This document shows positions 1 to 64,000 of a DNA stretch of 64,000 nucleotides, piece after piece. A program made the translations under genes and the position numbers. How positions within the stretch are numbered: the stretch's first letter is position 1; the number at the start of each line of letters is the position of its first letter. The stretch comes from Anaerolineae bacterium (lineage in GTDB: Bacteria > Chloroflexota > Anaerolineae > VGOG01): contig JBAWAP010000384.1 in assembly GCA_049589355.1 (NCBI GenBank), forward strand, positions 2,349-66,348, given 5' to 3'. Under the pieces are notes generated by a model that saw only the letters and a program-made list of their open reading frames with translations, had not been told where the DNA came from and made no database searches.

Positions 1-1
1 C

Positions 2-532
2 TCATTCACCGAAGGTGACGACATCTTCCAGACTTCGGCGTGAAGTTCGGTGAGGGTGAGCGGTGGGATAGCCAATAGGGACAATAGCCACAGGACGCAG
101 GCTAGCTGGCAGGCCGAGGGCTTTGGAGGCTGCCCTTTCGTCGAATGCACCTACCCAACAAGCGCCCAAACCCAGGGCTGTGGCAGCCAGCAGGATGTGC
201 TCGGTAGCAGCAGCAGTGTCTTGCAGACAATACAACTGCACCCCTCGGCTTCCGTAGCGCGAGGCTGAACGAACGGGGTCAGCGCAAACGACGATGACTA
301 CGGGCGCATCGGCGATAAACCATTGGCCGTAAGCGGCCTCGGCGAGCAGGCCCTTGGTCTGTTCGCTGCGGACGACCACGAAGTGCCAGGGCTGGCAGTT
401 GCCGGCTGAGGGAGCTCGAATAGCTGCCTCCAGGATTCTCCGCACCATTTCGGGCGGGACCTCGCGCCCGGCATCGAAATCCCGCACGCTATGCCTTTCC
501 TCGATCACTTGCCAAAAATCCATAGGGCTCAA
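2..532 (-). CDS. NAD(P)H nitroreductase family protein
   Basis: 176-aa ORF; nitroreductase-fold hallmarks read from the translation (RHSVRDF near N-terminus, SAGNCQPW, C-terminal IVPIGYP). Confidence 0.8.
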   Translation of the reverse strand: MSPMDFWQVIEERHSVRDFDAGREVPPEMVRRILEAAIRAPSAGNCQPWHFVVVRSEQTKGLLAEAAYGQWFIADAPVVIVVCADPVRSASRYGSRGVQLYCLQDTAAATEHILLAATALGLGACWVGAFDERAASKALGLPASLRPVAIVPIGYPTAHPHRTSRRSLEDVVTFGE

Positions 533-551
533 ACTCCTTGATCCAGGTATA

Positions 552-1310
552 TCACGCTTCCAATCCCCATTGCCTCAGTTCCTCCATCATCTGGTATTGA
601 GTCATATCGAGATGGAGGGGAGTAATGGAGACATAGTTGTTAGCCAGAGCCCAGATGTCCGTGCCCTCCTCATCCACGCCGCGCGGCGGTTGGCCCCCGA
701 TCCAATAGTAGCTGCGGCCCCTGGGGTCCCGGCGCTCCACCAGGGCATCTCTGTAAACGCGCCTGCCCAAACAGGTAATTCTGATGCCTGCTATCTCATC
801 TTGAGGCACAGCAGGCACGTTGACATTGAGGAAGGCAGTAGGGGGTAAGCCGCGCTCCAGGACGAGTGTAACCAGCCGGGCGGCAAATCGGGCAGCGTAG
901 GCGAAATCCTCACTCTCGTACGAATCCAAGGAGACGGCGATGGCAGGCATGCCAAAGATGACTGCCTCCATGGCTGCGGCTACAGTACCCGAGTAGGTAA
1001 TGTCCTGGCCCAGGTTGGCCCCCTGGTTGATCCCGGAGACCACCAGGTCCGGCTTTCGGGGTAGGATGCCGAGCACGGCCAGGGCCACGCAATCTGACGG
1101 AGCCCCGTTGGAGGTATAGGCCATCGTCCCATCGGGCAGGGTCGTTTGGTTCACCCGTAGAGGCTTGTGCATGGTTTTTGTGTGGCCAGCAGCCGACCAA
1201 TTGTGATCGGGGGTGAAAACCGTGACCTCGCCGACCTCTTGGAGGGCCTTCTGAAGGATAAACAGCCCCGACGCATCAACGCCATCGTCGTTGGTGATTA
1301 AGATGTGCAA
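552..1310 (-). CDS. surE: 5'/3'-nucleotidase SurE
   Basis: 252 aa beginning MHILITNDDG, the SurE N-terminal signature; conserved GxNxG region. Confidence 0.9.
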   Translation of the reverse strand: MHILITNDDGVDASGLFILQKALQEVGEVTVFTPDHNWSAAGHTKTMHKPLRVNQTTLPDGTMAYTSNGAPSDCVALAVLGILPRKPDLVVSGINQGANLGQDITYSGTVAAAMEAVIFGMPAIAVSLDSYESEDFAYAARFAARLVTLVLERGLPPTAFLNVNVPAVPQDEIAGIRITCLGRRVYRDALVERRDPRGRSYYWIGGQPPRGVDEEGTDIWALANNYVSITPLHLDMTQYQMMEELRQWGLEA

Positions 1311-1496
1311 ACTGCAATTACCTCACTTTTGTAGGGATGCCCCAAAAGATCCATTAAGCGATTATACCCCACTAGCTTGTAAAAGGCAAAAACCTATAGC
1401 TTGTGCGGCGATTCGACCTTGGTGGAGGTCCTACCTTTTTTCTGTTCGCGAAGGCGTCACTAGCGAACCCTTGAGGGACCAAACTTAGATCGGCAC

Positions 1497-1536
1497 TTCA
1501 CGGAGAATTCACGGAAGTTTCACGCCGTTTTCACCC
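1497..1536. promoter_or_regulatory. Four direct repeats of TTCACGG/TTCACSC with exact 11-bp periodicity upstream of the response-regulator gene
   Basis: TTCACGG at 1497, 1508, 1519(TTCACGC), 1530(TTCACCC). 11-bp spacing is typical of helically phased transcription-factor sites. Confidence 0.35.
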
Positions 1537-1629
1537 ACTGTTGGGTTTAGAGGTGTTATACTATTGGTGGTAGTGATTCTCTATTATCCCTGTAAATAGG
1601 GGACCGGTCTAGGGCTAGCAGTAAGTGAA

Positions 1630-2418
1630 ATGCTCATCGAGGAACAAGAGGAGGAGATGAGAAACATGAGTGGCAAAGCTAGCATATTGATCGTGGACGA
1701 CGACAAAGGCATGGGCGAGACCTTGCTTGATATCATGGAGGAGATAGGGTACGATGCCGATGTCGCCAGGGATGGATTCGAAGCTATTGAGAAAGCCAAG
1801 AATGGCACCTTCGATGTAGTCCTTATGGACATCAAGATGCCGGGGATGAACGGGGTGCAGACGTTCAAGGAGATAAGGAAGATCCTGCCAGAGGTAAACG
1901 TCGTCATGATGACAGCCTATGCTATGGAAGACTTGATCACCGAGGCCCTGCAAGAGGGAGCCTATGGTGTGCTCTACAAGCCGCTGGAAGTCGAGAAGGT
2001 ACTGAACCTCGTTGAAAGTTTAAGCAGTCTAGGTCCTATCTTGGTGATAGATGACGACCCTGGTGTCTGTGAACAACTTAGGGACGTGTTGCAGCGCAAA
2101 GGTTATAATGTGCGCCTAGCCAGGAGCGGTGCCGAGGCCATAGATATTGTAAGGCAAATAGACACACAGATCGTATTTGTGGATGTCAAATTGCCGACTG
2201 CTACTGGTTTTGAGGTCTACAAAGCCATTAAAGAGATTAATCCCCAAGCGATGGCCATCATGATGACCGGCTATCATTACGAAGTTGTAGAGATGGCTGA
2301 CGAAGCCCCAAGGGGTGGTGCCATTGCTTGTTTATACAAACCCTTTGATGTCACCGAGATAGTGAGACTCGTCGAGGGAATTTCCCAGGAAAAGCGTCAG
2401 GTAGTGCCAAATACCTGA
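1630..2418 (+). CDS. Response regulator with two tandem CheY-like receiver domains, no output domain
   Basis: Two REC domains in the translation (ILIVDDD...DVVLMDIKMPGMNG...; ILVIDDDPG...VFVDVKLP); true start probably MSGKA at ~1666. Confidence 0.85.
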   Translation: MLIEEQEEEMRNMSGKASILIVDDDKGMGETLLDIMEEIGYDADVARDGFEAIEKAKNGTFDVVLMDIKMPGMNGVQTFKEIRKILPEVNVVMMTAYAMEDLITEALQEGAYGVLYKPLEVEKVLNLVESLSSLGPILVIDDDPGVCEQLRDVLQRKGYNVRLARSGAEAIDIVRQIDTQIVFVDVKLPTATGFEVYKAIKEINPQAMAIMMTGYHYEVVEMADEAPRGGAIACLYKPFDVTEIVRLVEGISQEKRQVVPNT

Positions 2419-2520
2419 CAACTGAATTGCTTAGCGGTTCCGAACTAGCGTGGGCAAGAAATATGCAGGACAATCAGGCGCGCTTTTGGGGATATCACTA
2501 CAAATGCCCGTCAAGGTCCA

Positions 2521-2549
2521 ACTTGACAACATGGGCATCCTAACCTATA
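2521..2549 (+). promoter_or_regulatory. Consensus sigma-70 promoter (TTGACA-17 nt-TATAAT)
   Basis: ttgacaacatgggcatcctaacctataat. Both hexamers perfect with a 17-nt spacer. Confidence 0.55.
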
Positions 2550-2556
2550 ATTCCCC

Positions 2557-2710
2557 TTGGGAAACAAGCAATGTACCTGATGGGGAAGAGGTTAGCTGCT
2601 AAACACGATTCGTGGGCTTTGGACCCGTCGCTTTCGGTGGACCGGGTAAGTGTGCGGGCGTTGATTACGCTTAGAGCCTAATGCCTTCGGGCATTGGGCT
2701 CTTTTTGTTC
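2557..2710 (+). ncRNA. Candidate ~150-nt small RNA or riboswitch-like leader of the downstream zinc-ribbon gene
   Basis: Bounded by a perfect promoter (2521-2549) and an intrinsic terminator (2673-2710); no plausible ORF inside. Class not identified. Confidence 0.3.
2673..2710 (+). terminator. Rho-independent terminator hairpin
   Basis: AGAGCCTAATGCC-TTCG-GGCATTGGGCTCT followed by TTTTTGTT. Confidence 0.6.
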
Positions 2711-2743
2711 TAGCTTGTGGCAAATGGCTGACGCTACACTTCT

Positions 2744-3463
2744 ATGGAGGTTGCTATCATGAGTAAGGCTGAGAGACTTTATCGCTTGCAGACCATTGAC
2801 CTGGAGGTCGAGGCGAGGAACTGCCGCCTGAGAGAAGTGAAAGCCACTTTGGAAGGAAATGAGGAATTGCAACGAGTGCGGCAGGCCCTGCAAGACGGAG
2901 AGAAGAAACTGAGCCGGCAGCGAACGAAGCTGCGCGACAGGGAACTGGAGATGCAAAGCCTGACCAACAAGATTGTTTCGGTGGAGGATATTCTCTACGG
3001 CGGCCGTATCAAAACCCCCAAGGAGCTAGCCAATCTTCAGGAAGAGGTTCAGTACCTGAAGCGCAGGAAGGGCGAACTCGAAGATCAGGTGTTGGAATCC
3101 ATGATCGAGGTTGAGGAGAGCGAAGCCAGCGTGACGGAGCAGCGGGAGAGGCTGGCCCGCCTGGATGAGGAGTGGCAAGAGACCCAAGCCCGGCTCTCCG
3201 CCGAACAAAATGAGCTAATAAGCCGACTGAGCCAACTAAAGGCGGAACGGGCTGGACTACAGAGGGCAATTGAGGCAGGCGACCTGGCCTTATACGAGGA
3301 TTTGCGACGCCGCAGGGGTGGGCGAGCGGTGGCTCTCCTGGAAGGCGAACTCTGTCAGGCCTGCAGGGTGACCCTGCCCACCAGCAAGGCGCAACAGGCC
3401 CGTCAAGGAGAGGCATTGACCCTCTGCAGTAGCTGCGAGCGCATCCTCTATGTGGAGCGATAG
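2744..3463 (+). CDS. Coiled-coil zinc-ribbon protein (COG1579/DUF164-like, C4-type)
   Basis: Long coiled-coil region followed by CQACRVTLP...CSSCERILY C4 ribbon. Probable true start MSKAER at 2759. Confidence 0.7.
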   Translation: MEVAIMSKAERLYRLQTIDLEVEARNCRLREVKATLEGNEELQRVRQALQDGEKKLSRQRTKLRDRELEMQSLTNKIVSVEDILYGGRIKTPKELANLQEEVQYLKRRKGELEDQVLESMIEVEESEASVTEQRERLARLDEEWQETQARLSAEQNELISRLSQLKAERAGLQRAIEAGDLALYEDLRRRRGGRAVALLEGELCQACRVTLPTSKAQQARQGEALTLCSSCERILYVER

Positions 3464-3880
3464 AGGCTTAACTATTCTAACAATCTTTCCTCCACTCTCT
3501 GAGCTGACAAACCAGATCAGAATCAGAAGCCCGGCTCTGTCGAAGCCTGGCTTTAACTGTCTTGCGTCTAGGACAGCTCGGTGTCAAGAATGCCTTGCTG
3601 CAGAGCTAGAGCTACCGCTTAGGTGCGGGCAGGCGCGTCAAGTCTCCACCTTGTCTACGAATGACTTTTCGATTACAATATGGGTGATCAAAGTGAGAAA
3701 ATTTCATCTTGGACAAGGACAGGCTGGCGCGCTACGGGGAGAAGTGCTTCGAGATCACCTTGCGGGGCATCGCGCTGGAGACCGTCAGCGAGAAGAGGCT
3801 GTTCACCGCGCTGCGCCTGGCCCGCAAGCGGCGTCGGTAAAAGGATAGACATCACGGAACAGAGGGAAACTATTGAAGGA

Positions 3881-4510
3881 ATGACGAACACGACTCCCAC
3901 CATCGAGCATGTGCGCGCCACGATGCATGGTCCGCTGCCCGGCCTTGAGGCGCAGATCACCATGGCTCCGTGCCCACGCCCGTTCAGTCCACCTCCCGGC
4001 GTCGAGCCCCGCCAGGCCGGGGTCCTGCTGGTCCTGTACCCCATCCACGGCGTGCTCCACCTGATGTTGACTGTGCGCACGCCAGACCTAAATCACCACA
4101 GCGGTCAGGTCTCGCTGCCCGGAGGCGGGTGGGAGGAAGGGGATGCTTCGCTCCAGGAGACCGCGCTGCGTGAGGCTCAGGAGGAAATCGGGATCGTCAG
4201 TGACGAGTTGGAACTTCTTGGTTCCCTCACGCCGATCTATGTCCCGCCCAGCAACAACATCGTTCATCCTTTCGTCGCTTACGTACCCCAACGCCCCTCC
4301 TTTCACCCCGATCCCAAAGAAGTGGCCGAGTTGCTGGATGTCCCCCTGTATCTGCTTCTGGACCCGGCGACGCGGCGCGAGGAGGACTGGACTTGGCGTG
4401 GAGCACCCTTGCACGTTCCCTTCTACGCTGCGGGCGAGCATAAGGTCTGGGGCGCTACCGCTATCATACTGGCTGAGTTCATCGCGCTGCTCACCCAATT
4501 GCCAACCTGA
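3881..4510 (+). CDS. NUDIX hydrolase (CoA pyrophosphatase-like)
   Basis: Nudix box GGGWEEGDASLQETALREAQEEIG. ATG at 3881 chosen over the upstream long ORF start (3680). Confidence 0.8.
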   Translation: MTNTTPTIEHVRATMHGPLPGLEAQITMAPCPRPFSPPPGVEPRQAGVLLVLYPIHGVLHLMLTVRTPDLNHHSGQVSLPGGGWEEGDASLQETALREAQEEIGIVSDELELLGSLTPIYVPPSNNIVHPFVAYVPQRPSFHPDPKEVAELLDVPLYLLLDPATRREEDWTWRGAPLHVPFYAAGEHKVWGATAIILAEFIALLTQLPT

Positions 4511-4814
4511 CTTGTCCCACTTGACCGAGCGACGAGCTCGATATGAGCAGGAACGCGTGGAGGAGCGATGACCAGTGGGCGCTAGGGAGATAAAAAAGCA
4601 GAGCCGGGGCCTGCTGCGCAGTAACGTGTAGCTCCAGCCACGGAGTGGATACCGTGAGGGCACTACACCACCCGGCTTCTGCTAATAGTATACCAGACTC
4701 TTGCCGGATTGTCAAGCTGAAGTTATAGGCGAAGTGCGCGGTACGAAGGAGAACGGGCGAAGGAGCGATGAAACATGAAGCGTAGAAAGTCAAACGTCAA
4801 ACGAGAAACGTTAA

Positions 4815-5366
4815 ATGGGAGAGGGAGCGATGCTATTACTGGAGGAAATCGCCCATCGGTTTGATGGGGCTGGCATTACCTGGGCGGTGTTTGCTGGAGC
4901 GGCTGCGGCCGTCTACGGTGCGACCTGCCCGGTGACCGACGTGGATATTCTGATTCCAGCCTCGGAGGGAGAGGGAGTGGCCGCCCTTTTCCCTGAGGCA
5001 CACGTGACACGGCAGGAGGATGGCTCGGTTCGTGGAATCAAACTACCCGGCTTTGATATCCTGGCGGGGTTAACCAGCATGGATCTGGACGTCCAGATGG
5101 CAGCGCGGCTGACGCATCACGAGATTGCTGGCGTCACCGTGCCTGTGATCCCGCCCGAGGATAACATCCTTCTGAAGGCTATTTGGAGGCGTGGCCCAGA
5201 GGAGGGCAAGCACGATTGGGAGGACGTGCAGGCAATGATGGCCCACCTCCCAGCCCTCGACTGGGACTATCTGCACTGGCGGGCCAATGCATGTGGTCCC
5301 CAGCAACGTGTGCAACAGGCTCTAAACTGCCTGGAGGAGTTGTGGCGACGGCTAAACAAATCATGA
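4815..5366 (+). CDS. Nucleotidyltransferase-fold protein (Pol-beta superfamily, minimal NTase)
   Basis: GAAAAVYGATCPVTDVDILI matches hG[GS]...DhDh NTase motif. Likely start at second ATG (~4830) with GGAGAGGGAGCG RBS. Confidence 0.5.
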   Translation: MGEGAMLLLEEIAHRFDGAGITWAVFAGAAAAVYGATCPVTDVDILIPASEGEGVAALFPEAHVTRQEDGSVRGIKLPGFDILAGLTSMDLDVQMAARLTHHEIAGVTVPVIPPEDNILLKAIWRRGPEEGKHDWEDVQAMMAHLPALDWDYLHWRANACGPQQRVQQALNCLEELWRRLNKS

Positions 5367-5378
5367 GGAGGTTCGCCT

Positions 5379-6146
5379 TTGAAACTGGTTCGATTTCTGA
5401 AGAATGACCAACCATGCTACGGCCTGATCGAGGGGGAAGCCGTCTACGCAGTCGAGGGCTCTATCTTTGGCAAGTTCCGCCAGGGGGAGAAGGTGGCCAC
5501 ATTGACCGAGGTCAGCCTCCTGGCCCCCTGTCAGCCTACCAAAATTCTGGCCGTGGGTCTCAACTATCGCGCCCATGCTGCTGAGTCCGGCCACGACGTG
5601 CCGTCGGAACCTCTCTTTTTCTCTAAGCCTCCTTCCTCCGTCATCGGCCCCTTCGAACCCATCGTTCACCCCGTCCTATCACAACAGGTGGACTACGAGG
5701 GCGAGCTGGCCGTGATCATCGGACAACGGGTCAGAAATGTGCGACCGGAGAAAGCGCATGGCTTCATCCTCGGCTACACTTGCGGCAACGACGTCACGGC
5801 CCGCGACCTGCAGCGGCGGGATGACCAATGGACCCGGGCCAAGGGATTCGACACCTTTTGCCCCCTCGGACCCTACATCGTTACCGACCTGGACCCTGGG
5901 CATCTCACCATTCAGACACGGGTAAACGGCGAAATCCGCCAGAGCACGTCCACCGCCGACATGGTCTTCAGCGTGGCCGAGTTGATCGCCTACATCTCAC
6001 AGGTTATGACCCTGGAGCCCGGCGACGTGATCCTCACCGGCACGCCGTCCGGCGTGGGGCCCTTGCAACCTGGCGATGTGGTGGAAGTGGAAATCGAAGG
6101 CATCGGAACCCTGCGCAACCCGGTGGTGAGCCAGGGCTCAGGATAG
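5379..6146 (+). CDS. Fumarylacetoacetate hydrolase (FAH) family protein
   Basis: 255 aa; [15 protein letters not shown]...[11 protein letters not shown]...[13 protein letters not shown] typical FAH-fold motifs. Confidence 0.9.
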
Positions 6147-6153
6147 GAGCGTT

Positions 6154-7365
6154 TCACTCCCCAGACGGCTCCTTCACCGCCAAGACAACAGCCACCAGCG
6201 CGATAGCAACGCCCACCAGGTTGGCCAGGATGGGGGCCTGGAACCCGAATCGGTCGTAGAGTAGACCGCCAATGTAAGGCGCGGGGAAGCCAATCAGCCC
6301 CCGGAAGGCGGAAAGCCGCCCCATTGCCTCTCCTAATTGCTTCGTGGGTACACTGTTGGCCAGAAGCGCCCGTAGGGCCGGCGCCCAGGTGGCGGCCACC
6401 AGCCCAAAGAGAGCATGCAGAGCGGCGAAGGCCACGAAGCTGGTACTGAAGAGCCATCCGCCGACGACGAGGATGCCTATCACCTCCGATAGGGCCAGGA
6501 AAAGCTTGGAGCCATAACGGTCTATCAGCCTCCCAATGGGCAGTTGGGAGAGCGCCCAGACTAGCGAGAGAAGGCCGGACATCATCCCCAACTGGAAGGT
6601 AGTGAAGCCGTAGGTCTCGCTCAGCATCCCGAAGAGAAGGGTTCCCCCCAGTCCCCAGACGAAGATGTCCACGGCCATGGCCCAGTAGAAACCCCGCAGT
6701 TCCCTGGGAGGCACGACCATCCTGATCAGCACTCCCTTCAGTTCGCCCAGGGGAATGTCCCTGGTCGCCCTGGTCAAGGTTTCCTCCAGGAGCCAGAGGA
6801 TGAGGAGCAGGCGCAGGGCCTCCAGTCCAAAGTGCAACAGAAAGACCGGGGCGAAACCCCAGCGGTCAGCGATGAATCCGCCCAGAGCCGGGGCGAAGAC
6901 ACCGGGCACAATCCAAGAGGTCAACTGGAGGCTGTAGGCCAGGCCACGCTGGCCGGTTTGTGCCGACTCGGCGACCAGCGAAATCTCGGCGGGACTGGAA
7001 GCTAAAGTCGCTCCTAATAAGATTACCCCCGCCAGCAGCCATCGCCAATCGCCGAGGATAGCTGCCAGCAGGTAGAACACCATGACCAGGAGGCCCAAGA
7101 GGCTGCCCAGAGCGAGAAGGGGCTTCCTCCCCAGGCGATCGGAGAGCCAGCCACCGATGGGCTGGATAAGGGCGGTTGTAAGTCCCCTCCTCCCACCCAG
7201 GCTCTCCAGGAGGCCAAGCGTGCTCATCGGCGCGCCCAGGCTGAGCACAAAGGGTTGCCACACGGCCTGCGTCATAGTGGAGAACAGGCCAGTCAGGAAA
7301 GAGGTGATGGCAATAACCCGCAGATTCTGGCTTATCCGGCCCCCTTTTATACTTTTGCCTCTCAT
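6154..7365 (-). CDS. MFS transporter
   Basis: 403 aa, ~12 predicted TM helices, MFS-type G-x-L-x-D-R-x-G-R-K motif (GGWLSDRLGRKP). Confidence 0.85.
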   Translation of the reverse strand: MRGKSIKGGRISQNLRVIAITSFLTGLFSTMTQAVWQPFVLSLGAPMSTLGLLESLGGRRGLTTALIQPIGGWLSDRLGRKPLLALGSLLGLLVMVFYLLAAILGDWRWLLAGVILLGATLASSPAEISLVAESAQTGQRGLAYSLQLTSWIVPGVFAPALGGFIADRWGFAPVFLLHFGLEALRLLLILWLLEETLTRATRDIPLGELKGVLIRMVVPPRELRGFYWAMAVDIFVWGLGGTLLFGMLSETYGFTTFQLGMMSGLLSLVWALSQLPIGRLIDRYGSKLFLALSEVIGILVVGGWLFSTSFVAFAALHALFGLVAATWAPALRALLANSVPTKQLGEAMGRLSAFRGLIGFPAPYIGGLLYDRFGFQAPILANLVGVAIALVAVVLAVKEPSGE

Positions 7366-8651
7366 CTTTTAGCAAGGGTGAAGGGGTTCTTCACGTAGGT
7401 TCCAGGGGGATATGGCTTCACCACGACCTCGACGTCTTCCCCGCTGAGGAAGCGGCCCAGCCGTTGGGCCTCGGTCATTAGGGCCTTGTTCTCGACATCC
7501 TGCCAGAGGAGCAATTCGATGGCAGCCTCTAGCTCCCGCCAGACGCCCACCGCCCTCCCATTGACCCAGACGGTGGCGAAGGCATTGCCTGCCCGGTCGA
7601 AGACCTTCTCGTAGTGCTCCGGCGCGAGAAAGCGGCGGCGATCCCGATACCCCATAAGGTAGGGATCGAGGCTGGGAAGCAAGTTGGCAGTCGGCTCTGG
7701 CCCAAGCTGGGTCTCCTGTAGCTGTTGATGATCCGTCGCCAGCATCAAATAGCCCCCGCCCAGGCCCTCAATCTCGGTCTCCACGATCTCGTCGTCCAAG
7801 GCGGACAGGGCCCTCCTTGTCTCCCCTTTGCTGAAGCCGCTCCACCAGGCGATGTCCTCCAGGGTGGCCGGGCCAAGGGCGGCGAGGTAACTTCGCACCA
7901 AGCGAGCCTGTGCCTCATCTGGTGTGAGGGATTCCAGATCTACATCGGGCAACCAGACAGCCAGGGAAGCGTACTCGTGCAGGGTGCTGCGCCAACTGCC
8001 GCGGGGTTTGGCCCTCACCAGAAGGCCCAGGATGCACATGCCTGGCACGATCCTCGAACCCAGGCTAAATTCACCCGCGTAGGGCTTGTCCACGTTGTAC
8101 TTGACCTTGATATTGAGCTCCGGCACCAGTTCGCTCATCTCCGACACCGTGGATGGCCCTCTGTCTGCCAGAATCTCCGCGATCCGCTGATGCAGGCGGT
8201 CCAGCGCCTCCGCTTCTTCTCCCTCTTTGCACAGCCCGGCTTGCACCAGCAACCCGCGTGCCGCGCTCGGGAACCGCCTTTGCACTTGCTTCTTCGTGGC
8301 CTGGAAGAAGGCCGGTAGCTGGTCTGAGGGGACGATGTGCAGTGTCCTGCGCATGGATATTACCCTAACCAGCCTTCTGTTCTCGTACAGTGCCGCATCG
8401 AGTTGCTGACGACTAAACCCTTTCACTCTGCTCCAGAGGGAGAGATAGGGGGTGAGGGCTGACGTGGCGTGCAGGGCGCAGATGTCCTCGACGACCTGCA
8501 CGACATCGTCCCCCCGCGTCTCCGGAGCAAGGTGCTGCTTGCTCAACAGAAACCAGTTGACTTGATCCGGAGTCACTGGCCTGATGCCCACGGTCACCCT
8601 CTGTAGACCTGTTCGTACTTGGCCCCGCACTCCCTGTGCAATTGCAGCCAC
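7362..8651 (-). CDS. Winged-helix DNA glycosylase, YcaQ/AlkZ (DUF1006) family-like
   Basis: ~400 aa with wHTH region and 'RRTLHIVP' motif characteristic of the YcaQ/AlkZ interstrand-crosslink glycosylase family. 5' end overlaps the next ORF, so the true start is probably an internal GTG/TTG. Confidence 0.55.
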   Translation of the reverse strand: MAAIAQGVRGQVRTGLQRVTVGIRPVTPDQVNWFLLSKQHLAPETRGDDVVQVVEDICALHATSALTPYLSLWSRVKGFSRQQLDAALYENRRLVRVISMRRTLHIVPSDQLPAFFQATKKQVQRRFPSAARGLLVQAGLCKEGEEAEALDRLHQRIAEILADRGPSTVSEMSELVPELNIKVKYNVDKPYAGEFSLGSRIVPGMCILGLLVRAKPRGSWRSTLHEYASLAVWLPDVDLESLTPDEAQARLVRSYLAALGPATLEDIAWWSGFSKGETRRALSALDDEIVETEIEGLGGGYLMLATDHQQLQETQLGPEPTANLLPSLDPYLMGYRDRRRFLAPEHYEKVFDRAGNAFATVWVNGRAVGVWRELEAAIELLLWQDVENKALMTEAQRLGRFLSGEDVEVVVKPYPPGTYVKNPFTLAKR

Positions 8652-9004
8652 CTGTCCCGCTGACGCTGGTCGGCCCAGTATGCCTCCTGCTCGTCCAGCC
8701 AGGCCTCCACGCCGATGCGCCGTATCCGCCTCAGGTTCTCCAGCACGGGCAGGTGGGTTCGCCAGATAGGGTCGTAGGCGAACTGGATGATGCGCGTGCA
8801 GGGGAAATCGTCACACTCAGCGCAGCTTTCGAGTCCCTTCTCGGTGATACAACGATAGATGTAGCAGGCACGGCGATGAGGCCCCGCCGCGCAGTGATCG
8901 CAGTCGCAGGCGCAGCCGTGACAGGTCCTATCCAGCAAAAACTCGCTGCAGTTGCCGCAGTAGAGACCGCATGGAGCAGCGAGCTTCTTTCGATCGCTCA
9001 ACAT
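8594..9004 (-). CDS. DUF3795 cysteine-rich protein
   Basis: CGLYCGNC...C..C.C..C...C.EC..FPC pattern. Confidence 0.7.
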   Translation of the reverse strand: MLSDRKKLAAPCGLYCGNCSEFLLDRTCHGCACDCDHCAAGPHRRACYIYRCITEKGLESCAECDDFPCTRIIQFAYDPIWRTHLPVLENLRRIRRIGVEAWLDEQEAYWADQRQRDRWLQLHRECGAKYEQVYRG

Positions 9005-9016
9005 TTTGCATCCTTT

Positions 9017-9622
9017 TTACTCGGGCCTTTTCCTCAGCTTCAGGTCAACGCCAGCTTGCGAGGCCAATGCTTGGATGGACGATTTCATGGCTTTGGCCTT
9101 GGCTTTCAAGTCCAAACCATCAATCTGCTCGCTGGCCAGCATCCCCTCTATCTTGCCTATCGCCTGGCGGATCAGATCGGGAGGCATCAGGGCGCAGGCC
9201 GCACAGTAGAAGCTCATCGAGCGGCCCTCGTTGTAGTTGGCCAGGAGGTGTTCCACCAAAAGCCGTCGTTTCCGCTGCTCCTCCAGGTAGGTTTCCAGCC
9301 CGACCTCCCTGATCCTGTCCAGATTGGGGATAGCGGGCTTGTGGCTCAAGAAGCTGTCCAGTCCCTCCTCCATGCCCAGCACCCTCAGCAGCCTTTCGCA
9401 AGGATACTCGGCGCAGTCAGCGCAGGTGAAAAGCTTCCGCTTGACGACACAGCAGCGGTAGACGCTACAGTAGGAATGTTGCTCGCCCAATTGGCAGCCG
9501 AGGCACCTGCTCTGGGCCTGGGACTGATAGCGGGGGCACAACCCGCAGTAGAGGCCGCAGACACTGGCCAGGTCTCTCTCTTCCACCAAGTTTACGATCT
9601 CTGCCTCCATATTCGCCAGCAA
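9017..9622 (-). CDS. DUF3795 cysteine-rich protein
   Basis: CGLYCGLCPRY...CLGC...C..YRCC...CADCAEYPCERL. Confidence 0.7.
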   Translation of the reverse strand: MLANMEAEIVNLVEERDLASVCGLYCGLCPRYQSQAQSRCLGCQLGEQHSYCSVYRCCVVKRKLFTCADCAEYPCERLLRVLGMEEGLDSFLSHKPAIPNLDRIREVGLETYLEEQRKRRLLVEHLLANYNEGRSMSFYCAACALMPPDLIRQAIGKIEGMLASEQIDGLDLKAKAKAMKSSIQALASQAGVDLKLRKRPE

Positions 9623-9659
9623 AAAGCGTCAGGGAGCTTTCCACGATGCACCCTTTGCG

Positions 9660-10163
9660 TTATCCCTCTGGTTTCTCGAACGCCCGATTCCGAACTGCCT
9701 CATCTACCTGGTAACGGATGTCGGCGTAGACGACGCCACGCCGTGCCCGTTCCTCCTGCTCGCTCAGCCATTGTTCCAACCCCACAGCCTGCAGGCGCCG
9801 GTTGTCGGCGATGAGCGTGGGGTAAATGGCGTTCAGAGCCTCAATGCGGGAGCATGGGAAATCGGGGCACTGGTTGCACAGTTCCAGGCCCCGTTGCTGG
9901 ACGCAAACGCGGATCTGGCAATAGGGTGGACCGCCACCAGCACGACAGCCGGGACAACCACCATTGGCGTGCAAGCCATCCAAGAAGCGCCAGAACTCGG
10001 CAAAGCCGGAGATGCCGGCTCCCCAGTCAGCCCATCCTTCCTCGGCCATCGCCTTCTGTAACGCTGTAGCCCGTTCGGGGATGCGCGATCGGGCAGCACA
10101 CAACCCACAGTGCAGGCCACAGTAAGTCACGAACTCCAATCTCTTGGTCATCTCAGCCTCCAT
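9660..10163 (-). CDS. DUF3795 cysteine-rich protein
   Basis: YCGLHCGLCA...CPGC...C..C..CPDFPCSRIE. Third of three tandem paralogs. Confidence 0.7.
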   Translation of the reverse strand: MEAEMTKRLEFVTYCGLHCGLCAARSRIPERATALQKAMAEEGWADWGAGISGFAEFWRFLDGLHANGGCPGCRAGGGPPYCQIRVCVQQRGLELCNQCPDFPCSRIEALNAIYPTLIADNRRLQAVGLEQWLSEQEERARRGVVYADIRYQVDEAVRNRAFEKPEG

Positions 10164-10423
10164 AAATTCTTCTGGCCGCTCGCAGGAACATGTCGTAGCC
10201 GAATGCCCTTGGCATGCCTTTAGTCAGGGAGTTGGGAGCACCTCGGCCTGGATCGTGCCTTCTACAAGGGTCAATAATCCCACCGTCGGCGGCCCGGTCA
10301 CCACTGTCGGCGATCGCTTCAGCCTGCCGCCGCGCCGCGTCATCTTTTAGCCTTCGCCCATCGATTTTTCCCCGCGGCGTAGGCGGCAGGCGCGTGTTCT
10401 CTGCTGTGCATCGTCGTTCGGTG

Positions 10424-10966
10424 CTATGTCGTTCGCGCCATCAATAGTTCATCGTAAAAGACACTGTCGTAGTAAAGGGCTTGTGGTTCGATTCCGTAAA
10501 CCTGAAACCCACAGTGAGCATAGCAGCGAATCGCACGAGTATTCGTTGTGACCACCGCTAGTTTGACAATCTTTACATCCTGAGTTCGTGCCCAATCCGC
10601 GCAAGCAGTTACGAGTCCCTCGGCAATACGAAACCCGCGCCAATCGGGTCGGACGTACATTCCCACGATATTTGCGCTGTGCTGTATCTTGGGCGAGTTC
10701 GTGCGAGTAATGCCACACATGCCTATCACCTGTTGGTCGTGAACGGCAAAATAAATCATGACCGCGCTATCCGTGCTGTTAAACCGAAGTCTCTCTGTCC
10801 AGAAGGTCATCGGCTTGGCAAGGTTCGCCGCGTAATCCGAGGAAAATGCCTCAGGATGATTACGCAAAGCCTCTAAGCGCAAGTCGCGATAGGCTGGGGC
10901 ATCCTCCTCTCTTGCTGAACGTATTGTTACTGTTCCACGCGGAGTAGTGATAGGTGTATCCATTGT
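10424..10966 (-). CDS. GNAT family N-acetyltransferase
   Basis: Acetyl-CoA binding motif region (VRPDWRGFRIAEGLV). Start placed at internal MDTPI. Confidence 0.75.
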   Translation of the reverse strand, partial: TMDTPITTPRGTVTIRSAREEDAPAYRDLRLEALRNHPEAFSSDYAANLAKPMTFWTERLRFNSTDSAVMIYFAVHDQQVIGMCGITRTNSPKIQHSANIVGMYVRPDWRGFRIAEGLVTACADWARTQDVKIVKLAVVTTNTRAIRCYAHCGFQVYGIEPQALYYDSVFYDELLMARTT

Positions 10967-10977
10967 CCTTTGCTGAT

Positions 10978-11586
10978 TCAAGTTGGAATTGGACACCGAC
11001 CATAGTGCGAGCGGCATGGCAGAGAACTCGCCGCACGACGCAGAAAGACGCGCCGGGTAAGTGGTGGGCTCTTGGACAACTGAGCTTGAGCGCGCTCTGG
11101 TGTGAGGTGATAGACCGCCCCTGGACTGAAAAGCAACACATCATCATGCCACGATAGGTATGGCCGGTGGAAATGTCCGAAAATGATGGCATCCACCTGG
11201 CTGAAGGCTCGCAACACCTGTCGCTGGAAGCCACCCCACCAGAAGCGGCGGCCAGTGAACAGTTCGTTGGAAAGCATGCTGGGCAACTCTCGCCACACTG
11301 ATCGCCGACCGTGAACTAAACCAATCCGTGCCTTTCCTATCTCAATGACAGTCTTCACGGGCAGGTCGAGGGCGTCGTGATCACCCTTGACCGCCACCAC
11401 CGGAGCAAGTAACCTCAACTCGTCCAACACCTCTGAGTTGGTAATGTCGCCAGCGTGCAAGATCAGATCCACATCCTGAAAGAGATGCACAATCCCCTTG
11501 GGCAGCGCAGGCAAAAACTCGGGTACGTGTGTGTCAGCAATCACTCCTATCCTGTAAGCGGCCATCGGTAACTCTTTATGCGCCAC
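10978..11586 (-). CDS. Metallophosphoesterase (YfcE/MJ0936-like)
   Basis: IGVIADTHVP...HAGDI...GHFHRP metal-binding motifs. Confidence 0.8.
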   Translation of the reverse strand: MAHKELPMAAYRIGVIADTHVPEFLPALPKGIVHLFQDVDLILHAGDITNSEVLDELRLLAPVVAVKGDHDALDLPVKTVIEIGKARIGLVHGRRSVWRELPSMLSNELFTGRRFWWGGFQRQVLRAFSQVDAIIFGHFHRPYLSWHDDVLLFSPGAVYHLTPERAQAQLSKSPPLTRRVFLRRAASSLPCRSHYGRCPIPT

Positions 11587-11595
11587 TGCCTCACG

Positions 11596-12279
11596 TCATC
11601 GTCCCCGCGCCCGGCCCATAAGGGCGATAGTTCCTGGGTAAACGCGCTCCTCGACCACGTCGAACCCCACACTCGCCAGCAACACCATCAACTCATCCCT
11701 GGTGTACTTTCGAGCCCGCTTGCTCCTGCTGGCCAGCACTTTGAGTTTCCAGAAGATGAGCCTGGGCAACGTCGTCTTCAGCTTCTTTTTCAGTGCTGCC
11801 GTCTGTGAACTATCCACGGCCATGACCAGGAATAGGCCATCGGGCTTCAGCACACGCCTGATCTCGCGCAGAAAGCGCGGCGGACTGGCAACACACTGGA
11901 GGGCATGTATGCAGATAACGTGGTCGAATGACTTGGCAGGGAAACGCAGATCGCGGTTAAAATCCGCTTGCTCAAACGTAACGGACGCCTGTGGAAGCCG
12001 CGCCGCTTTTGTGCTGGCTTTCTTCAGCATCCCCAGTGCGAAATCAATGCCCACGACGTCGAATCCGACCTCTGCCAGCGCCAGGGCATAGTTGCCGGTG
12101 CCACATCCAATATCGAGCACCCGTTCGTTGTCGCGCCGACGGTAGCTGGTCAACCAGGCAACCGTCGCTTGGATGTCTTCCCGAGTTTCGGGAAGCTGAA
12201 GATAGTCATCCCAGGTATAGCTGTGCAGACTCCAGAACACACGCTCAAGCCAGTAAAATGGGCGCCTGTTCTTCGGCAT
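11596..12279 (-). CDS. Class I SAM-dependent methyltransferase
   Basis: VLDIGCGTGNYALALAE...FDHVICIHAL...LKPDGLF motifs I-III. ATG at 12279 preferred over the long upstream ORF. Confidence 0.8.
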   Translation of the reverse strand: MPKNRRPFYWLERVFWSLHSYTWDDYLQLPETREDIQATVAWLTSYRRRDNERVLDIGCGTGNYALALAEVGFDVVGIDFALGMLKKASTKAARLPQASVTFEQADFNRDLRFPAKSFDHVICIHALQCVASPPRFLREIRRVLKPDGLFLVMAVDSSQTAALKKKLKTTLPRLIFWKLKVLASRSKRARKYTRDELMVLLASVGFDVVEERVYPGTIALMGRARGR

Positions 12280-12469
12280 AGCTGTACTTGCTTTTGCCTC
12301 TCTCAAAAACTCACAGTTCGATATTTCGCCCGGCAGGGATGGCCTTCGGCGATTTCCAACTTTCGCTGGCCTGGACGTCCAACGACTGACTATAGCGTTC
12401 CGAACTTGCGCTCGGGGAAGTGGGCCCCGTGGGAGCAGACCAACTCCTGCTACTCCTTGTTGCCTGGCA

Positions 12470-13252
12470 TCAATGCTCGGCGTCAACTGGAATGAGCTGC
12501 CGTGGCTTCCCATCGGGCCACAACATCACCCGGCCAGCTAGCGTATTGTCTCGGATGAACATGATGACCACCTCGGCGACCTCATCAGGCTGGATCAGAA
12601 CAGGTGGAGGAGGAAAGTCAAGGGCTACGAGCTTATCTGGCGTCGTCGTAGCTAAGTAACGCTGCACCGCCGGCGTCTCGACCCAACCCGGGCAGATGCA
12701 GTTCACACGGATGCCGGCTTCTTTGAGGTAACCCAACGCGGCGGTGAGGCGCACTACGCTCGCCTTGCTGGCTGCGTACTCCGGGGCATCGTACGGTCGG
12801 TATCCGATCCCCGCCATTGAAGAGATATTGATAATCGCCCCGCCTCCACGCTTGCGCATGGCCTGCATGCCAAACTGGATGCCCAGCATGACGCCGCGCA
12901 AGTTGACGTCGAGCGTGCGGCTCCAGTGACCGGGTTCCGCTTCAGGAAAATATGGCTCAGGAGCGATGCCAGCGTTGTTCACGAGAATGTCCAGGCCCCC
13001 GAAGCGTTGCTCTACAAAGGCGATCATGGCCTGCACGTCTGCCTCGACCGCCACATCGGCCAGAACCAAGGCAGCGCGGCCACCATCTGCCTCAATTTGA
13101 CGCACCGTCTCTGCGCCGCCATCTTGATCTATGTCGGCAACGACAACTGCTACGCCTTCGCGTGCTAGTCGGGTAGCTATCACACGGCCGATACCAGCAG
13201 CAGCTCCGGTAACGAGTGCAACTTTATCTTTCATATCAACTCCTATGGCCAA
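12470..13252 (-). CDS. SDR family oxidoreductase
   Basis: TGAAAGIGR Rossmann motif, NNAG, YxxxK (YAASK). Confidence 0.85.
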   Translation of the reverse strand: MAIGVDMKDKVALVTGAAAGIGRVIATRLAREGVAVVVADIDQDGGAETVRQIEADGGRAALVLADVAVEADVQAMIAFVEQRFGGLDILVNNAGIAPEPYFPEAEPGHWSRTLDVNLRGVMLGIQFGMQAMRKRGGGAIINISSMAGIGYRPYDAPEYAASKASVVRLTAALGYLKEAGIRVNCICPGWVETPAVQRYLATTTPDKLVALDFPPPPVLIQPDEVAEVVIMFIRDNTLAGRVMLWPDGKPRQLIPVDAEH

Positions 13253-13262
13253 AAAACATCTC

Positions 13263-14147
13263 TTACAAAGTCAGGCCATGCTTCTCGGCGAGCATCCGCG
13301 CCCTGGCCATCAGCGCGTCGTGATAGGGCTTGCGGTTGGCGGCGATGTGGCGGTATCCCTCCACCAGGTCGGGGTAATGCCTCTCCAGCACCCTCCTGAC
13401 CTTGCCCCAGATCGCGCCGCTCAGTTTCATGCTGTCCACGAAAATGTAGGAGACACCCGCCCGCGCCAGTTCTCCGAAGAGGGCATCCATTTGCTCCTCT
13501 CCGTCTGAGAGGAAGGGCAGAAGCGGCCCGCAGAAGGCCCAGGTTCTGATCCCCGCACTCGCCAGCTCTGCCAGGGTTACCAGGCGGGCTGGAACAGGCG
13601 AGGAGCGGGGCTCAAACACGCGCCGCACCTCCTCGTCGAGAGTGGCGATGGTGAAGCCTATTTCTATGTCAGGGAGACGGAGAAGGAGGTCGAGGTCGCG
13701 CAGCACCAGGTCGGATTTGGTGAGGATGGAGACGGGAAAATCGCAGGCGGTGAGCACCTCCAGGCAGGCGCAAGTGATTTGATACTTCCTCTCCAGCGGC
13801 TGGTAGGGGTCGGTTACCGTGCCAATGGCGATGTTACCCCTCTTGGCTCGCCTCATCTGTCGGGCCAGCACCTCCGCTGCGTTGATCTTGGCGTCCACAA
13901 AGGTGCCCCAGTCCTCTTTGTGGCCGGTGAAGCGCTTCATGAAGATGGCGTAGCAGTAGACGCAGCCGTGGCTGCAGCCGACGTAGGGGTTGATGGCATA
14001 GTCAACCCCCTCGATGCCCGATTTGGTGAGGATGGACTTGCAGTTTATTTCCTTTACGATCACGTCGTGCTTTCCATGGTCACTGGTAATCCCCAAGCCA
14101 GTGGATTCTGGAGAAGTCGTCCCGGACAGTGTTGTACAGCCTCTCAT
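13263..14147 (-). CDS. Radical SAM protein, spore-photoproduct-lyase-like (SPL family)
   Basis: CSHGCVYCY CxxxCxxC motif; N-terminal KSILTKSG region typical of SPL-like 'DNA repair photolyase' radical SAM proteins. Confidence 0.75.
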   Translation of the reverse strand: MRGCTTLSGTTSPESTGLGITSDHGKHDVIVKEINCKSILTKSGIEGVDYAINPYVGCSHGCVYCYAIFMKRFTGHKEDWGTFVDAKINAAEVLARQMRRAKRGNIAIGTVTDPYQPLERKYQITCACLEVLTACDFPVSILTKSDLVLRDLDLLLRLPDIEIGFTIATLDEEVRRVFEPRSSPVPARLVTLAELASAGIRTWAFCGPLLPFLSDGEEQMDALFGELARAGVSYIFVDSMKLSGAIWGKVRRVLERHYPDLVEGYRHIAANRKPYHDALMARARMLAEKHGLTL

Positions 14148-14517
14148 CGGCTGTCCAGAACTCGCCTTCCATCATCTCGGCCAGGGCCAGGTAGTGAGTA
14201 TCATAGGCAGCGGGGCGGTCGAAGCGAGCGGCCAGGTCGAAGGCTTTCAAAGAGATGTTGGATGGGTGGAGTAGGCGCACTCCAAGCATAAGGGCCCCGC
14301 GGACGGCCTCTTTGGCCTCCTCCACACTCATTAGGCCCCGCTTCGCTTTTCGCCAGATGGCCGAGGTGATCTCGAAGCAGAAGAGGTAGGGAGCGACGAT
14401 TTCTCGATCCTCATTCAGCCATTTTCCCCACAAGGCCAAAGCGAGGGGGCGATCTGGTTCCGGGGCCACAAGTTTGACGACAATATTAGCATCAACGCAG
14501 ACCGGTGATCTCGGCAT
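14080..14517 (-). CDS. vapC: PIN-domain toxin VapC
   Basis: VDANIVV...CFEITSAIW...YDTHYLALAE acidic PIN residues. Start ATG at 14517 overlaps the antitoxin 3' end. Confidence 0.7.
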   Translation of the reverse strand: MPRSPVCVDANIVVKLVAPEPDRPLALALWGKWLNEDREIVAPYLFCFEITSAIWRKAKRGLMSVEEAKEAVRGALMLGVRLLHPSNISLKAFDLAARFDRPAAYDTHYLALAEMMEGEFWTADERLYNTVRDDFSRIHWLGDYQ

Positions 14518-14758
14518 CCCGCTCCTCCCGCATCTGGCGGATATCCTCGACGCAGCTAGGCATCTCGCCGTATTTCCGTTCGAGTTCATCACCCAAGGCT
14601 CGTACCCGCTCCAGTGCCTCCAGACTTTGTCTCCTCCGTATCTCCCGCTCTGTCGCCTCGGCGATCAATCGTGAACGCTCCCCACTGGGGATCAGCCGCT
14701 TGATCTCTTCCCAGAGCCCACGAGGGAAAACCAGGGAAACCCGTACTGTATCGCTCAT
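14492..14758 (-). CDS. Antitoxin (ribbon-helix-helix/VapB-like)
   Basis: 88 aa immediately upstream of and overlapping the PIN gene; basic N-terminus then helical C-terminus. Confidence 0.5.
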   Translation of the reverse strand: MSDTVRVSLVFPRGLWEEIKRLIPSGERSRLIAEATEREIRRRQSLEALERVRALGDELERKYGEMPSCVEDIRQMREERDAEITGLR

Positions 14759-14803
14759 ATATACCTCCTGTCAGCACTGATGTTCTATACCCATTATACA
14801 CCA

Positions 14804-15466
14804 TCATCGTTTCCTTGTCAATTTCTCTGGCCCAATGAAATCAGCCACCGCCTCAGCCACTTCCTTCTCCCGCCCTATGAGAAAGTGGTCGGTTCCCCTT
14901 AGGATGCGCATTTCCTTTGGAGGAGGCAGGCCCTCTACGAAGCGGTGTAGCACGTCGGGTGGACATACGGAATCGTCCTCGCCAGCGATGAAGAGCTTGG
15001 GCCTGGCATAGCTGCTGAGGAAGCCCTCTTCCGACTGCCATACAGGAAGCCCAATGGCGACTACGCCGCAAATGCGTGGATCATGCTCGGCATGGTGTAG
15101 CCCCACCCAGGCCCCGAAAGAATAGCCGACCAGGTAGAGCTTCCCTTGATCCACGCCTTTTGCTCGGAGGAGTAAATCCACCGCCCCGGCCACGTCATCT
15201 AGCTCTGCCACTCCATCGCCAAATGCCCCTTCGCTTCGCCCAACGCCGCGAAAGTTGAAGCGGAAGGCCATGATGTCACACTGCGCCAAGGTTCGAGCGA
15301 TGCTCACCACCACGGAGACGTCCATGCTGCCACCGTAAAGCGAATGAGGATGGCAAACTATTGCCGCCGGAAGATCCTTCCCGCCGGGACGGTGAAGGGC
15401 ACCCTCTAACTGGATGGCTTCCTCCCCTTTGCTGGTGAAGAAAAACCTTGTCTCCTTGATGGTCAT
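14804..15466 (-). CDS. Alpha/beta hydrolase (dienelactone hydrolase-like)
   Basis: GYSFGAW nucleophile elbow (G-x-S-x-G), 220 aa. Confidence 0.75.
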   Translation of the reverse strand: MTIKETRFFFTSKGEEAIQLEGALHRPGGKDLPAAIVCHPHSLYGGSMDVSVVVSIARTLAQCDIMAFRFNFRGVGRSEGAFGDGVAELDDVAGAVDLLLRAKGVDQGKLYLVGYSFGAWVGLHHAEHDPRICGVVAIGLPVWQSEEGFLSSYARPKLFIAGEDDSVCPPDVLHRFVEGLPPPKEMRILRGTDHFLIGREKEVAEAVADFIGPEKLTRKR

Positions 15467-15538
15467 GGCCTGATCTCCGTTGTTGTGTACAAAGATAACC
15501 TCCTGCAGGTTCTAAAACCTACGGGAGGCTACTCCGTC

Positions 15539-15886
15539 TCAGAGGCCCTGCCTGATCGCATCCAGGGTAGCCCTGGCGGCAGGTACGAAGCCGAAGAAGC
15601 GCTCGATCTTCTCGCAGCCGTAGTCGTCGCAGTAAGCGCAGTTGAGGACACCTCGCTCCATGCCGCAGGCGCGGATGTCGCACTCATACCAGTGGCCGCA
15701 CTTGCGTTCTCCTTCGGTCACGCACCCGTCGCAGATGACCGATTCGACGGTGATGTCGGGCGCGTTGAACTCCTCGCGCCATTGCGCGGCCACTCGCTCC
15801 AGTGCGGCGTGGTCGTCTGCCTGGGTGGCGATGTAGGCCGGGCAGTCGCTGCATACCAGTCCACAGTAAGCGATGATCTTGTCCAT
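15539..15886 (-). CDS. DUF3795 cysteine-rich protein
   Basis: YCGLVCSDCPAY...CDGC...C..C.C...CAYCDDYGCEK. Confidence 0.75.
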   Translation of the reverse strand: MDKIIAYCGLVCSDCPAYIATQADDHAALERVAAQWREEFNAPDITVESVICDGCVTEGERKCGHWYECDIRACGMERGVLNCAYCDDYGCEKIERFFGFVPAARATLDAIRQGL

Positions 15887-15913
15887 TAGATTTCCTCCCT
15901 TTTTTAGTTATTT

Positions 15914-16267
15914 TCACGCCGCTAGGCTGGCGCGGATACCATCCAAGGTGGCGCGGGCGTGGGGCGCCATGCCAAAGAAGCCCTCCAGCTTTTCGCAGGC
16001 GTAGTCGTCGCAGTAGGCACAATTGACGACGCCCCGCTCCATGCCACAAGCGCGAACCTGGCACTCAAAGCAATAGCCACACAATCGCTCGCTATCCGAC
16101 AGGCAACCGTCGCACATGGCGGATTCGATGGTGATGTCAGGATTATTGAATTGTTCCCTCGCTCGTGCGGCCATTCGTTCTAGTGCAGCCAGGTCATTCG
16201 TCTGGGTAGCAATGTATGCCTCGCAGTCGGTGCACACCAAACCACAATAGGCGATCATTTTGTCCAA
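15914..16267 (-). CDS. DUF3795 cysteine-rich protein (tandem paralog of 15539-15886)
   Basis: Near-identical architecture and many identical residues to the downstream paralog. Confidence 0.75.
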   Translation of the reverse strand: MDKMIAYCGLVCTDCEAYIATQTNDLAALERMAARAREQFNNPDITIESAMCDGCLSDSERLCGYCFECQVRACGMERGVVNCAYCDDYACEKLEGFFGMAPHARATLDGIRASLAA

Positions 16268-16452
16268 CAGATTTCCTCCTCTCTTTACTCGTTATGCGGT
16301 CATTGGTGGGCTTGCAAGTATTGTTCGAATTCCTTCATACAGACGAGGCAGCGGTCGAGGGCATTTTCGGACCGCCCACCCCTTTTCAGGAACTTGCGAA
16401 ACCCTTGCGCATCCATGTAGTACCTCCTTCCAATGAAACACCCCCGATTGAT

Positions 16453-17496
16453 TCAAGCGTTTCTGGCTCTCATCCACTTGCGGAGCTGGGTCTTGGCCCA
16501 GCGATAGTGGCTGCTGGTGTTGGCGGCGGCCATGGTCCACAATGGGTTGCCGGCCCGCCATTCGAAGCGGTCTGGATCGATCAGGTCTTCTTCCGGCATG
16601 GCCTCTATCGTTTTCAGGACCTGCTGGTACGAGGCATGAAACTCGGCCAGTACATCGTCCAGGGGGCGATGGCGGTGTTTCTCAAAGGTCCGCTGGTTTA
16701 GAATGTCCAGGTCCCGCCAGGTGAGCCCAGGTTCTGGCGTTTCGGGAGTTAGGCCGCGCAGCCCTTCGTCGTACCAGCGCAGGAAGCGTTGCTCCCAGTC
16801 TACGAGATGGGCCAACAGGTCCTTGACCGACCACTCGCTCACGACGCCGGGCTGGATCATCTCATCTTCGTTTAATTCAGCCAAGTTCTTTTCCAACCGT
16901 CGCCGTTCGGCGCGGATTCTCTCCAGGATTATGTCCTTGTTCAACTGTTTGCCAGTGTGCTTTGTCTTCCAGCGGCGGATCTGCCTCTTCGCCCAGTCGT
17001 AGCAGTGGAAAGTATTGGCGGTGATGTAGTCAGCCAACGTCAGGTCTTCCGTCCAGGCAAAGCGACCAGGGGCAAACAGATCGGCTTCAGGGATTGTCTG
17101 TACGGTCGCCAGTACTTGCTGGAATGAAGTCATAAACTCGGCTAAAATGTCCTCCAGAGAGTGGCTACGATACTTCTCGATCTCGAGAACCAGGGCCTCA
17201 AAGCCATCTCGACTGACTTTGACGACAGGTGCTTCAGGGACATCACCCCGTGGACCAGCCCCGTACCAGTTCAGAAAACGTTGCTCCTGCGCTATGAGAT
17301 GAGCCAACAGTTCTTTGACCGACCATTCGCCTACGACACCTGGCTCCAACATCTCTTCTCTACCGAACTTGGGTCTGTTGCTGGCAACAAACGCCCCGTT
17401 GCTTCCTCGTTCGAAGTAGAAGAGGTATCTTTCCAATTGTCTATGCTTGACGCGGATTTGCTCAAGGAGTTCGTCCTTGCTCACCTTTTCTGCCAT
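16453..17496 (-). CDS. Tandem double ClbS/DfsB (DUF1706) four-helix-bundle protein
   Basis: Two repeats each containing WSVKELLAHL/WSVKDLLAHL and the C-terminal WAK/RQ motif. ClbS family = colibactin self-protection cyclopropane hydrolase fold. Confidence 0.65.
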   Translation of the reverse strand: MAEKVSKDELLEQIRVKHRQLERYLFYFERGSNGAFVASNRPKFGREEMLEPGVVGEWSVKELLAHLIAQEQRFLNWYGAGPRGDVPEAPVVKVSRDGFEALVLEIEKYRSHSLEDILAEFMTSFQQVLATVQTIPEADLFAPGRFAWTEDLTLADYITANTFHCYDWAKRQIRRWKTKHTGKQLNKDIILERIRAERRRLEKNLAELNEDEMIQPGVVSEWSVKDLLAHLVDWEQRFLRWYDEGLRGLTPETPEPGLTWRDLDILNQRTFEKHRHRPLDDVLAEFHASYQQVLKTIEAMPEEDLIDPDRFEWRAGNPLWTMAAANTSSHYRWAKTQLRKWMRARNA

Positions 17497-17511
17497 CTGA
17501 ATTTCCCCACG

Positions 17512-18312
17512 TCAAAACTCATGTGCATCAGATACGAATCTACCACCATCAACAGTGATACACTGGCCGTTGATGTACGACGAGTCGTCGCTGGCCAGGA
17601 ACAGCGCCACGCTGGCGATCTCTTCGACGGTGCAAACCCGTTTCAGGGGATAACCCTTTGCGATCCGGCCCAGCCACGCCTCGACTTCCTCCGGGCTGCG
17701 ATCACCCTCTGAGTTGGCGATCCGCACAAAGCCGGGGCAGATGGCGTTGGCGCGGATGTGGGGCGCAAAATCTATGGCCAGGGTCCTCGTCAGGGCGTTG
17801 ATGGCCGCCTTGGTCACGGGATAGACGCTGAAGTTCTTCATCACCTTAAACGCCGCGCCCGACGAGATGTTAACGATGGTCCCTCCGCCGCTCTCCAGGA
17901 TCAGGGGGATGGCGTATTTCGCAAACCTGAAGTAGCCATTCAGATTCACGTCAATAATGTGATTCCAGTTTTCTTCCAAGATCTCCACAACGTTTCTGAA
18001 AATGTCGCCTTCATAGGATGCGGCGCAGTTTACGAGGCAGTGCAACGCCCCGAACTCCTGCCGCGTGATTTCGACGGCTCGCTTGACCTCATCCGTTTTC
18101 GAGACATTGGCTCTGACGAACAGGGCCGTGCCTCCGTCCTCCCGGATCCGGTCGGCTGTTCTCTGGCCCATTTCCTCCAGGATGTCCACGACGACGACCT
18201 TGGCACCTTCGGAGGCAAGCTTGAAAGCGATGGCGCTGCCGATGGAGGGGCCGCCATATTTGTAGCCCAGGGCGGCCCCAGTAACCAGGGCCAATTTGTC
18301 TTGCATCTTCAC
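17512..18312 (-). CDS. SDR family oxidoreductase
   Basis: TGAALGYKYGGPSIG...NCAA...YPVTK motifs. Confidence 0.85.
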   Translation of the reverse strand: MKMQDKLALVTGAALGYKYGGPSIGSAIAFKLASEGAKVVVVDILEEMGQRTADRIREDGGTALFVRANVSKTDEVKRAVEITRQEFGALHCLVNCAASYEGDIFRNVVEILEENWNHIIDVNLNGYFRFAKYAIPLILESGGGTIVNISSGAAFKVMKNFSVYPVTKAAINALTRTLAIDFAPHIRANAICPGFVRIANSEGDRSPEEVEAWLGRIAKGYPLKRVCTVEEIASVALFLASDDSSYINGQCITVDGGRFVSDAHEF

Positions 18313-18339
18313 CGTTGATCTCCTCCTCTGTCCTGTGCC

Positions 18340-19317
18340 TCACAGACGAATCAGCTCTTCCAACCAGGGAACCGGCTCGTGCTTGCGTCGCCAAAACAGG
18401 TCCTCGAAGAGGTAGTGGGCGGCGAGCATCTTCCACTGGCCCCAGCGCCGGTCCACTTTGGCCAGGATCTGCTCGGCAGGTACAAGCTCTTGGTCAAACA
18501 GCAGCCGGGAGTAGATCTTTTGCTCCCACGGAGAGACGTGGTCAAACGCATCGTAACGATGGAAATTCCCGGACATCAGATACCACACTGTCGCCGGTCC
18601 GACGCCATAGAGCTTGAGCAGCGCTCGCTTCAACTCCTCGTTGGGTAGCTGGCGCAGAGCGTGGGCATCTATCTCGCCGTGAGCAAACTGGCTCGACATC
18701 CGCTTGAGCGATTTGGCCCGGTAGCCCACCTTGAGGGCGCGCAGGTCTTCCTCCGGCGCCGCATCCAGCACCTGCGGCGGCCAGAAGCCGTAGAGGACCT
18801 GGCCGTCGAAATGTAACCGGGTGCCATAGGCCCGAAAGAGGTTGTCCAGCATCTGCACCGAGCGGCGGACAGTGGCGTTCTGCAGCACGATGTAAACGAT
18901 CATGCTCTCGTAGAGGGGGCCAGTCACGTCGCGCATCCCCCGCCAGCGATGCAGGACCGGTTTCATCAATTCGTCGCGCTCAAGGGTGGCATTGAAGAGG
19001 GCAAGGTCAAGGTACAGATCAAAATTGTAGGCCACCTCGTCGCAGACAGCCTCGACATCCCCGGACGTCAGGGGGCGGTCGGCAAAGATCGTCAAACGCA
19101 ATAGCGGCTCGTCAACTGTGCCAACATTCTGAAGCTTGAGGCCGAAGAGATCGCTTCCCATGCGTTGAGTGACCCACAAGGTGCCCGGTTCCCAGAGTAC
19201 GTCGCCACTTGGAAAGTGACTGGGCTTGTGCACCGTGCCGTCAAAGTGGAATGGTGGCGTTGGCCGTATCTCTGTTTCGTGTGACACAGCCAGAGTCATT
19301 TGGGGTGCAGTGTCCAT
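18340..19317 (-). CDS. DNA-3-methyladenine glycosylase II-like (AlkA/HhH-GPD family)
   Basis: AlkA-like N-terminal domain plus HhH motif LYGVGPATVWYLM and catalytic Asp region. Confidence 0.7.
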   Translation of the reverse strand: MDTAPQMTLAVSHETEIRPTPPFHFDGTVHKPSHFPSGDVLWEPGTLWVTQRMGSDLFGLKLQNVGTVDEPLLRLTIFADRPLTSGDVEAVCDEVAYNFDLYLDLALFNATLERDELMKPVLHRWRGMRDVTGPLYESMIVYIVLQNATVRRSVQMLDNLFRAYGTRLHFDGQVLYGFWPPQVLDAAPEEDLRALKVGYRAKSLKRMSSQFAHGEIDAHALRQLPNEELKRALLKLYGVGPATVWYLMSGNFHRYDAFDHVSPWEQKIYSRLLFDQELVPAEQILAKVDRRWGQWKMLAAHYLFEDLFWRRKHEPVPWLEELIRL

Positions 19318-19346
19318 TCAACGATCCTCCGAGAGGGTAGTGGCGG

Positions 19347-19844
19347 CTAGTTGTCTCTACTTCGGAACTCTTCAATCTGCCTGTGGTGGGTTTTCTCATC
19401 CTTGATCTCCGCTTGCAGGAGGCGCGCGATGGTGACTTTGTAGCCCTTGTAGCGGATTCCTCGGTCTTTGCCGAACTCTTCGGCCGGAATCGTCTCCAGA
19501 CAGCCTATGAGCTTTCGGAGGGAGTCCTCCACAGACGAAAGAAGGTCCGCAAAGTCATCCCTCTTGTACTCTGCGACCAGGCGCGCGTTGTAGGTCTTCC
19601 AATCACGGTCCTCGTAGGAGTAAAAGGCGGGCAGTTCGCCAGCGAGGATTGCTCTCGCAGCTTCCATGTTGGTGAAATCCCATCCTACCAGGTGGGCCAG
19701 CAGATCTTTGACGGACCAAACGCCAAGAAAGGCCTCATCTTGTTGGACCGGGGGCAGGGCAGACGCGGCGTCGAGGATCTTCCGCCGTGTTTCTGTCAGT
19801 TCCGAGATAATCTCGTCCTTCTTTGCTTGGGCTTTGGCACTCAC
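19347..19844 (-). CDS. ClbS/DfsB (DUF1706) family protein
   Basis: WSVKDLLAHLVGW motif shared with the tandem-domain paralog at 16453-17496. Confidence 0.65.
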   Translation of the reverse strand: MSAKAQAKKDEIISELTETRRKILDAASALPPVQQDEAFLGVWSVKDLLAHLVGWDFTNMEAARAILAGELPAFYSYEDRDWKTYNARLVAEYKRDDFADLLSSVEDSLRKLIGCLETIPAEEFGKDRGIRYKGYKVTIARLLQAEIKDEKTHHRQIEEFRSRDN

Positions 19845-19926
19845 TGTCCATCTCCTAGATTCATTTCACAGTATCGTTGGGTCACGGCTTTTTCGTGAGC
19901 GCTCTCGAACTATCGAGGACTGCCAA

Positions 19927-20535
19927 TCACTTTACGAGGCTCAACGCCGCAGCGATGTCTTCCGCGATCATCCTTCTCTTGCTCTTCTCGATAAAGAAGC
20001 TGGGACCTGCCTGCAGGTAGGATGGGAACGCCCTCTTCTCTTGGAAGAAATATTCCTGCCCTCGGATCTTGTACGTGGACCCGGCGGGAATCACCCTCTC
20101 CTCACCGGCCCTCTTCGCGATGTAGTTAATGGCCTTGATGGCAACGTCGCCCATGAGCATCAGCACCTGCACATCTGGAAACAGGGCCAGTTCTTTCTCC
20201 AGCAGGAATGAACATTCCCTGATGGTGCTCGCCTCGATTCCGTATCCGGTCTTCCCGCATTTTACGGCAGTGGTGAGGTACACACCGAGATCGAGGATAT
20301 CCTGTATAGACGAGACATCCACACCAGCATCGTTGAATGCTTGAACGGTCGTCTGCTGAAACAAGGCCTCCCCTTCCGCATAGTAGTAGTCGCCAGAGTT
20401 CGCGGGTGCAGCTTCCGAGATCATCACGATGGAAATGTCCTCTGGCTTCACATTCACGTCCGGAATGATGTAGCACTCGTGCCTCACATCAGCACACGGA
20501 AAGTCTTTACATTCCACACACTTGCTCACTTGCAT
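19927..20535 (-). CDS. Uracil-DNA glycosylase superfamily protein (divergent, Cys-rich N-terminus)
   Basis: ~200 aa; CVECKDFPC N-terminal Cys cluster and UDG-like core. ATG at 20535 with GGAGG RBS. Confidence 0.45.
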   Translation of the reverse strand: MQVSKCVECKDFPCADVRHECYIIPDVNVKPEDISIVMISEAAPANSGDYYYAEGEALFQQTTVQAFNDAGVDVSSIQDILDLGVYLTTAVKCGKTGYGIEASTIRECSFLLEKELALFPDVQVLMLMGDVAIKAINYIAKRAGEERVIPAGSTYKIRGQEYFFQEKRAFPSYLQAGPSFFIEKSKRRMIAEDIAAALSLVK

Positions 20536-20587
20536 TTTGCCACCTCCTGCCAAATCTAACCCAGGACCTTCCCCTGGACTCTGGCGT

Positions 20588-21220
20588 CTAGGCCCCTTTC
20601 TCAACCGGATGTCTCAAGATCGTCCTTAGCCTCTCCGGCTTGGCCCGCCGAGGATCGCCCAAATAGATCTCATGATGTTTGCCACGAAGCCGATAGCCAT
20701 TCTCCCGAGCAAAGGTCATCATTTTCTCAATGGCTCGTGGCTCTTCAGCGTACGGTCCAAGGTGCATGATTTGCATACAAAGCCCTTCGTGGAAACCCTC
20801 AAATCGGATCTTAGATAAGGCTGGGTTTTCTCTCTTCTCTTTGACTTGTTGCAGGGCTTCCTGGTACATCTCCTCAGTGATGTGCTCTGGCTGCAGAATC
20901 ATCATCGTCCATTTCCAATCTTCTTTCTTGTTGAAATCGAACTCACCCGACTCCGTCCACCACAGCCCTTCCAGTGCCATCACTGTGTAATCAATAGGAT
21001 TCGTTTCTCGCAGTTTCGACATGAACTTCAACGTGTACGACACGCCGTACAGCGCACCCATTGCGCCCTGAAACTCCTGAGACGCTTCCGGTGTCTCACC
21101 GAGTTGGATCCCGCCGTCAACCATGACGAATTTGAACTTCGGCACGTCCACAATCTCCACCTTCTTTGCGGAGGGTGCGTAGAGGTACTTCAATTCCTTC
21201 TTTAGATCGATCTTGTTCAT
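20588..21220 (-). CDS. GyrI-like small-molecule-binding domain protein
   Basis: 210 aa, beta-alpha-beta-beta duplicated pattern. Family resemblance to YtkR7/C10R6-type cyclopropane hydrolases. Confidence 0.4.
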   Translation of the reverse strand: MNKIDLKKELKYLYAPSAKKVEIVDVPKFKFVMVDGGIQLGETPEASQEFQGAMGALYGVSYTLKFMSKLRETNPIDYTVMALEGLWWTESGEFDFNKKEDWKWTMMILQPEHITEEMYQEALQQVKEKRENPALSKIRFEGFHEGLCMQIMHLGPYAEEPRAIEKMMTFARENGYRLRGKHHEIYLGDPRRAKPERLRTILRHPVEKGA

Positions 21221-21288
21221 CGTACAACTCCTTTCACTTTGATGGGTCGTTCTTTGTCAAGCTTCAGGTCTGAGCGCGAGGCAAGCCG

Positions 21289-22404
21289 CTATCCGAACAG
21301 ATCAACCGCCTGCTTCATTTTCAAGATCACATCCACACCAAAGGGACAGCGCTCCACACAGGCCCCACATTCGGTGCAGGCAGAAGCCCTCACCGGAAGT
21401 GCGTCATAAGCCATCTGCAGACTCTTGGTAACGCCCCATTGTGCGGCGTCAACCAGGCGATGGATCTGGGCAATGTCAATGACAGCCAGACAAGGCAGGC
21501 AATGGTTGCAGTACACACATTCCCCTTCTTCGTATCTTCCAAAGCTCGTAACGAGACTGCTGAAATCTCGCTCCGCTTCGGTCGCCTCCAGCGTGTGAAG
21601 CGCTGTGGCCAGTTCGGCATTGCTCTTGACGCCGGGGACCGTCGTGCAGACCCCCACCTGTGCCAGCACATAGCTGAGGCATTGCACCGGGGAGATCTCG
21701 GAGGTGATCCTGGCCTGGTAGCTTTCGCCGCCCGTCTGATACTTCGGCACTCGGAATATGCCCCTCTGCGCTAACAGCTTCCCGCCGCCGAACGGTTTCA
21801 TCGCGACCAAGCCTACCCCATGCGTTGCACAGAGATTCTGCAGTTCCTTTCTGCCGGGCATCGCGTTCCCGAGCAGGTTGATCGGAAACATCACCACGTC
21901 TATTTGCCCGCTCTCTACTGCCTTCCTTGCCACTTCGACGTAGTGCGCGCTGATCCCGAGGAACCGGGCCTTGCCCTCCTCTCGGAGACGGCAGGTCAGG
22001 TCCATCACCCCGCCGAGCTTGGTCACGGCATCAAAGTCCTTGACGGAATTGAAGTTGTGCAGGAACAGGATGTCTACATACTCCGTGCCGAGGCTTGAGA
22101 GAAGGTCGAGGAAAAACCTTTCACACGTTTTTGCGCTTCGTGTTTTGCAGTACTGCCCATTCTTTTCCGTGGAGCCCAGATGTCCGGTCAGGATGACACG
22201 GTTCCTGTGCCCCTCGAACGCCACACGCAGGTTATCCAGGTATTCGTGGAAGGAAAAAACGAGGTCAAAGTAATTGACCCCGCGCTCGATGGCCTCGTGG
22301 ATGACCGAGACCACCGTCTCGCGGGGCTGGCCATTCAGGTGTTCGGTTCCCAGCCCGATGACGCCGACATCGAGACCTGTTTTGCCTAGTTTGCGAAATT
22401 CCAC
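21289..22404 (-). CDS. Aldo/keto reductase with C-terminal 4Fe-4S ferredoxin-type domain
   Basis: AKR N-terminal barrel followed by CVYCNHCLPC...CTECGACVERCP clusters. Confidence 0.85.
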   Translation of the reverse strand: MEFRKLGKTGLDVGVIGLGTEHLNGQPRETVVSVIHEAIERGVNYFDLVFSFHEYLDNLRVAFEGHRNRVILTGHLGSTEKNGQYCKTRSAKTCERFFLDLLSSLGTEYVDILFLHNFNSVKDFDAVTKLGGVMDLTCRLREEGKARFLGISAHYVEVARKAVESGQIDVVMFPINLLGNAMPGRKELQNLCATHGVGLVAMKPFGGGKLLAQRGIFRVPKYQTGGESYQARITSEISPVQCLSYVLAQVGVCTTVPGVKSNAELATALHTLEATEAERDFSSLVTSFGRYEEGECVYCNHCLPCLAVIDIAQIHRLVDAAQWGVTKSLQMAYDALPVRASACTECGACVERCPFGVDVILKMKQAVDLFG

Positions 22405-22644
22405 GTCTATTGCTCCTTAACGTAGCACGTGCGCATGTACGCAGCGAATCGTCCAAAAGCTTCAAAATTTAACACTTGGTTATCATCAACTGGAGCGTTA
22501 CTCATGCTAACCTGACCGTTCCTTCAGCCCAGAATTGATGCACGGAAGCTTACAGGGGATCATAGGTTGACCATAACGTCCCAATGACCAGCGTTACCGG
22601 TGCATTTGAGCAAGGTTTCATCCAGATGTAGGCCGCGAAAAATG

Positions 22645-23667
22645 TCAAAAATTCAAGGTGTAAGACGATTCCCGCGCTGCGTGCGCAACGGCTAGGTTAA
22701 TCCGTTTTTGCACGCGCAGCACCAGGAAGGTGACCCAGGGCGAGGGGTTCTTCTTGTCGGCGAAGGACCAGCCCTTCCAGGCGCGGTACATCGAGCCCGC
22801 GGTGTAGTGGCCCTCCCCGTCCGCCTGAGCGGTGATCGTCTCCACCATCTCCCGGAAGCGAGGGTCAGTGTGAACGAACAGGAAACGGCTGAGCATGTCC
22901 ACCACGTGCAAGATGTCGTACCAGACGAACGGGTACTTGAGCTTGCGAAAGTCGGTACCGATGCCGAACATGTAGATCTTGCGCTCGATCCGGTGTTCCC
23001 AGTGCCAGAGGAGCATCTCGGCGCCAGTGCGTGTGGCCGGGCCGTCGAGCAATTCTGGAACCTGGGCCAGCGCCTTGAGCGCATAGACGTTGACGATGGG
23101 GCAGGGATCTTCTCTGCGCCCCGGCCCCTTGAACTTGCCCAGCTCCGGCGCGCCGACGCATCGCCAGCCGTTGCCGTCTACCAGGCCAATCAGGTGATCC
23201 ACCGCTCGCTGCACGCGCGGGTCGTTGCCCAGCCCCATCGCCAGCAAGGCGTAGAGCAACGTCGGTGCGTCGCACAGCATCCACGTCCATAAGTCCTCGC
23301 CTGTCCCACCAAAGGCCTCGGGGATGTTCACCAGGCTCTGGAAAGCCCCCTCCGGCGACTGGTGGGTCATCACAGCCTTGATGCCGGCGGACATACCCGG
23401 ATCATCCGCCCGTACGCCGAAGTCGGCCAGGGTGCTGAACTTGTAGAGGGGGTGGTTGGCGTCGTTGTGCCGCTGGAGGGCATAGCCGGGCCAGGTGGCG
23501 GCCTCGGCGATGAGCCCCTGCACTGGTGGATGGGCCAGCATCTCGGCGTGGGCAGTTTGCACTTCGGGGTCGTCTTCAGGCCGGTCGAGCAGATCCACCA
23601 GCGTGCGATACCGAGTCCAGGGCTCATCCGATTCCAGCAGCCATTGAATCAGATCAGTTTTTATCAT
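22645..23667 (-). CDS. Prenyltransferase/squalene-oxidase (QW) repeat alpha-toroid protein, paralog 1
   Basis: N-terminal DLIQWLLESDEPWTRYRTL motif; QxxxGxW-like repeats (QSPEGAF, VDGNGWRC, ADGEGHYT). Confidence 0.5.
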   Translation of the reverse strand: MIKTDLIQWLLESDEPWTRYRTLVDLLDRPEDDPEVQTAHAEMLAHPPVQGLIAEAATWPGYALQRHNDANHPLYKFSTLADFGVRADDPGMSAGIKAVMTHQSPEGAFQSLVNIPEAFGGTGEDLWTWMLCDAPTLLYALLAMGLGNDPRVQRAVDHLIGLVDGNGWRCVGAPELGKFKGPGRREDPCPIVNVYALKALAQVPELLDGPATRTGAEMLLWHWEHRIERKIYMFGIGTDFRKLKYPFVWYDILHVVDMLSRFLFVHTDPRFREMVETITAQADGEGHYTAGSMYRAWKGWSFADKKNPSPWVTFLVLRVQKRINLAVAHAARESSYTLNF

Positions 23668-23712
23668 TTCACTGCTCGAATATCCTGTGAGCTTGCTTCA
23701 ACAATGTCTTTG

Positions 23713-24702
23713 TCATTCTTTGCTTAAAACCCGCATGTCCGCCTTGGAAAAATATCTAAATGCCCTTTCGCCGTACTCTTCGTCAAGCCTAGCCACATAG
23801 CTCCGAAGCGCTTCTAGTGCGAATACGCCGCCAGCATCATCACCAAAGGACATCTCTATGAACCACGCCCCTTTCCTCAACGCTCCCGTTGGAGTCAACC
23901 ATCCCTCTTCCGCTAGCGGGATGTGTTCACAGCGCACGCCGTATTCCTCCAGAGCCTTACAGTAGTCCTTCACCCTTGAATAGCTCGAGTGTATCTTCTG
24001 CGCCAAATAAGTCTCGCCGTCAATTACAAGGTCTGAACCACCTTCCTCCTTGGGTTGGCCGAAGCGTCCGAACGCCCACAATAGCTTAAGTAAGTGCCGT
24101 CTCCTTTTCTCGAGCACTGCCTGCCGGGCGTATGAGACATCGTTGACGACTTCTATCGCTGCTATGAGCCGATGGAGGGCTTCAAGCGCCGAGGTCTCTT
24201 CCTTGGAGAAGGGCAGGTCGTCGGGGAAGTCTACGAGTTCAGGCCTGGCGGAAACCTTGGTCATCTCTACGATGTCTTTCGGGCCAAGGGAAGCGCGTAT
24301 TTTATGCAGATGCTTAATGCCTTCGTAGGGCTCTATGAAAGTGAGGTAGTCTTCTTCTGGTATCGGGGTTCCTAGTCGGGCGGCGGTTCTCTCCCTCGCA
24401 TCCGCCGAGAGAGAAACCCTTGGCACATCTTCACAGGGGTAGCCAGAGCAATGGACGCAGGTCTTGACGCCGTTTCTTACCGCGCATCTTCGCACGTAGC
24501 AGTTCTGATAGCGCACCGGATTTTCATCGTCCGGCGCCTGGCAGCCATCGCAGAGGCGAAGCTTGGAAGGACTTAGTCGGAAGCCCAGGTATTTCGCCCA
24601 TCCGTCGCTGCATCGCTGTCTGTCCCCGTCGGTCTGAAGGGTTTCTTTGTAAGATGGGCAGCGGCCGCAGTTGCAACCGCATTTGGAAAACAAGTCTTTC
24701 AT
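23713..24702 (-). CDS. DUF3795 N-terminal Cys-rich domain fused to an uncharacterised ~200-aa C-terminal domain
   Basis: CGCNCGRCPSY...CDGC...C..C.C...CVHCSGYPCED, then a non-Cys domain. Confidence 0.55.
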   Translation of the reverse strand: MKDLFSKCGCNCGRCPSYKETLQTDGDRQRCSDGWAKYLGFRLSPSKLRLCDGCQAPDDENPVRYQNCYVRRCAVRNGVKTCVHCSGYPCEDVPRVSLSADARERTAARLGTPIPEEDYLTFIEPYEGIKHLHKIRASLGPKDIVEMTKVSARPELVDFPDDLPFSKEETSALEALHRLIAAIEVVNDVSYARQAVLEKRRRHLLKLLWAFGRFGQPKEEGGSDLVIDGETYLAQKIHSSYSRVKDYCKALEEYGVRCEHIPLAEEGWLTPTGALRKGAWFIEMSFGDDAGGVFALEALRSYVARLDEEYGERAFRYFSKADMRVLSKE

Positions 24703-24763
24703 TAGGATTCTCCTTGAGATCAGGATTGATATTGAACAGCCCGGGATGCAGAGATTCCTCTCA

Positions 24764-25771
24764 TCAGAAATTCACCGTTCGATACTCCGCCTGGCAGGGA
24801 TAACCGGCTGCGATGTCCAGTTGCCGTTCACCCGGCCGCCCCACCACCGACCACAGTGTCCCGAACTTGCGGTCGGGAAAGTGCGCCCCGTGGGAGCATA
24901 CCAAACCCTCGTGGTCGCGTAGGGCCTGTTTCACAGCATCCTTATCCACCAACCCATTGCCCCCAAGCAACTCACGGAGACGGTTGTAGCGGGGATGAGA
25001 GTCCATGGGCACGAAGGTTTCTTTACCAGCCCATTCCGGACAGACGGCGTGGTTGGTCATAATCAGTAGTCCGTCTTCTGGGTAACGCACTGCGATTCCC
25101 TCCACGGTCGGCTCCACAACCGCGGCTTTGCCGGACTGATCTGCCAGGAGGTAGGTCCAACTGCCCGCATGAGGCACCTTTTGGATCAGCTCCAGCCCCT
25201 CGTCCACCGTCGCACAGCGGTCGAGGACCAGGCGGGCGATAAGCCAGAAGGTCAGACCTGGCTGCAGGCCCGGAAGGAAAAGAGCAGCAATCGCCACAAA
25301 GAGGCCGGCTTCGTTGAGTCCATCGTCGCGCCCCACCCAGATATCGCAATCGCCCAGGCTAGCGTAGCGCCCGTCGGGATAGGTGCGATAGGTTGTTGCC
25401 GGCTCCTCCGAGATGTCGTGGAAATAGTCGTAGTTCCGGCCGACGATGGGCCAACCATCGGCCGTCCGCTCCGGCGTTACCGCAAGCACGCTGCAACCAG
25501 ATACCTCTGCAGAATCGAAGGGGGCGGTCAGAGTCAGGGTCATCAAGGCACTGTAGTCCACCTCAGCCGCCTCCGCCAGTCCCCGCATCTCGTCCAACAA
25601 CTCTGGTGCATACTGCCCCACAATTTGCTCACACTGCTTGGCAAAATGGAGCATTTTGGGGTCTGGCGGGGGTAGGGTCATGCCCTTCAAGGGATAACCA
25701 TGCTGTCGTCCTATCTGTTCATAACTACCACGGAGTTCAACCTGATGCATCGGATAAGCCTCCTTTCTCAA
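24764..25771 (-). CDS. C45 family Ntn-hydrolase (acyl-CoA:6-aminopenicillanic acid acyltransferase-like)
   Basis: MHQVELRGSYEQIGRQHG N-terminus and putative autoprocessing Gly-Cys (SGCSVLAV). Confidence 0.65.
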   Translation of the reverse strand: MRKEAYPMHQVELRGSYEQIGRQHGYPLKGMTLPPPDPKMLHFAKQCEQIVGQYAPELLDEMRGLAEAAEVDYSALMTLTLTAPFDSAEVSGCSVLAVTPERTADGWPIVGRNYDYFHDISEEPATTYRTYPDGRYASLGDCDIWVGRDDGLNEAGLFVAIAALFLPGLQPGLTFWLIARLVLDRCATVDEGLELIQKVPHAGSWTYLLADQSGKAAVVEPTVEGIAVRYPEDGLLIMTNHAVCPEWAGKETFVPMDSHPRYNRLRELLGGNGLVDKDAVKQALRDHEGLVCSHGAHFPDRKFGTLWSVVGRPGERQLDIAAGYPCQAEYRTVNF

Positions 25772-26724
25772 AGCTCATTGACAATTCTCCGCAGTGCCTC
25801 TAATCCGTCTGCCTCAGCATCTCGGGCTGTTCGCAGGGCGTCTATCGCCGTGCGAATTTGCGCTTGGTCCTTGACGTGCTCAGGCTTCATGCCGTGAAAC
25901 GGAAACGTGTTGGCGACAGTCTGGAGGTTCTCGGACACCACCTGATACTGATCGAGCGCCTCATCAAACAAGGCTGCTGCCTGTCCATCCAGGCGTTCCT
26001 TGGCTTCTTGCAGGAACAAGACGGCATAGCCGCGACATTCCTGCCAGACCGCAGCATTGTAGGCCACGCCAAACCCGTCGGCCGTACCGCTTTCCAGGGC
26101 GCGGATCCAGGTGTCGTACCCGGCCAATCCAGCTTTGTACTTGGGGAATATCCACTTTGCCGGACTGGTAGCGTGCTCCAGGGCAAATGTCAACGCTTCT
26201 TTGACGGTCTGAACGTCATCGGCCGCTTGCCCCGGCTTTAGGCTGTACATCTCCAGCACGCCGATTTCGGTGTCCCCCAACTCTTGCCACGGTTTGGGGC
26301 CTTTCCCCTCATCGCAACCTGGCCCGGAAAAGTAGTATCCGTTGTCATCGTAGCCGTATACGACGTAGTATTCGGCAATGTCCAACTCCCAGCCATAGCA
26401 GGGAAGACCTTGGTCAATCGCCGCTTTGACATGCTCCCAGACCAGTTTCTGCTTTTCGGCAAAACCATCGGCTGACTTCATGCCGAACACACTATCAATC
26501 TCATAGCCAATGTTCTTGCCGAGCTTGAACAGCATCTCCATGTTCCACGCCGTTGGCCCGCTGGGGCAAACCACCTCGTGCACGTTGATGACAAACGCAT
26601 GGCCCGTCGAACCGAACAACCAGGCGTCGGAACCGTCCAGATTCAGATAGTCCAGACACCCTTTGATACAGCCAAGGTGCGACACCCAGCGCGGCACCCA
26701 TCTCAGATTCTCTAGCTTTTTCAT
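25768..26724 (-). CDS. Hypothetical protein (possible BtrH_N/DUF4872-like papain-fold domain)
   Basis: 318 aa; 4-nt overlap with the C45 gene suggests co-translation. Family call tentative. Confidence 0.3.
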   Translation of the reverse strand: MKKLENLRWVPRWVSHLGCIKGCLDYLNLDGSDAWLFGSTGHAFVINVHEVVCPSGPTAWNMEMLFKLGKNIGYEIDSVFGMKSADGFAEKQKLVWEHVKAAIDQGLPCYGWELDIAEYYVVYGYDDNGYYFSGPGCDEGKGPKPWQELGDTEIGVLEMYSLKPGQAADDVQTVKEALTFALEHATSPAKWIFPKYKAGLAGYDTWIRALESGTADGFGVAYNAAVWQECRGYAVLFLQEAKERLDGQAAALFDEALDQYQVVSENLQTVANTFPFHGMKPEHVKDQAQIRTAIDALRTARDAEADGLEALRRIVNEL

Positions 26725-26742
26725 TTGGTCACTCCTTTCTCG

Positions 26743-27252
26743 TTATAGGTACAAGATGATCCTGCGACATTCTGTTTTTCTATGGCCGTGCCACTCCCCT
26801 GGCAGGCAACCTCTTCTCAAAGAGAATCTGACCACGGGGGTCTGACCCCACCTCGACAAAACCCACCTTCTTGTAGAAATGGCGCGTGCGACGGTTCCAG
26901 GCTGGCGTATCGAGGGCCATCTCTTGGCCAGGGGATACTCTTCCCACAGGAACTCCATGGCCTGGGTGCCGGCCCCTTGATTCTGATAGTCGGGATCAAC
27001 GAAGATACGCCCCAGCTCGTATTCGCGAGGTCCCTTGCGAAGGACAATGAACCCACCAACGATCTGATCGCCGACCAAGATCTTGTAATAGTCGCCGATG
27101 TGCATCATTTTTCTTTGCCACTGCTCCGATTCGTAGCCAGGAGGGCCACCCAATCCTGGGGCGCCACAGTGGATGTCGCTGTGGAACGCACGCTCGGAGA
27201 TACGAGCCAACGTGGCGGCATCCGTGGGCCTGGCCTTCTCGAAGCGAATCAT
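26743..27252 (-). CDS. GNAT family N-acetyltransferase
   Basis: RIFVDPDYQNQGAGTQAMEF acetyl-CoA motif. Confidence 0.75.
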   Translation of the reverse strand: MIRFEKARPTDAATLARISERAFHSDIHCGAPGLGGPPGYESEQWQRKMMHIGDYYKILVGDQIVGGFIVLRKGPREYELGRIFVDPDYQNQGAGTQAMEFLWEEYPLAKRWPSIRQPGTVARAISTRRWVLSRWGQTPVVRFSLRRGCLPGEWHGHRKTECRRIILYL

Positions 27253-27626
27253 CCGTTTTTCTCCTCCCAGAGTCCGAACATATTGCCGCTGGGATCGGTG
27301 AAACAGGCCCTATAAGCAGGGCCTTGTGGAGTCTTAGGGGTGACGACCTTTCCCCCGAGTTCTGTCACTCTCTTCAGAATAGTCTCGATGTCCTCCACTA
27401 CAATGTAGACGACTACACCAAGGGGTTCACCCTTGGGCCTTAACCATATCCCACCTCGTCGAAGGTTCTGTAGCCGTGGTTCACCAGCCGTATCAAAAAT
27501 CCAGACACCGAACCCTTCTGCAGTCTCCTTTTCGATTATCTTCCAGCCAAACAGGTTTTGATAGAAGCTTGCGGTTTTCTCTATATCTCTTGTCCTTATC
27601 TCAATCCAATCAAACGCATTAGACAT
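27249..27626 (-). CDS. VOC/glyoxalase-fold protein
   Basis: ~125 aa beta-alpha-beta-beta-beta modules (FDWIEIRTRD..., VVYIVVEDIE). Confidence 0.75.
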   Translation of the reverse strand: MSNAFDWIEIRTRDIEKTASFYQNLFGWKIIEKETAEGFGVWIFDTAGEPRLQNLRRGGIWLRPKGEPLGVVVYIVVEDIETILKRVTELGGKVVTPKTPQGPAYRACFTDPSGNMFGLWEEKNG

Positions 27627-27659
27627 CGCAAAACCTCCTGTTCGTTTCTGTTGTTTCAC

Positions 27660-30659
<3,000 letters not shown>

Positions 30660-31425
30660 GTCCCTCAGCCTGAACTTGGGCGGAAATCAGTTTTAGCCGC
30701 GTTGGCCACTCGTCAGGCTGTAACGCTGGCGCGTCAAACAGGGCTGGCGTCTCGACCCCGCCGATTACAGCGGGAAAGAACTCGATGCTGATTTCGTCTA
30801 CAAGCCCAGCACGCAAGAGCGCGCCGTTCAACTTGCCCCCAGCCGTTGACACCACACATGTAACACCCAACTGGTACCCCAGCTTCTCCAGGGCAGCGTG
30901 AAGATCAACTCGCTCTTCCCCTGCCACCAGGTAGGGAATCTTTTCGCGCTGGAGGTAGGCCAGATACTCGGGTGGAGTATGGTGGGCTACCAGGACCAGC
31001 AGGTGCCACCCTTCCCATCCCTCAAATTCTTTGTAAAACCATCGTACGCGTCCTCGACTATCCACAGCCGTGAACCACCCCTGATGTCCCGGACGATGGA
31101 CGACATCGTGTGGCAAAAAGTCCTGATACAGTGACTGAGGATCATCGTCAACGGGCGGGAGAGGCTCGGGCTCCGCGTCATTCAAAACAAAAGAGCCGCT
31201 GCCTTCAAGAAAGACTTGTGGTTTGTAGGTAAGCTTGAGCCGTTCGTATACATCGTCGCTTGATCCCGCGACAGCCTGCCATCTCTCGTCCCCGTATAGC
31301 AGAAGGACATCGGGTGCAAGCGTTATCCTCCCATCTACTGAAGCAACTGCATGGACTACCACTCGTGGTCTGTCCATAGACACTTTCCTCCTCTGTTCAA
31401 AATTGTGCCAGGTATCTTGAATTTA

Positions 31426-32388
31426 TCATCCAACGGATGCGTACTGCGCTGCGATGGCGCGGGCCCGTTCGCTCACCAGGCAACGTAATTCCTCCGGCTC
31501 CAGCACCACGGCGTGGGGGCCATAACTGAACGCCAGCCGGGCCGGCCACTCCAGGTCTAACGCGGCGAAGGTGACGATCACCGAGCCGTCGGGCTGCTCG
31601 TCCACCGTGTCCCAGAAGGCACGGTCATCGAGCGCCAGGAGCGCCGCCTCTGGGGCGAAGCACATGCGGACTTGCACCTGTGGCTGTGCCTCTGGCTCCG
31701 CAGCCAGGTACTCCTGGATGTCGAAATCGCCTGGCACCTGGAAGATCTGGTTGAGCAGTGTCAGTTCGATGATGCGATCCACGCGGAAGGTACGCACGGC
31801 CTCGCGCAGGTGGCAGTGGCCGATGACGTACCACCAGCCCCAGCGGTGGATCAGCGCATAGGGATCGAAATCTCGCTGCAGGGGTTCTGACTGCCCACGG
31901 CTCCGGTAGGCCACCGTGACTCGTCGCCGCTCACGGGTCGCGCGCCGCAGTTTCTCCAGCAGCGGTACCAGCGGCGTGAAGTCGGCGCGGTGCATACCGG
32001 TCGCCCACAGTGTCCGACGCGCCCAGGCCACTTCGTGCCGCTGTTCGTCGGGGAGCACGTTAACCAGCTTGGCCAGCGCGCCTTGCGCCGCCTCACGGTA
32101 CATCTGGCCCCAAATCTCTTCCACCAGGCTGGTGCCCAGATAGACGGCGACGGCCTCCTCGGGGGTGAAAACAAGCGGGGGCATCTTGTAGCCACGCACT
32201 AACGAGAAGCCGCCGTAGGGGCCGCGCTCGGAGTAAACCGGGATGCCCATCTCGTCCAGCATCATGATGTAGCGGTGCAAGGTGCGCACCGAGATACCCA
32301 ATTCCTCCGCCAGTGCAGCCGCTTTCTGGCTGGGTCGCCGCTGCAATAGCATGATCAGTGAGATCAGTCTGGTAGCAGTGTTCAACAT
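31426..32388 (-). CDS. WYL-domain transcriptional regulator (HTH-WYL-WCX, YafY/PafBC/DriD-like)
   Basis: N-terminal HTH (SVRTLHRYI), central WYL (HRWGWWYVIGHCHLREAVRTFRVDRI), C-terminal WCX-like region. Confidence 0.8.
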   Translation of the reverse strand: MLNTATRLISLIMLLQRRPSQKAAALAEELGISVRTLHRYIMMLDEMGIPVYSERGPYGGFSLVRGYKMPPLVFTPEEAVAVYLGTSLVEEIWGQMYREAAQGALAKLVNVLPDEQRHEVAWARRTLWATGMHRADFTPLVPLLEKLRRATRERRRVTVAYRSRGQSEPLQRDFDPYALIHRWGWWYVIGHCHLREAVRTFRVDRIIELTLLNQIFQVPGDFDIQEYLAAEPEAQPQVQVRMCFAPEAALLALDDRAFWDTVDEQPDGSVIVTFAALDLEWPARLAFSYGPHAVVLEPEELRCLVSERARAIAAQYASVG

Positions 32389-32497
32389 GATGCTCTCCCT
32401 CGATCGTCCGATGGACGGGGTACGACAATATTCTACACCAGGTTTATGACAAAAGCTGGCATAATTGTAGTGGAGTTTGAGGAAAAATCAAATGGAT

Positions 32498-32941
32498 TTA
32501 GCCAGGAAGAGGGACTCCACAGGCGCGGCAGGTCTCGCTATAGATGTCCACCGGTTTGCGGCAAGCAGGGCAGCGCCAGCGAGCCTCCTGCTCAACCAGC
32601 CAGGCATCGAGGCCGACCTCGGCCAGGCGGCGCAGGTTGGAGAGAGGGATGTCGCGGCGGTCGGCGCTGAAGGCGGCCAGTTCCTTGCAGGGAAAGTCCA
32701 TGCACTCATAGCAGAAGGTGATGCCCTGGTCCTGCGTGCAGGTCTTGAATCGGCAGTCCGGAGTCCAGAGGCAGTCAAAGGGGCCACGACAGCCCTCGCA
32801 GCGGATGTCCTCCGGCTGGCAGTGGAAGGCCTGGCGGGCGGCCCGTTCCAGCCGTTCGGTGTCCCTGTCTTTGTACATCCGGTAGATGCCGCAGGCCCCG
32901 CAGTAGAGACCGCAGGCGCTGGCTAATGTAGTGTCAGTCAT
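32498..32941 (-). CDS. DUF3795 cysteine-rich protein
   Basis: CGLYCGACGIY...CEGC...C..C..C...CYECMDFPCKEL. ATG at 32941 forms ATGA overlap with the stop of the upstream toroid gene. Confidence 0.75.
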   Translation of the reverse strand: MTDTTLASACGLYCGACGIYRMYKDRDTERLERAARQAFHCQPEDIRCEGCRGPFDCLWTPDCRFKTCTQDQGITFCYECMDFPCKELAAFSADRRDIPLSNLRRLAEVGLDAWLVEQEARWRCPACRKPVDIYSETCRACGVPLPG

Positions 32942-33837
32942 TTCACCTCTTCCCCGAATTGTTTGAGCACGTGCAAGGCTTTGAGTGTGATCCACTTGCT
33001 CGGTTGCCCATTGCGCTCGATGCGCACGGCGGTGGAGCCGCCCTCCTTGAACCAGCGACCATCGTCCTGCTGTTTCTTCACGACGTGCTGCACCAGTGTC
33101 CAAAACCGTGGGTCGGCGGCGTAGCCGCAGGCGGCCAGCGCCTCCAGCGCGTCCAGCAGGTCGGACTGAAAGTACCACGGGAAGCCGAATCGCAGCCAGC
33201 AGGCTTCCTCACCCTCGAAATCGAAGTCGTGGGAGAGGAGTGCTTCGGCTGTACGGGCTATCGCGCCGCGGACGTCCCAACCTTTAGGGGCGGCGGCAAA
33301 GGCCCACAGCGCTTTGACTGCCAGCCAGTGGCAGGGGTGCTGCTTCTGGTACCAACAGATGAGGCCATCGTCCTGCTCCAGCCGCTCAATCATCGCTCTC
33401 CAGCCTTCATCCACACGGGGATCGTCCCCGTAGCCGAAATGGGCGAGGAAGCGCAGGCAGTTGGCAGTGTAGCAGGGCACAATGCACACCGGCCGGCGCA
33501 TCGGGAGCCAGGGCTTGCTCAGCACGAACTCGCAGCCTCGGTGAGTGCGCTCGTCGGGCGGGACGCCTAAACGGGAAAGGATGAGGAGTTGTCCTGATGC
33601 GCGTTTGATCCCGGTTGCCCTTTCCGGCGTATCCCACCAGCCAGTGGGATCCTGGCGGGCGAAGATGGCCTGCACGTCCTTCGAGCCGGGGATAGCCGCG
33701 CGTGCCTCGCTCACTTCGGGGCTGCCGGTGGGCCGTTCAAGGATGTCGGTGAGCGTGAAGTAGCGCACCGAGGAATTATCTAGTTCGAGAAGCCAATCGG
33801 TTGGATCTGCCTTTAAGAGGTCTTTCCAATTCGCCAT
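32938..33837 (-). CDS. Prenyltransferase/QW-repeat alpha-toroid protein, paralog 2
   Basis: DLLKADPTDWLLELDNSSVRYFTL N-terminus; QDPTGWWD, QDDGLICWY, QQDDGRWFKEG repeats. Confidence 0.5.
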   Translation of the reverse strand: MANWKDLLKADPTDWLLELDNSSVRYFTLTDILERPTGSPEVSEARAAIPGSKDVQAIFARQDPTGWWDTPERATGIKRASGQLLILSRLGVPPDERTHRGCEFVLSKPWLPMRRPVCIVPCYTANCLRFLAHFGYGDDPRVDEGWRAMIERLEQDDGLICWYQKQHPCHWLAVKALWAFAAAPKGWDVRGAIARTAEALLSHDFDFEGEEACWLRFGFPWYFQSDLLDALEALAACGYAADPRFWTLVQHVVKKQQDDGRWFKEGGSTAVRIERNGQPSKWITLKALHVLKQFGEEVK

Positions 33838-33871
33838 GTTTCTCCTCTCGATTTGGGAGGTCAGGCCAACA

Positions 33872-34882
33872 TCATCCCGATTCCGCCGGCAACCAGTGCA
33901 GTCCCTCGCCCTGGGCGGCGAGCGCCAAGCCCCACCCGAACGGCTCGCTCACCCGCAGCACGGCGGTAAGACAGTGCGTGCCAGACGCTAACACCTGCCG
34001 GAGGGCTTGCATCCCCAACTCTACGTACCCGCGTGCCGCGCGGTCCGCAAAGCCTTGGAAAGTGTTCTCCCCACTGAAGATAACCTGCCCGTCCAACTCC
34101 AGGGTAAGAGCATCACTGAAGCCAAACTCGAATGTCATTGCCCCTCCCTCAGGCGTCTCGAAACGTCGGGTCAGACGCACTTCGCTCAACGAGATTGGCA
34201 GGTAGCGGTTCAGGTTGATCACACCATTCGGTTCGCAGGTCACTACGCCGTAACCCTCCACGAACCAGGCTCTGACAGTGCCTTCGCCAGCGCTGGGCAT
34301 CTCTCCGCGTGGGATATCCAGCCTATCACAGGTTGAGACTCGCAGGTCGCAAAAGTAGGCCGGGCGATAGGTCCACAGCCCAAAAAGCCCAGCCGCGATT
34401 GGATGAGCCAGCTTCTCCATGATCAACGGCGGCTGCCCATCTACCGAAACAGCGGCTCGGCCGCCACAAAAATCCACCTTCAGTCGGAACCAGTGCCCGG
34501 TCGGCACCTGCGTGGCGCGTTGGTAGCTCGGGCCATGATACACCTGCCAGGTGTTCGATCCATGGAAGACCGGGTCATACTGCAGCGCATCCCACTGGCC
34601 ACTGACGTGAGGTACGGCGTAAGCCAGCTCAAAGTTGAGTACATCGGCGACACGGAAAGCGACACCCGGATACGCCGGCCCATCAGCGCCAATCAGCATC
34701 TCTATGCTGGCGTCCGTCATCCGGTGGCCGGGGATCAGGGCCAAACCGTCCTCCAACCGCAGCGCCTCGCGCCCCTGCCAGGTGACGACCTCAGCCCGCG
34801 CCGCGTGGATTTCCAGGTCGGGAATGTTGGTAAGGCTGTGTTCCAGGAGAGTGTCCATCTCGAATGACTCCTTGCGTTTCAC
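33872..34882 (-). CDS. Hypothetical protein (possible tandem concanavalin/LamG-like jelly-roll domains)
   Basis: 336 aa, beta-rich, no recognised catalytic motif. Confidence 0.3.
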   Translation of the reverse strand: MKRKESFEMDTLLEHSLTNIPDLEIHAARAEVVTWQGREALRLEDGLALIPGHRMTDASIEMLIGADGPAYPGVAFRVADVLNFELAYAVPHVSGQWDALQYDPVFHGSNTWQVYHGPSYQRATQVPTGHWFRLKVDFCGGRAAVSVDGQPPLIMEKLAHPIAAGLFGLWTYRPAYFCDLRVSTCDRLDIPRGEMPSAGEGTVRAWFVEGYGVVTCEPNGVINLNRYLPISLSEVRLTRRFETPEGGAMTFEFGFSDALTLELDGQVIFSGENTFQGFADRAARGYVELGMQALRQVLASGTHCLTAVLRVSEPFGWGLALAAQGEGLHWLPAESG

Positions 34883-34918
34883 TCTTTATCTTACAACACC
34901 GCTTGAGCCTTCCGTGGC

Positions 34919-35848
34919 TCAGGCATCCGCGGCCTTGATCGCGTACAGCGCCTGCCACGTGACCCATTTACTGGGTCGGCGACGCGGTTCCAGTGGGGTC
35001 CACATACGGCTACCGTAGGGATTAGCACCGTTCCAGCGACCGTCGTCACGGCGTCGGGTCTCCAGCCACTCTAGCGCCTTGCGAAAAGCGGGTTTTTCGT
35101 TCACGCGCCCCAGGTCGGTCAGGGCGCGCAGGGCGAAGAGCACGTCAGCCTGGTAAAAGAGCGGAAAGTTGAGCCGGTCCCACAACTTGTGGCGTGGGCC
35201 GCTGCTGGGATAGTTCCCCTCGCAGAGTTCAAAACGGCCCAGGAAGCAGACACCGCTCGCAACCGCCTCTTGGACAGCACCACTGCGCTCGCCGCTGGGG
35301 ATATGCCCGAAACCCCATAATGCCCGCACCACGCCCCAGGCGCAGGGCAGGTCTCCGTTGATGTTGCAACGCCACTCCCCCGGCGTGCCTGCGCGGGCCA
35401 GTTCTGCCTCGAACTCCCCCACCCGTTCATCCTGTCCGTGACCGAGGGCGTGCAGGTAACCGATAAGGTTGCCGTGGAAGCAGGGCCAGACAGTGGAGCG
35501 GTCCTCACCGTACACCCTGTCAATCATCCGATGGCAGGCAGCGGCGATACGTTCGTCCTGCCCATCGGCGGCGAGTTCGGCCAGCAGGAGCAATTGCCAA
35601 TGAGTCGAGGTATACTTGTAAGTGTAATAACCCCGCTCACCTTCCCAGCGTCCATCGCCGGCATAGTGGGAGAGAATCTCGACCGCCGGCCCTCGTTCCA
35701 GGATCGCCCGACGCATCTCGATCACTTCCGCATCTCCCTCGGTTCGGTCGAGCAACTTGACCAACGTCCAGTAGCGAACCGAGGGGTTCTCTGGCTCCAG
35801 CAGCCATTCCGTCGGGTCGGCTTTGAGTCTACTTTTCCAGTTTCTCAT
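34919..35848 (-). CDS. Prenyltransferase/QW-repeat alpha-toroid protein, paralog 3
   Basis: RLKADPTEWLLEPENPSVRYWTL N-terminus; AGDGRWEGE, RRDDGRWNGANP repeats. Confidence 0.5.
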   Translation of the reverse strand: MRNWKSRLKADPTEWLLEPENPSVRYWTLVKLLDRTEGDAEVIEMRRAILERGPAVEILSHYAGDGRWEGERGYYTYKYTSTHWQLLLLAELAADGQDERIAAACHRMIDRVYGEDRSTVWPCFHGNLIGYLHALGHGQDERVGEFEAELARAGTPGEWRCNINGDLPCAWGVVRALWGFGHIPSGERSGAVQEAVASGVCFLGRFELCEGNYPSSGPRHKLWDRLNFPLFYQADVLFALRALTDLGRVNEKPAFRKALEWLETRRRDDGRWNGANPYGSRMWTPLEPRRRPSKWVTWQALYAIKAADA

Positions 35849-35868
35849 GTATTTCCTGACTCTTCATG

Positions 35869-36489
35869 CTATCGCACTCCAAGAATTTCTCTCGCCACCT
35901 CCAACGTTCGATCTGCCAGAAACAGCAGTCTCCTTTGGATCTCCTCCTCGTTAATCAGGCCGCCAAAGAGGTTCTCTGTCGTGAAGCCAGCGTTATTGAT
36001 GACCTCGAAACCGGCCAGCTTTCTCCCCATACACTTCGCATCGTCGGACACTAAGCCTGGCGTCCATTGTGCACCATCTGACCAGTGAGGGGCGGCCAGG
36101 ACCACGGCGCTGACGACAGAGCGTTTTAGTTTCTCCACCGGCGCCTGATGGGAGAAAGCTTGCGCTCTCTGAGAAAAGGCTATCCACAGAGCGGGTGGCA
36201 GGCCGCCATAATTCGGTATGAAGAGTAGCAAGATATCCGCCTGCTAGCACTTCTCCCAGATCATTCGTACATCGTCTTCAATCGGGCAGGCTTCATCTGC
36301 TCTGCGCTGTGGATCGAAGCGAGCCACACACTCATACGAGCAGCGCTGGCAGGGGGTGATTTGGCAGTCATAGAAGTTGATCAACTCCCCCTCTACGCGC
36401 TGCTGTTTGAGCCGCTCCAGCATAAACTCGGCGAAGTCATAGCAATTGCCTCGCTCTCTGGCGCTGACTACCAAGGCCAGGGCTTTCAT
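35869..36489 (-). pseudogene. Flavodoxin-like/NADPH-dependent FMN reductase-like gene interrupted by an in-frame TAG
   Basis: ORFs 36244-36489 and 35869-36231 are in the same frame, separated only by TAG (WEKC*QADILLLFIPNYGG). Confidence 0.45.
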
Positions 36490-37445
36490 CGCCTCCTCCC
36501 TCTCCCCGGGTTTGGAATGTAACGCAGGGCCACTTCGGCGGCTTGTGCTCGCTGCTCATCCTGTAGCCAGCCCTCCAGAACCGGCCGCACGGCCTCAGGC
36601 TGGCGCTGGCCCAGATAGTGGAGTGCAGAAGCGGCGGCTCGCCAGACAAAGCGCCGCTCGTCAGCCGCCAACTGGCCGAGGATTTCGAGTGCCTCCTGCA
36701 AATGTCGAGTTCCCCCGAAGCTACGAAAGGCCATGGCCACATTCCACCGCACCTCTTCTCTGGGGTCATCGGCCCAGCGACGAAGGCGGGCCAGAGTGGG
36801 CCGCGGATGGCACCTCAAGAGCCCATCGCCGATGGCATAGGGACCCAGATTCTTGCGTACGTACTCCTCGCGGTCGGCGAGTAGCGACTCCACCAGGTTG
36901 AGGAGGGCCTCGGCCCACTCTTCTCTCCGCTCGTTGCCCGCCTTCCGCACGGCGATGGTCACACCTCGCCGCACGTTGGCAGAAGGATGCCGCGTCCAGG
37001 ACCAGAGAACGCGGTAGAAGACGTCGAAGTGGGCTACGAGGAGGCTGCCCAGCGTACTATGGGCAGCCTCGCGGACCCACCAGTCCTCGTCGTCGGCGAG
37101 ACGCAGAAGCCATGCCTGAACCTCGGCAGCCCGCAAGGGCCAGTAGTGACGAAGCAAAGGGGCTGCGACGGCTCTCGCCGCTGGCTCCGGCCGCTCGGCC
37201 AGACGGCAGGTCCAATCGTAGAGCTCTTCCGTCCCAGGACCGAGGGCCTCCTCGATAGTCACCATGGCCTGGTAGCCAGTCTTGCCCCACTTGGTGGTCA
37301 TCAGGGTAGCAACCAGGCCCTCCTCGTCATCGGCTTCGAGAGCGCGTTGCGCAGCCTGAGCGTCGAACTGGCCCTTGGACGAACTTGCAAGCCCAGGTGT
37401 GCGGGTTGTTTCCTGGTGTTGCGGCAACCGGTTGGCCAACGACAT
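36486..37445 (-). CDS. DNA alkylation repair protein (AlkD/AlkC-like HEAT-like-repeat glycosylase family)
   Basis: WWVREAAHSTLG, NVRRGVTIAV, EVRWNVAMAF motifs typical of the DNA_alkylation HLR family. Confidence 0.65.
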   Translation of the reverse strand: MSLANRLPQHQETTRTPGLASSSKGQFDAQAAQRALEADDEEGLVATLMTTKWGKTGYQAMVTIEEALGPGTEELYDWTCRLAERPEPAARAVAAPLLRHYWPLRAAEVQAWLLRLADDEDWWVREAAHSTLGSLLVAHFDVFYRVLWSWTRHPSANVRRGVTIAVRKAGNERREEWAEALLNLVESLLADREEYVRKNLGPYAIGDGLLRCHPRPTLARLRRWADDPREEVRWNVAMAFRSFGGTRHLQEALEILGQLAADERRFVWRAAASALHYLGQRQPEAVRPVLEGWLQDEQRAQAAEVALRYIPNPGRGRRR

Positions 37446-37465
37446 GGCTACATCCCCTTTATATA

Positions 37466-37507
37466 GAACGAATGTTCGACATCCACATTATACCAGAACA
37501 TCTGTTC
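37466..37507. promoter_or_regulatory. Two Cheo-type LexA (SOS) boxes GAAC-N4-GTTC
   Basis: AGAACGAATGTTCG (37465-37478) and AGAACATCTGTTCG (37495-37508), positioned over the spacer and +1 of the promoter below. Confidence 0.6.
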
Positions 37508-37515
37508 GTTGTCAA
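37487..37515 (-). promoter_or_regulatory. Consensus sigma-70 promoter (TTGACA-17-TATAAT) driving the AlkD-like gene and downstream minus-strand genes
   Basis: Minus-strand reading cTTGACAacgaacagatgttctggTATAATg, ~45 nt upstream of the ATG at 37445. Confidence 0.6.
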
Positions 37516-37737
37516 GTTCGTGTAAGCAGGAATGTGCATTTCAGTTCTGGGGCAAATGCCATGGCGAGCGAAGCGAAGCAATCTCCTTTCCTGCATTTGG
37601 GGATTGCTTCGTCGCTGCGCTCCTCGCAATGACAGACTGCGCCAACCCTCAGTCTCGCCCCCAAATTGAAATACACCTTAAGCAGGGCGGCATTTGACTT
37701 TTTGTGGCCTGATCAGTATAATACTAATAGCTTGAGC

Positions 37738-37812
37738 GCGGGTGTGACGCAGGGGTAGCGTATCTGCTTCCCAAGCAGAGTGTCGAGGGTTCGAATCCCT
37801 TCACCCGCTCCA
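37738..37812 (+). tRNA. tRNA-Gly (anticodon CCC)
   Basis: GCGGGTG acceptor stem, anticodon stem TCTGC/GCAGA with loop TTCCCAA, T-loop GGTTCGAATCC, 3' CACCCGC-T-CCA. Confidence 0.9.
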
Positions 37813-37945
37813 GAAAAACGGCCTCTCGGATACGAATTCCGGGAGGCTGTGTTTTCTAGAGCAGCACGCCTAGCGCTGAAGCACTGGGCTGAAAGAGCAA
37901 AGCCCTGCGGGCTGAAATTCAGCCCTCGAAGAGGGCCTTGCCCTT

Positions 37946-38752
37946 TTAGCGTCGAGCTTCAACTTGGCGCTGGCTTTGCAACGTCACATCCCCGGCCAAT
38001 ATCCGCTTGCGTTGGCCATCGGAGGTGCGCAGGATGAGGGCTCCATCGGCATCTACTCCCTCGGCTAAGCCTGCCAGCACTCCATGAGGCGTGGTCACCT
38101 GCATCTGACGGGCCAGGTTAATGAGGCGAGCCGCCCATTCTTCATGGGGTGATTCTCCCCTCCTCAGGGACTTGTACCTTATCTCGATTCCCTCCAATAT
38201 TTTCCACAACAACTCCAGCCGTGAGACTTCCCAGGCTAGCTCCTGTGAAAGGCTGGTCGCCATACCTCTCAGCTCTGGCAGGGTAGAGATGGCCAAGTTG
38301 ACGTTCAGCCCCATACCCACGACGACGTAGTCGAGATGCCTGCCTGTCGTCCCCAATTCTGTCAAGATACCGCCAGCCTTCTTGCCCCGGATGAGGATGT
38401 CGTTGGGCCACTTCAGACCCACTGGCAAGCCCGTGAGTCCTTCGACGGCGTCGGCCATGGCCAGCGAGCAGATCATGGTCAGTCGCTGGGCTTGTTTGAG
38501 AACAAGCTCGGGGCGGAAGAGGAGAGACATGAGAAGGCTGGTGCCTGGTGGAGCCAACCACCTCCTGCCTAGCCGTCCCTTCCCTGTCGTTTGCTCGTCG
38601 GCGATGACCAGCGTACCTTCTGGCGCGCCTTGGACAGCTAACTCCTTGAGCAAGTCATTGGTCGAGCTGAGGGAGGAATAGTATACTATGCTCAGGCCGA
38701 TGAGGTCTGTCTTTAATCCTCTTCTAATGTTTTCAGCCGATAACTTGCTCAA
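37946..38752 (-). CDS. birA: Biotin--[acetyl-CoA-carboxylase] ligase
   Basis: GKGRLGRRW biotin-binding motif; 268 aa without N-terminal HTH. Confidence 0.9.
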   Translation of the reverse strand: MSKLSAENIRRGLKTDLIGLSIVYYSSLSSTNDLLKELAVQGAPEGTLVIADEQTTGKGRLGRRWLAPPGTSLLMSLLFRPELVLKQAQRLTMICSLAMADAVEGLTGLPVGLKWPNDILIRGKKAGGILTELGTTGRHLDYVVVGMGLNVNLAISTLPELRGMATSLSQELAWEVSRLELLWKILEGIEIRYKSLRRGESPHEEWAARLINLARQMQVTTPHGVLAGLAEGVDADGALILRTSDGQRKRILAGDVTLQSQRQVEARR

Positions 38753-38861
38753 GTCCAGCCTTGTCCCTTCCTATGCCAAAGTTACCACAAAAGTAGAACA
38801 AAGTCAAGATGCAAAGTCAAGCCCTGTTGACTAAAGAGGCAATTTCTGGTAAACTATTGAT

Positions 38862-39632
38862 GTGCAGGCCGCTACAGAAAGTACAGGAGGCCAACAAATG
38901 GATAACCGTTCTCAAACGATAATAGGCTGTTTTTCGATCATAGGCGTGATCTTCACGATCGTGGGCGTGATCATAGCTATCTTAGCCCTCGTTTCGCCTC
39001 AAAGGATCGTTGTAGTCTTACAGCACATTCTTCCTGAAGCGACCCCCGTTGTAATAACCGTGATGTCCACACCTGCACCAACGCTAGGCGCGAAGCCAGG
39101 CCCAACCTTGACTGTTCTACAGCTTGCATCAACGCCTTCACCCACATCATTTCCGAGTACATCGACGCCAACCTCCATGCCGCGTCCCACAGATACCCCT
39201 CCACCGACGGCAACTCCTCGGTCAAACACGCCACTTGGTTCGGTACTGAAACCTGGGGAACCATGGACACAAGATGGATTTTCATTAACCCTACACCTTA
39301 ACGAGATTGAGCCGGACTTTTTATCTTTCAATGTTTTTGGTGAAAACCAAACTGGCCAAGAGATCCTTGTTAAGATACAGCCACAGAATTTCATTGCGAT
39401 CAACAGTTTGGGACAGCACGGAGGTCTTGATTGGATGGAAACCGAGCGGCGTGGAGGAATTGCGAATTTTGGAACGAAAAAACTGGCTGCAGGTGAATCA
39501 ATAGTCATTTTGAGTCCTGGTCTTTTCCATGGGCTTGACTTAGGAAACCCAAAAGTCGAGTATGTAACTATTAGCATACACGATCTTTCACGAGTCAGCA
39601 AGGCCAGTTGGCGTATAGAAATCCCGCACTAG
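38862..39632 (+). CDS. Membrane-anchored hypothetical protein with Pro/Thr/Ser-rich linker
   Basis: One N-terminal TM helix, PT-rich low-complexity linker, ~120-aa C-terminal domain. Lower GC than surroundings. Confidence 0.4.
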   Translation: MQAATESTGGQQMDNRSQTIIGCFSIIGVIFTIVGVIIAILALVSPQRIVVVLQHILPEATPVVITVMSTPAPTLGAKPGPTLTVLQLASTPSPTSFPSTSTPTSMPRPTDTPPPTATPRSNTPLGSVLKPGEPWTQDGFSLTLHLNEIEPDFLSFNVFGENQTGQEILVKIQPQNFIAINSLGQHGGLDWMETERRGGIANFGTKKLAAGESIVILSPGLFHGLDLGNPKVEYVTISIHDLSRVSKASWRIEIPH

Positions 39633-39890
39633 AATGTGTCTTTACCCCCCCGGCTACCGTGGGGGTCTCAGAGACATCTACGCCGAGTCGGGCAAGCCAG
39701 ATAAACTATTCAAGAAGTACAGGCTTACCACCACTGATATAGTGGAAACTGTGAAGCAGGTATTAGCGAAGTAGGAGAAATAGTGCTCAAAGACAGTGTA
39801 CTTGAGAAATGATGGAGAAAAAGCAAAGGGCAGGAGGATAAGTCCTGCCTTATTCTTTGCCACTATTGACCTCGACAATTCTATGTTCAA

Positions 39891-39966
39891 GGGTAGAAGC
39901 CCAACCGTGTTGGGCGTTGACGGAGCAACAAGGCTTATGACGGCCAATACGATTGGCCTTCTACCC
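39891..39966 (+). other. 76-nt nested-hairpin element (8-bp closing helix enclosing two 6-7 bp hairpins) upstream of the HIT gene
   Basis: GGGTAGAA...TTCTACCC; CCCAAC-cgt-GTTGGG; GGCCAAT-acg-ATTGGCC. Confidence 0.3.
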
Positions 39967-40010
39967 CCCAACTTGAGGCGATTATGCCACCTGAGAAGGG
40001 GGGAGAAGCT

Positions 40011-40517
40011 ATGAAAAGGCTGTGGTCGCCTTGGCGCCTGGAATACATACTGAGCGAGAAGGGCGGGGGGTGCATTTTTTGCGAAAAAATCACCGATAAC
40101 GATGACCAGGCCAATTACATTCTCCACCGGGGCAAGAAGTGCTATGTGATGCTTAATCGCTATCCCTATAACAATGGCCACTTGATGGTCATCCCTTATC
40201 AGCACGTGCCGAGCCCAGAGCAGTTGGAAGAGGATGTGCTAGCTGAGATGATGCTCATGGTCAACAGGAGCCTCGAGGCGCTGCGCCGAGCCATGCACCC
40301 GGATGGCTTCAACATAGGGATCAATATCGGCAAGGCAGCAGGGGCAGGAATCGAGGAGCACGTCCACATCCACGTTGTCCCCCGCTGGAAGGCGGACACC
40401 AACTTCATGCCTGTTTTTTCACACACCCGCGTTATCCCAGAGCTTCTTGACGACACTTATCAAAAGCTTAAGGCTGCTTGGGAAGAGTCTGAAATGAGTA
40501 ATGAGTCAACGAGTTGA
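40011..40517 (+). CDS. HIT family hydrolase
   Basis: HVHIHVVPR histidine triad; C-terminal ESEMSNESTS tail encoded by a palindromic repeat copy. Confidence 0.85.
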   Translation: MKRLWSPWRLEYILSEKGGGCIFCEKITDNDDQANYILHRGKKCYVMLNRYPYNNGHLMVIPYQHVPSPEQLEEDVLAEMMLMVNRSLEALRRAMHPDGFNIGINIGKAAGAGIEEHVHIHVVPRWKADTNFMPVFSHTRVIPELLDDTYQKLKAAWEESEMSNESTS

Positions 40518-40584
40518 TGAGTCACCGAGTTAACGAGGGCCTCTTGACTCGTTACCTCAGTAACTCATTGACTCGGTAACTCAT
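40494..40584. repeat. Palindromic GTAACGAGTCAA-family element, copy B (overlaps HIT stop codon)
   Basis: ATGAGTAATGAGTCAACGAGTTGATGAGTCACCGAGTTAACGAG-GGCCTC-TTGACTCGTTACCTCAGTAACTCATTGACTCGGTAACTCAT. Confidence 0.55.
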
Positions 40585-40608
40585 GACTACGACACCGGTG
40601 GTGGTAGC

Positions 40609-42000
40609 TTGCGATTAAAGTTAGGCTTAGCTTATTTCCGTCTCAAACATCGCCTGATCTGGGCCATAATATACCCTGTCAGAGTGAGGGGGATAAGAAG
40701 CATCCCCTCGATTCTTCTAGGTAGCGCTCGTCGCCTTTGGCGTCAGGTGTTTCGGCGGCGAAAGACGGTCGAAGAACAAAACACCTGGAATCTCTATCTG
40801 GACATCACCTGGTTCGGCGTCCTGAGTGGCATCACGGCTACCTTCGTCAGCGTGTTTGCCATTCGCCTGGGGGCCTCCAATACCCTGGTAGGACTGTTGG
40901 TCTCCCTGCCGGCCCTGATCAGCATCTTCTGGCTGATACCTTCGGCGCGGGTCATCGAGCGCCAACGCCGCCGCCTGCCTATCATCGTGCTAACGGGTTT
41001 CCTGCACCGCCTGGGCTACCTCCTCATCGCTCTGGTGCCTTTCGTGCTTCGCACTCAGCGGCCAGAGGCACTGGTGGCCCTGGTGGCCTTACTCACCATC
41101 CCTGCCGCCATGGCCAGCGTGGCCTTCACGTCCATGATTGCAGATGTGGTGCCAATTGATAAGCGCGCCCACGTGATCAGCATCCGCAACGTGCTTATCT
41201 CCGCTGTCAGCACCGTAACCGTGCTCATCAGCGGGAAGCTCCTTGACCTTCTGCCCTTCCCCTTGAACTACCAGCTTCTCTTTGGCGCTGGCTTCGTCAC
41301 CTCTCTGGTCAGCCTATACTACGTGAGCCGCATTCAGGTGGCTGATGTTAGCATGGCCCAATATCAGGCTCAGCGTAAGGCACCGCTCACTGTTGGCTTT
41401 CGCCGCCTCGTGAAGCAGATAATGAACCAGCGCGATTTCGTGCGCTTTTCCGCCAGTGCTTTCATCTTCCATTGGGGGCTCTATCTGCCCGCGGCCCTCT
41501 ACGCCATCTATCGAGTAAGGAGGCTGGGCGCTTCCGATACCTGGATTGGCCTACTTTCTATGGTAGAGAATGCGGTTACTATTTGGGCTTATTTCTATTG
41601 GGGAGGGGTGGCCAGCCGAAAGGGCAACCGGCTGGTGCTGCTTATATCCAGCCTGGGCATAGTGCTCTTTCCCGTCCTAACTGGCCTCTCAACGAGGATC
41701 GAGCCCCTGCTCCTCGTGTCCGTCATTGGCGGCATCTTTGGAGCGGGGCTTAACCTGTCCTTCTTTAACACTTTGCTGGAGGTCTGTCCGCAGGAGCGAT
41801 TCCCCAGCTACGTGGCCATCAACACCACCTTGATCAATGTGGCCGCCTTCCTGGCCCCCCTGTTGGGCACTTCCCTGGCCAACCTCCTGGACATCAGGAT
41901 CGCCTTCTTCATCGCCGGGGCCATGCGCTTGTTGGGGGCGGGCATCTTCTACGAATTGGTTGTCAGACTTCCGAAGTCTGCCAGACTTCGGAAGTCTTGA
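40609..42000 (+). CDS. MFS transporter
   Basis: 463 aa, 12 TM segments. C-terminal 11 aa (RLPKSARLRKS) encoded by a 33-bp perfect inverted repeat. Confidence 0.8.
   Translation: MRLKLGLAYFRLKHRLIWAIIYPVRVRGIRSIPSILLGSARRLWRQVFRRRKTVEEQNTWNLYLDITWFGVLSGITATFVSVFAIRLGASNTLVGLLVSLPALISIFWLIPSARVIERQRRRLPIIVLTGFLHRLGYLLIALVPFVLRTQRPEALVALVALLTIPAAMASVAFTSMIADVVPIDKRAHVISIRNVLISAVSTVTVLISGKLLDLLPFPLNYQLLFGAGFVTSLVSLYYVSRIQVADVSMAQYQAQRKAPLTVGFRRLVKQIMNQRDFVRFSASAFIFHWGLYLPAALYAIYRVRRLGASDTWIGLLSMVENAVTIWAYFYWGGVASRKGNRLVLLISSLGIVLFPVLTGLSTRIEPLLLVSVIGGIFGAGLNLSFFNTLLEVCPQERFPSYVAINTTLINVAAFLAPLLGTSLANLLDIRIAFFIAGAMRLLGAGIFYELVVRLPKSARLRKS
41965..41997. repeat. 33-bp perfect inverted repeat AGACTTCCGAAGTCT-GCC-AGACTTCGGAAGTCT at gene 3' end (terminator-like hairpin)
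   Basis: Read directly from sequence. Confidence 0.5.
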
Positions 42001-42045
42001 GTGTGAGCGCAAGCCAAACATAACAAACTTCGAGGAGGAAGTTGA

Positions 42046-43236
42046 ATGAAGAACGAACACGAGGTCGTTATCGTCAGTGCGGCGCGCACTCCCATTGGCC
42101 GTTTCCAGGGTACAATATCCAACATCCCTGCCTCAGAGCTGGGGGCGGTGGCCATCAAGGCCGCAGTGGAGCGGGCGGGCATCAACCCGGGCTCCATCGC
42201 TGAGGTGCTGATGGGCAACGTCGTGCAAGCTGGACAAGGCCAGGCCCCCGCTCGCCAGGCTGCCATCAAAGCAGGCATCCCTCCCTTCGTCGGGGCCACG
42301 ACGGTGAACAAGATCTGCGGTTCGGGCCTGAAGACGGTAATGCTGGCTGCGGCGATGATCCAGGTTGGCGATGGCGAGATATTCGTCGCCGGGGGAATGG
42401 AGAGCATGAACATGGGGCCTTACGTCCTGCCCGAGGCCCGCTTTGGCTACCGCTTGGGCGATGGCCAACTGGTGGACGCTATGGTTCACGACGGGCTGTG
42501 GTGCTCTTTCACCAACCAGCACATGGGCAACTCGGCCGAGTGGATCGCTAGAGAATACGGCCTCACTCGTCAGGAGTTGGACGAGTACGCTTACCACAGC
42601 CATAAAAAGGCCATCGCTGCCATTGATGCGGGCAAGTTCAAGGAGGAGATCGTGCCGGTGGAGGTTCCGCAGCGCAAGGGGCCGCCTATCCTCTTCGATA
42701 CCGACGAGTGCCCCCGTCGTGATACCTCACTGGAAGCTCTGACCAGGCTCAAGCCCGCTTTCCAAAAGGACGGCTTGGTTACTGCTGGTAACTCGCCGGG
42801 CATCACTGATGGGGCAGCCGCGGTGGTGGTAATGAGCCGGGGGAAGGCTGATGAGCTGGGGATAGAGCCGCTGGCGCGGATCGTCGGCTATGATCAGGCG
42901 GCCGTAGAACCGCTGAAGGTGTTCACCGCTCCCATCTTTGCCGTGCGGAAGCTGCTGGAGAAGACTGGCTACAGCCTGGACGATTTGGACCTCATTGAGG
43001 CAAATGAGGCCTTCGCGGCCCAGGTTGTGGCCGACGGCAAGGCGCTGGGGTGGGATTGGGACAGGGTGAACGTCAACGGCGGGGCCATCGCCCTGGGCCA
43101 TCCCATTGGCTGCAGCGGGGCGCGTATCCTGACGACCCTCATCTACGCCCTGAAGGATCGCGGCCTGAAGACCGGCCTGGCTACCCTCTGCCTCGGGGGA
43201 GGGGAAGCAGTGGCGATGATTGTCGAACTGATCTAG
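42046..43236 (+). CDS. Acetyl-CoA C-acetyltransferase (thiolase II)
   Basis: [22 protein letters not shown] (active Cys), [17 protein letters not shown]-terminal signature. Confidence 0.9.
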
Positions 43237-44693
43237 AGCAACTCCAGCAGTCTCCTGACCCCTATCGGGATCAGGTCACCGGCCGCGCCGCTTCCAATGG
43301 CATCCATCCCCACAAGATAGAGACCCTCGATGGGCGTGCGAGGATCCAAACGCATATCCCCTACCTGTCCGAAGGTCTGGGCGCATCCGGCCCCGGTCCA
43401 ACCTCCCAGGAAAAACATGGGCACCATCATCTCGGCGATTTCGTCCAGGTGGGGAAAGAAGGCCCTCAGGTCGGCCATGGCCAACTCGAGCTCCGCCCGC
43501 CAGTCTTTGGAGAGCAAGGGGAGGAAGACGTCCACCGTATGTCTTCCCGGCGGGGCGACACCTGGGTCGAAGAAGGTTGGGGCAAACAGGCCCACCACCC
43601 GGTCGGTGCCTGTCGTCATGAGCATCGGCACGCCCTCCCAGAGGGGCTCGGTGGTGCCCAGAATGATGGCCACGCACTCCAAGGGGATGAACCCTTCGAT
43701 GCGCTCCACGTAATCGGGGGGCAAGTTCTCCCTCCCAACGAGGTTTATCAGCCCCCTGACTCCGCCGTTGTGGATGACCACATCGGCCGCCACCTCATCG
43801 CCATTGGCCAAGATCACCCCCCTGGCTCGCCCATCCTCAAGCAGGAGGCTAGCTACCTCCGTACGAGTGAAGATCTCACCATCGTGGGCCTCGATCACTT
43901 TGGCCAGGGCCTCGATGATCGCCCTCACCCCTCCCACGGGAAAGGCGAATTCCAGCCCAGCGGCCCGCGTATCCATAGTGATTTGAACATACTCGCTGGC
44001 AGGGAAGTCCTCGGCCCTCACTCCTGAGGCCGTGCCCACGATGGTGTCGAGTACTGCCATCAGGTCATCGTTCTGGACGTATCTCCCCACGTAATCCGTG
44101 GTGCTCATATCGTGGGGTGCGCCCTTCTTCCCTTCGATGAGGGCACGCAGGAAGCCTCGCATGTCCTCACGGGAGAGCATCTGGTCCAGCGAGGAATAAC
44201 GCCGTCCGTCCTTGAACCATATCCCGGACTGCTGGGCCGCACCTTTCTCCCTGAGGGTGATATACCGGACATCGGCGCCCACGTCTTTCAGGAAGCGGCC
44301 GATGTTGCACTGCTCGCCCAGGGAGGTCCAGGCGGCGGTGGTGACGGCGTAGCCGTGGTAATCGAGCTCGGTATAGCGCCCGCCGATGAAGGAGAGCCTC
44401 TCGAAGACACCCACCTTTCGGCCCTCTTTGGCCAGCCAGCCGGCAGCCATCAGCCCCCCTATGCCCGCGCCGACGACCACGACATCGTAGCGGTCTTGAT
44501 ACTTGGCCTTGGACAGTTCGATAGGAGACGCGGGGACGAGGCAGCGGTTCGGGCAGGCGAAGAAGCAGATATTGCAATCGTTGCAGCGCTCCTCATCCAC
44601 CCTGGCCCAACCATCGGAGGAGATAGCATCCTGGGGACAACTCAGCAGGCAATAGCCGCAGCCGGTGCAATTCTCCATCTCAACTTTCATCAC
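43233..44693 (-). CDS. FAD-dependent oxidoreductase with N-terminal 4Fe-4S ferredoxin domain
   Basis: CTGCGYCLLSCP...CNDCNICFFACP then VVVGAGIGGLMAAG dinucleotide fold. Confidence 0.75.
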   Translation of the reverse strand: MMKVEMENCTGCGYCLLSCPQDAISSDGWARVDEERCNDCNICFFACPNRCLVPASPIELSKAKYQDRYDVVVVGAGIGGLMAAGWLAKEGRKVGVFERLSFIGGRYTELDYHGYAVTTAAWTSLGEQCNIGRFLKDVGADVRYITLREKGAAQQSGIWFKDGRRYSSLDQMLSREDMRGFLRALIEGKKGAPHDMSTTDYVGRYVQNDDLMAVLDTIVGTASGVRAEDFPASEYVQITMDTRAAGLEFAFPVGGVRAIIEALAKVIEAHDGEIFTRTEVASLLLEDGRARGVILANGDEVAADVVIHNGGVRGLINLVGRENLPPDYVERIEGFIPLECVAIILGTTEPLWEGVPMLMTTGTDRVVGLFAPTFFDPGVAPPGRHTVDVFLPLLSKDWRAELELAMADLRAFFPHLDEIAEMMVPMFFLGGWTGAGCAQTFGQVGDMRLDPRTPIEGLYLVGMDAIGSGAAGDLIPIGVRRLLELL

Positions 44694-44791
44694 TATCCCC
44701 CTCCCACAAGTCCTCAGCCACCCATGCCAATCCCAACTCCTCCAGCTTCTTCCGGCTTGGCTTGCCAGTGGACAACTTGCCTGCCTTCTCT

Positions 44792-45451
44792 CTATTCACA
44801 TTGGGCTTCCACTTCCAGGGCAAACCGCTCAGCCTCGCCGCAAATACCCCGTACCCGATCAAAGCGGGCCACCACTTGAGGAGCCAGATGAATATCGTAC
44901 TGGCGGGTGGTAGGTTTTTTGATCTTACCGTCAGACGTTCGCTTCAACTGAAAGCCCAAGTCGCTGAAATTTGCCAGCCGTTCTAGTGGTTCCAGATCAC
45001 ATTCGAGCAAGCTGTCTCCACCAGCAATCGCTGCGCAGACCCAGGCGTCACTGGTTTTGGATGGCACGGCTATAATGGCATTAGGAGGAAGTTGACCACC
45101 AGCCCATTGGATGACGAGACCACGCAAAGCATTGGTAGTGTCGGAAGCGGGAGGACACGGTCGTTCCAGATTGATCGCGGGGTTGTGGGCAATGCTCGCG
45201 TCTATGTGAATCACCAACAGATCAATAGGATCACCGTATTCTTGCATAAACTGGATCAAACGGGGACCATAGCGTTGACACCAGCGCTTTACACCTGCCC
45301 ATCCCGTCACAGCGTCTCCTGCACTGGCGGACAGTTCATCAATAGGGGGATGAATGCGTCGAACCCCCTCAACAGCCGGGCAGAGCTTTTTGATAACAGC
45401 CTCGAAAACGGGGAAATCCCGCGTCCCTTCTACGACGATGCCAGCGATCAT
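44792..45451 (-). CDS. DUF4276-like small protein (partner of upstream AAA/ABC ATPase)
   Basis: ~220 aa beginning MIAGIVVEGTRDFPVFEAV (VEGxxE/D N-terminal acidic motif typical of DUF4276). 12-nt overlap with the ATPase gene. Confidence 0.4.
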   Translation of the reverse strand: MIAGIVVEGTRDFPVFEAVIKKLCPAVEGVRRIHPPIDELSASAGDAVTGWAGVKRWCQRYGPRLIQFMQEYGDPIDLLVIHIDASIAHNPAINLERPCPPASDTTNALRGLVIQWAGGQLPPNAIIAVPSKTSDAWVCAAIAGGDSLLECDLEPLERLANFSDLGFQLKRTSDGKIKKPTTRQYDIHLAPQVVARFDRVRGICGEAERFALEVEAQCE

Positions 45452-45461
45452 GGTCTTTATC

Positions 45462-46691
45462 CTATAGCAGCCTGGGCACGCCACCCAGTCGCCCCATCAC
45501 CCATAGCTCGGAAAGCGTAACGTGCTTCTGCTCCAGCTCTTGCAGCAGAGCCTCTGTCACCCGTAGGGGCTTAATTTGAGTCATACCTTCGTGGCGGTCT
45601 ACAGTGAACAACCGGATGCGTTCATCGCGCAGGTTGAGACCATCCAGCACCATTGGGTTATGAGTAGTGAGGAGCACCTGCCGTTGATTTTCCGATGCCA
45701 ATACCTGCTCGCAGAACAGTTTCGTCAAGGCGCGTGCCAGCAGAGGGTGCATCGCTTGATCAAAGTTGTCAATCGCCAGCAAACGAGGCGCTCCGGGGTG
45801 TAGTGCCAACACCAACGTGAATAGCACGTACATCGCACCTTCGCTGGCGTCATAGCCCGATAAAACGTTTCGTCCTTCCCGCATCCAGGTATCTTGGAAA
45901 CGAACAATCAAGCGGGTAGCGGGAACACTAGGAGAGAGAATCTGTCGCGAGGGAGGACCGACAGAAATGCTTGCTACCCAGTCCAGTAGCTCCTGTAACT
46001 CATCCAATTCGAGGCTGCCGAACGTTCTTGCACGCGGATCGAGCAGGGTTTCAATAGCTTCAGCGAGTTGGCCACCAAAGAGTCCAACCGGAACGCGAGG
46101 GGCCGGGTCGGGGGCAATGCCGCGTAGGATCGGCGTTGTCGGTGCAAAGATAGCAAAATCTTCCAGCACCGACAACAAGGCAGCCGGTGCTCCCTCACAT
46201 GCCTCATGTCCCCGAACAAGGGCGGCGAAACCTGTATCAGGACGCATTGGGTACTCAGTACGCCGAGCACGTTGGCCCAACGAGGCCCCTCGTGGCGAAC
46301 GCCCCATGACTTTGCGATTGCCACGGAGTATACTTTCTGTCATGTATTCCCAGGCCGGTTTGGGTTCTTCAATAATGTTATCTAAACCCACTTTGTAGGT
46401 GGCGCTCTCTTCGGCTGTTCTCCATGTAGCCGAGAGGGTGATGAAACGGCGATATTTTTTCTCCCTTTGAGAGAATTTGTATAACGCAGGCACACCAGGC
46501 CGCACACCACGCCGCAGTAGCGCCAGATCATCCACCCGACCAGCGGCAGCAGCACCCAGCACACCCAAAGCTTCCAGGAAATTACTTTTACCGCTGCCGT
46601 TGGCGCCGACGAATACATTGACTTGACCCAACTCCAGATTCTCAAGTTCCCAGATTGACTTGAATCCTTCTACGTTAATGGTGTGTAACAT
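45462..46691 (-). CDS. AAA_21/ABC-type ATPase (OLD/AriA/AbiLi-like architecture)
   Basis: MLHTINVEGFKSIWELE...GANGSGKSNFLEALGV Walker A; C-terminal LLAIDNFDQAMHP (Walker B/D-loop) and LLTTHNP H-loop. ATG at 46691 with GGAGGTGGAG RBS. Confidence 0.7.
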   Translation of the reverse strand: MLHTINVEGFKSIWELENLELGQVNVFVGANGSGKSNFLEALGVLGAAAAGRVDDLALLRRGVRPGVPALYKFSQREKKYRRFITLSATWRTAEESATYKVGLDNIIEEPKPAWEYMTESILRGNRKVMGRSPRGASLGQRARRTEYPMRPDTGFAALVRGHEACEGAPAALLSVLEDFAIFAPTTPILRGIAPDPAPRVPVGLFGGQLAEAIETLLDPRARTFGSLELDELQELLDWVASISVGPPSRQILSPSVPATRLIVRFQDTWMREGRNVLSGYDASEGAMYVLFTLVLALHPGAPRLLAIDNFDQAMHPLLARALTKLFCEQVLASENQRQVLLTTHNPMVLDGLNLRDERIRLFTVDRHEGMTQIKPLRVTEALLQELEQKHVTLSELWVMGRLGGVPRLL

Positions 46692-46716
46692 ACTCCACCT
46701 CCTGTGGGAGAATAGT

Positions 46717-48564
46717 TCAAGCTGCGTTCCACAACTCGTCAGCAGCGAAGCCCAAGCCCAGCCTCTCCAGCACCTCTCGCGTGGGCTTGCCCGTTGCCGG
46801 ATCCCAGTCCCTGGCCTCGTAGTACTCACCGAGCATCAGTTCCAGGTCAGGCACGTGGCCCTGGGTCCCACCCTCGGAGAGGGGCTGCAAGACCAGTTTG
46901 GGCAGCCTGTCGTCGGCACGGGTCAGCCCCAGGCGATGGTTGAAAGCCCGTTTCAGGTTCCAGATGCGCTCGCCCGCGAGCAGCATGTCGTCAGTGGTCA
47001 CCTCCCAGCCAGTGGCTGTTGCCAGCAGGTCAATATAGCTCTGGGCGGGGGCATTGGAGAAGTAGCACACGACGAGGGAGTTGCAGAAGCTACGCCAGTC
47101 CTGATGGCGAGCCACAATCTGGGCCTTGCCCTCCATCTGAAAACGGTCGGTCATAGGGATTCCCAGCTCTTCCAGCGATCGTCCGCTCTCCACCCAATAC
47201 ATGTCGCTCTGATTGTGGCTTCCCCCAAGAGGTGAGGTGGCGTAGACCAGGGCCATGGCCGAAAAAGCGCGGGGATCGTGCATGCCCAACTCCAGGCCAT
47301 TGACCTGGACGGCCAGTTCCTCCGCTCCATACTGCTGACCCAGCCATCGTGAGCCCTCGGCCAAGGCGTCACCCAAGCTCTCCCTTCGTGCGATCATCCC
47401 GATCAGTTCGGCGACTGTGTCCGGATCGCCCCATCGCAGAGCCAAGCCGCTCGTCTCGGCAGGGCCGATGATGCCACACTCGAAGAGGTGATGGGCGAAG
47501 GCGATGGTGGAGCCAGTGCTGATGGTGTCCAGGCCGTAGGTGTCGCAGAGGTGGCCCAGATAGGTGACGGCAGGGAGGTTGTCAATGAGCAATATGGTGC
47601 CCAAAGCAGCCACGGTCTCGTACTCTGGCCCCTTGGTCTCCGCTAGCTTATACTTTCCCTCTTTAACCTCCACCTTGCGTCCGCAGGCGACGGGGCAGCC
47701 GTAGCAGGTGGAGTAGCCGGTGAGGATCGTCTCGCCCATTGTCGAGCCACTGAGAGCTTCCGCCTCGGGAAATTCCCCTTCGGTAAAATACCGGTTGGGA
47801 GGGCTCCCCAAGAGCATGAGGTAATCGAGAGTTCCGGCTGTTCCCGTGACCCGAAGCGCCTCGGTGAGGGAATCGTCCTTGAGGACACTCAGCATCTCCC
47901 GGACGAAGGTCTTAAAATGCTCCTCCTCAGCCAAAGGCACCTGTCCATTGCCACGCACGGCCACGGCTTTGAGGTTCTTGGAGCCCATGACCGTACCCAT
48001 GCCGGTCCGGGCTGCTGCTCGCCCCTTGTCGCTGATGATGGCCGCGTACTTGACCAGGTTCTCACCAGCCGGGCCGATGCAGGCCACTCTGGTCTTAGCG
48101 TCGCCCATTTCCTCCCTGATAGCTTCCTGGGTCTCGAAAGTACCCTTGCCCCAGAGGTGCTTGGCGTCCCGAAGGGTGGCCTTGCCATCGGCGATGTGAA
48201 GGTACACAGGCTCCGGCGCTTTGCCCTTGATGATGATGCCATCATAGCCAGCGAACCTCAACTCGGGGCCGAAAAAGCCACCAGCATTGGCCTCGCCCCA
48301 GAGGCCGGTGAGGGGCGAACGGGCGCAGACCACAAAGCGACCGCAGGAGGGGGCGCGGGTGCCCGTGAGTGGGCCGGTCATGAAGAACAGCGGATTCACG
48401 GAATCTAACGGATGAACGGAAGCATCGAGCATGTCGTAAATGTAGCGGCAGGCCAGCCCGCTGCCGCCGATGAATTGGTTGGCGTAGTTTTCGTTCAAGG
48501 GTTCGTCCTCGATCTTGCCACTGGTCAGATCAACGACCAGTAGTTTGCCCATGTAGCCGTTCAA
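46717..48564 (-). CDS. Aldehyde:ferredoxin oxidoreductase (tungsten-containing AOR family)
   Basis: 615 aa, N-terminal MGKLLVVDLTSGKI and conserved AOR domains. Confidence 0.9.
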   Translation of the reverse strand: MNGYMGKLLVVDLTSGKIEDEPLNENYANQFIGGSGLACRYIYDMLDASVHPLDSVNPLFFMTGPLTGTRAPSCGRFVVCARSPLTGLWGEANAGGFFGPELRFAGYDGIIIKGKAPEPVYLHIADGKATLRDAKHLWGKGTFETQEAIREEMGDAKTRVACIGPAGENLVKYAAIISDKGRAAARTGMGTVMGSKNLKAVAVRGNGQVPLAEEEHFKTFVREMLSVLKDDSLTEALRVTGTAGTLDYLMLLGSPPNRYFTEGEFPEAEALSGSTMGETILTGYSTCYGCPVACGRKVEVKEGKYKLAETKGPEYETVAALGTILLIDNLPAVTYLGHLCDTYGLDTISTGSTIAFAHHLFECGIIGPAETSGLALRWGDPDTVAELIGMIARRESLGDALAEGSRWLGQQYGAEELAVQVNGLELGMHDPRAFSAMALVYATSPLGGSHNQSDMYWVESGRSLEELGIPMTDRFQMEGKAQIVARHQDWRSFCNSLVVCYFSNAPAQSYIDLLATATGWEVTTDDMLLAGERIWNLKRAFNHRLGLTRADDRLPKLVLQPLSEGGTQGHVPDLELMLGEYYEARDWDPATGKPTREVLERLGLGFAADELWNAA

Positions 48565-48580
48565 GTCGTCCTCCTTGATT

Positions 48581-48650
48581 GGTTAACGAGTAACAAGGTA
48601 ACGAGTCAATGAGGCCCTTGTCAACTCATACCTCGTTGACTCATCAACTC
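48581..48650. repeat. Palindromic GTAACGAGTCAA-family element, copy C (fills AOR-ADH intergenic gap)
   Basis: GGTTAACGAGTAACAAGGTAACGAGTCAATGAG-GCCC-TTGTCAACTCATACCTCGTTGACTCATCAAC. Confidence 0.55.
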
Positions 48651-48651
48651 C

Positions 48652-49794
48652 CTAGAAGTCAATGGCCCTGCCCTCGAAGGCATATCGGTAGAGCCTCTCG
48701 AACTCCTCCGCGCTGGGGATGCGGGGGTTGCTGAAAGTGGCGTTGTCGCCCTCGGCGTTCTCGATCAGCTTGGGTAGGGCGGCCTCGAAGTCCTCCTGGC
48801 TGATTCTCAGCTCGCGGATGGACGTGGGCTGTTCGATGCGCCGGGCCAGCTCCCGGATGGTCCTCACCAACGCCTCCGGAGAGGGCTCCAGGCCCAGGAA
48901 ATGGGCGATCTCGATGTAGCGGCTTCCCTCCTGGTTAGCTGTGAACTCGGTGGTGTAGGGCAGGAACAAGCCGACGGCCCGGCCGTGGGGCACGTGAAAG
49001 ACAGCTCCCAGGGAATGGCCCATCCCATGGGCCAAAGTGGCCCAGGAGTTACCGAAGCCCAACCCGGCGATGGTGGCCGCGATGTGCATCTTCCCCCTTG
49101 CCTCCTCGTCGCCCTCGTAGGCTCGGGGAAGGTGATCGAAGATCAGTTGAATGGCCTTGAGGCACAATCCGTCACAGAAGTCGTTGTGGTAGATGCAGGT
49201 GTAACCCTCCACGGCGTGAGTGAGGCCGTCCATGCCGGTGTCAGCCGCCAAGCGAGGGGGGAGCTCGGCCACCAGGCTGGGGTCAACGATGGCCATGTCA
49301 GCCATGACCTCGCGCGAGCCCAGGGCCAGCTTCCTCCCCTCCTTCACATCGGTCAAGACCACGGCCCATGTGACTTCGGCCCCGGTGCCAGAGGTGGTGG
49401 GGATGGTGATGAGGCGGGCCTTTTTGCGCAGGCCCAAGGTCTCCATGGGATTTATCTCATCGGGCTCCATGTCCGGCCGCTCGTAGAGCACCCACATAGC
49501 CTTCGCCGCATCCATCGGTGAGCCGCCACCCAGTCCGACGATCCAATCCGGCTGGTAGGCAAGCGCGGCCTGCGCTCCCCGCTTTACCATCTCCAGGGAG
49601 GGGTCAGGCTCCACCTCGGCGAAGACTCGCGTCTCGATCCCCGCCTCCTTGAGGTGGCCAATGACCCTGTCCACGAAGCCTAGCTTCACCATGTTCTGAT
49701 CGGTAACGATGAGAGCCCGCTTCCCCTCGATCTCACTCAGGTAGCTCAGGGCATCCTCGCCGAAGACGATCTCTGGACTGTTAAAGAACCACAT
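48652..49794 (-). CDS. Iron-containing alcohol dehydrogenase
   Basis: GGGSPMDAAK motif and conserved His metal ligands. Confidence 0.9.
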   Translation of the reverse strand: MWFFNSPEIVFGEDALSYLSEIEGKRALIVTDQNMVKLGFVDRVIGHLKEAGIETRVFAEVEPDPSLEMVKRGAQAALAYQPDWIVGLGGGSPMDAAKAMWVLYERPDMEPDEINPMETLGLRKKARLITIPTTSGTGAEVTWAVVLTDVKEGRKLALGSREVMADMAIVDPSLVAELPPRLAADTGMDGLTHAVEGYTCIYHNDFCDGLCLKAIQLIFDHLPRAYEGDEEARGKMHIAATIAGLGFGNSWATLAHGMGHSLGAVFHVPHGRAVGLFLPYTTEFTANQEGSRYIEIAHFLGLEPSPEALVRTIRELARRIEQPTSIRELRISQEDFEAALPKLIENAEGDNATFSNPRIPSAEEFERLYRYAFEGRAIDF

Positions 49795-49803
49795 GCTTCT
49801 CTC

Positions 49804-50082
49804 CTAAGACTGATCCCGATACCAGGCCGGGTTGACGTAGATCACTGAATGGATAGCCTCAATGGGATACACCTTGAGTGCCTTGCCAAGGGCAGTCCGG
49901 ATGGCCTCCTGATCGGGGGCTTCCCAATCACAGAACAGCTTGTTCGCCTCTGACGTGTACCAACTGCTGATCCACTCCACCCCTGGCTTAAGGCGGGCCA
50001 CTACCTGCTTCGCCAGGTCAACGAGTTGGTCCTGCGAGATCTCCTCCGCGGCCACATTGTGAATTACGATAAACCTTGCCAT
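49804..50082 (-). CDS. DUF4242 domain protein
   Basis: 92 aa; KLFCDWEAPDQEAIRTA core resembles DUF4242. Confidence 0.5.
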   Translation of the reverse strand: MARFIVIHNVAAEEISQDQLVDLAKQVVARLKPGVEWISSWYTSEANKLFCDWEAPDQEAIRTALGKALKVYPIEAIHSVIYVNPAWYRDQS

Positions 50083-50131
50083 TGCTCCCTCCTTCTTGGG
50101 TAGATCGCTTGACCTTTCCGACAGGCCAGCT

Positions 50132-50539
50132 CTAGGACGGAAACTCGGTCTCGATGTGGGTACAGCACTCCACCAGCTCCTGGGCGGCCTTGACGTTGCG
50201 CATGATCATGGCCATGTTGCCCTTGAGCTTTATCTGACGGGTCAGCAATCCCTGGATCACGTCCAGCTTCTTGGTAACCACCTTTTCCCAGACACTCAAG
50301 GGTGCTGCCATCCTGAACACCGGTTCCTTCTCACTCTCATCGGTGACCAGGTAGGCATCGCGACACTTGCCATGCCAGAGGTCCATGTAGTAGATGACAG
50401 GCCCCGTCATGCTGCCCTCGGGGGTGATAATGAAATAGAAATCCCCCTCCCATTGCTCAGCCGCCTTGGCATACGGCTCGCTTTGATTGATATCAACCTG
50501 GAGCGCCTTGATCCATTCGTCCAAAAGAAACTTTGGCAT
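50132..50539 (-). CDS. SCP2 sterol-binding domain protein
   Basis: C-terminal KLDVIQGLLTRQIKLKGNMAMIMRN matches SCP2 fold signature. Confidence 0.65.
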   Translation of the reverse strand: MPKFLLDEWIKALQVDINQSEPYAKAAEQWEGDFYFIITPEGSMTGPVIYYMDLWHGKCRDAYLVTDESEKEPVFRMAAPLSVWEKVVTKKLDVIQGLLTRQIKLKGNMAMIMRNVKAAQELVECCTHIETEFPS

Positions 50540-50696
50540 TATCTTCCTCCTTGAAGTATTGTTATCATTCAGTACCACATCGAATTGAGAAAGGAACTAA
50601 TTTCTTTGAAGTAGGGATTCCGCAACGTGGGAAATTATACAACTGATGCGAGCAATGGTCAAGGAAGAAGCAAGCGGACTGCTTGAACGTAACTGC

Positions 50697-51056
50697 TCAG
50701 CCTTGCGAAGGTTTGAAGGCGAATTCACCTGGAAACGTGCCTGGTGAGCAAAACTGCGTACACCTGCAAGCATGTTTGCAACCTTCGCAAGGCTTGGCTG
50801 AGCAGTCACGCTTGAACAGCAACAAAAAAGGGCCAGCACAACTGAAGTGCTGGTTCTTTTGCACCTTCCACCTTGAGAGACTGGCGGTCAATGGCTGAAG
50901 CTGGCGCCTGATTCTTTTCAACTCACCAGCATCAAGCCAAATGCCAGCACACGCAGCACACTCGCCAGATTCCTCCGCAACCACCCTGGCATACATCAAC
51001 AACCACATCGTCTACCACCATCTCCGTCAGTCGAGTATCACAGGCCGGGCATTTCA
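50697..51056 (-). pseudogene. Frameshifted TFIIB-type zinc-ribbon protein gene
   Basis: MKCPACDTRLTEMVVDDVVVDVCQGGCGGIW in one frame and ...CAGIWLDAGELKRIRRQ in the next; a ~28-nt near-duplication separates them. Confidence 0.35.
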
Positions 51057-51213
51057 TTCATCTACCTCCTTCTGTGGAATACGGCCGTAGCAAGTCCACC
51101 TAGCGAAAAAGCTCAGGCGCGCCGTGCCCATCAATTCAACGTGCCCCACAAAGCCAAATCGTGGCGCGATACAAGGCCGCGAAGCGGCGTCGCCTGCAGC
51201 GAGAGCTAGCGCG

Positions 51214-51762
51214 CTAACGCTGCTTGATGGGGCCTGGGCGGTGCTCCTCACGCCCATCCACGTACACCGCCACCCACTGTGCCAGCCGCTTCCCCAACCG
51301 CCGGCAGGCGGCGATCTCTTCCTCGCGCTTCGGCTCACGGGCCACGACGGCCCCGTGGTGTAGCGTGAACGCCTCGCCGACGTAATCGGGGACGCCGAAC
51401 ACGAGAAAGCCAAAGTTCATCAGCATGATGTACAGCGAAAGGCAGGTCAGCTCCGCGCCGCCGCCCCACCCGCCCGAGGAGGAAAAGGCACACGCGATCT
51501 TGCCATCTACCTTGCCCCACGCTTTCGGCACGACCTCATCCCAGAAGCGCTTCATGCGCCACGACACGATGCCCACGTAAGTGGGGCTGCCCACCGCCAG
51601 CCCGTCACACCAGAAGACATCATCTGCAGATGCCTCGTCCACCGAAAGAAGCCGCACCTCGGTGCCCTCCACCTCCTCCGCTCCCTGGGCGACATAGTCG
51701 GCCATTTTGGCAGTGTTGCCGGTCTTGCTATCGTACAACACCAACACGTTTCCCACGTTCAC
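51214..51762 (-). CDS. Flavodoxin-fold NAD(P)H-dependent FMN reductase (WrbA-like)
   Basis: VLVLYDSKTGNTAKMA flavodoxin signature. Confidence 0.8.
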   Translation of the reverse strand: MNVGNVLVLYDSKTGNTAKMADYVAQGAEEVEGTEVRLLSVDEASADDVFWCDGLAVGSPTYVGIVSWRMKRFWDEVVPKAWGKVDGKIACAFSSSGGWGGGAELTCLSLYIMLMNFGFLVFGVPDYVGEAFTLHHGAVVAREPKREEEIAACRRLGKRLAQWVAVYVDGREEHRPGPIKQR

Positions 51763-51938
51763 CTCCCCACCTTCCCGAAAGCTAAAAATCGTAAAAGTGG
51801 AAGAAACCTGATGATGGGCCTATCGTTCTCCTCGGCCCACGCCGCGACCCCATCGAGATCCGCGGAGTGCCGTCCAGATTGGGAACCCCCAAAGAGCCTT
51901 TCTGTCCTACGCGCTACCACCTGACGCCTGGATGTCTC

Positions 51939-52223
51939 CTATCCCCCTTCGATCAGCTTGTCGAACTCCTCCACGGTCACGGCTGGCGCTGTCGTGAATG
52001 AGATCCCCAGCAGCTTGGTCAGCTCAACAGAGGCCTTCATCGCCTCCTTCACGCCCGGGAAGTCCACAATGAGAACCAGGTCTGTTTCCCCGAGCAGAGC
52101 GTACCCAGCTTTGATCTCTCCGCCACAGTCCCCAACGATAGCGGTGGCGTTCTTTGTCCGTTCGGCGCTGATCTCCTTCAACGCGTCGATCGAATACTTG
52201 CCAAACATGAAAAACGTAGGCAT
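51939..52223 (-). CDS. GYD domain protein
   Basis: 94 aa, MPTFFMFGKYS...GYALLGETDLVLIVDFP pattern. Confidence 0.8.
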   Translation of the reverse strand: MPTFFMFGKYSIDALKEISAERTKNATAIVGDCGGEIKAGYALLGETDLVLIVDFPGVKEAMKASVELTKLLGISFTTAPAVTVEEFDKLIEGG

Positions 52224-52559
52224 GTCACTCCCTCCTTTCCGTATGTGCGCTGTTTGTCGCCCTACATGACAGCTCTTTGGGATTTCCCGTGGTGAGACCT
52301 AATTTGAAGAACGATCAAGCCTCCTAAACCTAGCGCCGCCCAACGCCCGGCATCACCCGCTCGGCGCGACAGTCGAGAAAAGACACACCGGAGACCGATA
52401 GCCTGCTGGCTTTGGGCGCCCGTTGGTAAGGCGCGGAGCGCCGAGTCGGGTGCAAGTCGTGGTTGGGCGGCCTTTTGGGTCTTGTGTGGGAATTACACGG
52501 TTTCCTTCCTGCTGTTCATCACCACCCAGCCGAGCACGGCGAGGCGAAGCAAGGGTTCT

Positions 52560-53501
52560 TTATCTGTGTTGTTCAAGCCATTCCAGAATGGCGCGAACAC
52601 TGCCGCTGGCCAGGGCAATGCTCGTATCCGCCGCGCCATAATACAGGTGGATCGTGTCGCCATCAGGAGCAATTGTGTAGCCGCAAGGAAAGACGACGTT
52701 GTCCACATCCCCGAGCCGCTCATAGGGTTCTTCCGGGCCAAAGATCCACTCGTTGCTGCGTTTTAGGCAACGCTCCGGTGTGTGCAAATCAAACAGCGCT
52801 AGTCCCTGCCGGTAAATGGAGCCGGCTGCGTTTTGTCGCACTCCGTGGTAGATCACCAGCCAACCTTGCGGAGTTTCGATGGGCGGGGGCGAGAGTCCAA
52901 TTTTGTTCGCGTCCCACCACCCACCCAGTCGGGCTTCCAGCATCAACTTGGGACTGCCCCAGTGGCGCAAGTTGGAGGAGTAAGAGATCCACATATGCGC
53001 GCCGCGCGAACTGACCGGGCGGTGGATCAAAGCCCAATTTCCGTCAATCCGATGAGGCAGGAGAGCTGCGTCTTTATCTTCCGGCTGCATGATCAAACCA
53101 TAGCGCTCGAACTGGTGGAAATCTTCCGTGAGCGCCAGGGCCACGCCTGGGCCGTCGCGCGTGTAGGCGGTGTAAACGACGGCATACTGGCTTAATTCGG
53201 GGACGTAGGTGATACGTGGGTCTTCAATGCCCCACAATTCTTCCGGGAAGCGCTCAGGATCTGCCGGTAAGGTGGGCCGGGAATCGATCTTCCAGTCGTC
53301 CACACCATTGGCAGAGCGGGCAGCGCATAGGTGGGAATGCCCGCGTCGGTCTTCCACACGGCACAAGAGCAGGGTGGTTCCATCGGCCAATAATGTCGCG
53401 CCAGGGTTGAACACGCTACTCACCGGATAAGGCCAACCAGCGGCGGTCAGGATAGGGTTGAGTTTGTGGCGAAGAAAGAGTTCGCGACGTTGATCGCTCA
53501 T
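52560..53501 (-). CDS. Glycoside hydrolase family 130 (beta-mannoside phosphorylase-like)
   Basis: LNPILT...FNPGA...IEDPRITYV...HWG motifs of GH130 beta-propeller. Confidence 0.85.
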   Translation of the reverse strand: MSDQRRELFLRHKLNPILTAAGWPYPVSSVFNPGATLLADGTTLLLCRVEDRRGHSHLCAARSANGVDDWKIDSRPTLPADPERFPEELWGIEDPRITYVPELSQYAVVYTAYTRDGPGVALALTEDFHQFERYGLIMQPEDKDAALLPHRIDGNWALIHRPVSSRGAHMWISYSSNLRHWGSPKLMLEARLGGWWDANKIGLSPPPIETPQGWLVIYHGVRQNAAGSIYRQGLALFDLHTPERCLKRSNEWIFGPEEPYERLGDVDNVVFPCGYTIAPDGDTIHLYYGAADTSIALASGSVRAILEWLEQHR

Positions 53502-55807
53502 CGTGATCCTACCTCAGCAGATAGAAGGGGATTTTCAGCCAGCCGCAGTTCCAGCAAGGCTTGGAGAAAGGCCAGCGTCGACTCCGCGCCCTGATTCTCG
53601 TTAGGGCGGTCAGGATGCAAACCGTCCCGGCAGCCCCCCGTAGTCGGGTCGTAAACCGGGAGGTTCAGGTCGTTGCGCCCGAGGAACCACTCGAAGGCGC
53701 GGCGGGCTTCCTTACGCCAGCGCTTATCGCCCGTGATCCGGTAGGCTTCGAGACAGGCAGAGACCATCGCTTGCGCCTCCACCGGCTGTTGATCGAACCG
53801 GGCCCGCTCACCATTTCGTTGATAAAAGCCGTTGGATCCGATAGGCACAAAATGCCCCGCGTCCGCGCGCTGCAGGTCGGCCAGCCAACAGAGCGCCTCT
53901 AGTCCGGCTTCGGTCATGGTGGCATTCGGTATCGATTGGCCACACGTGAGCAACGCATGCGGTAGCGCGGCGTTGCAATAGGTCAGCCGGTCTTCATACC
54001 AGCGCCATTCATCCGAGCGGTGGCTTTGATACAACGTCAGCAGCCGCCCGGACAATTCCTCCCGGACTTGGCTAGCCCTGCGGTCACCGGCAAAGCGTTG
54101 CAGGTATTCGTGGATGCCGATCAGCGCGAAAGCCCAGGCGCGTGGGCTGGTCGTGTTGACAATAGCGGGCAAGGCCTGCTCGAAAACCCGGCCAGCCATA
54201 CTTTGCAGGGCCGGCGTGTTCGAGCGGCCCAACACGGTGCCCAACGCCCACAACGTGCGGCCATGGCTGTCGTCGGAACCGCCAACTTCCAGCCAGTGGC
54301 GCTGGTAATCCATAGAGTTACGGAAGCGTCCGGTTTCAGTATTGAAGGCATACCAGATAAAAGCAAGATAGCGGGATGCCAGATCGAGAGCCTCTTTGTT
54401 GCCGAGCGACTCGAGGAGCGCGCTCACCATGAGCGCGCGGGCATTGTCGTCGGTGGTGTAACCTTCGCGATAGTTGGGGATCGCGAAAATGGCGTGTTGC
54501 AGTATGCCGGTCTCGTCTGTCATATGGTGCAAGTGGTCCAGTTTGAGAGGCGGCAATTCGCCCGGACGTTTGTCTAATGGTTTAACTGCGAAGTCCGGAT
54601 GAGCAAAATGACGGCGCTCCGCTCGAGCGCGTTTGAAACTCTCCATATAGCGGCTCGCTACCTGCGGCCAGATCATCTCTCGCCCAAACACATAGGCCCG
54701 CTTGCGCATGGCGTGGCGCTGGGCATCGTTGTCTAAAAGGTTAATCACCTGATCGGCCAGCGCCACCGGATCCCGGAACGGCACCAGCGCTCCCCGTCCT
54801 TCGGCTAGCATCTCTTCCGCATACCAATATGGTGTTGAAATGACCGCCTTGCCTGCCCCTACAGTGTAAGCGAGCGTACCCGAGACGATCTGCGCCGCGT
54901 TGAGATACGGTGTGATGTAAATGTCCGCCGCGCTGATGAACTGAACGAGCTCTTCCAAACTAACAAAGCGGTTATAGAAAATCACCTGACCTTCTACGCC
55001 TTTCTCCTGAGCCAGCCATTGCAGGGACAGCCGGTACGTTTCGCCTTCATTCCGGACTACGTGGGGGTGGGTCGCGCCGAGGATGATGTACACCACGTTT
55101 GGGTGTCGGGCTAAAATAGCGGGCAGGGCGGCGATGACATTTTCGATCCCTTTGTTCGCCGAGAGCAAGCCGAAGCTAAGTAAGACGATTTTGCCCTCGA
55201 CTCCAAACAGGTCTTTGTGAAAACTCGGGTCTACAAAGGGCACATCAGGGATGCCGTGGGGGATCAGATCAATCTTCTCCGGCAGCACACCATAGACCTC
55301 GTGCAAGAATTTCGCGCCGCGCTCACTCATGACGACCAACCGATCGGATAGGGCCGCCACCTCTTCCAGCACCCGGCGCTGGTCGGGGTCGGGGTCGCGC
55401 AGAATGGTGTGCAGGGTGGTGACGATGGGCATGCGCAATTCACGTAAGAGGGCCAGGATGTGACTGCCCGCCCGCCCGCCGAAGATGCCATACTCGTGTT
55501 GCAGGCACACCAGGTCAACGTTGTTGATATTCAAAAAGTCGGCGGCGCGGCGATAAGAATCAATATCCTTCTCGGTGAGTTCAAACCGAACGCGGGGCGG
55601 ATAGGCGTAGCCGGCCTCGGTGTCATTGACGGGCAGGGCGAGGCAGGTTGTGTCGCCGTATTCGGCGGCGACGGCCTCACACAGGTCGGTAGTGAACGTG
55701 GCGATGCCGCACTGGCGCGGCGAGTAGTTGCCGATGAAGCCAATGCGGTTGATGGTTGAAGCGCTTGAGCTATGCTCCATGACGAACATCTCTTTTCTAG
55801 CAACCAC
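53498..55807 (-). CDS. GT4-family glycosyltransferase fused to a C-terminal alpha/alpha-barrel (six-hairpin glycosidase-like) domain
   Basis: N-terminal GT-B fold (~400 aa) and ~350-aa helical C-terminus. 4-nt overlap with the GH130 gene. Confidence 0.75.
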   Translation of the reverse strand: MVARKEMFVMEHSSSASTINRIGFIGNYSPRQCGIATFTTDLCEAVAAEYGDTTCLALPVNDTEAGYAYPPRVRFELTEKDIDSYRRAADFLNINNVDLVCLQHEYGIFGGRAGSHILALLRELRMPIVTTLHTILRDPDPDQRRVLEEVAALSDRLVVMSERGAKFLHEVYGVLPEKIDLIPHGIPDVPFVDPSFHKDLFGVEGKIVLLSFGLLSANKGIENVIAALPAILARHPNVVYIILGATHPHVVRNEGETYRLSLQWLAQEKGVEGQVIFYNRFVSLEELVQFISAADIYITPYLNAAQIVSGTLAYTVGAGKAVISTPYWYAEEMLAEGRGALVPFRDPVALADQVINLLDNDAQRHAMRKRAYVFGREMIWPQVASRYMESFKRARAERRHFAHPDFAVKPLDKRPGELPPLKLDHLHHMTDETGILQHAIFAIPNYREGYTTDDNARALMVSALLESLGNKEALDLASRYLAFIWYAFNTETGRFRNSMDYQRHWLEVGGSDDSHGRTLWALGTVLGRSNTPALQSMAGRVFEQALPAIVNTTSPRAWAFALIGIHEYLQRFAGDRRASQVREELSGRLLTLYQSHRSDEWRWYEDRLTYCNAALPHALLTCGQSIPNATMTEAGLEALCWLADLQRADAGHFVPIGSNGFYQRNGERARFDQQPVEAQAMVSACLEAYRITGDKRWRKEARRAFEWFLGRNDLNLPVYDPTTGGCRDGLHPDRPNENQGAESTLAFLQALLELRLAENPLLSAEVGSR

Positions 55808-56057
55808 CCTCTTTTTTCGTTGCCTCTTGGCTCATTAACGCAAAGAGGCGGTTGCCCTAGTGACAGCCTCTGCCATACCCAGAAAAGATTGGGGCCGAGT
55901 GTTTTCTGTGTGGAAGGTGAGCCGGCAATGATTACATCGTCAATCATTATACCAGACGGTTAGGGTTAATCTTAATCTGCTCTCCTTGCTCAAGTTGCTG
56001 AGATAGATTCAATCAGTAAACGACATTGTCTGAGATGTTGCCATTGTGCGAAGTGCC

Positions 56058-56165
56058 CGCCCAACGATCAAGCTGAGCCACGCCGGGCCGAGGACTCGGG
56101 ACAACCCGCGACTTCTCGGCAAACTGAAGACGCCAACCGGCGTTGGCTCCAGCGATTTTGTTAGG
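56058..56165 (-). repeat. attC site (cassette 4, distal end of array)
   Basis: Minus-strand GCCTAAC overlapping the ORF stop ... GTTGGGC; internal complementary arms. Confidence 0.6.
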
Positions 56166-56631
56166 CGTCATGTGTCGGAACAAGCTCATGGACGAACTCC
56201 TCTGGTGAAGATGGTGACACGACCACGGTGCGTCCTGTGTATCGCAAAACCACAGTTCGGCGCAGGTCAGTAACAAAGGCTCGGTAAACGCCCAAAAGCT
56301 TGCTCCAGTAAAACCCTGTAATAGAAAAGAATCCGCCGTTGCCACAACGGATGCTCCAACGCATCACTCGCGGCTGAAACTGCGCAGACTGCAAGCCGGC
56401 AAGTGGCAGCCGCGTTGCCCAGAACAAACGATGAATCAAGATGGCATCGGGAGTGACCGTGTATCCACGAATGGTGAAGAGCGCGCAACCGAGAATCAAT
56501 GCCAGCAACAGCAGTCCGAACAACGTGTGGCTCTGCATAAATGCTTCATATGCGATGCCCAGGCACAAGACCGTGAGCAGTGATGATACAACGATGAGCG
56601 GAATACCCCAGTGTGCTTTGTAGTGTTTCAT
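56161..56631 (-). CDS. PH-domain (bPH_2/YdbS-like) membrane protein, integron cassette 4
   Basis: Two N-terminal TM helices then bacterial PH domain. Confidence 0.55.
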   Translation of the reverse strand: MKHYKAHWGIPLIVVSSLLTVLCLGIAYEAFMQSHTLFGLLLLALILGCALFTIRGYTVTPDAILIHRLFWATRLPLAGLQSAQFQPRVMRWSIRCGNGGFFSITGFYWSKLLGVYRAFVTDLRRTVVLRYTGRTVVVSPSSPEEFVHELVPTHDA

Positions 56632-56653
56632 AATTGTGTGGTGTGTTGAATGA

Positions 56654-56752
56654 CGCCTAACGGCCTCGAGCTGAGCCGCCCGGCCAGCCAAGGCTAGTAT
56701 CGCGCGAGAGCCAAGACCTGGCTGGCCGGGTCGGCTCCAGCGAGTTGTTAGG
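56654..56752 (-). repeat. attC site (cassette 3)
   Basis: GCCTAAC-...CTCGAGCTGAGCC/GGCTCCAGCGAG, GCCGCCCGGCCAGCC/GGCTGGCCGGGTCGGC paired arms...-GTTAGGC; 99 bp. Confidence 0.7.
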
Positions 56753-56800
56753 CAGACTTCTGCCCATGATCATGGTCCCCGACTTAAAATAATCCCCGCC

Positions 56801-57982
56801 CTAATCGGGAGAGTCAATTTGATTTCGAATTGCTTCAGCAGTTAAGAAAGCGGCGTTCCATCCACCGAGGCTGGTTTCGCGCAACTCTGACGCGATGCTT
56901 GTCTTATCCAATCCATGGGTCATGAGATTCTTTGTCAGACCAAATCCAATCCTACGACCGGGGTCTGCGAATCCCAATGATCCTCCTGCGCCTGTATGAC
57001 CAAATTCATTACCCGATGTACCCATAGGTATGATCCCACCCCGGCTGACGTCACCTCCAAGAAAATAGCCAAGTGCCTTACGAACCCTATAACCAAGCAC
57101 CTCATCGCGAGCATCGGTCTGTAGGGTTCGAATTACATCGACCTGCTCGGATGAGAGGATTCGAACTCCGTCAAGCTCTCCGTGGGACGCCAACATCGCG
57201 AAGTGACGGGCAATAGCGCGCGCATTCATAATGCCCCCCGCTGCGGGAATTGAGGCTCGGCGCACGTCGGGCCGATTGAGGACCTCAACGTTGGACACAT
57301 GGGCTGGTATCGCCCTTGAAAGGAGTTCGGTCGGCTCAGATGTCACCCCCTCGGGTAGCGGTTCTCGAGAAAGCGGTGCAATGCGGGTTTCAACATCATC
57401 AGGAATGCCTAGGTAGAAGTCTTCAATACCCAAAGGATGACAGAGTTCTTCTTGAGCAAACTGCGCAATAGATCGGCCATCGATCCGGCGAATTAGCTCA
57501 CCCACAATCCAACCGAAAGTGAAAGCGTGATATCCCGTCTTAGTACCAGGTGCCCATAATGGCTCAAGCTTAGCTATGGCTGTACACATGGCCCCCCAGT
57601 CGGTCATCATCTCAGGTGTCACACCTTTCGGCATTTGTGGTATGCCTGCCGTATGAGTCAGTACATGGCGAACTGTGATCGCATCTTTTCCATTCGCGGA
57701 GAATCCAGGCCAATAGATCGCAATTGGCTGGTCGTAGTCGATAGATCCACGATCAGCCAAAATATGAAGACAGGTTGAGGCAAAACCTTTGGTAACTGAC
57801 CAGGAGGTGAAGAGTGTATTCCCGTCAATAGGCTGTCCGGTAGTTACGTCAGCAATCCCAGACCAAGCATCTACAACGAGTTCACCGTTTATGTACGCTG
57901 CTACTTGCAAACCAAGCTCTTTACCTGTGGTGACCAAATCAATAAGAATACCCTGCACTTGTTCATTCAAATCGTTCTGCAT
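56801..57982 (-). CDS. Beta-lactamase-fold serine hydrolase (class C/EstB-like), integron cassette 3
   Basis: SWSVTKGF S-x-x-K motif. Confidence 0.8.
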   Translation of the reverse strand: MQNDLNEQVQGILIDLVTTGKELGLQVAAYINGELVVDAWSGIADVTTGQPIDGNTLFTSWSVTKGFASTCLHILADRGSIDYDQPIAIYWPGFSANGKDAITVRHVLTHTAGIPQMPKGVTPEMMTDWGAMCTAIAKLEPLWAPGTKTGYHAFTFGWIVGELIRRIDGRSIAQFAQEELCHPLGIEDFYLGIPDDVETRIAPLSREPLPEGVTSEPTELLSRAIPAHVSNVEVLNRPDVRRASIPAAGGIMNARAIARHFAMLASHGELDGVRILSSEQVDVIRTLQTDARDEVLGYRVRKALGYFLGGDVSRGGIIPMGTSGNEFGHTGAGGSLGFADPGRRIGFGLTKNLMTHGLDKTSIASELRETSLGGWNAAFLTAEAIRNQIDSPD

Positions 57983-58010
57983 AGCTGGACTGCTTCTTTC
58001 GTTTCAGTCT

Positions 58011-58165
58011 GCCTAACGGCGCGGACGCGCAGCGTCCGCGCTAACGGAATGGCTCAGCGGCAGCGGCGGGACAGGCAAGACGCCTTCTCGATTATCGCGT
58101 ATTTCTGGCAAAACGCGCCTGCACGCGAGCGGCGCAGCCGCTGTCCGCTGGAGCCGGTGTTGGGT
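58011..58165 (-). repeat. attC site (cassette 2), ~155 bp
   Basis: Minus-strand ACCCAAC ... GTTAGGC located 29 nt upstream of the serine-hydrolase ATG; internal perfect 10-bp inverted repeat GCGCGGACGC/GCGTCCGCGC. Confidence 0.55.
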
Positions 58166-58190
58166 GCGCATTTGGTTATTGAATACTGAC

Positions 58191-59192
58191 CTATGAGTTG
58201 GTTTCAGCATCTTCATCTTCCTTGTCCACAATTCCCATACGCTCAGTTCGAGCCAAAGCTTTTCGGATTTCAACGTATTTCTGTGTGTCACCTTTTGCGC
58301 TTGCCAAAAGCAGAGTCATCATGGGGTTGCCCGACTTCTCTATTTCCTCAGCGTGCTTTAGAACAAATTTGTCAAGTTCTTTATGCCAGCCTAGTTCTTG
58401 GAGTGCGCGAATCTGCCACCATAAATCGCCTTCATCAGCAGATTGTCTAAGGGCAAGAATAAACAGCTCATCCAAGAGACCTTCTTCTACAAACTCTTTC
58501 AAGTAGAAAGCGGCTGAAAAATACCGGTTATCTTGAAGCGACTTGTTAATGCCGAGAATATAATCCGATATAGCTTCGCGAGTCTTGCCTAGACCCTTAT
58601 AGAACCGCGCTCGTTGAAGCCAGTCCTTGTCTTGGGTGTATCTCATTACTTCACGTTCAATAACTTCGGCTGGTATAAGGTCGGGCTTGCCTTGCATACT
58701 TCTCAGGAAGCAGATTGTTTGGTCGTGGGGGTCTTGTTTAATTGCTAATTCAATATATTTATCCCGCAACTCGATATTGCCAATAGAATGATAGTGCATT
58801 GCCAATAATTCGTATTCTTGATTCTCTCGATAGATTTCTGCGACTGTAGTTACCAATTCGACATTATAACTATCGTCGCCTTCAAGGACCTCATATTTTT
58901 TATAGTTTGCACGTTGTTGTGCTACAAGTCGAAGCCAATCATCGCGATAGAGGATGACTTGGTCTGCGTCAAGCTTCCTATCAAAGCCGCCACTAATTTG
59001 TGTTTCACGATGACAGTCAAAGCATAGGACAGCAAGATTTTTTAGGTCGTAGTTGCTTGGTTCTTCGTCGATGTGATGTATCTGAACGGGCTTGCCACGA
59101 ACACGGCAGACACAGCATACGCGGTCCGAGAGAAACAAGACACGCGCCGCAATATCATCGGGTATTGGTTCTTTTATCTTCTTCTTCGCCAT
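58191..59192 (-). CDS. HNH-nuclease-motif protein fused to alpha-helical repeat domain, integron cassette 2
   Basis: CCVCRVRGKPVQIHHIDEEPSNYDLKNLAVLCFDCH (C-x2-C...HH...N...C-x2-C-H). Confidence 0.5.
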   Translation of the reverse strand: MAKKKIKEPIPDDIAARVLFLSDRVCCVCRVRGKPVQIHHIDEEPSNYDLKNLAVLCFDCHRETQISGGFDRKLDADQVILYRDDWLRLVAQQRANYKKYEVLEGDDSYNVELVTTVAEIYRENQEYELLAMHYHSIGNIELRDKYIELAIKQDPHDQTICFLRSMQGKPDLIPAEVIEREVMRYTQDKDWLQRARFYKGLGKTREAISDYILGINKSLQDNRYFSAAFYLKEFVEEGLLDELFILALRQSADEGDLWWQIRALQELGWHKELDKFVLKHAEEIEKSGNPMMTLLLASAKGDTQKYVEIRKALARTERMGIVDKEDEDAETNS

Positions 59193-59248
59193 ATGCAAAA
59201 GCTCAAATCGTTACAAATGGAAGCGCCCGACTGCGGCGAGGAACGCCT

Positions 59249-59323
59249 GCCTACCAAAACGTAACACAGACGAAGAACGTTTGAAAAAAGCCGCGTGAGG
59301 GCGTCGGCTGCACGCAATGTTAG
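59249..59323 (-). repeat. attC site (cassette 1)
   Basis: GCCTAACATTGCGTGCAGCCGACGCC... closely resembles class-1 style attC left end; right boundary degenerate (GGTAGGC) and may extend to ~59215. Confidence 0.5.
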
Positions 59324-59354
59324 GCGCGGCACTGATGCGTAAAGATTTCCCGAT

Positions 59355-60938
59355 CTAGTAAAAGATATCTTCAAACAACGGCGCAAAAACGTCCTCGTCC
59401 ACCTCAATACCAGCAGGGACCGCTAATGGCAGTTTGTCAGAATCATAGAACCCAACCCTCTCTTTCTTCAAGAGTCGAAAATTGGGGTCACTTAAGACGT
59501 GATCAGTGTGAGTGCATGAGGGTAACCAACCTTTCACATTTGCTTCGTATGAGAGCAACCACTGTGAATCATACAGGTTGGCTTCATCCATATAAGTTTC
59601 CCAGAGGGTTGTGTCTAGACCGGATGGTATCAGCCCTCGCTCATTAGCGTCTAACGTGAGCAGCGCCACTATAGAATCATGCATCCTTGACAACGCGGCG
59701 GCAGCGGCGGGATCAATTGTAATCCCGAAGAAGATTGCGGCCCAAACAGACCAGGCAGCTTCGCCCCCATAATTCGAGGCGCACTGATGTACGATTTCAC
59801 TATTTAGTACCTCGCCAACTGAAGCAACATCAATATCGAAGCCTAATTGATGATATTGAATCAACAACTCCAGGACTTGGAAAAATGTTCCAGTCTCAAC
59901 CATTAGGCATTGAAACAGGAAATGTTGAAGCAACGGCCAGTTGGCGCGGTCAATTGCCTCACTCTTATCTTCTCTAGGAGAAAGCCGTGCGACAGCGTAC
60001 TCGAGGACGTGGTCCTTGGAATGTTCGCGTGCGAGTTCAAAAGCCAGATCGAAATAGGTCATCAGGTCAGTGGCTTGTGCTTTAGGGGTGCTTCGGAATC
60101 GGAATGTTCGCAACTGGGGAACCCATCTGGCCACAATGCGAATCGGCAACTCGATTATCTCTGTCTTATCCGAGTTTAGTTCGAGCTCATATTCCCGCAG
60201 TACTGCGCGAAGCGTAGATAGGGCAGACTCGGCTTCTGATCGCGATCGAAACCCAAACTCAAATTCGTCCACAAATCGAAAGCCCCTGATCTTTCCGAGT
60301 TGTTTTTCCAGTTCCTCGTCGGTTGCATTAAGGATTATCTCGGCTATCAAAAACGATGTATCGGGGCCAATCGGTATGCCTATGGTCTGATCATCCTGCC
60401 CGCGCCTGATCCACCGATCTAGCGAGTTGCCGATATGCTGATTACCACGATTGACCTTTGCAAAGTCTTTACCGTGAATTGCCCACGGAATGCTATGTGT
60501 ATAAACCGACGGGTAGAATTTTGAGATATCGGCCTTGAGGATGAACTTTGAGGTAGATCTAGCCTGCAATCGCATCGCAGGTAAATCATCGTAAGTCACT
60601 ATTGGTACAATAGCACGACTTGTAGGTTGCCCAATGGTGGGCTTGCTACAAGAGATTCTTGAACGGTTCGCAGCGCTGCTTAACTGAGGCCAGTTATTTA
60701 CCACATCACAGCAAAGGTTGTGTTGAACTATTGGGTTGGGGATCGATAAAAACCTGCGATTAATGCCTACGCGCGCGAAACTATGGCGCACAGGCTTTGC
60801 CCGTTTGGGGTCGTTGAAGGTGTTTGGAAGATGTCCAGCATTTGCGGCCATTACTTGTGCGAATCGCTCAGTCGAGAACGGCGCTGGGAGTTTAGCAGGG
60901 AAGAAACCGCGAGATAATAGCAATGATAAGTCGGTCAT
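59355..60938 (-). CDS. Reverse transcriptase, Abi/DRT (unknown-group) type, integron cassette 1
   Basis: RT motifs ILKADISKFYPSV (motif 2), IGIPIGPDTSFLIAEIIL (motif 4), FRFVDEFEF at the YxDD position; 130-aa N-terminal and ~230-aa C-terminal extensions. Confidence 0.65.
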   Translation of the reverse strand: MTDLSLLLSRGFFPAKLPAPFSTERFAQVMAANAGHLPNTFNDPKRAKPVRHSFARVGINRRFLSIPNPIVQHNLCCDVVNNWPQLSSAANRSRISCSKPTIGQPTSRAIVPIVTYDDLPAMRLQARSTSKFILKADISKFYPSVYTHSIPWAIHGKDFAKVNRGNQHIGNSLDRWIRRGQDDQTIGIPIGPDTSFLIAEIILNATDEELEKQLGKIRGFRFVDEFEFGFRSRSEAESALSTLRAVLREYELELNSDKTEIIELPIRIVARWVPQLRTFRFRSTPKAQATDLMTYFDLAFELAREHSKDHVLEYAVARLSPREDKSEAIDRANWPLLQHFLFQCLMVETGTFFQVLELLIQYHQLGFDIDVASVGEVLNSEIVHQCASNYGGEAAWSVWAAIFFGITIDPAAAAALSRMHDSIVALLTLDANERGLIPSGLDTTLWETYMDEANLYDSQWLLSYEANVKGWLPSCTHTDHVLSDPNFRLLKKERVGFYDSDKLPLAVPAGIEVDEDVFAPLFEDIFY

Positions 60939-60992
60939 GTCATTTGATAGGTGAATCTACCTCCAAGTCTAATGCTCAATCAATCTTCAGTT

Positions 60993-61085
60993 TCGATTTG
61001 AAGCGCCTAACTATTGAGTATACGGAATCCATCTTTCCTTGCCATTTAAGCGTCTTAGACGGAATCAACCTAATCTGCTAGCAAG
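60993..61085. other. attI region with GTTAGGC crossover core (minus-strand reading) at 60993-60999
   Basis: GTTAGGC 55 nt upstream of the RT start, between the first cassette and intI. Confidence 0.5.
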
Positions 61086-61114
61086 GTTGCATTTGCGGGA
61101 ATTGTGTGTATAAT
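61086..61114 (+). promoter_or_regulatory. Candidate P_intI promoter (TTGCAT-16-TATAAT)
   Basis: ttgcatttgcgggaattgtgtgtataat ~100 nt upstream of intI ATG. Confidence 0.45.
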
Positions 61115-61216
61115 AACCCTGTTCCCAGCCCTTCTGCGGAATGTGCCAGATGGCCGGGTAGATGCATTATAAAGCGCAATCCAGAAAAAGTCAACCTGTA
61201 CCGGAGGAAAACCGCG

Positions 61217-62176
61217 ATGGAACCCGCTTCTAGAAAACTGCTCGATCGAGTCCGAGATGCCCTGCGCCTCAAACACTACTCCATCCGTACCGCAGTTTCC
61301 TACGTGAATTGGATCCGACGCTATGTCCTATTCCACAATAAGCGACATCCCAACGAAATGGGCAGCGTCGAGGTCGAAGCCTTTCTCACCCATCTGGCGG
61401 TGAAGGAAAACGTCGCCGCATCCACACAAAACCAGGCCCTCAGCGCTCTGCTGTTTCTGTACCGCGAGGTGTTGAAAAAAGACCTGGGGCCTATAGACGC
61501 CCTGCGCGCGAAAAAGCCCAAACGCCTGCCCACCGTCCTGACTCGGGAGGAGGTGCGCCGCGTCCTCGGCCACCTGTCGGGCACGCACCAACTAATGGCC
61601 AAACTGCTCTATGGTAGTGGCCTGAGGTTGATGGAGTGTGTACGCCTGCGCGTCAAAGACCTGGATTTTGCCCAGCGGGCGATTGTCATCCGCGACGCCA
61701 AGGGCGACCAGGACCGGGTGACGATGCTGCCCGAAAGCCTCATCGCACCGCTACAGGAACATCTGCTGCGTGTAAAACGCCTGCACGAAGAAGACCTGGC
61801 CAAAGGCTATGGCGCCGTCTACCTGCCCTACGCCCTGGAACGCAAATACCCCAGTGCCGACCGGGAATGGACCTGGCAATATGTCTTCCCTGCGCAGCGG
61901 CTTTCCGTGGACCCTCGCAGCGGCGTCGTGCGCCGCCACCACGTAGACGAGAGCGGTCTGCAAAAGGCGGTTCGAGAGGCGGCCCGCCTGGCCGGCATCC
62001 CCAAACCGGTCAGCCCCCATACCTTCCGCCACAGCTTTGCCACCCATTTGCTGGAAAATGGCTATGACATCCGCACCGTGCAGAAGCTCCTCGGCCATAA
62101 GGATGTGAAAACAACCATGATTTACACCCACGTCCTCCAGCGCGGCGGCCTGGCAGTACGCAGCCCACTGGACTAG
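61217..62176 (+). CDS. intI: Integron integrase IntI (tyrosine recombinase)
   Basis: Integron-specific insertion [23 protein letters not shown]...[26 protein letters not shown]; catalytic R..HxxR..Y ([12 protein letters not shown]...IYTHV). Close resemblance to IntI1 across the whole length. Confidence 0.9.
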
Positions 62177-62370
62177 ACTTGAGCAACGCTGATTGACCTA
62201 TGCACCAAGAACATATCTACATTGAGAAACTGACCACCATCCAGCAATTCCATCGTGGAGCCTCCCTTTGAGCTGAACCCTGACGGGCCGGGCATCGGCG
62301 TGACGGTGGACGAGCGCCCTTCGCTGGAATGTACTATCAGGAGGCAGGTCTTCCAGGAGGGAATTCAGGT

Positions 62371-63108
62371 TCAATTAACGCGAACGTACATCCCCCGCCA
62401 GTCGTTGAGCCGCACTTTGAGCAGTTCTCCTAACATACCCAGGGTATCTTTGATAGGGCGGACCCTGCTGTTGGCCATGTAGTACCAGTTGATGGGCACC
62501 TCAACGATATGGTAACCCCGCTTCCGGGCGATGAATAGCACCTCCACGTCGAAGCCCCAGCCCTCCATGGTCTGATAAGGGAAGATGTCGCGGGCCACCG
62601 CTTGCCGAAAGCACTTGAAGCCGCACTGGGTGTCCTGGAAGCCCGGCACAGCCAACAGGCGGACGAGGAAGTTAAACACTCGTCCCATGAGATGGCGATA
62701 GGCGGGCTCGCCGTAGCGTCGGGCCCCCTCTACCTCCCGCGAAGCGATGGCCACATCGTAATTCTCAAGCTGGGGAGGGAGGAACTTGGCCACCTCCTCA
62801 ATGGGCATGGAGAGATCGGTGTCGCAGAAGAAGAGATACTCCCCCCGCGCGGCCATCATGCCTAGCTTGACGGCCAGCCCCTTGCCCCGCCGCTCGTCCC
62901 TGATCAGCGAGATGAAGGGGCAGCGAGCCATAAACTCTTCGACCACGGCGGCGGTGTTATCCTGGCTGCCGTTGTCAACCACGATCACCTCGGCCTCGTA
63001 GTCCTGCTCCTGAAGGAAAGCGACGATCTTTTCCAGGCTTCCAGGCAGCCGCTGCTCCTCATTATGAGCAGGGATAATTATCGAAAGAAGCGGCTCAGAG
63101 TTTAGCAC
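62371..63108 (-). CDS. GT2-family glycosyltransferase (polyprenol-phosphate mannosyl/glucosyltransferase-like)
   Basis: LSIIIPAHNEE...VVDNGSQDNT...DTD DxD motif. Confidence 0.85.
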   Translation of the reverse strand: MLNSEPLLSIIIPAHNEEQRLPGSLEKIVAFLQEQDYEAEVIVVDNGSQDNTAAVVEEFMARCPFISLIRDERRGKGLAVKLGMMAARGEYLFFCDTDLSMPIEEVAKFLPPQLENYDVAIASREVEGARRYGEPAYRHLMGRVFNFLVRLLAVPGFQDTQCGFKCFRQAVARDIFPYQTMEGWGFDVEVLFIARKRGYHIVEVPINWYYMANSRVRPIKDTLGMLGELLKVRLNDWRGMYVRVN

Positions 63109-63124
63109 TGGTTCTTCTCTCCTT

Positions 63125-63185
63125 AATCAATTTGCGATTTTCGGTTTCCGATTTCCGAATCGAAAATCGGCAATCGGCAATCGAA
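63125..63185. repeat. Low-complexity palindromic intergenic tract built from CGATTTTCG / CGAAAATCG units
   Basis: gcgattttcggtttccgatttccgaatcgaaaatcggcaatcggcaatcgaaaatcgc. Confidence 0.45.
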
Positions 63186-63193
63186 AATCGCTG

Positions 63194-64000
63194 TTAATGA
63201 GTCAAGATGGACTCTAAATACTCATCGGTGACCCATTTGCTGGCCTGCACGGCGCGGCGCTTGGCCAGCATCCGGGGCAGGCCCCACAGCCCGGCCAGTT
63301 GTCCCCGCAGCCGGGCCCTGGCCGCCTCCCCTCGCCAGGCTTTTAAAGCCTTCCAGGCGATGTCAATCTGGGCACGGACAATCCGCCGCCAGTGTTTTTT
63401 CAGCAAGGTCGTCGGGTAGTTCTTGGACAGGACGTAGATGAAGTTGCGACCGCAATAATAGCTGGCAATCTTTCCACCGCCGGTGGCGCTCAGCTTATGG
63501 TAGACTACTGCCCTGGGGACGTAGACGCACTTCCAGCCCGCCAGTTGAGCCCGCCAGGCCAGATCCACGTCCTCGCAGAAGGAGACGAGGCCCTCGTCGA
63601 AAAGGCCCACCTCATCCAGCATGGCCCGACGATAGGCCGCCGCCACGCCCGCAGCCCCGAAGACGTATTCCTCACGGTCGAACTGCCCCTCGTCCCGCTG
63701 CCAGACGCCGCGATTACCGGGGACCCCGTCCACCCCGTAGAAGTCTCCGGCCGAGTTGATGACGTCGCGCCGGTCGAAGAGGAGCACCTTGGGAGTGGCC
63801 ATCCCTGCTTCGGGATGCCGGGCCAGGGCCTTTGCCAGTTCCTCCAGCCAGTGGGGGTCTGCCTCGGCATCGTTGTTGAAGACGGCGACGGTCTCCCCTC
63901 GGGCCTCGCGGATGCCAGCGTTCACTCCTCCAGCGAAGCCACGATTTTGCGGCAGGGCCACCACCTTCACCTCCGGGTAATCCCTCTCCAGAAGCTGCAG
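63194..64000 (-). CDS. GT2-family glycosyltransferase (C-terminal part; gene continues past window end)
   Basis: ALPQNRGFAGGVNAGI motif is mid-protein in GT2 enzymes; ORF open to the window edge. Confidence 0.75.
   Translation of the reverse strand: MQLLERDYPEVKVVALPQNRGFAGGVNAGIREARGETVAVFNNDAEADPHWLEELAKALARHPEAGMATPKVLLFDRRDVINSAGDFYGVDGVPGNRGVWQRDEGQFDREEYVFGAAGVAAAYRRAMLDEVGLFDEGLVSFCEDVDLAWRAQLAGWKCVYVPRAVVYHKLSATGGGKIASYYCGRNFIYVLSKNYPTTLLKKHWRRIVRAQIDIAWKALKAWRGEAARARLRGQLAGLWGLPRMLAKRRAVQASKWVTDEYLESILTH

Follow-up and report, generated by a model that had tools for sequence, protein, structure and literature searches.

Three paralogous proteins, here called TorA, TorB and TorC, are encoded in a 64-kb stretch of an Anaerolineae MAG (the window) and belong to a family derived from the terpenoid-cyclase/protein prenyltransferase superfamily. 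In the lineage of the window, these toroids work with cysteine-rich DUF3795 proteins, as seen in translational coupling, same-strand adjacency and fusion. The three proteins probably represent a component, not described before, of how bacteria respond to DNA-damaging chemicals, because their conserved cysteines are predicted to lie at the barrel mouth, where terpene cyclases have the catalytic acid, and they occur with DUF3795 partners behind a LexA-type promoter. The reading that we tentatively prefer, with slightly less than even confidence, is that toroid and DUF3795 proteins form a module under SOS control, which would act on bulky genotoxic electrophiles by means of a Cys/metal centre of predicted chemistry.

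A family of small toroid proteins

The ORFs that the preliminary description placed at positions 22645, 32938 and 34919, with a size of 300–340 aa, are real: they lie at exactly these coordinates, all on the minus strand, and encode proteins of 340, 299 and 309 aa, respectively (Table 1). NCBI entries with the same sequences (MGA9351328.1 for TorA, MGA9351338.1 for TorB and MGA9351340.1 for TorC) carry the PGAP name 'hypothetical protein'. Their supposed paralogy was borne out by BLASTP (E from 2e-38 to 9e-14), with 32% identity between TorB and TorC (E 2e-38), 24% between TorA and TorC (E 8e-14) and 25% between TorA and TorB (E 9e-14). In the window, a family HMM search retrieved no copies other than these three. 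The N-terminal motif said to be shared by the three exists, but its spacer has five residues and not seven, so that it reads WLLE-x5-[VT]RY-x-TL. Similarly, the repeated QxxDGxW elements are present as degenerate QW elements (HYAGDGRW and RRRDDGRW in TorC, HQSPEGAF in TorA), but the strict form occurs only once (TorB 256–262). A profile alignment with squalene–hopene cyclase (SHC) still matches the degenerate elements to its QW repeats.

Table 1. Features of the toroid/DUF3795 region, in window coordinates
Feature	Position	Strand	Basis or remark
TorA, 340-aa toroid paralogue	22645–23667	minus	Paralogy by BLASTP, family HMM
Long DUF3795 protein, 329 aa	23713–24702	minus	PF12675 E 1.4e-11
Canonical uvrA	27660–30659	minus	NF001503, 1431.7 bits (cut-off 1147)
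HTH-WYL-WCX transcription factor (PafBC/DriD/SiwR type)	31426–32388	minus	PF13280 3e-23, PF25583 5e-16, PF08279 2e-11
Short DUF3795 protein (DUF3795S), 147 aa	32498–32941	minus	10 invariant Cys and C-terminal 4-Cys zinc ribbon
TorB, 299-aa toroid paralogue	32938–33837	minus	Paralogy by BLASTP, family HMM
Conserved 336-aa protein, family unknown, between TorC and TorB	33872–34882	minus	ORF
TorC, 309-aa single-domain (alpha/alpha)6 toroid	34919–35848	minus	AlphaFold model, profile matches
FMN_red-like flavodoxin-fold gene	35869–36489	minus	PF03358 on N-terminal 81 aa
HEAT-repeat/DNA_alkylation (AlkD-like) protein	36486–37445	minus	PF08713 E 5e-12, PF13646 E 3.6e-15
Putative SOS promoter	37466–37515	minus	Sigma-70 consensus and two LexA-type boxes
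-35 TTGACA	37515–37510	minus	Part of putative SOS promoter
First LexA-type box CGAACAGATGTTCT	core 37496–37507	minus	In promoter spacer
Extended -10 TGGTATAAT	ends 37487	minus	Part of putative SOS promoter
Second LexA-type box CGAACATTCGTTCT	core 37466–37477	minus	Part of putative SOS promoter

The proposed terpene-cyclase/PFTB fold holds, since the AlphaFold (AF2) model of TorC (pLDDT 92.1) is an (alpha/alpha)6 toroid of about 12 helices and the family profile matches SHC in the PDB (E 1.4e-16), with the QW repeats aligned. Foldseek searches with the model returned toroids only, class II terpene cyclases being the best matches. The profile also retrieved Rv3377c (9e-11), drimenyl-diphosphate synthases (about 2e-7), lanosterol synthase and RabGGT-beta, so that the relation to the superfamily, including QW-type repeats, is detectable in sequence. 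Among 125 family members, nearly all of which are cluster representatives from a library clustered at 50% identity, Pfam matches at E<0.01 were obtained with PF13243 (47/125), PF13249 (20) and PF00432 (7); TorA, TorB and TorC taken singly score under the gathering thresholds. The family is large, unannotated and essentially restricted to Chloroflexota, and consists of soluble single-domain proteins, mostly of 300–360 aa among the representatives. No signal peptide was detectable in TorA, TorB or TorC, whose computed pI is mildly acidic (5.8–6.7). The PADLOC models of known anti-phage defence systems matched none of the toroids, none of the DUF3795 proteins and neither of the two unknown proteins.

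Conserved cysteines and aspartate

The absence of conserved putative active-site residues had been set beforehand as a finding that would tell against the proposal. The family does show such residues: three cysteines and an aspartate are kept across the 125 sequences (C123 98%, C161 95%, C169 90% and D235 90%, in TorC numbering), with C169 replaced by Ser or Gly in about 10% of members. The TorB equivalents are C122, C161, C169 and D226, and TorA has only three cysteines (C132, C170 and C189), all of them the family-conserved ones. No alignment column of the 125 members holds His at more than 35%.

DSSP assigns paired strands at 160–161 and 167–168 in the TorC model and helix starts at 122, 170 and 236. 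This arrangement suggests that C123, C169 and D235 each stand at the N-terminus of a helix, the three helices being alternate and presumably inner ones, and that C161 is paired with C169 across a beta-hairpin. Judging from secondary structure and helix register, the four residues would come together in one centre at the opening of the central cavity, which appears to be the position used in the superfamily for catalytic acids or zinc, with the catalytic Asp of SHC at an equivalent helix N-terminus. Because of the internal repeats of the fold, C123 and D235 can align in different registers, so that residue equivalences with SHC are positional only: HMMER aligns C123 opposite position 376 of SHC D374-x-D376-D377, and D235 opposite D374 in another register. 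Two SHC D376C mutant sequences, whose C376 aligns with C123, scored 63.7 and 63.6 bits, against 52.9 for the wild type. The Cys3-Asp centre may be metal-bound (Zn2+ or an Fe–S cluster) or consist of free thiolates.

DUF3795 partner proteins

DUF3795S is encoded directly downstream of TorB, the stop codon of the latter overlapping the start codon of the former as ATGA, and the long DUF3795 gene lies directly upstream of TorA. Both partner proteins score well with PF12675 (56.8 and 45.2 bits, gathering cut-off 22.6). The long protein consists of an N-terminal DUF3795 followed by a C-terminal part of about 230 aa of unknown type and had no match in the PDB; its orthologues, of 63–95% identity, are encoded upstream of TorA in L087, L091, L109, L120, L123 and L138. 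The preliminary description had all three toroid genes adjoining DUF3795 genes. This is so for TorA and TorB but not for TorC, which lies between the 336-aa protein and the FMN_red-like gene that an in-frame stop interrupts; beyond the latter comes the AlkD-like HEAT protein.

A locus-derived HMM detected seven DUF3795 genes in the window, so adjacency inside the window alone is weak evidence. Of the 45 TorA-type loci flanked by 4 kb or more, 22 carry DUF3795, and it is found within 1 kb in 16 of the 44 loci having both flanks, the background frequency being 0.04–0.22 per 10 kb. All DUF3795 copies at most 300 bp from a toroid gene (27/27) are co-directional with it, and P0380 is a DUF3795–toroid fusion protein. 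The domain has 10 invariant cysteines in about 85 residues, the first of which are arranged as CX3CX2C, and its fold has no relative in the PDB.

A putative SOS promoter and its surroundings

A co-directional run (AlkD-like HEAT protein, TorC, 336-aa protein, TorB and DUF3795) stands behind the putative SOS promoter, which matches the sigma-70 consensus at 12/12 positions, with TG, and is overlapped by two perfect LexA-type boxes. Only three GAAC-N4-GTTC sites occur in the window (0.84 expected), two of them in this promoter. On the minus strand, no terminator-like site was found from 37445 to 32498, and in the window TorA itself has no LexA-type box. The cassette of about 60 nt is repeated in nine fetched loci, representing seven distinct other contigs. 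In six of these seven it stands upstream of a toroid gene in the same orientation, some runs beginning with uvrA; in the seventh it is found before a DUF3795 gene that comes just after TorA. Two contigs have it directly before the toroid gene, 104 bp from TorC (L007) and 63 bp from TorA (L114), and in L006/L115 it is followed by a uvrA orthologue, with TorA directly after. The order SOS box–uvrA–TorA–DUF3795–DUF3795 has gaps of 12–89 bp. In Firmicutes and Actinobacteria, GAAC-N4-GTTC serves as the LexA site, and Chloroflexi have variants of it (PMC4951493). Since neither the window nor 1.8 Mb of loci yielded a lexA gene, the assignment of the box to LexA is by analogy only (PMC4951493). By that analogy, the toroid/DUF3795 runs would be LexA-repressed and damage-induced, some together with uvrA and that of the window together with the AlkD-like protein.

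The AlkD-like gene is the first behind the promoter, and its orthologue in L008 lies directly upstream of TorC. The FMN_red-like gene has a single in-frame TAG (36244–36246) in translation. The 336-aa protein gave no Pfam, NCBIfam or PDB match; it occupies the same position in L007 and L008, with 87–89% identity. The repair genes expected nearby were found, namely uvrA and genes for AlkD-like, HhH-GPD, UDG and AlkZ-like proteins. They belong to a 30-kb island rich in alkylation-repair and detoxification genes, which also encodes one GyrI-like, a glyoxalase/Ble and three DinB-fold proteins, GNATs, SDR/AKR and MFS proteins, the WYL regulator and an Fe–S aldo/keto reductase, and its gene order is strongly shuffled from contig to contig. 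Several of these families are known genotoxin self-resistance factors (PMC9040887, PMC8626424, PMC9854587).

Across the whole toroid family, the link with DUF3795 and repair genes does not hold. DUF3795 occurred within 1 kb of none of 60 distant TorC-type homologues and none of 12 close TorC relatives, and a LexA-type box upstream of none of 65 distant TorC-type homologues. No neighbour family recurs among the 121 immediate-neighbour proteins of 61 distant TorC-type genes, the commonest (TldD/PmbA, MFS and GNAT) reaching 4/121 each. Given these distant homologues, the link to damage may be a lineage-specific recruitment.

Possible function and alternative explanations

These findings agree with the earlier idea that the toroids could bind or detoxify a genotoxic metabolite, and the promoter with its LexA-type boxes and the island of genotoxin-repair genes give it a better motivation. 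Speculatively, a bulky electrophilic genotoxin, or an adduct once released, would enter the hydrophobic, Trp-rich cavity and be neutralised at the thiolate/metal centre by S-alkylation, thiol conjugation or hydration, and several paralogues would cover different compounds. It is possible, though on balance doubtful, that toroid and DUF3795 protein form an unrecognised SOS-induced defence module in which a metal/thiolate toroid enzyme and a cysteine-rich partner of new fold disarm bulky alkylating genotoxins or process DNA adducts. If so, they would represent a new enzyme class beside the AlkD, AlkZ, GyrI-like and UvrA genotoxin defences.

The module might instead work on DNA rather than on free small molecules, as an accessory to UvrA- or glycosylase-dependent repair in which DUF3795, holding Zn or Fe–S, would sense the lesion or bind DNA and guide the toroid to bulky adducts, and the toroid cavity would take these in and process or shield them. 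This is unlikely, although it would agree with the position of TorA and two DUF3795 genes behind uvrA, the AlkD-like protein at the head of the window run, the zinc ribbon of DUF3795S, the fusion of the DUF3795 homologue P0460 to an HhH domain (PF14520), the three DUF3795 genes directly after an AlkZ-like glycosylase gene and the weak likeness of a UDG-family N-terminus to the DUF3795 cysteine motif (E 1.5e-3). However, the pI of the toroids and of DUF3795S is acidic to neutral (5.5–6.7), the toroid has no detectable DNA-binding domain, its conserved residues are cysteines and not the carboxylates expected for hydrolysis of an N-glycosidic bond, and we know of no DNA-binding toroid in this superfamily. 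Three cysteines and a carboxylate are a known [4Fe–4S] ligand set, as in Pyrococcus ferredoxin and Bacillus subtilis Fnr. The Cys3-Asp residues could thus hold a cluster with one non-Cys ligand and DUF3795 serve as a ferredoxin-like electron donor, the pair being a reductase with which these anaerobes would inactivate a redox-active or electrophilic toxin. The ten cysteines of DUF3795 and its lack of PDB relatives are consistent with a metal-held structure, the hosts are Anaerolineae, and the island encodes the Fe–S aldo/keto reductase and the FMN_red-like protein, but zinc is equally possible for DUF3795, the toroid cysteine spacing is not diagnostic and, to our knowledge, no Fe–S cluster occurs in this superfamily, which makes the proposal quite improbable. 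We consider it similarly hard to credit that the family has a general role unrelated to damage, such as to bind or modify an isoprenoid, a lipid or a compound of the cell envelope, and that some paralogues merely landed in a fluid SOS/xenobiotic island of one Anaerolineae lineage. The shuffled island and the distant TorC-type loci, which have neither recurrent neighbours nor DUF3795 nor a box, argue for it. Against it, no isoprenoid or lipid genes lie nearby, and hitch-hiking alone would hardly produce the ATGA coupling, the fusion, the 27 co-directional DUF3795 copies and a near-identical SOS cassette directly before toroid genes in different arrangements.

That the toroids are genuine terpene cyclases or beta-subunits of a prenyltransferase, with an isoprenoid product or transfer, is very improbable despite their profile and fold likeness to SHC, drimenyl-diphosphate synthase, MstE and RabGGT-beta. 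TorA, TorB and TorC have no DxDD (neither D.DD nor D.D[DE]), and D.DD occurs anywhere in only 11 of the 125 members. Each is a single toroid of 299–340 aa, not the two-domain beta–gamma pair of about 500–730 aa found in SHC/OSC-type enzymes. They lack a conserved His that could complete an Asp-Cys-His zinc site, no alpha-subunit (PPTA/TPR) or prenyl-diphosphate synthase was found among the genes scanned (~6.2–38.8 kb), and the Pfam scores of the window proteins are sub-threshold.

Relation to known systems

Class II terpene cyclases (SHC, Rv3377c, drimenyl-diphosphate synthase and MstE; PF13243/PF13249) have in common with the toroids the (alpha/alpha)6 fold, QW-like repeats and a conserved residue at the helix N-terminal position of the SHC catalytic Asp. 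They differ in having two domains (~500–630 aa, against one of ~300 aa) and DxDD where the toroids have Cys, and the toroids, unlike them, have an SOS-type promoter, a DUF3795 partner and no isoprenoid genes nearby. Prenyltransferase beta-subunits and LanC/LanCL are zinc–thiolate alkyl-transfer toroids, whereas the ligand set here would be Cys3-Asp, without the conserved His or an alpha-subunit. LanC has seven hairpins; no LanC Pfam match (LANC_like, with its Cys-Cys-His zinc site) was obtained, nor was the CGEQ motif of the thioester (TED) domains of alpha2-macroglobulin/complement found. Linalool dehydratase/isomerase, a cofactor-free (alpha/alpha)6 enzyme that is periplasmic and oligomeric, has no detected sequence similarity to the toroids and, unlike them, is not set in the context of a damage response. 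DinB/YfiT-fold thiol transferases and GyrI-like hydrolases, small-molecule enzymes that are damage-inducible or give resistance to genotoxins, are of unrelated fold, so that the analogy is one of role only. They keep the same genomic company in the island and offer a precedent for damage-controlled detoxification, an example being SiwR, which under genotoxic stress switches on the DinB-like genes next to it (PMC10693628).

Three toroid paralogs from a divergent family

The three small toroid ORFs of the preliminary description are present on the minus strand (TorA, TorB and TorC in the table), and the family HMM retrieves exactly these three copies from the window. Identical sequences have been deposited for an Anaerolineae MAG (MGA9351328.1, MGA9351338.1 and MGA9351340.1), all named 'hypothetical protein'. 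Their paralogy holds, TorB and TorC sharing 32% identity (E 2e-38) and TorA 24–25% with either of them (E ~1e-13). The shared N-terminal motif exists, but it reads WLLE-x5-[VT]RY-x-TL and lacks the x7 spacer first proposed; QxxDGxW occurs only once in its strict form, the remaining QW elements being present but degenerate. Each protein falls below every Pfam and NCBIfam threshold, TorC giving a weak match to SQHop_cyclase_C (E 1e-3).

Compared with the PDB, a 125-sequence family profile retrieved squalene-hopene cyclase (SHC; 1.4e-16), the diterpene cyclase Rv3377c (9e-11), drimenyl-diphosphate synthases, MstE and lanosterol synthase, with a weak match to Rab geranylgeranyltransferase beta (4.6e-3). 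PF13243 was matched individually by 47 of the 125 members. The fold is established, and at the level of sequence profiles these matches place the toroid family as a divergent branch of the terpenoid-cyclase/prenyltransferase superfamily. A profile search covering 1.84 billion representatives returned 3,978 clusters (50% identity) at E<=1e-3, 1,723 at E<=1e-10 and 298 at E<=1e-30, the members of which are nearly all single-domain proteins of 300–360 aa. The family is large, and it is without a name, a Pfam model or a solved structure. The best 80 genome loci came almost throughout from Chloroflexota MAGs (Anaerolineae, Limnocylindria, Ardenticatenales, Caldilineaceae and Thermoflexia). One family protein (P0241, 455 aa) carries an N-terminal GNAT acetyltransferase domain fused to a TorC-type toroid; GNAT genes are also recurrent in the island.

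Features of the window and their positions
Feature	Position	Strand	Length
TorA	22645-23667	-	340 aa
TorB	32938-33837	-	299 aa
TorC	34919-35848	-	309 aa
DUF3795 paralog	8597-9016	-	
DUF3795 paralog	9020-9628	-	
DUF3795 paralog	9663-10223	-	
DUF3795 paralog	15542-15907	-	
DUF3795 paralog	15917-16291	-	
DUF3795 paralog	23716-24771	-	
DUF3795 paralog	32501-33208	-	
AlkZ-like DNA glycosylase	7362-8651	-	
GNAT	10424-11017		
GNAT	26743-27252		
Radical SAM and PIN-domain proteins	13263-14592	-	
UDG-superfamily protein	19927-20604	-	
Acidic protein	25768-26724	-	318 aa
Acidic protein	33872-34882	-	336 aa
FMN_red-like flavodoxin-fold gene	35869-36489	-	
In-frame TAG of FMN_red-like gene	36244-36246	-	
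AlkD-like HEAT protein	36486-37445	-	
SOS-type promoter	37466-37515	-	
tRNA-Gly(CCC)	37738-37812	+	
Terminator-like site	37818-37850		
Third GAAC-N4-GTTC site	50315-50326		
ORF around third site	50132-50578		

A recurrent putative SOS-type promoter

The main new finding concerns regulation. The AlkD-like HEAT gene is preceded, at a distance of ~40 bp, by a sigma-70 promoter matching the consensus at 12 of 12 positions. GAAC-N4-GTTC occurs twice there, first in the spacer and again shortly after the -10 element: TTGACAACGAACAGATGTTCTGGTATAATGTGGATGTCGAACATTCGTTCT. The 64 kb contain three such sites in total against 0.84 expected, two of them in this promoter. In Firmicutes and Actinobacteria, LexA has GAAC-N4-GTTC as its operator, and variants are reported from Chloroflexi (PMC4951493); by analogy we infer LexA control of the promoter. 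A tblastn search with an approximate B. subtilis LexA query detected no lexA in either the window or the fetched loci. No terminator-like sites were found between the promoter and the end of the DUF3795 gene downstream of TorB, which suggests that the HEAT, FMN_red-like, TorC, 336-aa, TorB and DUF3795 genes probably form one SOS-controlled transcription unit.

The ~60-nt cassette recurs in nine fetched metagenome loci representing seven distinct contigs (1.8 Mb searched). Six of these contigs carry the cassette upstream of a toroid gene with the same orientation. It stands immediately 5' of TorC in L007 and immediately 5' of TorA, followed by DUF3795, in L114. It is followed by a uvrA fragment, glyoxalase, TorA and two DUF3795 genes in L004; by uvrA, TorA and two DUF3795 genes in L006 (same contig as L115); and by a C45 hydrolase, two DUF3795 genes, TorA and DUF3795 in L099. 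The sixth contig is that of L103, near-identical to L104. In the seventh (L155), the cassette precedes a DUF3795 gene just after TorA. TorA of the window lacks its own GAAC-N4-GTTC box; it is the last gene of a co-directional run opened by the WYL regulator gene, with canonical uvrA among its members. The position of toroid and DUF3795 genes behind a LexA-type promoter, with canonical uvrA adjacent in some contigs, offers a testable entry point to their function, and an entry into the little-studied DNA-damage response of Chloroflexota.

The third site, internal to an ORF, probably matches by chance, and every one-mismatch box found elsewhere along the 64 kb falls within a called ORF. A different double GAAC-N4-GTTC arrangement was seen in L012 (9604-9643), ~700 bp downstream of a TorC ortholog and ~70 bp upstream of a 294-aa ORF whose N-terminus appears MerR-like by eye. 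It may be another SOS-type target.

Linkage to DUF3795

The toroid genes are linked to DUF3795, which ties the family to a second uncharacterised one. In the window, TorB and a 147-aa DUF3795 gene share an ATGA in which the TGA of the first and the ATG of the second overlap, with GAGG just upstream, and a 329-aa DUF3795 gene precedes TorA by a 45-bp gap. One family protein (P0380) is a DUF3795-toroid fusion. Linkage was assessed in 80 metagenome loci with TorA orthologs, using HMM-defined DUF3795 genes. DUF3795 was present in 22 of the 45 loci with at least 4 kb of flank, and within 1 kb of TorA in 16 of the 44 having both flanks; all 27 copies at most 300 bp away were on the same strand. The background is 0.04–0.22 per 10 kb (in other contigs, at more than 3 kb from toroid genes), far below the density given by the seven paralogs of the window. 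Close TorC orthologs show a conserved run of TorC, the 336-aa protein, TorB and DUF3795 (L007).

The literature on DUF3795 yielded nothing useful, with one incidental mention. The Cys motif CVECKDFPC at the N-terminus of the UDG-superfamily protein has a weak match (E 1.5e-3) to the C-terminal portion of the DUF3795 HMM, hinting at a possible relationship between the UDG metal site and the Cys motif of DUF3795.

Conserved Cys/Asp residues and a proposed centre

Four residues (TorC numbering) are strongly conserved in the family alignment: C123 (98%), C161 (95%), C169 (90%) and D235 (90%). The combination is complete in most members, and the only three Cys among the 340 residues of TorA are exactly the three conserved ones. 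Other family-specific conserved residues are W15-L16-L17, P22, R25, P229, W295 and T297, while W68, G136, D140, R142, G270 and W272 are structural residues of the repeat type.

In the predicted TorC model, helices start at 122, 170 and 236, and therefore C123, C169 and D235 would cap three alternate helices, which we take to be the inner ones. Strands 160-161 and 167-168 are paired, placing C161 and C169 at opposite ends of one hairpin. HMMER aligned C123 to position 376 of SHC D374-V-D376-D377, two D376C mutant sequences scoring 63.7 and 63.6 bits versus 52.9 for the wild type; in another register, FP-x2-Y-x2-D235 lay against SHC FDNVYYPD374. Because the fold is internally repeated, these equivalences are positional and not one-to-one homologies. 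They do place the conserved residues at helix starts, a position used for catalysis in the superfamily, and from the model we infer one Cys3-Asp centre located at the mouth of the cavity. When a C-terminal-half profile was compared with the PDB to align C169 and D235 with the zinc ligands of prenyltransferases, it matched only QW repeats of cyclases.

Possible function

Cyclase and prenyltransferase motifs have been lost. TorA, TorB and TorC are single domains without the DxDD of class II terpene cyclases, and no column of the family alignment has more than 35% His, so neither the Asp-Cys-His zinc site of prenyltransferases nor the Cys-Cys-His site of LanC is kept. The CGEQ motif of thioester proteins was not found either. 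That the toroids, for all their profile matches to cyclases, are true cyclases or prenyltransferases is highly improbable. Zinc-thiolate alkyl transfer in prenyltransferases and LanC offers an analogy for their chemistry, as does Cys acid/base chemistry in linalool dehydratase. By such analogy we tentatively favour a speculative scheme in which toroids and DUF3795 neutralise bulky electrophiles. A cytoplasmic, Trp-rich toroid would take the electrophile into its cavity and a thiolate or metal-thiolate centre would neutralise it, with DUF3795 as obligatory partner and the paralogs covering different compounds.

The toroids are mildly acidic (pI 5.8–6.7). A complex directed at DNA adducts would have DUF3795 as its DNA-binding subunit, which we regard as unlikely. 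DUF3795 has 10 invariant Cys in a fold without a PDB relative; its pairing with the toroid as an Fe-S reductase seems improbable. In other contigs the surroundings of TorA contain the same island genes, but rearranged. Around distant TorC-type genes a recurrent neighbour was absent, DUF3795 lying within 1 kb of none of 60 such genes and of none of 12 close relatives. A toroid family unrelated to damage, recruited to the island in one lineage, is likewise an improbable account. Should the Cys centre of the favoured scheme perform thiolate chemistry on genotoxins, it would represent a new use of the terpene-cyclase fold and would give resistance-guided mining for DNA-damaging natural products a further, new marker. 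The fold is already known; as far as the searched libraries show, the family, the Cys3-Asp centre, the DUF3795 partner and the SOS-type control are undescribed, and nothing useful was found in the literature on toroid proteins in repair contexts.

The genotoxin-defence island

All called genes from ~6 to 37.5 kb are on the minus strand. Repair genes encode AlkZ-like (PF06224, E 4e-68), HhH-GPD and UDG proteins, UvrA and an AlkD-like protein. They are accompanied by MFS, GNAT, SDR, Fe-S aldo/keto reductase, GyrI-like, C45 hydrolase, glyoxalase/Ble and RibD_C genes, seven DUF3795 genes, three DinB-fold proteins and an HTH-WYL-WCX regulator. An MFS transporter precedes the AlkZ-like gene and three DUF3795 genes directly follow it, a neighbourhood that extends the island to ~6 kb. 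Defence against alkylating natural products is an established role of AlkZ/YcaQ, AlkD/YtkR2 and GyrI-like proteins (PMC9040887, PMC7367128, PMC8626424, PMC9854587), and WYL regulators act as activators of damage responses, with adjacent DinB-like genes among their targets (PMC10693628). The label 'UvrA2' for the ABC protein is ruled out by its NCBIfam equivalog score, that of canonical UvrA (NF001503, 1431.7 bits). PADLOC matched only the WYL regulator and UvrA, to generic WYL and ATPase models; toroids, DUF3795 proteins and two acidic proteins of the island all went unmatched.

Neither of these two acidic proteins was matched in Pfam, NCBIfam, PADLOC or, by sequence, the PDB. The 336-aa protein is kept between TorC and TorB in L007 and L008, while L087 and L096 keep the 318-aa protein ahead of the C45 hydrolase. 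The FMN_red-like gene between HEAT and TorC contains a single in-frame TAG, for which pseudogene formation, an assembly error and read-through are possible explanations; L008 has no such gene at that position, TorC directly following HEAT. Directly past the SOS-type promoter, where the island has its upstream edge, tRNA-Gly(CCC) and a nearby terminator-like site were observed, and the tRNA may mark an island boundary or integration site.

In two other genomes, a DarT/Macro pair (DarTG-like DNA ADP-ribosylation toxin-antitoxin) with CinA (L004 3987-5851, L006 3293-5157) lies a few kb upstream of the run of SOS-box uvrA, TorA and DUF3795, with Fpg and NUDIX downstream. Radical SAM and PIN-domain proteins are encoded inside the island of the window; the 211 bp upstream of the PIN gene contain a TATAAT-like start and a short ORF, possibly forming a toxin-antitoxin pair with it.

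Follow-up and report, generated by a model that had tools for sequence, protein, structure and literature searches.

The minus strand of the window, by which we mean the whole 64-kb stretch of DNA that was analysed, carries a consensus sigma-70 promoter combined with two palindromes of the type GAAC-N4-GTTC. We read this arrangement, with a probability of roughly 0.8, as a LexA-repressed, damage-inducible promoter of the six-gene unit 37445-32498. The reading is based on three comparative observations: the boxes are conserved at the heads of homologous operons, the same motif is found at the same position in front of lexA genes, and SOS genes are common behind the same pattern in metagenomes. 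This evidence supports the first-pass annotation of the region, in which the downstream genes had been predicted to be under LexA control and inducible by the SOS response.

The promoter region, read on the minus strand as cgaacTTGACAacGAACAGATGTTCtggTATAATgtggatgtcGAACATTCGTTCtatataaaggggatgtagccATG, matches the sigma-70 consensus in 12 of 12 positions according to a consensus scan and consists of TTGACA, a 17-nt spacer and TGnTATAAT. The -35 hexamer TTGACA (37510-37515) can be read directly and is conserved in the related loci L001, L004, L009 and L142. The extended -10 element TGgTATAAT, detected by the same scan, is located at 37487-37495 (-10 hexamer 37492-37487, TG 37495-37494). Hence, the element TTGACA-17 nt-TATAAT described in the first-pass annotation is present as stated, and the same applies to the box reported within its spacer. 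This box 1, GAACAGATGTTC, is an exact GAAC-N4-GTTC sequence and putative LexA operator lying between the -35 and -10 elements on the minus strand (37496-37507). A second putative LexA operator, box 2 (GAACATTCGTTC, 37466-37477, minus strand), is likewise exact, begins after a linker of 9 nt past the -10 hexamer and covers the predicted start region. Assuming that transcription starts 7 nt after the -10 hexamer, i.e. at about 37480, box 1 would extend from about -27 to -16 and box 2 from about +4 to +15. The first-pass annotation, which put the second box at +1, thus came close to this position.

Neither box deviates from the palindrome at any of its 8 arm positions. Compared to the extended Cheo-box consensus CGAAC-N4-GTTCG, each of them has the C at the 5' side (CGAAC), but a T instead of a G after GTTC. 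Their placement is suited to occlude the promoter, with box 1 filling the spacer of the 12/12 promoter and box 2 lying just past the -10 hexamer. A Shine-Dalgarno sequence AGGGGA (37458-37453) is located 7 nt ahead of the ATG at 37445, and the predicted leader comprises about 35 nt. With its -35 and -10 elements and 17-nt spacer located at a suitable distance from a start codon that has a ribosome binding site, the sequence corresponds to a sigma-70 housekeeping promoter.

A chance occurrence of the promoter together with the two boxes is excluded. By chance, 0.002 promoters of the 12/12 type with a 17-nt spacer would be expected per window. For exact GAAC-N4-GTTC boxes, three were found in the 64 kb (0.84-0.89 expected), and the only ones present in the approximately 7.4 kb of intergenic DNA are box 1 and box 2 (about 0.1 expected). 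The third exact box (50315) was rejected as a regulatory site because it is located inside a gene (50132-50578). When up to 2 mismatches to the extended sequence CGAAC-N4-GTTCG are allowed, the window contains 34 sites compared to 29 expected, which is no enrichment, so that only exact or near-exact sites at promoters are informative.

An additional CGAAC half-site (37516-37520, minus strand) abuts the -35 hexamer on its 5' side (cgaacTTGACA). It is probably due to chance, because it is not conserved in L001, which has cgaatTTGACA at this position. Further upstream and in divergent orientation, there is a gene for tRNA-Gly(CCC) (37738-37812), which has a separate 11/12 promoter and a terminator. 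A palindromic repeat element (37545-37640), consisting of GTCATTGCGAGGAGCGCAGCGACGAAGCAATC and an inverted copy, separates the tRNA promoter from the promoter described here. The element folds into a long hairpin (-44.7 kcal/mol, z = -2.3) and is present as a single copy in the window, and several related copies were observed in L004 (5340-5700 and 7500-7700).

The putative unit 37445-32498 comprises six tightly packed minus-strand genes, which overlap or are separated by gaps of at most 36 nt. Gene 1 (36486-37445, minus strand) encodes an AlkD/AlkC-like HEAT-repeat protein of 319 aa (Pfam DNA_alkylation 5e-12, plus HEAT_2). With 46.4 bits against the PF08713 DNA_alkylation profile (cut-off 21) it matches this family significantly, and a weak sequence match to AlkC structures was obtained against the PDB (E = 0.022). 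Its homologs with 72-90% identity derive from metagenome contigs, those with names being Anaerolineae MAGs. Gene 2 (35869-36489, minus strand) encodes an FMN_red-type flavoprotein (FMN_red 8e-11 when read through a TAG codon). This in-frame TAG (36244-36246, minus strand) interrupts the gene, which could be a pseudogene or the result of an assembly error.

Gene 3 (34919-35848, minus strand) encodes a protein of 309 aa, for which no Pfam family was found above cut-off. Its AF2 model (pLDDT 85) is an (alpha/alpha)6 barrel, and we refer to this protein as toroid 1. A fold search of the PDB with this model yielded nothing beyond weak similarities to class II terpene cyclases (TM about 0.5, E > 0.003); as these are generic (alpha/alpha)6 barrels, no function was assigned from them. 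Like those of gene 1, the homologs of toroid 1 derive from metagenomes and, if named, from Anaerolineae MAGs. The members of the toroid family, mostly from Anaerolineae, are annotated only as "hypothetical protein". Three cysteines (Cys123, Cys161 and Cys169) never vary within the family, and two histidines (His83 and His220) are almost unchanged; this pattern suggests a metal or thiol site. Gene 4 (33872-34882, minus strand) encodes a protein of 336 aa with no match in Pfam, NCBIfam or the sequences of the PDB; a homolog with 87% identity follows the toroid 1 homolog in L002. An NCBIfam search of the proteins without family added nothing. Gene 5 (32938-33837, minus strand) encodes toroid 2 (299 aa), a paralog of toroid 1 with 33% identity, and gene 6 (32498-32941, minus strand), the last gene of the tightly packed unit, a Cys-rich DUF3795 protein of 147 aa (Pfam DUF3795 6e-16). 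The first-pass annotation had listed an AlkD-like gene, a flavodoxin-like gene and toroid/DUF3795 pairs. The AlkD-like and the flavodoxin-like genes are indeed present, the latter with its in-frame TAG, but instead of pairs we found two toroids, only one DUF3795 gene and additionally the gene for the 336-aa protein.

The six genes are followed on the minus strand by a gap of 109 nt (32389-32497) and the genes 27660-32388, which encode a WYL-HTH-WCX regulator (31426-32388), a RibD_C reductase and a canonical UvrA (NCBIfam equivalog). The gap lies ahead of the WYL gene, contains the promoter-like sequence TTGATT-16-TACAAT and shares 86% identity with its counterpart in L001 (12551-12665). No GAAC-N4-GTTC box was detected in it. 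This gap is a probable separate start for the WYL-RibD_C-UvrA genes. Since these genes have their own conserved promoter-like element, LexA may or may not control them, and the earlier, tentative extension of the control to the WYL-DHFR-UvrA genes is not supported. It might nevertheless be that a single, very long transcript induced by DNA damage places the entire co-directional array, including WYL-RibD_C-UvrA and the genes behind it, under LexA control. The genes between 37445 and 6154 all lie on the minus strand, and read-through into WYL-RibD_C-UvrA is possible because a search of this strand from 37445 to 27660 revealed no intrinsic terminator. Moreover, uvrA belongs to the SOS response in many bacteria. 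Yet we consider such a transcript rather unlikely: apart from the conserved element in the 109-nt gap there are further promoters downstream, e.g. a 12/12 promoter at 14821-14793, and in the relatives the box-bearing promoter heads operons of differing gene content.

The 109-nt gap and its equivalent in L001 also contain the sequence TGTCATAA-N8-TA(G/T)AAT. It recalls the sequence TGTCGGTG-N8-TAnnnT, which we take to be the PafBC-dependent promoter of mycobacteria. By analogy, this PafBC-like element may indicate a LexA-independent, WYL-driven control of uvrA.

In total, the co-directional minus-strand genes span about 31 kb of the window (6154-37445) and are unusually rich in types related to DNA repair or genotoxin resistance. 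Among them are genes for an AlkZ-like protein (7362-8651), a radical SAM protein (13263-14147), two DinB_2/DUF1706 proteins (16453-17496 and 19347-19844), an HhH-GPD protein (18340-19317), a UDG-superfamily protein (19927-20604), a GyrI-like protein (20588-21220) and a third toroid (22645-23667), all on the minus strand. Seven DUF3795 paralogs are present in the window. As a tentative proposal, which we regard as possible rather than probable, the LexA promoter would be the entry to a "genotoxin defence" array of about 31 kb (6154-37445). The toroid and DUF3795 proteins, which form two functionally unassigned families, would then represent new damage-inducible components of adduct repair or detoxification beside the AlkD-like, AlkZ-like, HhH-GPD, UDG-family, GyrI-like, DinB_2 and UvrA proteins, and the array would be under dual control, its head being governed by LexA and uvrA by a PafBC-like WYL regulator.

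The promoter at 14821-14793 (TTGACA-17-TATAAT, minus strand) is the second 12/12 promoter observed. It is followed after 7 nt by GAACATCAGTGC (14785-14774), which has one mismatch to the LexA box and may be a weak LexA site. The 88-aa ORF (14758-14492) and the PIN-domain gene (14592-14080) behind this promoter resemble a toxin-antitoxin pair of the VapBC type. Outside the array, a reverse-transcriptase gene (59355-60938, minus strand) adjoins a gene for a phage-type integrase (61106-62176, plus strand). The G+C content is lower there (0.48-0.53), and the region 59355-62176 possibly represents a mobile element or an insertion resembling a retron or group II intron.

In Firmicutes and Actinobacteria the LexA motif is GAAC-N4-GTTC, variations of which occur in other groups, e.g. 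in Chloroflexi (PMC4951493). Our literature searches for Anaerolineae yielded no description of an SOS or LexA regulon in this class. We therefore turned to the lexA genes of Anaerolineae, the loci of which were fetched by protein identity alone and are thus unbiased as to the motif. All five independent lexA promoters (L133, L134/135, L136/137, L138/139 and L140/141) show the same order of TTGAC(A/T), 1-2 nt, GAAC-N4-GTT(C/T), 3-4 nt and TATAAT. Four of the boxes are exact and one has a single mismatch (n=5), these values referring to the class and not to the source genome. Box 1 has the position of the operator in these promoters, and the second lexA gene of L133 displays the full dual-box layout with TTGACAtaGAACGCATGTTCtggTATAAT, 7 nt and GAACATGCGTTC. 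The promoter of the window is hence organised like the lexA promoters of this class. Most likely, the Anaerolineae lexA promoters are autoregulatory. Together with the published motif (PMC4951493), these five promoters support the earlier designation of GAAC-N4-GTTC as the LexA operator of Gram-positive and Chloroflexi lineages. In addition, we observed that lexA can occur in Anaerolineae as tandem paralogs of about 215 and 205 aa, each with its own GAAC-N4-GTTC promoter (L130, oriented 1832-3266; L133, 3925-5500).

A scan of metagenomes with the pattern TTGACA-N0-5-GAACN4GTTC-N0-5-TATAAT gave at least 120 loci, which were selected on the pattern itself and for most of which the taxonomy is not established. 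The 96 first downstream ORFs among the matches listed include 16 LexA proteins, 5 Y-family polymerases and 2 RecA-fold proteins, besides 6 radical SAM proteins, 4 DUF6504 proteins, 4 LysM proteins, 1 AlkZ-like protein and 1 MgsA. One of the matches, L130, carries two tandem lexA genes, the second of which shows the dual-box layout of the window. All homologs of the L130 LexA that bear a name (68-84% identity) belong to Anaerolineae or Chloroflexota.

No lexA or recA gene was detected by tblastn in the window or in the AlkD-type loci (queries: LexA of E. coli and B. subtilis, RecA of E. coli). The link to LexA accordingly rests on other Anaerolineae genomes and on synteny. At the left end of the window there are genes for SurE (1310-552) and a nitroreductase (532-2), both on the minus strand, which are 78% and 73% identical to the pair directly preceding lexA in L134. 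Judged by this SurE-nitroreductase-lexA arrangement, the lexA gene of the source genome is probably located just beyond coordinate 1, i.e. just off the left end of the window.

The palindromes could also be the operators of another repressor, either of the WYL/HTH protein as a local autoregulator (31426-32388, 5 kb downstream) or of only the second, shorter LexA paralog. The WYL-HTH-WCX regulator is indeed encoded in the same gene array, an order that recurs in L001, and where two tandem lexA paralogs exist (L130, L133) either of them could be the binder. However, the box motif is found in lexA promoters themselves and ahead of classic SOS genes, and the WYL gene is preceded by a separate conserved region that lacks GAAC-N4-GTTC. 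Furthermore, L006 and L009-L011 possess the boxes but have no WYL gene within 8 kb to either side; because of this missing linkage the WYL protein was rejected as the binder of the boxes. Overall, we regard control by another repressor as improbable.

The LexA-control reading is further based on the conservation of the boxes at related operon heads. For this comparison the promoters of the window, L142, L001, L004 and L009 (L009-L011) were aligned. The promoter of the closest homolog, L142, reads TTGACAaaGAACAGATGTTCtggTATAATatgaacgccGAACATTTGTTC and contains both boxes, with ATTT as N4 of box 2. L001 has a box 2 identical to that of the window and a box 1 decayed to GCACAAATGCTC (2 mismatches). 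The promoter of L004, which heads a DUF3795 gene, has an identical box 1 and, as box 2, GAACAAAAGTTC (N4 = AAAA). At L009-L011 the promoter heads a DUF3795/toroid/radical-SAM/AlkD-like operon and combines a box 1 with 1 mismatch (GAACGCATGCTC) with an exact box 2 (GAACAAAGGTTC). A different promoter layout, TTGACA-tgtcGAACATTTGTTCg-TATAAT, was found in L006, where it heads an operon of AlkD, AlkZ-like, DUF3795, hydrolase and DinB_2 genes.

Box 1 is exact in three of the five aligned lineages (window, L004 and L142). The eight arm positions of box 2 are invariant in all five, while its N4 varies (ATTC/ATTT/AAAA/AAAG) with changes at 3 of 4 spacer positions, and the 9-nt linker has for the most part changed as well. 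Constant arms beside a variable N4 and linker are the signature of selection on a palindrome bound by a dimer. The decay of box 1 in L001 and L009 points to box 2 as the site that this operon family probably cannot do without, and box 1 may be dispensable. The box-bearing loci have no regulator gene in common, which fits a regulator acting in trans. No box was found with related genes in other contexts in L012 and L144, indicating that the control is specific for lineage and context; in L143, L003 and L005 the homolog is operon-internal or has no upstream box.

It is very improbable that the promoter is simply strong and constitutive and that the GAAC-N4-GTTC matches are non-regulatory sequences inherited with a promoter cassette of a common ancestor: although the promoters of the window, L142, L001, L004 and L009 are clearly homologous, so that shared sequence alone is weak evidence, and mismatches are tolerated in box 1 of two lineages, the arms of box 2 stayed invariant while 3 of 4 spacer positions and most of the linker changed, L006 has the box within a promoter of different layout, and the layout recurs at unrelated lexA genes; moreover, the number expected by chance is far below one.

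If the promoter is repressed by LexA, the mechanism may be pictured as follows. The dimeric repressor with the lineage operator GAAC-N4-GTTC would occupy two operators on a consensus sigma-70 promoter. LexA bound to box 1, between the -35 hexamer and the extended -10 element, would exclude RNA polymerase, and LexA bound to box 2 (about +4 to +15) would block open-complex formation or promoter escape. The centres of box 1 and box 2 are 30 bp apart, i.e. nearly three helical turns, so that two dimers could lie on approximately the same side of the DNA and bind cooperatively. Upon DNA damage, RecA would stimulate LexA to cleave itself and thereby release a very strong (near-maximal) promoter, from which the AlkD-like HEAT protein, the flavoprotein, toroid 1, the 336-aa protein, toroid 2 and the DUF3795 protein would be transcribed.

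Anaerolineae occur abundantly in sediments and digesters, and most of these bacteria are uncultured. For this class the promoter of the window and the collected lexA promoters provide a usable operator model, namely GAAC-N4-GTTC 1-2 nt past the -35 hexamer. The placement of the AlkD-like HEAT protein, the toroids, the DUF3795 protein and the 336-aa protein in a predicted damage-inducible unit gives a handle on a possible role in DNA-damage tolerance.

In B. subtilis, the operators of the lexA (dinR), recA and uvrBA promoters overlap promoter elements, and several operators per promoter occur. The host considered here is an uncultured member of the Anaerolineae, and the genes predicted to be regulated are not classic SOS genes. 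Furthermore, one operator lies exactly in the spacer of a 12/12 promoter and the second about 30 bp downstream. The palindrome arms and the 4-nt spacer are the same as in the Cheo/SOS box (CGAAC-N4-GTTCG) of B. subtilis (PMC4951493). For Dehalococcoides ethenogenes, which belongs to the Chloroflexi, a LexA box of the Gram-positive type GAAC-N4-GTTC has been described (Fernandez de Henestrosa et al. 2002, as cited in PMC4951493). This organism shares the phylum and the motif type with the source of the window but belongs to the class Dehalococcoidia, not to the Anaerolineae. The work on D. ethenogenes reportedly concerned lexA itself and not an AlkD-like/toroid/DUF3795 operon.

The same layout as in the window is found in the Anaerolineae lexA promoters (L133, L134, L136, L138 and L140), and the second lexA genes of L133 and L130 also have, like the window, a second box 7-8 nt past the -10 hexamer. 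These promoters drive the repressor gene, whereas the promoter of the window drives repair-like genes. They differ also in the flanks of the boxes, which are typically taGAAC...GTTCgt at the lexA genes compared to acGAAC...GTTCtg and tcGAAC...GTTCta in the window.

The B. subtilis gene yhaZ, a PF08713 (AlkD-family) gene, is said to belong to the LexA regulon. If it is controlled by LexA, it would be a precedent for gene 1, but yhaZ is a single gene and not the head of a multi-gene cluster. It is named in PMC1976550 only as an alkyltransferase-type repair gene. In the Ada response of E. coli (ada-alkB, alkA, aidB) alkylation-repair genes are likewise controlled upon DNA damage. The logic is entirely different, however, since Ada acts as an activator in response to methyl transfer and the window shows a repressor-operator arrangement of the SOS type. 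This arrangement, in its Gram-positive/Chloroflexi form, is already known. New are its documentation for Anaerolineae and its cargo of AlkD-like, toroid and DUF3795 genes. As the regulatory principle is textbook SOS control, the gain lies in annotation and hypotheses rather than in the concept.

Follow-up and report, generated by a model that had tools for sequence, protein, structure and literature searches.

The closest described relative of the locus analyzed here is PDC-M31, a phage defence candidate of PADLOC-DB v2 that was found by "guilt-by-embedding" and nominated for its presence within loci of BREX, DISARM or Type I RM systems (Payne et al., bioRxiv 10.1101/2024.01.29.577857). It is the cassette FAM_00005>>FAM_00304 with 102 RefSeq instances; the ATPase family FAM_00005 is common to PDC-M31 and HEC-01 (Hma-embedded candidate; ATPase + TOPRIM), and the two are curated as separate cassettes (Payne et al., bioRxiv 10.1101/2024.01.29.577857). 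For PDC-M31 the source paper describes neither a mechanism nor a Walker B asparagine nor flanking target duplications (bioRxiv 10.1101/2024.01.29.577857), and a literature search for PDC-M31 returned no paper that names it. Other systems of similar layout are PARIS, which consists of AriA and the DUF4435 protein AriB, AbiL, and the OLD nucleases and Gabija GajA, in which the ATPase is fused to the Toprim domain. The partners of Septu PtuA and of the retron-associated ATPases (Ec83, Eco7) are HNH nucleases and not Toprim proteins. DUF4276 (PF14103) occurs as Mad4 of MADS and in some Menshen NsnC proteins. It belongs to the effectors of the Toprim superfamily and has AAA_15/21 ATPases as partners, Toprim being defined by a Glu after β1 and a DxD after β3 (PMC12065111).

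We analyzed a stretch of 64,000 nucleotides from an uncultured Anaerolineae bacterium (contig JBAWAP010000384.1, hereafter the window). The features of the locus are:

46729 to 46794, minus strand: left copy of the direct repeat, today's functional 3' end of the aldehyde:ferredoxin oxidoreductase (AOR) gene (...TGKPTREVLERLGLGFAADELW), defined by a 66-nt local alignment to the right copy
46693 to 46702, minus strand: Shine-Dalgarno sequence GGAGGTGGAG of gene A, read from the sequence and graded strong
45462 to 46691, minus strand: gene A, 409 amino acids plus stop, an SMC/Rad50/PtuA-like ABC ATPase head (PDC-M31A)
44792 to 45451, minus strand: gene B, 219 amino acids plus stop, PDC-M31B, with the N-terminus MIAGIVVEGTRDFPVF
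44704 to 44769, minus strand: right copy of the direct repeat, remnant of an AOR 3' end in displaced position (STGKPSRKKLEELGLAWVAEDLW), found by tblastn and reading of the sequence
44770 to 46728, minus strand: inserted unit between the repeat copies, approximately 1.96 kb (approximately 2.03 kb including one repeat copy)

The original prediction had placed the pair between the genes for AOR (46717-48564) and a 4Fe-4S/FAD oxidoreductase (43233-44693), with its own ribosome binding site and start, and both points were borne out: the Shine-Dalgarno sequence lies ahead of A, and the AOR stop codon (46717-46719) is separated from the start codon of A by 25 nt. The 12-nt overlap that had been described for the two reading frames is absent, since the stop codon of A occupies 45462-45464 and the ATG of B lies at 45451, leaving a gap of 10 nt. 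A start of B at an upstream GTG (45484) would produce an overlap of 23 nt, but the 18 homologues compared all begin at the MIAG position. Across loci the genes are spaced by this 10-nt gap or by an 8-nt overlap. B immediately follows A in 59 of the 60 loci examined, which come from at least 12 phyla, and dN/dS values of 0.08-0.2 show that both genes are under purifying selection. This conserved order and the selection on both genes argue against a chance arrangement, and the pair is best explained as a translationally linked operon of two genes.

The search with PADLOC models that had been suggested as a check recognized the pair as the candidate system PDC-M31. A matches the PDC-M31A HMM with an E value of 3.1e-142 (residues 1-407 on positions 1-394 of 395 of the profile), and B matches the PDC-M31B HMM PDLC04571 with 3.3e-31 (residues 4-217 on positions 7-229 of 233); two more PDC-M31B models also match B. 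The next-best matches of A are to the defence ATPases HEC-01A, AbiLi, AriA, NsnB and mad3. Gene order, adjacency and full-length HMM matches are those of PDC-M31; the window copy comes from an uncultured Anaerolineae MAG and not from a RefSeq isolate, and it has D-A-S in B in place of D-A-D. The canonical copy on an Enterobacter plasmid reaches 4e-184 and 3e-92 with the two models, whereas B of the window, at 3e-31, is only 23% identical to the Enterobacter B. The pair is a divergent member of PDC-M31, and in the defence reading set out below it was acquired horizontally.

The Walker A motif GANGSGKSN and the H-loop LLTTHNP, on which the ATPase assignment of A had been based, are both present in the open reading frame, and the AAA_21-type assignment agrees with a Pfam match to this family (7e-22); AAA_15 matches with 1.5e-12. 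The motifs are Walker A G29-ANGSGKS-N37, the signature A282-SEG, Walker B I307-D308-N309-F-D311 and the H-loop T342-T-H344-N-P. In the alignment of the A family, Walker A, the S-E-G signature, D308 and H344 are conserved, and the position of the catalytic Glu of Walker B is an Asn in 50 of 51 members; in an alignment with OLD this Asn falls where OLD has Glu. Since the substitution is family-wide, A probably binds ATP and hydrolyses it slowly or not at all. With the impaired hydrolysis expected from a Walker B Asn, A would be a nucleotide-dependent switch and not a motor.

The N-terminus of B had been said to resemble DUF4276, but B of the window has no match in Pfam at E<=1, DUF4276 included, and none in NCBIfam. 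The consensus of the B family returns only noise from Pfam and likewise does not match DUF4276 (PF14103). Among the relatives, DUF4276 gives sub-threshold matches in 9 of 60 B-family members with a best E value of 0.002, a remote signal, and sub-threshold matches to OLD-like_TOPRIM and Toprim also occur in family members. B is at most a remote superfamily relative of DUF4276 and not a member of that family. The family consensus matches HEC-01B with 1.6e-5 over the Toprim core, and the model of B, with a Toprim-like layout of motifs (E8, D12, D84-A-S86), shows weak similarity to OLD, AriB and HEC-01B. A profile of 60 B homologues found nothing meaningful among PDB sequences, and Foldseek gave no significant match of the B model in the PDB.

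The structural model of B predicts a Toprim-like alpha/beta domain, with alternating strands and helices, followed by a C-terminal helical bundle. In this model E8-G9 follows β1 (residues 2-6) and D84-A-S86 is placed after β3 (residues 78-82). The conserved residues of the family are E8, G9, D12, W51, D84, C99-P-P, P130-S-K132, W137, E150-C151, K179 and Y185, of which K179 and Y185, both in the helical domain, are near-invariant. E8 is invariant across 60 and across 45 family members, and D84 is invariant as well. Of 45 relatives, 40 have Asp at position 86, and most of the family reads D-A-D, but the residue is Ser or Thr in the Anaerolineae clade of the window copy. With Ser or Thr in place of the second Asp of the DxD, metal-dependent catalysis by B may be weakened or lost.

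The proposed likeness to PARIS, AbiL and split OLD systems stands at the level of architecture: the pair belongs to the same class of an ABC ATPase with a small Toprim-like partner, as does HEC-01. It belongs to neither PARIS nor AbiL nor OLD: the score of A with PDC-M31A is far above its scores with AriA and AbiLi, and B matches none of the AriB, AbiLii, DUF4435 and OLD-Toprim models. The match of A to AriA is partial, and B, with 219 amino acids, is shorter than the approximately 300 amino acids of the PARIS partner. AbiLi is matched by A with 3.7e-23, over positions 49-287 of 326 of the profile. In contrast to the fused OLD and GajA proteins, the window carries two reading frames with a stop codon and the 10-nt gap between them; moreover, OLD has acidic Walker B residues where A has D-N, and B has the Ser at the second Asp of the DxD. 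The similarity of A to PtuA and to the Ec83 and Eco7 ATPases is limited to the N-terminal P-loop region. HEC-01 follows the same two-gene logic and its ATPase is matched by A (HEC-01A, 7.5e-27), but its partner families are FAM_00291 and FAM_02481 in place of the FAM_00304 of PDC-M31, and HEC-01B is matched by the B-family consensus alone, B of the window having no match at E<=1.

That the pair was inserted between metabolic genes, as the original prediction held, is supported by cassette-free relatives, atypical composition and an AOR remnant behind B. Three related genomes (L063, L064 and L066) are colinear with the window on both sides (86-88% identity in AOR, approximately 90% in the thiolase) and lack the window segment 43260-46719. 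GC3 is 0.55 in A and 0.52 in B, compared to 0.76-0.84 in the genes for AOR, the FAD oxidoreductase, Fe-ADH and thiolase. The remnant of the AOR 3' end begins 22 nt past the stop codon of B, and it shares 82% identity with the AOR C-terminus of the cassette-free L063 (tblastn, E 5e-9). The two repeat copies align over 66 nt with approximately 70% identity (z = 12.5 against shuffled sequences). A default repeat search of the window had missed this duplication, which was found only via the cassette-free relatives. Between the copies lie, in order, a 37-nt leader, A, the 10-nt spacer, B and a 22-nt tail. The cassette was inserted into the 3' end of the AOR gene. The remnant agrees with orthologous AOR ends at 18 of 22 residues and the functional copy at 15 of 22; the C-terminal variant of the latter resembles the AOR ends of the cassette-bearing Anaerolineae L080, L081 and L075.

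The FAD oxidoreductase gene starts right at the stop codon of the remnant (GATAGTGATG), which implies an ancestral operon of AOR and this oxidoreductase. The FAD oxidoreductase is also missing from the three cassette-free relatives. It was considered as part of the insertion and rejected, as its GC3 of 0.78 is host-like and it is unlinked to A-B elsewhere.

A search for sigma-70-like promoters on the minus strand and for intrinsic terminators found none from AOR to A and none behind B, so that co-transcription of AOR with A-B is possible. The pair directly follows AOR in the window and in L001-L010, L080 and L081, which would suit a joint function of A-B with the AOR operon, for example in cofactor or assembly ATPase functions. 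This functional link was rejected and is hardly credible: the pair is missing from relatives in which AOR is 86-88% identical and the SCP2-FeADH-AOR synteny is kept, which effectively refutes the link, the pair lies upstream of SCP2 in L075 and elsewhere in L078, and in 47 genomes of other phyla its neighbours are unrelated to AOR. Insertion into the 3' end of AOR accounts for the linkage.

The A-B family has a patchy distribution and comprises only approximately 900 clusters (50% identity) in a set of 1.8 billion representative proteins. PDC-M31 occurs in Chloroflexota, Binatia, Acidobacteriota, Planctomycetota, Latescibacterota, Myxococcota and Cyanobacteria, among others. Homologues were not found in IMG/VR viral contigs or, in a near-match search, in complete E. 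coli genomes. An unannotated faecal contig labelled 'Bacteriophage sp.' bears A and B. When the genomic neighbourhoods were inspected, the expected location in defence islands held for a minority of loci, in or beside BREX, Type I RM, CBASS or toxin-antitoxin (TA) genes, but most loci lie among housekeeping genes. No recurrent defence family was found within the three nearest genes per side in 45 genomes, only scattered RM, BREX, WYL and TA genes. In Halochromatium the pair separates PglW from PglX in a BREX type 2 system, in a Bryobacteraceae MAG it lies directly upstream of hsdM-hsdS, and a conjugative plasmid of Enterobacter has it beside CBASS and an integrase.

These occurrences bear on a role as accessory pair in DNA repair or recombination, analogous to the ABC ATPase RecF with the Toprim protein RecR or to SbcC/Rad50 with a nuclease. 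Such a role is very improbable for a pair of so patchy a distribution and so few clusters, which close relatives lack, which has an atypical composition, and which is found inside BREX and on a conjugative plasmid beside CBASS. In addition, no coiled coil was seen in A and no DNA-clamp-like feature in either protein.

In Anaerolineae relatives A-B lies in a TA-rich variable region, and the pair is co-located with HicAB, MNT/HepT and PIN modules. A toxin-antitoxin-like or stress-responsive addiction module, in which A neutralises a toxic nuclease B and the pair stabilises the DNA around it in the absence of phage-specific sensing, would agree with this company, with the tight spacing of the two genes, with patchy distribution and horizontal transfer, and with the Pfam title of AAA_21, 'putative AbiEii toxin, Type IV TA system'. 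We regard it as unlikely, because a large ABC ATPase would be unusual as a simple antitoxin and the characterised pairs of ABC ATPase and nuclease (PARIS, Septu, Gabija, retron effectors) are all phage-triggered immune systems; the distinction between TA and abortive infection is, however, partly semantic.

We favour the reading that the cassette is a candidate defence module, horizontally acquired, in which an ATPase controls a Toprim nuclease, and consider it reasonably probable. It is supported by the full-length PDC-M31 matches, the Toprim-like layout, the A-B linkage, the dN/dS values, the defence context, the presence/absence polymorphism and the atypical GC3, and it is weakened by the housekeeping neighbourhoods, the Ser/Thr at the DxD, the Walker B Asn with its bearing on ATP turnover, and the lack of homologues in IMG/VR and E. 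coli. A would dimerise on ATP and serve as sensor or scaffold in a complex with B. B would be a Toprim-fold protein with an acidic cluster (E8, D12, D84, D/S86, E150) and a helical C-terminal domain, a layout as in the OLD and AriB nuclease modules. B would be held in check by A and be set free or switched on by a phage cue; active B might then cut nucleic acid, either by nicking DNA, as OLD and Gabija do, or by cleaving tRNA, as PARIS does, and the cleavage would lead to growth arrest and stop the infection.

Duplicated flanks were also found at other loci. At five further independent sites, two in Binatia and one each in Bryobacteraceae, Acidobacteriia and Chromatiaceae, just the leader, A and B are enclosed by direct repeats that are specific to the locus, 49-178 nt long and 88-100% identical. 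Two of these sites are in or by defence operons, one inside BREX type 2 and one next to Type I RM. Repeats with a score of at least 30 were present at 6 of 47 cassette loci (two of these being the same site in related genomes) and at none of 258 random control placements. The right-hand repeat begins 0-22 nt after the stop codon of B at 6 of 7 loci (5 of 6 independent sites). Two Binatia cassettes with 79% nucleotide identity lie at different sites and have only leader, A and B in common. With duplicated target sequence at its flanks, here and in other phyla, the cassette looks like a discrete mobile unit.

These repeats could also mean that the cassette is in the first place a selfish mobile element: ATPase and Toprim protein would act in the insertion of the unit itself, staggered breaking and joining of DNA would give target duplications of 50-180 bp, and the embedding in BREX and RM operons would be a consequence of mobility, whether or not the unit acts in defence as well. 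The inserted unit contains neither a recombinase nor a transposase, and the Toprim domains of topoisomerases break and rejoin DNA. We consider this doubtful as a whole. To our knowledge no transposition chemistry uses an ABC ATPase with a small Toprim protein. Terminal inverted repeats and conserved end motifs of the cassette were not seen on inspection by eye, the repeat lengths spread widely, and 40 of 47 loci have no repeat. Moreover, the functional repeat copy of the window is less ortholog-like than the remnant, which fits a fresh duplication by staggered cuts less well than homologous or Campbell-type recombination that brought in an AOR end of the donor type. In its most specific form, PDC-M31 would be a self-contained mobile cassette of approximately 2 kb (leader, ABC ATPase, Toprim protein) whose insertion duplicates 50-180 bp at target gene ends, with the Toprim protein breaking and joining DNA, possibly via K179 and Y185, and the hydrolysis-impaired ATPase binding the target DNA. 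We offer this as a long shot, and the defence module remains our preferred reading.

Taken alone, a candidate system that PADLOC detects is an ordinary find. The family is widespread in uncultured environmental phyla, and a whole ATPase family without the catalytic glutamate of Walker B predicts an ATP-binding switch and not a hydrolysing motor. The window and its relatives are a clean natural before-and-after pair for one insertion. The long, locus-specific target duplications with their sharp edge at the stop codon of B are the molecular scar of the "embedding" of defence genes, and they point to an insertion mechanism that is not obviously explained by the known classes of mobile elements considered. 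Halochromatium glycolicum DSM 11080 is a culturable host of the cassette. If the mobile-cassette proposal is true, PDC-M31 would represent a type of transposable or integrative element that had not been described before, and it would explain the small 'defence candidates' embedded in BREX and RM operons.

Both genes of the pair match the same candidate defence system in PADLOC-DB, the search named in the original prediction: the ABC ATPase (A) matches PDC-M31A at 3.1e-142 and its small partner (B) matches PDC-M31B at 3.3e-31, each over the full length. The A-B pair is a new, divergent member of this catalogued candidate family. Lesser PADLOC-DB matches of A were HEC-01A, AbiLi, AriA, PDC-M07A, NsnB and mad3, and its Pfam matches were AAA_21, AAA_15 and SMC_N; a Pfam search of B gave no match, and an NCBIfam search yielded nothing specific. 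PDC-M31 (cassette FAM_00005>>FAM_00304, n=102 RefSeq instances) is among the 145 'phage defence candidates', all untested, that came from genes lying inside BREX, DISARM or Type I RM loci (Payne et al., bioRxiv 10.1101/2024.01.29.577857). It has its ATPase family in common with HEC-01, in which the partner is a TOPRIM protein (Payne et al.). A literature search found no mention of PDC-M31 by name, and the existing annotation on the contig reads 'AAA family ATPase' for A and 'hypothetical protein' for B, nothing more.

The window lies on a contig of 81.7 kb from an Anaerolineae MAG and contains the following features:

46717-48564: aldehyde:ferredoxin oxidoreductase gene (AOR), flank of A
5' of the A start, minus strand: strong Shine-Dalgarno sequence of A, GGAGGTGGAG
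46691 (ATG) to 45462-45464 (TAG), minus strand: gene A, 409 aa, N-terminus MLHTINVEGFKS
45451 (ATG) to 44792-44794 (TAG), minus strand: gene B, 219 aa, N-terminus MIAGIVVEGTRDFPVF
44704-44772, minus strand: AOR 3'-end remnant directly after B, between B and FADOR, encoding STGKPSRKKLEELGLAWVAEDLW
43233-44693, minus strand: 4Fe-4S/FAD oxidoreductase gene (FADOR), flank on the B side

The surrounding genes encode thiolase, an MFS transporter, a HIT protein, Fe-ADH and SCP2. The position between AOR and an FAD oxidoreductase, the pair's own ribosome binding site, and the Walker A (GANGSGKSN) and H-loop (LLTTHNP) in the A reading frame had all been predicted and were found. Only 25 nt separate the AOR stop codon from the A start. 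An alternative in-frame GTG start of B is located upstream of the ATG, at 45484; since the MIAG position is the N-terminus in 18 of 18 homologues, the start was assigned to 45451. A and B are therefore 10 nt apart, and the 12-nt overlap described earlier was a miscount.

The genes lie on the same strand with A immediately 5' of B in 59 of 60 loci (Armatimonadota, Planctomycetota, Acidobacteriota, Myxococcota, Latescibacterota, Binatia, Cyanobacteria, Nitrospirota, Pseudomonadota and others), with a small gap or an 8-nt overlap at the junction; the single locus lacking this adjacency looks degraded. Both genes are under purifying selection (dN/dS 0.08-0.10 in A, 0.08-0.2 in B). A pair 43% (A) and 25% (B) identical is also present at 4604-6498 of MT837299.1, a 7.2-kb contig from a human faecal sample whose label 'Bacteriophage sp.' is unverified; an IMG/VR search for A-B homologues gave no match.

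The proposed insertion between metabolic genes was borne out by comparison with three cassette-free relatives (L063, L064 and L066), which are colinear with the window on both sides (identity for AOR 86-88%, thiolase ~90%, MFS and HIT ~80-89%) and lack window positions 43260-46719, comprising A, B and FADOR. A and B have GC3 values of 0.55 and 0.52, versus 0.76-0.84 for the neighbours, and other Anaerolineae carriers show a GC dip at A-B likewise. The pair is thus an insertion at the AOR locus. FADOR, missing from the same three relatives, has a host-like GC3 of 0.78; that its GTG start abuts the stop of the AOR remnant implies a gain or loss event of its own. At two other carrier loci (L001 and L006) A and B are 83% and 71-75% identical to the window, against just 45-59% for AOR, Fe-ADH and SCP2, which indicates exchange among lineages. 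In Anaerolineae relatives the pair sits between mfd and the dcw cluster, in a variable stretch that also carries HicAB, MqsA-like, DUF3368 and MNT/HepT modules (L006 474-1226 and 3496-4279; L010 3770-4200; L075 4413-5199). In L075 it is located upstream of SCP2 and not after AOR; a function linked to AOR, next to which the window pair lies, is effectively refuted.

The insertion left a scar. The remnant directly after B matches the AOR C-terminus of cassette-free L063 with 82% identity (E 5e-9); at the nucleotide level, its stretch 44704-44769 and the 3' end of the present AOR (46729-46794) are ~70% identical (z = 12.5). Of the two copies, the remnant is nearer to the AOR ends in cassette-free relatives, and the functional AOR end resembles those of cassette-bearing Anaerolineae (L080, L081, L075). 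Joint entry of the cassette and a donor-type AOR end through Campbell-type or homologous recombination fits this pattern, and a fresh duplication fits it less well. Since the remnant's stop codon abuts the FADOR GTG start (GATAGTGATG), AOR and FADOR formed an ancestral operon and the inserted unit measures ~2.0 kb, made up of leader, A and B together with the new AOR end.

Direct repeats were sought at 47 cassette loci by comparing 400 nt upstream of A with 500 nt downstream of B. Strong locus-specific repeats were present in six and were confirmed by a separate repeat search; because L020 and L024 represent one site in related genomes, the number of independent sites outside the window is five:

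L034 (Binatia), 8611-8719 / 10718-10826: 109/109 nt identical, 3' end of NAPRTase gene duplicated
L049 (Binatia), 8480-8637 / 10925-11072: ~150 nt, 3' end of amidohydrolase gene duplicated
L036 (Bryobacteraceae), 8535-8678 / 10704-10851: ~146 nt, 5' end of Type I hsdM duplicated
L022 (Acidobacteriia), 8687-8735 / 10692-10743: ~50 nt, 3' end of histidine kinase gene duplicated
L020 / L024 (Halochromatium and related MAG), L020 8419-8595 / 10694-10869: ~177 nt, 3' end of pglW duplicated, between PglW and PglX of BREX type 2

None of 258 random placements of equal span reached score 30. The downstream copy begins 0-22 nt past the B stop in 6/7 loci (5/6 independent sites), and the upstream copy ends 37-177 nt 5' of the A start codon. 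Nucleotide identity between two Binatia cassettes that occupy different sites is 79% and is confined to leader+A+B. These flanking duplications, unmentioned in the source preprint (Payne et al., bioRxiv 10.1101/2024.01.29.577857), identify leader+A+B as a discrete unit of insertion. No recombinase was found within the unit and no terminal inverted repeats of the cassette were seen. A primarily selfish, mobile cassette is an unlikely reading of the pair.

In 45 genomes, the three nearest genes per side mostly have diverse housekeeping roles, and PDCs are less associated with other defence systems (Payne et al., bioRxiv 10.1101/2024.01.29.577857). Of the six scarred sites, two are within a defence operon or adjacent to one, far above the expectation for chance placement. 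In Halochromatium glycolicum DSM 11080 (L020 4278-19454) BrxC/PglY follows PglX, and the repeated pglW end stands after B; in L036 the cassette is directly upstream of Type I RM hsdM-hsdS. Farther on in that locus (10709-14056), a protein after hsdM-hsdS matches the untested PADLOC candidate PDC-S57 (1.8e-74). A canonical PDC-M31 copy on the conjugative MOBF plasmid pE5_001 of Enterobacter hormaechei (L061 13877-18810) is bordered on one side by tra genes and on the other by a CBASS-like operon, which encodes a SAVED effector plus ThiF-like and MPN proteins, with a tyrosine integrase. Some cassettes stand beside TA modules, and we regard a TA-like addiction module as an improbable reading of the pair itself.

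In the ATPase comparison, A scored 18-19 with SMC and Rad50 heads, 17.7 with Septu PtuA, 17.3-17.6 with the Retron Ec83 and Eco7 ATPases, 17.1 with Retron Eco8 OLD, 15.6 with AriA, 14.0 with GajA, 13.9 with RecF and 12.7 with Thermus OLD, its sole solved relative by sequence (E 1.7e-4). An accessory repair pair would be a very unlikely role. Little or no variation occurs among 51 family members in Walker A, the A-S-E-G signature, Walker-B D308 and H-loop H344. In ABC ATPases the catalytic Glu normally directly follows the Walker-B Asp, as in OLD; in contrast, the whole PDC-M31A family has Asn there, in 50/51 members (AIDN, A residues 306-309, window 45765-45776; also L011-L061), and a conserved Asp three residues past the Walker-B Asp. 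Because Asn replaces the catalytic Glu, we infer from sequence that A may be an ATP-gated switch with slow or absent hydrolysis.

The family of B is real though modest in size: at E<=1e-3 it amounts to 902 clusters (50% identity) out of 1.84 billion representatives. In its model (pLDDT 88), b1 (residues 2-6) is followed by E8-G9 and D12, b3 (78-82) by D84-A-S86 and b4 (125-128) by P-S-K132, and the C-terminal part is a helical bundle. Toprim-defining positions are a Glu after b1 and DxD after b3 (PMC12065111). Weak OLD-like_TOPRIM matches occur in 4/60 family members and a weak Toprim match in 1/60, and the family consensus matches HEC-01B at 1.6e-5 (residues 1-145). Model layout and weak sequence matches together make a remote Toprim-superfamily protein the most likely identity of B, with the caveat that position 86 is Asp in 40/45 relatives and, within the Anaerolineae clade of the window, Ser or Thr. 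The predicted resemblance to DUF4276 persists as weak matches in 9/60 relatives and does not extend to membership: assignment of B to DUF4276, DUF4435 or OLD was rejected. One B homologue (P0016, 338 aa), with 72% identity across 69% of B, has SAM-methyltransferase Pfam domains in its annotation and could be a fusion, truncation or gene-calling artefact.

In PARIS, Septu, Gabija and retron effectors a nuclease is controlled by an ABC ATPase, and we therefore propose the same control here. By this analogy, A-B is probably a defence module; the steps that we infer, from the complex onwards, are that A would hold B in check as an ATP-gated ATPase and that B, as a Toprim nuclease, would be restrained until infection. 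What is added to the catalogued PDC-M31 family is the family-wide Walker-B Asn together with recurrent long target duplications.

Follow-up and report, generated by a model that had tools for sequence, protein, structure and literature searches.

Does the segment at positions 56058-62176 of this DNA constitute a complete chromosomal integron of an uncultured member of the Anaerolineae (Chloroflexota), and if so, what do its cassettes encode and are they still exchanged? The whole stretch of DNA that was analyzed, hereafter the window, is 64 kb long, and all coordinates refer to it; the source sequence is a metagenome assembly. The first-pass annotation proposed a complete chromosomal integron with unidirectional cassettes in a Chloroflexi genome, and there is very little doubt that this reading is correct: the integrase matches the family model and aligns with known integron integrases, the attC sites have the appropriate architecture and are specific to the array, the cassette junctions fall at G|TT, and the NCBI taxon label agrees. 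The element is small and consists of intI, attI and attC-bounded, unidirectional cassettes, with four cassette ORFs that are all located on the minus strand, upstream of intI. The GC content of the cassettes is 47-54 %, compared with 58-60 % for intI and the flanks.

The intI gene (61217-62176, plus strand, stop codon included) encodes a protein of 319 aa if translated from the ATG at 61217; the mechanical ORF starts with a GTG at 61106. In the family model search, IntI scores 495.6 bits against TIGR02249 (cutoff 265), and its alignment with VchIntIA (PDB 2A3V) extends end to end (E 1e-101) and includes the IntI-specific insertion, so that the segment ending in RRHHV, initially noticed as an IntI-only insertion, indeed corresponds to that of VchIntIA. 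The claimed alignment with IntI1 along its length also holds, with 54.7 % identity across 99 % of the length. The motifs GLRLMEC, AKGDQDR, HTFRHSF, LGH and IYTHV match those of 2A3V, with the R-K-H-R-H-Y set intact; in tyrosine recombinases, the R, K, HxxR, H and Y positions are catalytic. All catalytic and bulge-docking positions are conserved in comparison with VchIntIA. Against the equivalog model of the class 1 IntI1 (NF011946), the score is 372.3 bits, below the cutoff of 435, which places this integrase outside class 1. The protein is 100 % identical to P0001, labeled by NCBI as ‘MAG: integron integrase [Anaerolineae bacterium]', and has thousands of relatives (65-97 % identity) in assemblies from Anaerolineae, Chloroflexota and Cyanobacteria; many of these relatives are named ‘integron integrase'. 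Another ORF in the window (36486-37445), also of 319 aa, was considered and found to encode a HEAT-repeat/DNA-alkylation-repair protein, not a recombinase.

Three intact attC sites are present on the minus strand: attC2 (58011-58165, 155 nt, with R'' ACCCAAC at 58165-58159 and R' G|TTAGGC at 58017-58011), attC3 (56655-56753, 99 nt, with R'' GCCTAAC at 56753-56747 and R' G|TTAGGC at 56655-56661) and, at the distal end of the array, attC4 (56059-56166, 108 nt, with R'' GCCTAAC at 56166-56160 and R' G|TTGGGC at 56059-56065). The minus-strand crossover cores originally read at 58011, 56654 and 56058 are therefore real and were off by 1 nt at most, and each is accompanied, as described, by an RYYYAAC inverse core (ACCCAAC, GCCTAAC and GCCTAAC, respectively) and by complementary arms. 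Folding of the plus strand of all three sites pairs an R box and, past an unpaired spacer, an L box that bears two single-base bulges on its arm opposite AAC; a variable loop follows. This is the same layout as in the bottom strands of described attC sites, which consist of an R box, a spacer, an L box with extrahelical bases and a loop (PMC5027507). On the 3' arm of the folded plus strand, the bulged bases are G and T in attC2, in which the R and L boxes also form, and C and T in attC3 (-33.9 kcal/mol, z -5.4) and attC4 (z -3.3); the attC3 ladder has an R box of 7-8 bp followed by the spacer. Three sites here have C as the first extrahelical base, which is usually G in the literature (PMC5027507). 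The L-box layout (3 bp, bulge, 5-6 bp, bulge, stem) is that of the GES attC. The attC2 site bears an odd 30-nt insertion between R' and L'; a 21-nt palindrome (58020-58040) lies there between 7-nt direct repeats CTAACGG and is not repeated elsewhere in the 64-kb window, and the scanner match to this site (58039-58165) uses the inner CTAAC. At 155 nt, attC2 is longer than the range of 57-141 nt given for attC sites (PMC5027507).

These features were captured in an explicit architecture search, which was designed after the sites had been seen and replaced a covariance model that was abandoned because the MAFFT alignment of the three attC sites misaligned the arms. The strict version of this scanner, applied to both strands of the 64 kb, detects exactly attC2, attC3 and attC4, compared with 0.05 matches expected per simulated window. 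The strict scanner gives 41 matches in the surroundings of 89 related intI genes (1.0 Mb); 40 of them lie on the expected strand upstream of intI, compared with none in the 626 kb downstream of these genes. No class 1 attC was recovered in pCZ862 or psflex069 by the strict scanner because the stems of these sites contain mismatches past the second bulge. The relaxed version recovers both GES attC of the class 1 control, at the cost of about one chance match per 64 kb and one false match inside intI1; attC2, attC3 and attC4 are detected by both versions. Six of the eight GTTAGGC heptamers of the 64-kb window fall within 56.1-61.0 kb, and the degenerate GTTRRRY is not enriched (97 found versus 90.5 expected). 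At attC2 and attC3, the cassette boundaries are those predicted from the structure of the sites.

Three boundaries, namely, those at attI, at the left end of cassette 1 and at the distal end of the array (56065|56064), are fixed at G|TT by other metagenome contigs. Two of these, from sister strains (L008 and L009), encode an IntI with 97 % identity followed by the same downstream GT2 genes, and are near-identical to the window from intI to ..AAC|TATTGAG, after which they diverge completely and contain a different cassette. Cassette 1 (59223-61010, minus strand) shows 99 % nucleotide identity to positions 511-2300 of another contig (L090), where it is located between two intact attC sites and begins at the same G|TTAGGCG as in the window, a level of identity that points to recent transfer. 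The breakpoints of homology with L008/L009 and with L090 both map to 61011|61010, the crossover point of attI (61005-61070, minus strand; core at 61005-61011). A G|TTAGGC core had been reported here at 60993; the core exists, but its true place is about 12 nt away. At the opposite end of the array, the homology with a relative, L105, extends from the GT gene through ..ATCG|TTGGGCGGGCAC inclusive, that is, the G|TTGGGC of attC4, and ends there. In L175-L177, cassette 2 has a homologue (88 % nucleotide identity) that forms an independent cassette, flanked by attC sites of its own. Cassettes 1 and 2, the two for which occurrence in other arrays was examined, are thus discrete mobile units that occur in different arrays. 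Among relatives of the reverse transcriptase encoded in cassette 1 (67-76 % identity; L091-L094), the strict scanner detects no attC, which is uninformative with respect to their cassette status.

The same comparisons bear on the possibility that the whole array or part of it is an assembly chimera of cassettes from different strains. Contigs of relatives, such as L001-L004, L008 and L009, end at attI or close to it, which indicates that assemblers have trouble with such arrays. However, the two outer junctions are reproduced independently in other samples, and only 6 nt are shared at the sole irregular junction, where cassette 1 meets cassette 2. Furthermore, the attC sites of the array, with pairwise identities of 47-65 %, have only short common words like GGCTCCAGCGA (by eye, not computed), too short for k-mer joins to be likely to arise. 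A chimeric origin therefore appears highly improbable.

Past the core, attI might extend over a direct repeat, TAKACGGAATC, present at 61019-61029 and 61056-61066 on the plus strand, and these repeats might have a role in the site. The intI leader contains a candidate cassette promoter, Pc (TTGACT-17 nt-TATAAT, 61166-61194, minus strand), which faces attI and the cassettes. It is the best sigma-70-like match in 55800-62400 (11/12), is located on the cassette strand, and retains both hexamers in L008 and L009; in the region as a whole, promoter-like sites are as numerous as expected by chance (7 found versus 6.3 expected). For intI itself, the TTGCAT-16-TATAAT promoter of the first-pass annotation is present as a sequence (61087-61114, plus strand, with TTGCAT at 61087-61092 and TATAAT at 61109-61114), about 100 nt 5' of the intI ATG, and is identical in L008 and L009. 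As a promoter it fared less well, with only 3/6 positions of the -35 element matching the TTGACA consensus and no call by the promoter scan, so that it may be considered no more than a candidate Pint.

Put together, these elements suggest how the integron would work. The intI gene would supply an integron-type tyrosine recombinase that would recombine the folded bottom strand of attC, that is, the plus strand of the window, with the attI adjacent to its own gene, in double-stranded form. Within the AAC triplet, the cut would separate A from C, which corresponds to G|TT on the cassette strand; with the cut at the G|TT of attI, new cassettes would enter at 61011|61010. Transcription of the cassettes would then start from an array-facing promoter in the intI leader, for which the candidate is Pc, running from 61194 to 61166.

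Not all of the array conforms to this scheme. Cassette 1 ends in a truncated attC1 (59223-59325, minus strand), which retains R'' (GCCTAAC, 59325-59319), L'' and the loop and has lost the end of L' and the whole of R' by deletion. As far as ..GCAGTCGGGCGC, the remnant is identical to the attC that L090 retains in intact form (124 nt); from there on, it joins the leader of cassette 2. In the cassette 2 homologues of L175-L177, GGGCGC starts the cassette, right after G|TT; because this hexamer is shared by the break in attC1 and the start of cassette 2, the comparison indicates that 23 nt were deleted from one repeat to the other, and that attC1 thereby lost its final ~21 nt. With R' deleted, cassettes 1 and 2 are predicted to move only as a fused 3.0-kb unit (61010-58017). 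In agreement with the loss, neither scanner detects attC1 in the window. Of the four attC candidates proposed for bottom-strand folding, attC2, attC3 and attC4 fold as described above, and the segment proposed for attC1 (59242-59329) folds no better than shuffles (z -0.66, for this segment rather than the full 59223-59325). The degenerate crossover core reported at about 59249 is spurious: GGTAGGC at 59249-59255 is internal to attC1 and is present in the intact L090 copy as well, where the true R' (GTTAGCC) follows ~60 nt further. For attC1, a site of 67-77 nt with GCCTAcC (59249) or ACGTAAC (59259) as R' was also considered, and was overruled by the intact 124-nt site. The description of four attC-delimited cassettes thus stands for the three intact sites, and has to be amended for attC1, which lacks R' and leaves cassettes 1 and 2 fused.

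Could cassettes 1 and 2 instead be a single native two-gene cassette, a defense system made up of the reverse transcriptase and the HNH-TPR protein? The two genes lie side by side in the same orientation, a functional attC between them is missing, and both encode defense-type domains (DRT in one case, and an HNH motif with weak ZorE-like matches in the other). Yet, each of them stands alone elsewhere, the reverse transcriptase cassette with its own intact attC in L090, and the HNH-TPR gene flanked by its own attC sites in L175-L177. The junction between them lies within a remnant attC, at a 6-nt repeat common to both ends, and the GC content of the two parts is slightly unequal (48.8 % versus 46.6 %). 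In addition, DRT4 and DRT6 are single-gene systems (PMC12783706). A native two-gene cassette is very unlikely, and the secondary fusion of two cassettes is the preferred reading.

The first cassette contains an ORF (59355-60938) for a protein of 527 aa, a UG/Abi reverse transcriptase similar to DRT6 and DRT4. Against the PADLOC models, both matches are full length, with 561 bits for Drt6 (residues 3-503) and 542 bits for Drt4, and the search of PDB yields 9wy8_A (E 6e-82) and UG15 structures (E 8e-27). The score against the NCBIfam Drt4 equivalog is 238 bits, under the cutoff of 450, and the product is therefore not DRT4 proper. Motif C of this protein is FVDE rather than YxDD, with the second Asp replaced by Glu; this Glu is common to the closest relatives (P0121-P0124 and P0127), and more distant relatives have DD. 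DRT4 and DRT6 are described as acting by protein-primed, template-independent synthesis of ssDNA that results in abortive infection, and the D240A/D241A mutant of DRT4 is dead (PMC12783706). Compared with DRT6 (UG12) and DRT4 (UG15), the product of cassette 1 shares the full-length match and the organization with one gene per cassette, as seen in L090, and differs in having FVDE in place of YxDD and in the sub-cutoff Drt4 score. It is probably an antiviral (anti-phage) reverse transcriptase.

Cassette 2 (58017-59222, minus strand; ORF 58191-59192, 333 aa) encodes a protein with weak Pfam matches to HNH and TPR_8, which is 100 % identical to P0241, annotated as ‘HNH endonuclease signature motif containing protein [Anaerolineae bacterium]', and ends with attC2. 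Cassette 3 (56661-58016, minus strand; ORF 56801-57982, 393 aa), with attC3, encodes a predicted serine hydrolase of the beta-lactamase fold, similar to LipL and EstB; it scores 231 bits against PF00144, 209 bits against the NCBIfam LipL esterase/beta-lactamase model (cutoff 650) and 37-67 bits against class C models, the last two being far below their cutoffs, and a terminator-like hairpin is located at 56810-56794. Cassette 4 (56065-56660, minus strand; ORF 56161-56631, 156 aa) encodes a putative membrane protein with a bacterial PH domain (PF10882, bPH_5, 30.8 bits), and the TAA stop codon of this ORF sits within R'' of its attC4.

The array is flanked by ordinary glycosyltransferase and GH130 genes, and no gene for a transposase, a relaxase or replication was seen in the flanks examined; Rfam and tRNA scans of the window detected nothing but a tRNA-Gly at 37738-37812. 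An integron carried by a transposon, plasmid or island, rather than a chromosomal one, might be suspected, given that the closest relatives of IntI (83-87 % identity) are found in different gene neighborhoods and that a cyanobacterial plasmid carries a 66.5 % identical IntI. This is extremely improbable because, apart from the contents of the flanks, the junction between intI and GT2 recurs in L008 and L009, the end of the array beside GT769 recurs in L105, and the GC content of intI equals that of the host. In more distant relatives, the integron at this locus is absent or different, and in L101, a 62 % identical IntI is found at the orthologous spot next to GT769. An empty site between GT769 and GT2 was sought in relatives: GT2_245 adjoins GT769 in 0 of 80 loci, and therefore, a simple insertion footprint is not definable.

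If the chromosomal location is accepted, it can be asked whether the integron is a fossil, that is, a real platform and array that no longer recombines, with cassettes that have become fixed chromosomal genes. Truncation of one of the four attC sites, interruption of attC2 by an insertion between R' and L', and the shortness of the array are compatible with such a state. Against it, IntI is full length and keeps the catalytic and bulge-docking positions, strains with 97 % identical IntI at the same locus have another cassette in first place, with the joint precisely at G|TT, a different array contains a copy of cassette 1 with 99 % identity, and identical IntI genes in L005-L007 are associated with different arrays. 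The fossil reading is thus unlikely, and the integron is probably capable of recombination at present.

How does this element compare with known integrons? Chromosomal integrons in non-proteobacterial phyla, including Chloroflexi and Cyanobacteria, have been reported in the IntegronFinder survey (Cury et al. 2016, PMC4889954), and with these, the present one shares the IntI-specific domain, the divergent array, the structured attC sites and the chromosomal location, with no categorical difference. The IntI match to that of the Vibrio cholerae superintegron is full length, with conservation of the catalytic residues and of the insertion that docks the extrahelical bases, and the attC sites, at 99-155 nt, are long and have large variable loops, as in sedentary integrons. 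Sedentary chromosomal integrons are defined by ~20 or more cassettes with homogeneous attC, and the V. cholerae superintegron contains well over a hundred cassettes. The integron described here occupies a fixed chromosomal site common to related strains, as sedentary integrons do, but it has only four cassettes, with attC sites as heterogeneous as 47-65 % identity, in contrast to the homogeneous VCR repeats, and so falls outside that definition by size and homogeneity. With class 1 mobile integrons, it shares the order of modules, and its candidate promoters would likewise be face to face; it lacks the Tn402/3'-CS context and recognized resistance cassettes; Pc of class 1 lies inside intI1, whereas the candidate Pc here is in the intI leader, outside the coding sequence.

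Integrons in Chloroflexi and defense cassettes in integrons have both been published, and no earlier description was found of this array, its cassette content and the fused cassette. Defense systems as integron cassettes were reported in two studies, by Darracq et al. (2025) and by Kieffer et al. (2025), which, as summarized in PMC13434031, give 783 predicted systems and cover sedentary integrons of Vibrio and mobile integrons of Proteobacteria. The present integron resembles these in carrying a probable anti-phage gene in the first, promoter-proximal cassette, and differs in its host, a member of the Anaerolineae.

The knowledge of how integrons work is unchanged by this element. It does provide a clean example of an integron outside Proteobacteria, in which three cassette junctions are nucleotide-exact by comparison between samples and the fusion of two cassettes is explained by a specific 23-nt microhomology deletion, and its attC, attI and IntI sequences are usable for recombination tests in a distant IntI clade. 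The content of the array fits the published view of integrons as stocks of defense genes, and extends it to Anaerolineae. It can be tentatively proposed, as a joint hypothesis that is somewhat less likely to be true than false, that a functional, undescribed subclade related to DRT6, with the motif (F/Y)VDE, circulates as a cassette among environmental Anaerolineae, and that GT769 is a recurrent landing site of integron platforms. If so, repeated landing of unrelated platforms next to GT769 would mean that whole integron platforms are replaced or are targeted to the site, and small integrons of Chloroflexi would be exchangeable stores of anti-phage genes, as in Vibrio.

The plus-strand gene that starts with the ATG at 61217 and ends at 62176 encodes a 319-aa integron integrase (IntI). 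In the NCBIfam search, IntI scores 495.6 bits against the TIGR02249 'integron integrase' profile (cutoff 265) and far below the respective cutoffs for the XerC, XerD and XerA models. The protein has the Pfam domains Phage_int_SAM_4 and Phage_integrase, its residues 9-318 align with VchIntIA (PDB 2A3V; E = 1e-101), and the motifs with the catalytic Arg, Lys, His-x-x-Arg, His and Tyr are aligned to their VchIntIA counterparts. The IntI-only insertion noticed in the first-pass annotation is genuine, given that the quoted segment aligns with the IntI-specific insertion of VchIntIA, and so is the alignment along the length of IntI1, a match of IntI among plasmids (54.7% identity over 99% of the length). 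With 372 bits, IntI stays below the cutoff of the class 1 equivalog model (435). The element is not a class 1 integron. A 319-aa NCBI protein identical to IntI, from a contig of 81,715 bp, is labelled 'MAG: integron integrase [Anaerolineae bacterium]'; the integrase has therefore been annotated already, and the label agrees with the Chloroflexi-like genome originally proposed. The clade of this integrase is abundant: thousands of metagenomic proteins are related to it at 78% identity or higher, and copies at 65-81% identity are found in eighty species-level genomes, mostly Anaerolineae and Cyanobacteria. The ORF at 36486-37445, next to the tRNA-Gly gene of the window and also of 319 aa, is a HEAT/DNA-alkylation-repair protein rather than an integrase.

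Upstream of intI, exact GTTAGGC/GTTGGGC heptamers were located by sequence search on the minus strand at 61005-61011, 58011-58017, 56655-56661 and 56059-56065, and inverse cores at 59325-59319, 58165-58159, 56753-56747 and 56166-56160 on the same strand. The loose GTTRRRY pattern shows no enrichment across the window (97 occurrences vs 90.5 expected); six of the eight GTTAGGC copies in the window lie within this 5-kb stretch. The core positions initially reported are accurate to within 1 nt, with the exception of the attI core, which was placed at 60993 and is actually at 61005-61011, and of a 'core' at 59249 (see below). When the plus strand was folded as single-stranded DNA, free energies of -47.8, -33.9 and -28.8 kcal/mol were obtained for attC2, attC3 and attC4, with z-scores of -2.1, -5.4 and -3.3, respectively. 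The three folded sites share a common plan, namely, a 7-bp R box (RYYYAAC:GTTRRRY), a 5-9-nt unpaired spacer, a short stem, a 1-base bulge, 5-6 bp, another 1-base bulge, a longer stem and a variable loop. On the plus strand, the two bulges are on the 3' arm, opposite the AAC triplet, the location given by Nivina et al. (PMC5027507) for extrahelical bases in recombinogenic bottom strands; this identifies the plus strand as the bottom one and the minus strand as the one that codes for the cassettes, in agreement with the orientation of the ORFs. The earlier identification of attC sites by inverse cores and complementary arms is thus borne out by the extrahelical bases in the bottom-strand folds of attC2, attC3 and attC4.

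All four sites examined (attC2, attC3, attC4 and the intact attC1 of the metagenomic contig L090, at 2198-2321) have T as the apical extrahelical base, as in the literature. The basal base, 'usually a G' according to the literature (PMC5027507), is G in attC2 and C in the other three. In the related Anaerolineae arrays (loci L005-L087), the basal base is C in most hits by the register of our scanner, and the apical base is mostly reported as C, but the scanner register is ambiguous there. The attC sites of the array are only 47-65% identical in pairwise comparisons. Between R' and L' of attC2, there is a perfect 21-nt palindrome, CGCGGACGC-GCA-GCGTCCGCG (58020-58040), that is unique in the window and is bordered by the 7-nt direct repeat CTAACGG (58013-58019 and 58041-58047), resulting in two candidate crossover cores, GTTAGGC and GTTAGCG.

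The scanner for this attC architecture was written after the sites had been seen and, hence, was tested on other loci. On both strands of the window, the strict scan yields exactly three hits, all on the plus strand (56059-56166, 56655-56753 and 58039-58165), compared with a mean of 0.05 hits per window in forty first-order Markov simulations. In the neighbourhoods of 89 related intI genes (1.016 Mb in total), there are 41 hits. All are upstream of intI, 40 of them on the strand that the window predicts and one on the other strand; none is inside intI or in the 626 kb downstream. In the class 1 control, the strict scanner misses the attC sites because of mismatches in their distal stems; a relaxed version recovers the two GES attC sites in plasmid pCZ862, each on the correct strand, and, in the window, finds the same three sites plus two weak hits elsewhere (chance expectation of about one per 64 kb).

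Comparison with related contigs delineates the boundaries of the array. In the contigs L008 and L009, intI encodes a protein 97% identical to IntI and is followed by the GT2 genes found in the window. On the plus strand, these contigs match the window almost exactly from intI as far as …AAC|TATTGAG and are unrelated past that point; on the cassette strand, the junction reads CTCAATAG|TTAGGCG in the window vs CTCAATAG|TTCGGCA in the two contigs. The first cassette varies between strains, with the join at G|TT, 61011|61010. A copy of cassette 1 with 99% nucleotide identity (window 61011 to 59223, L090 511-2300) is preceded in L090 by the end of another attC (…GGCTAACGCAATTCG|TTAGGCG) rather than by attI, so the left end of the cassette is the same G|TT. 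At the distal end, the contig L105 encodes an 88% identical version of the 769-aa glycosyltransferase (GT769) adjacent to the array, and its nucleotide homology with the window extends over this gene and the intergenic region to …ATCG|TTGGGCGGGCAC (window 56072), where it stops. In the position of attC4, L105 (JGI Ga0315295_10019483) carries an attC-like hairpin (3640-3765) with GCCTAAC and GTTGGGC boxes that is bulge-free and missed by the scanners; upstream of it is a PadR/FtsX/ABC transporter operon in the opposite orientation, and no intI was found within 3.7 kb. Given the different hairpin and the opposite-facing genes, we go no further than to note that the breakpoint and the terminal core of the array coincide. 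The attC2 and attC3 junctions are predicted from structure.

The boundary between cassettes 1 and 2 is different. In L090, the attC that closes cassette 1 is intact and 124 nt long (R'' GCCTAAC, L' GGGCGCGGCTGAC, R' GTTAGCC). In the window, attC1 is identical to this site up to …GCAGTCGGGCGC, after which the sequence continues with TTCCATTTGTAACGATTTGAG, the leader of ORF2. Homologs of cassette 2 with 88% nucleotide identity in the contigs L175-L177 are free-standing cassettes: each is preceded by another attC, starts with G|TTGGGCGCTTTTGCCTGTAACAATTTGAG and has a downstream attC of its own. L' of attC1 and the beginning of cassette 2 each contain the hexamer GGGCGC. The loss of 23 nt (GGCTGACGCCTGCCGTT together with one of the hexamers) by deletion between these copies would leave the window sequence; such a deletion would have taken away the R' crossover site of attC1. 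The supposed degenerate core at about 59249 is not a core: GGTAGGC (59249-59255) belongs to the attC1 loop and is present also in the intact L090 site.

In the integron region, the best sigma-70-like match is TTGACT-17-TATAAT (61194 to 61166, cassette strand), between the intI ATG and attI, the place expected of Pc, and face to face with Pint. The TTGCAT-16-TATAAT previously proposed as the intI promoter is indeed present at 61087-61114 and retained in L008 and L009, but has a weak -35 element and is absent from the scan report. The total number of promoter-like sites in the region equals the chance expectation, so that we only infer both the candidate Pc and Pint. The attI region also contains the direct repeat TAKACGGAATC (61019-61029 and 61056-61066, plus strand, 37 nt apart). 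attI1 has two accessory IntI-binding sites, DR1 and DR2, and by analogy these repeats may play the same role.

Cassette 1 (61010-59223, minus strand) encodes a 527-aa UG/Abi-type reverse transcriptase (RT; ORF 59355-60938) that matches the PADLOC models for Drt6 (561 bits) and Drt4 (542 bits) over the full length and scores 238 bits against NCBIfam Drt4, below the cutoff of 450. Among PDB structures, it matches 9wy8_A, an MBP-fused RT, with E = 6e-82, and UG15/DRT4 structures with E = 8e-27. DRT4 and DRT6 are single-gene abortive-infection systems with protein-primed, template-independent ssDNA synthesis (PMC12783706). Whereas DRT6, DRT4 and most relatives have Y/F-x-D-D in motif C, the cassette 1 protein has FVDE (residues ~221-224), and this D-to-E change is common only to its closest relatives (P0121-P0124 and P0127, 69-98% identity), which argues for a conserved variant rather than a dead copy.

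Cassette 2 (59222-58017, minus strand) encodes a 333-aa HNH-motif and TPR protein (58191-59192) of a widespread family of ~330 aa, with relatives at 52-56% identity in Pseudomonas syringae, Bacillus, Paenibacillus and Cohnella; ZorE-type models match it weakly, by the HNH motif only. The product of cassette 3 (58016-56661, minus strand), a 393-aa PF00144 serine hydrolase closest to LipL-type esterases, is far below every beta-lactamase cutoff and, therefore, is not labelled a resistance gene. A terminator-like hairpin with a T-rich tail (ATTATTTTAA; 56794-56810, minus strand) overlaps the cassette 3 stop codon (56803-56801) upstream of attC3 and could limit read-through into cassette 4. The latter (56660-56065, minus strand) encodes a 156-aa membrane protein with a bPH_5 domain, the stop codon of which falls within R''. 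The GC content of the cassettes is 47-54%, and that of intI and the flanks is 58-60%.

The flanking genes are ordinary (GH130, the GT4-family GT769 and two GT2 genes), no mobility genes were found in the flanks, and the only RNA gene detected anywhere in the 64 kb is a tRNA-Gly (CCC; 37738-37812, plus strand). L008 and L009 have the same intI-GT2 junction, and L105 has the same array end beside GT769; the element is therefore chromosomal, with a stable position within the lineage. Most relatives with an 80-91% identical GT769 lack any integron nearby, and IntI relatives at 83-87% identity reside in other gene neighbourhoods. Beside an 87% identical GT769 ortholog, the contig L101 (JGI Ga0156295_1243) carries a different small integron (1185-4216), with a 317-aa IntI (~62% identical), cassettes including a HigB/HigA-like pair, an attC at 4159-4216 and an Obg-like GTPase on the other flank; this may reflect a recurrent landing site or platform replacement. 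Three contigs (L005-L007) share an identical IntI and the same downstream genes and have different cassettes. Contigs with close IntI relatives (L001-L004, L008 and L009) very often stop less than a few hundred bases upstream of intI, either at attI or slightly beyond it, as would be expected if arrays that vary between strains break assemblies.

A 2016 study with IntegronFinder reported integrons from Chloroflexi, Cyanobacteria and further phyla outside the Proteobacteria (PMC4889954). The present element differs from Vibrio-type superintegrons in array size and attC homogeneity, and would work like any integron. The first-pass description of a complete chromosomal integron holds for every testable feature of integron membership, and that of four attC-delimited cassettes holds in part: the element is a genuine, small but complete chromosomal integron in which three attC sites are intact, attC1 is truncated and one pair of cassettes is fused. 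Anti-phage systems are known in integron cassettes and, according to the summary in PMC13434031 (Darracq 2025, Kieffer 2025), are expressed once moved into the first position. The main interest of this integron lies in the DRT6-like cassette with the FVDE motif and in the reconstruction, at the nucleotide level, of a cassette fusion.
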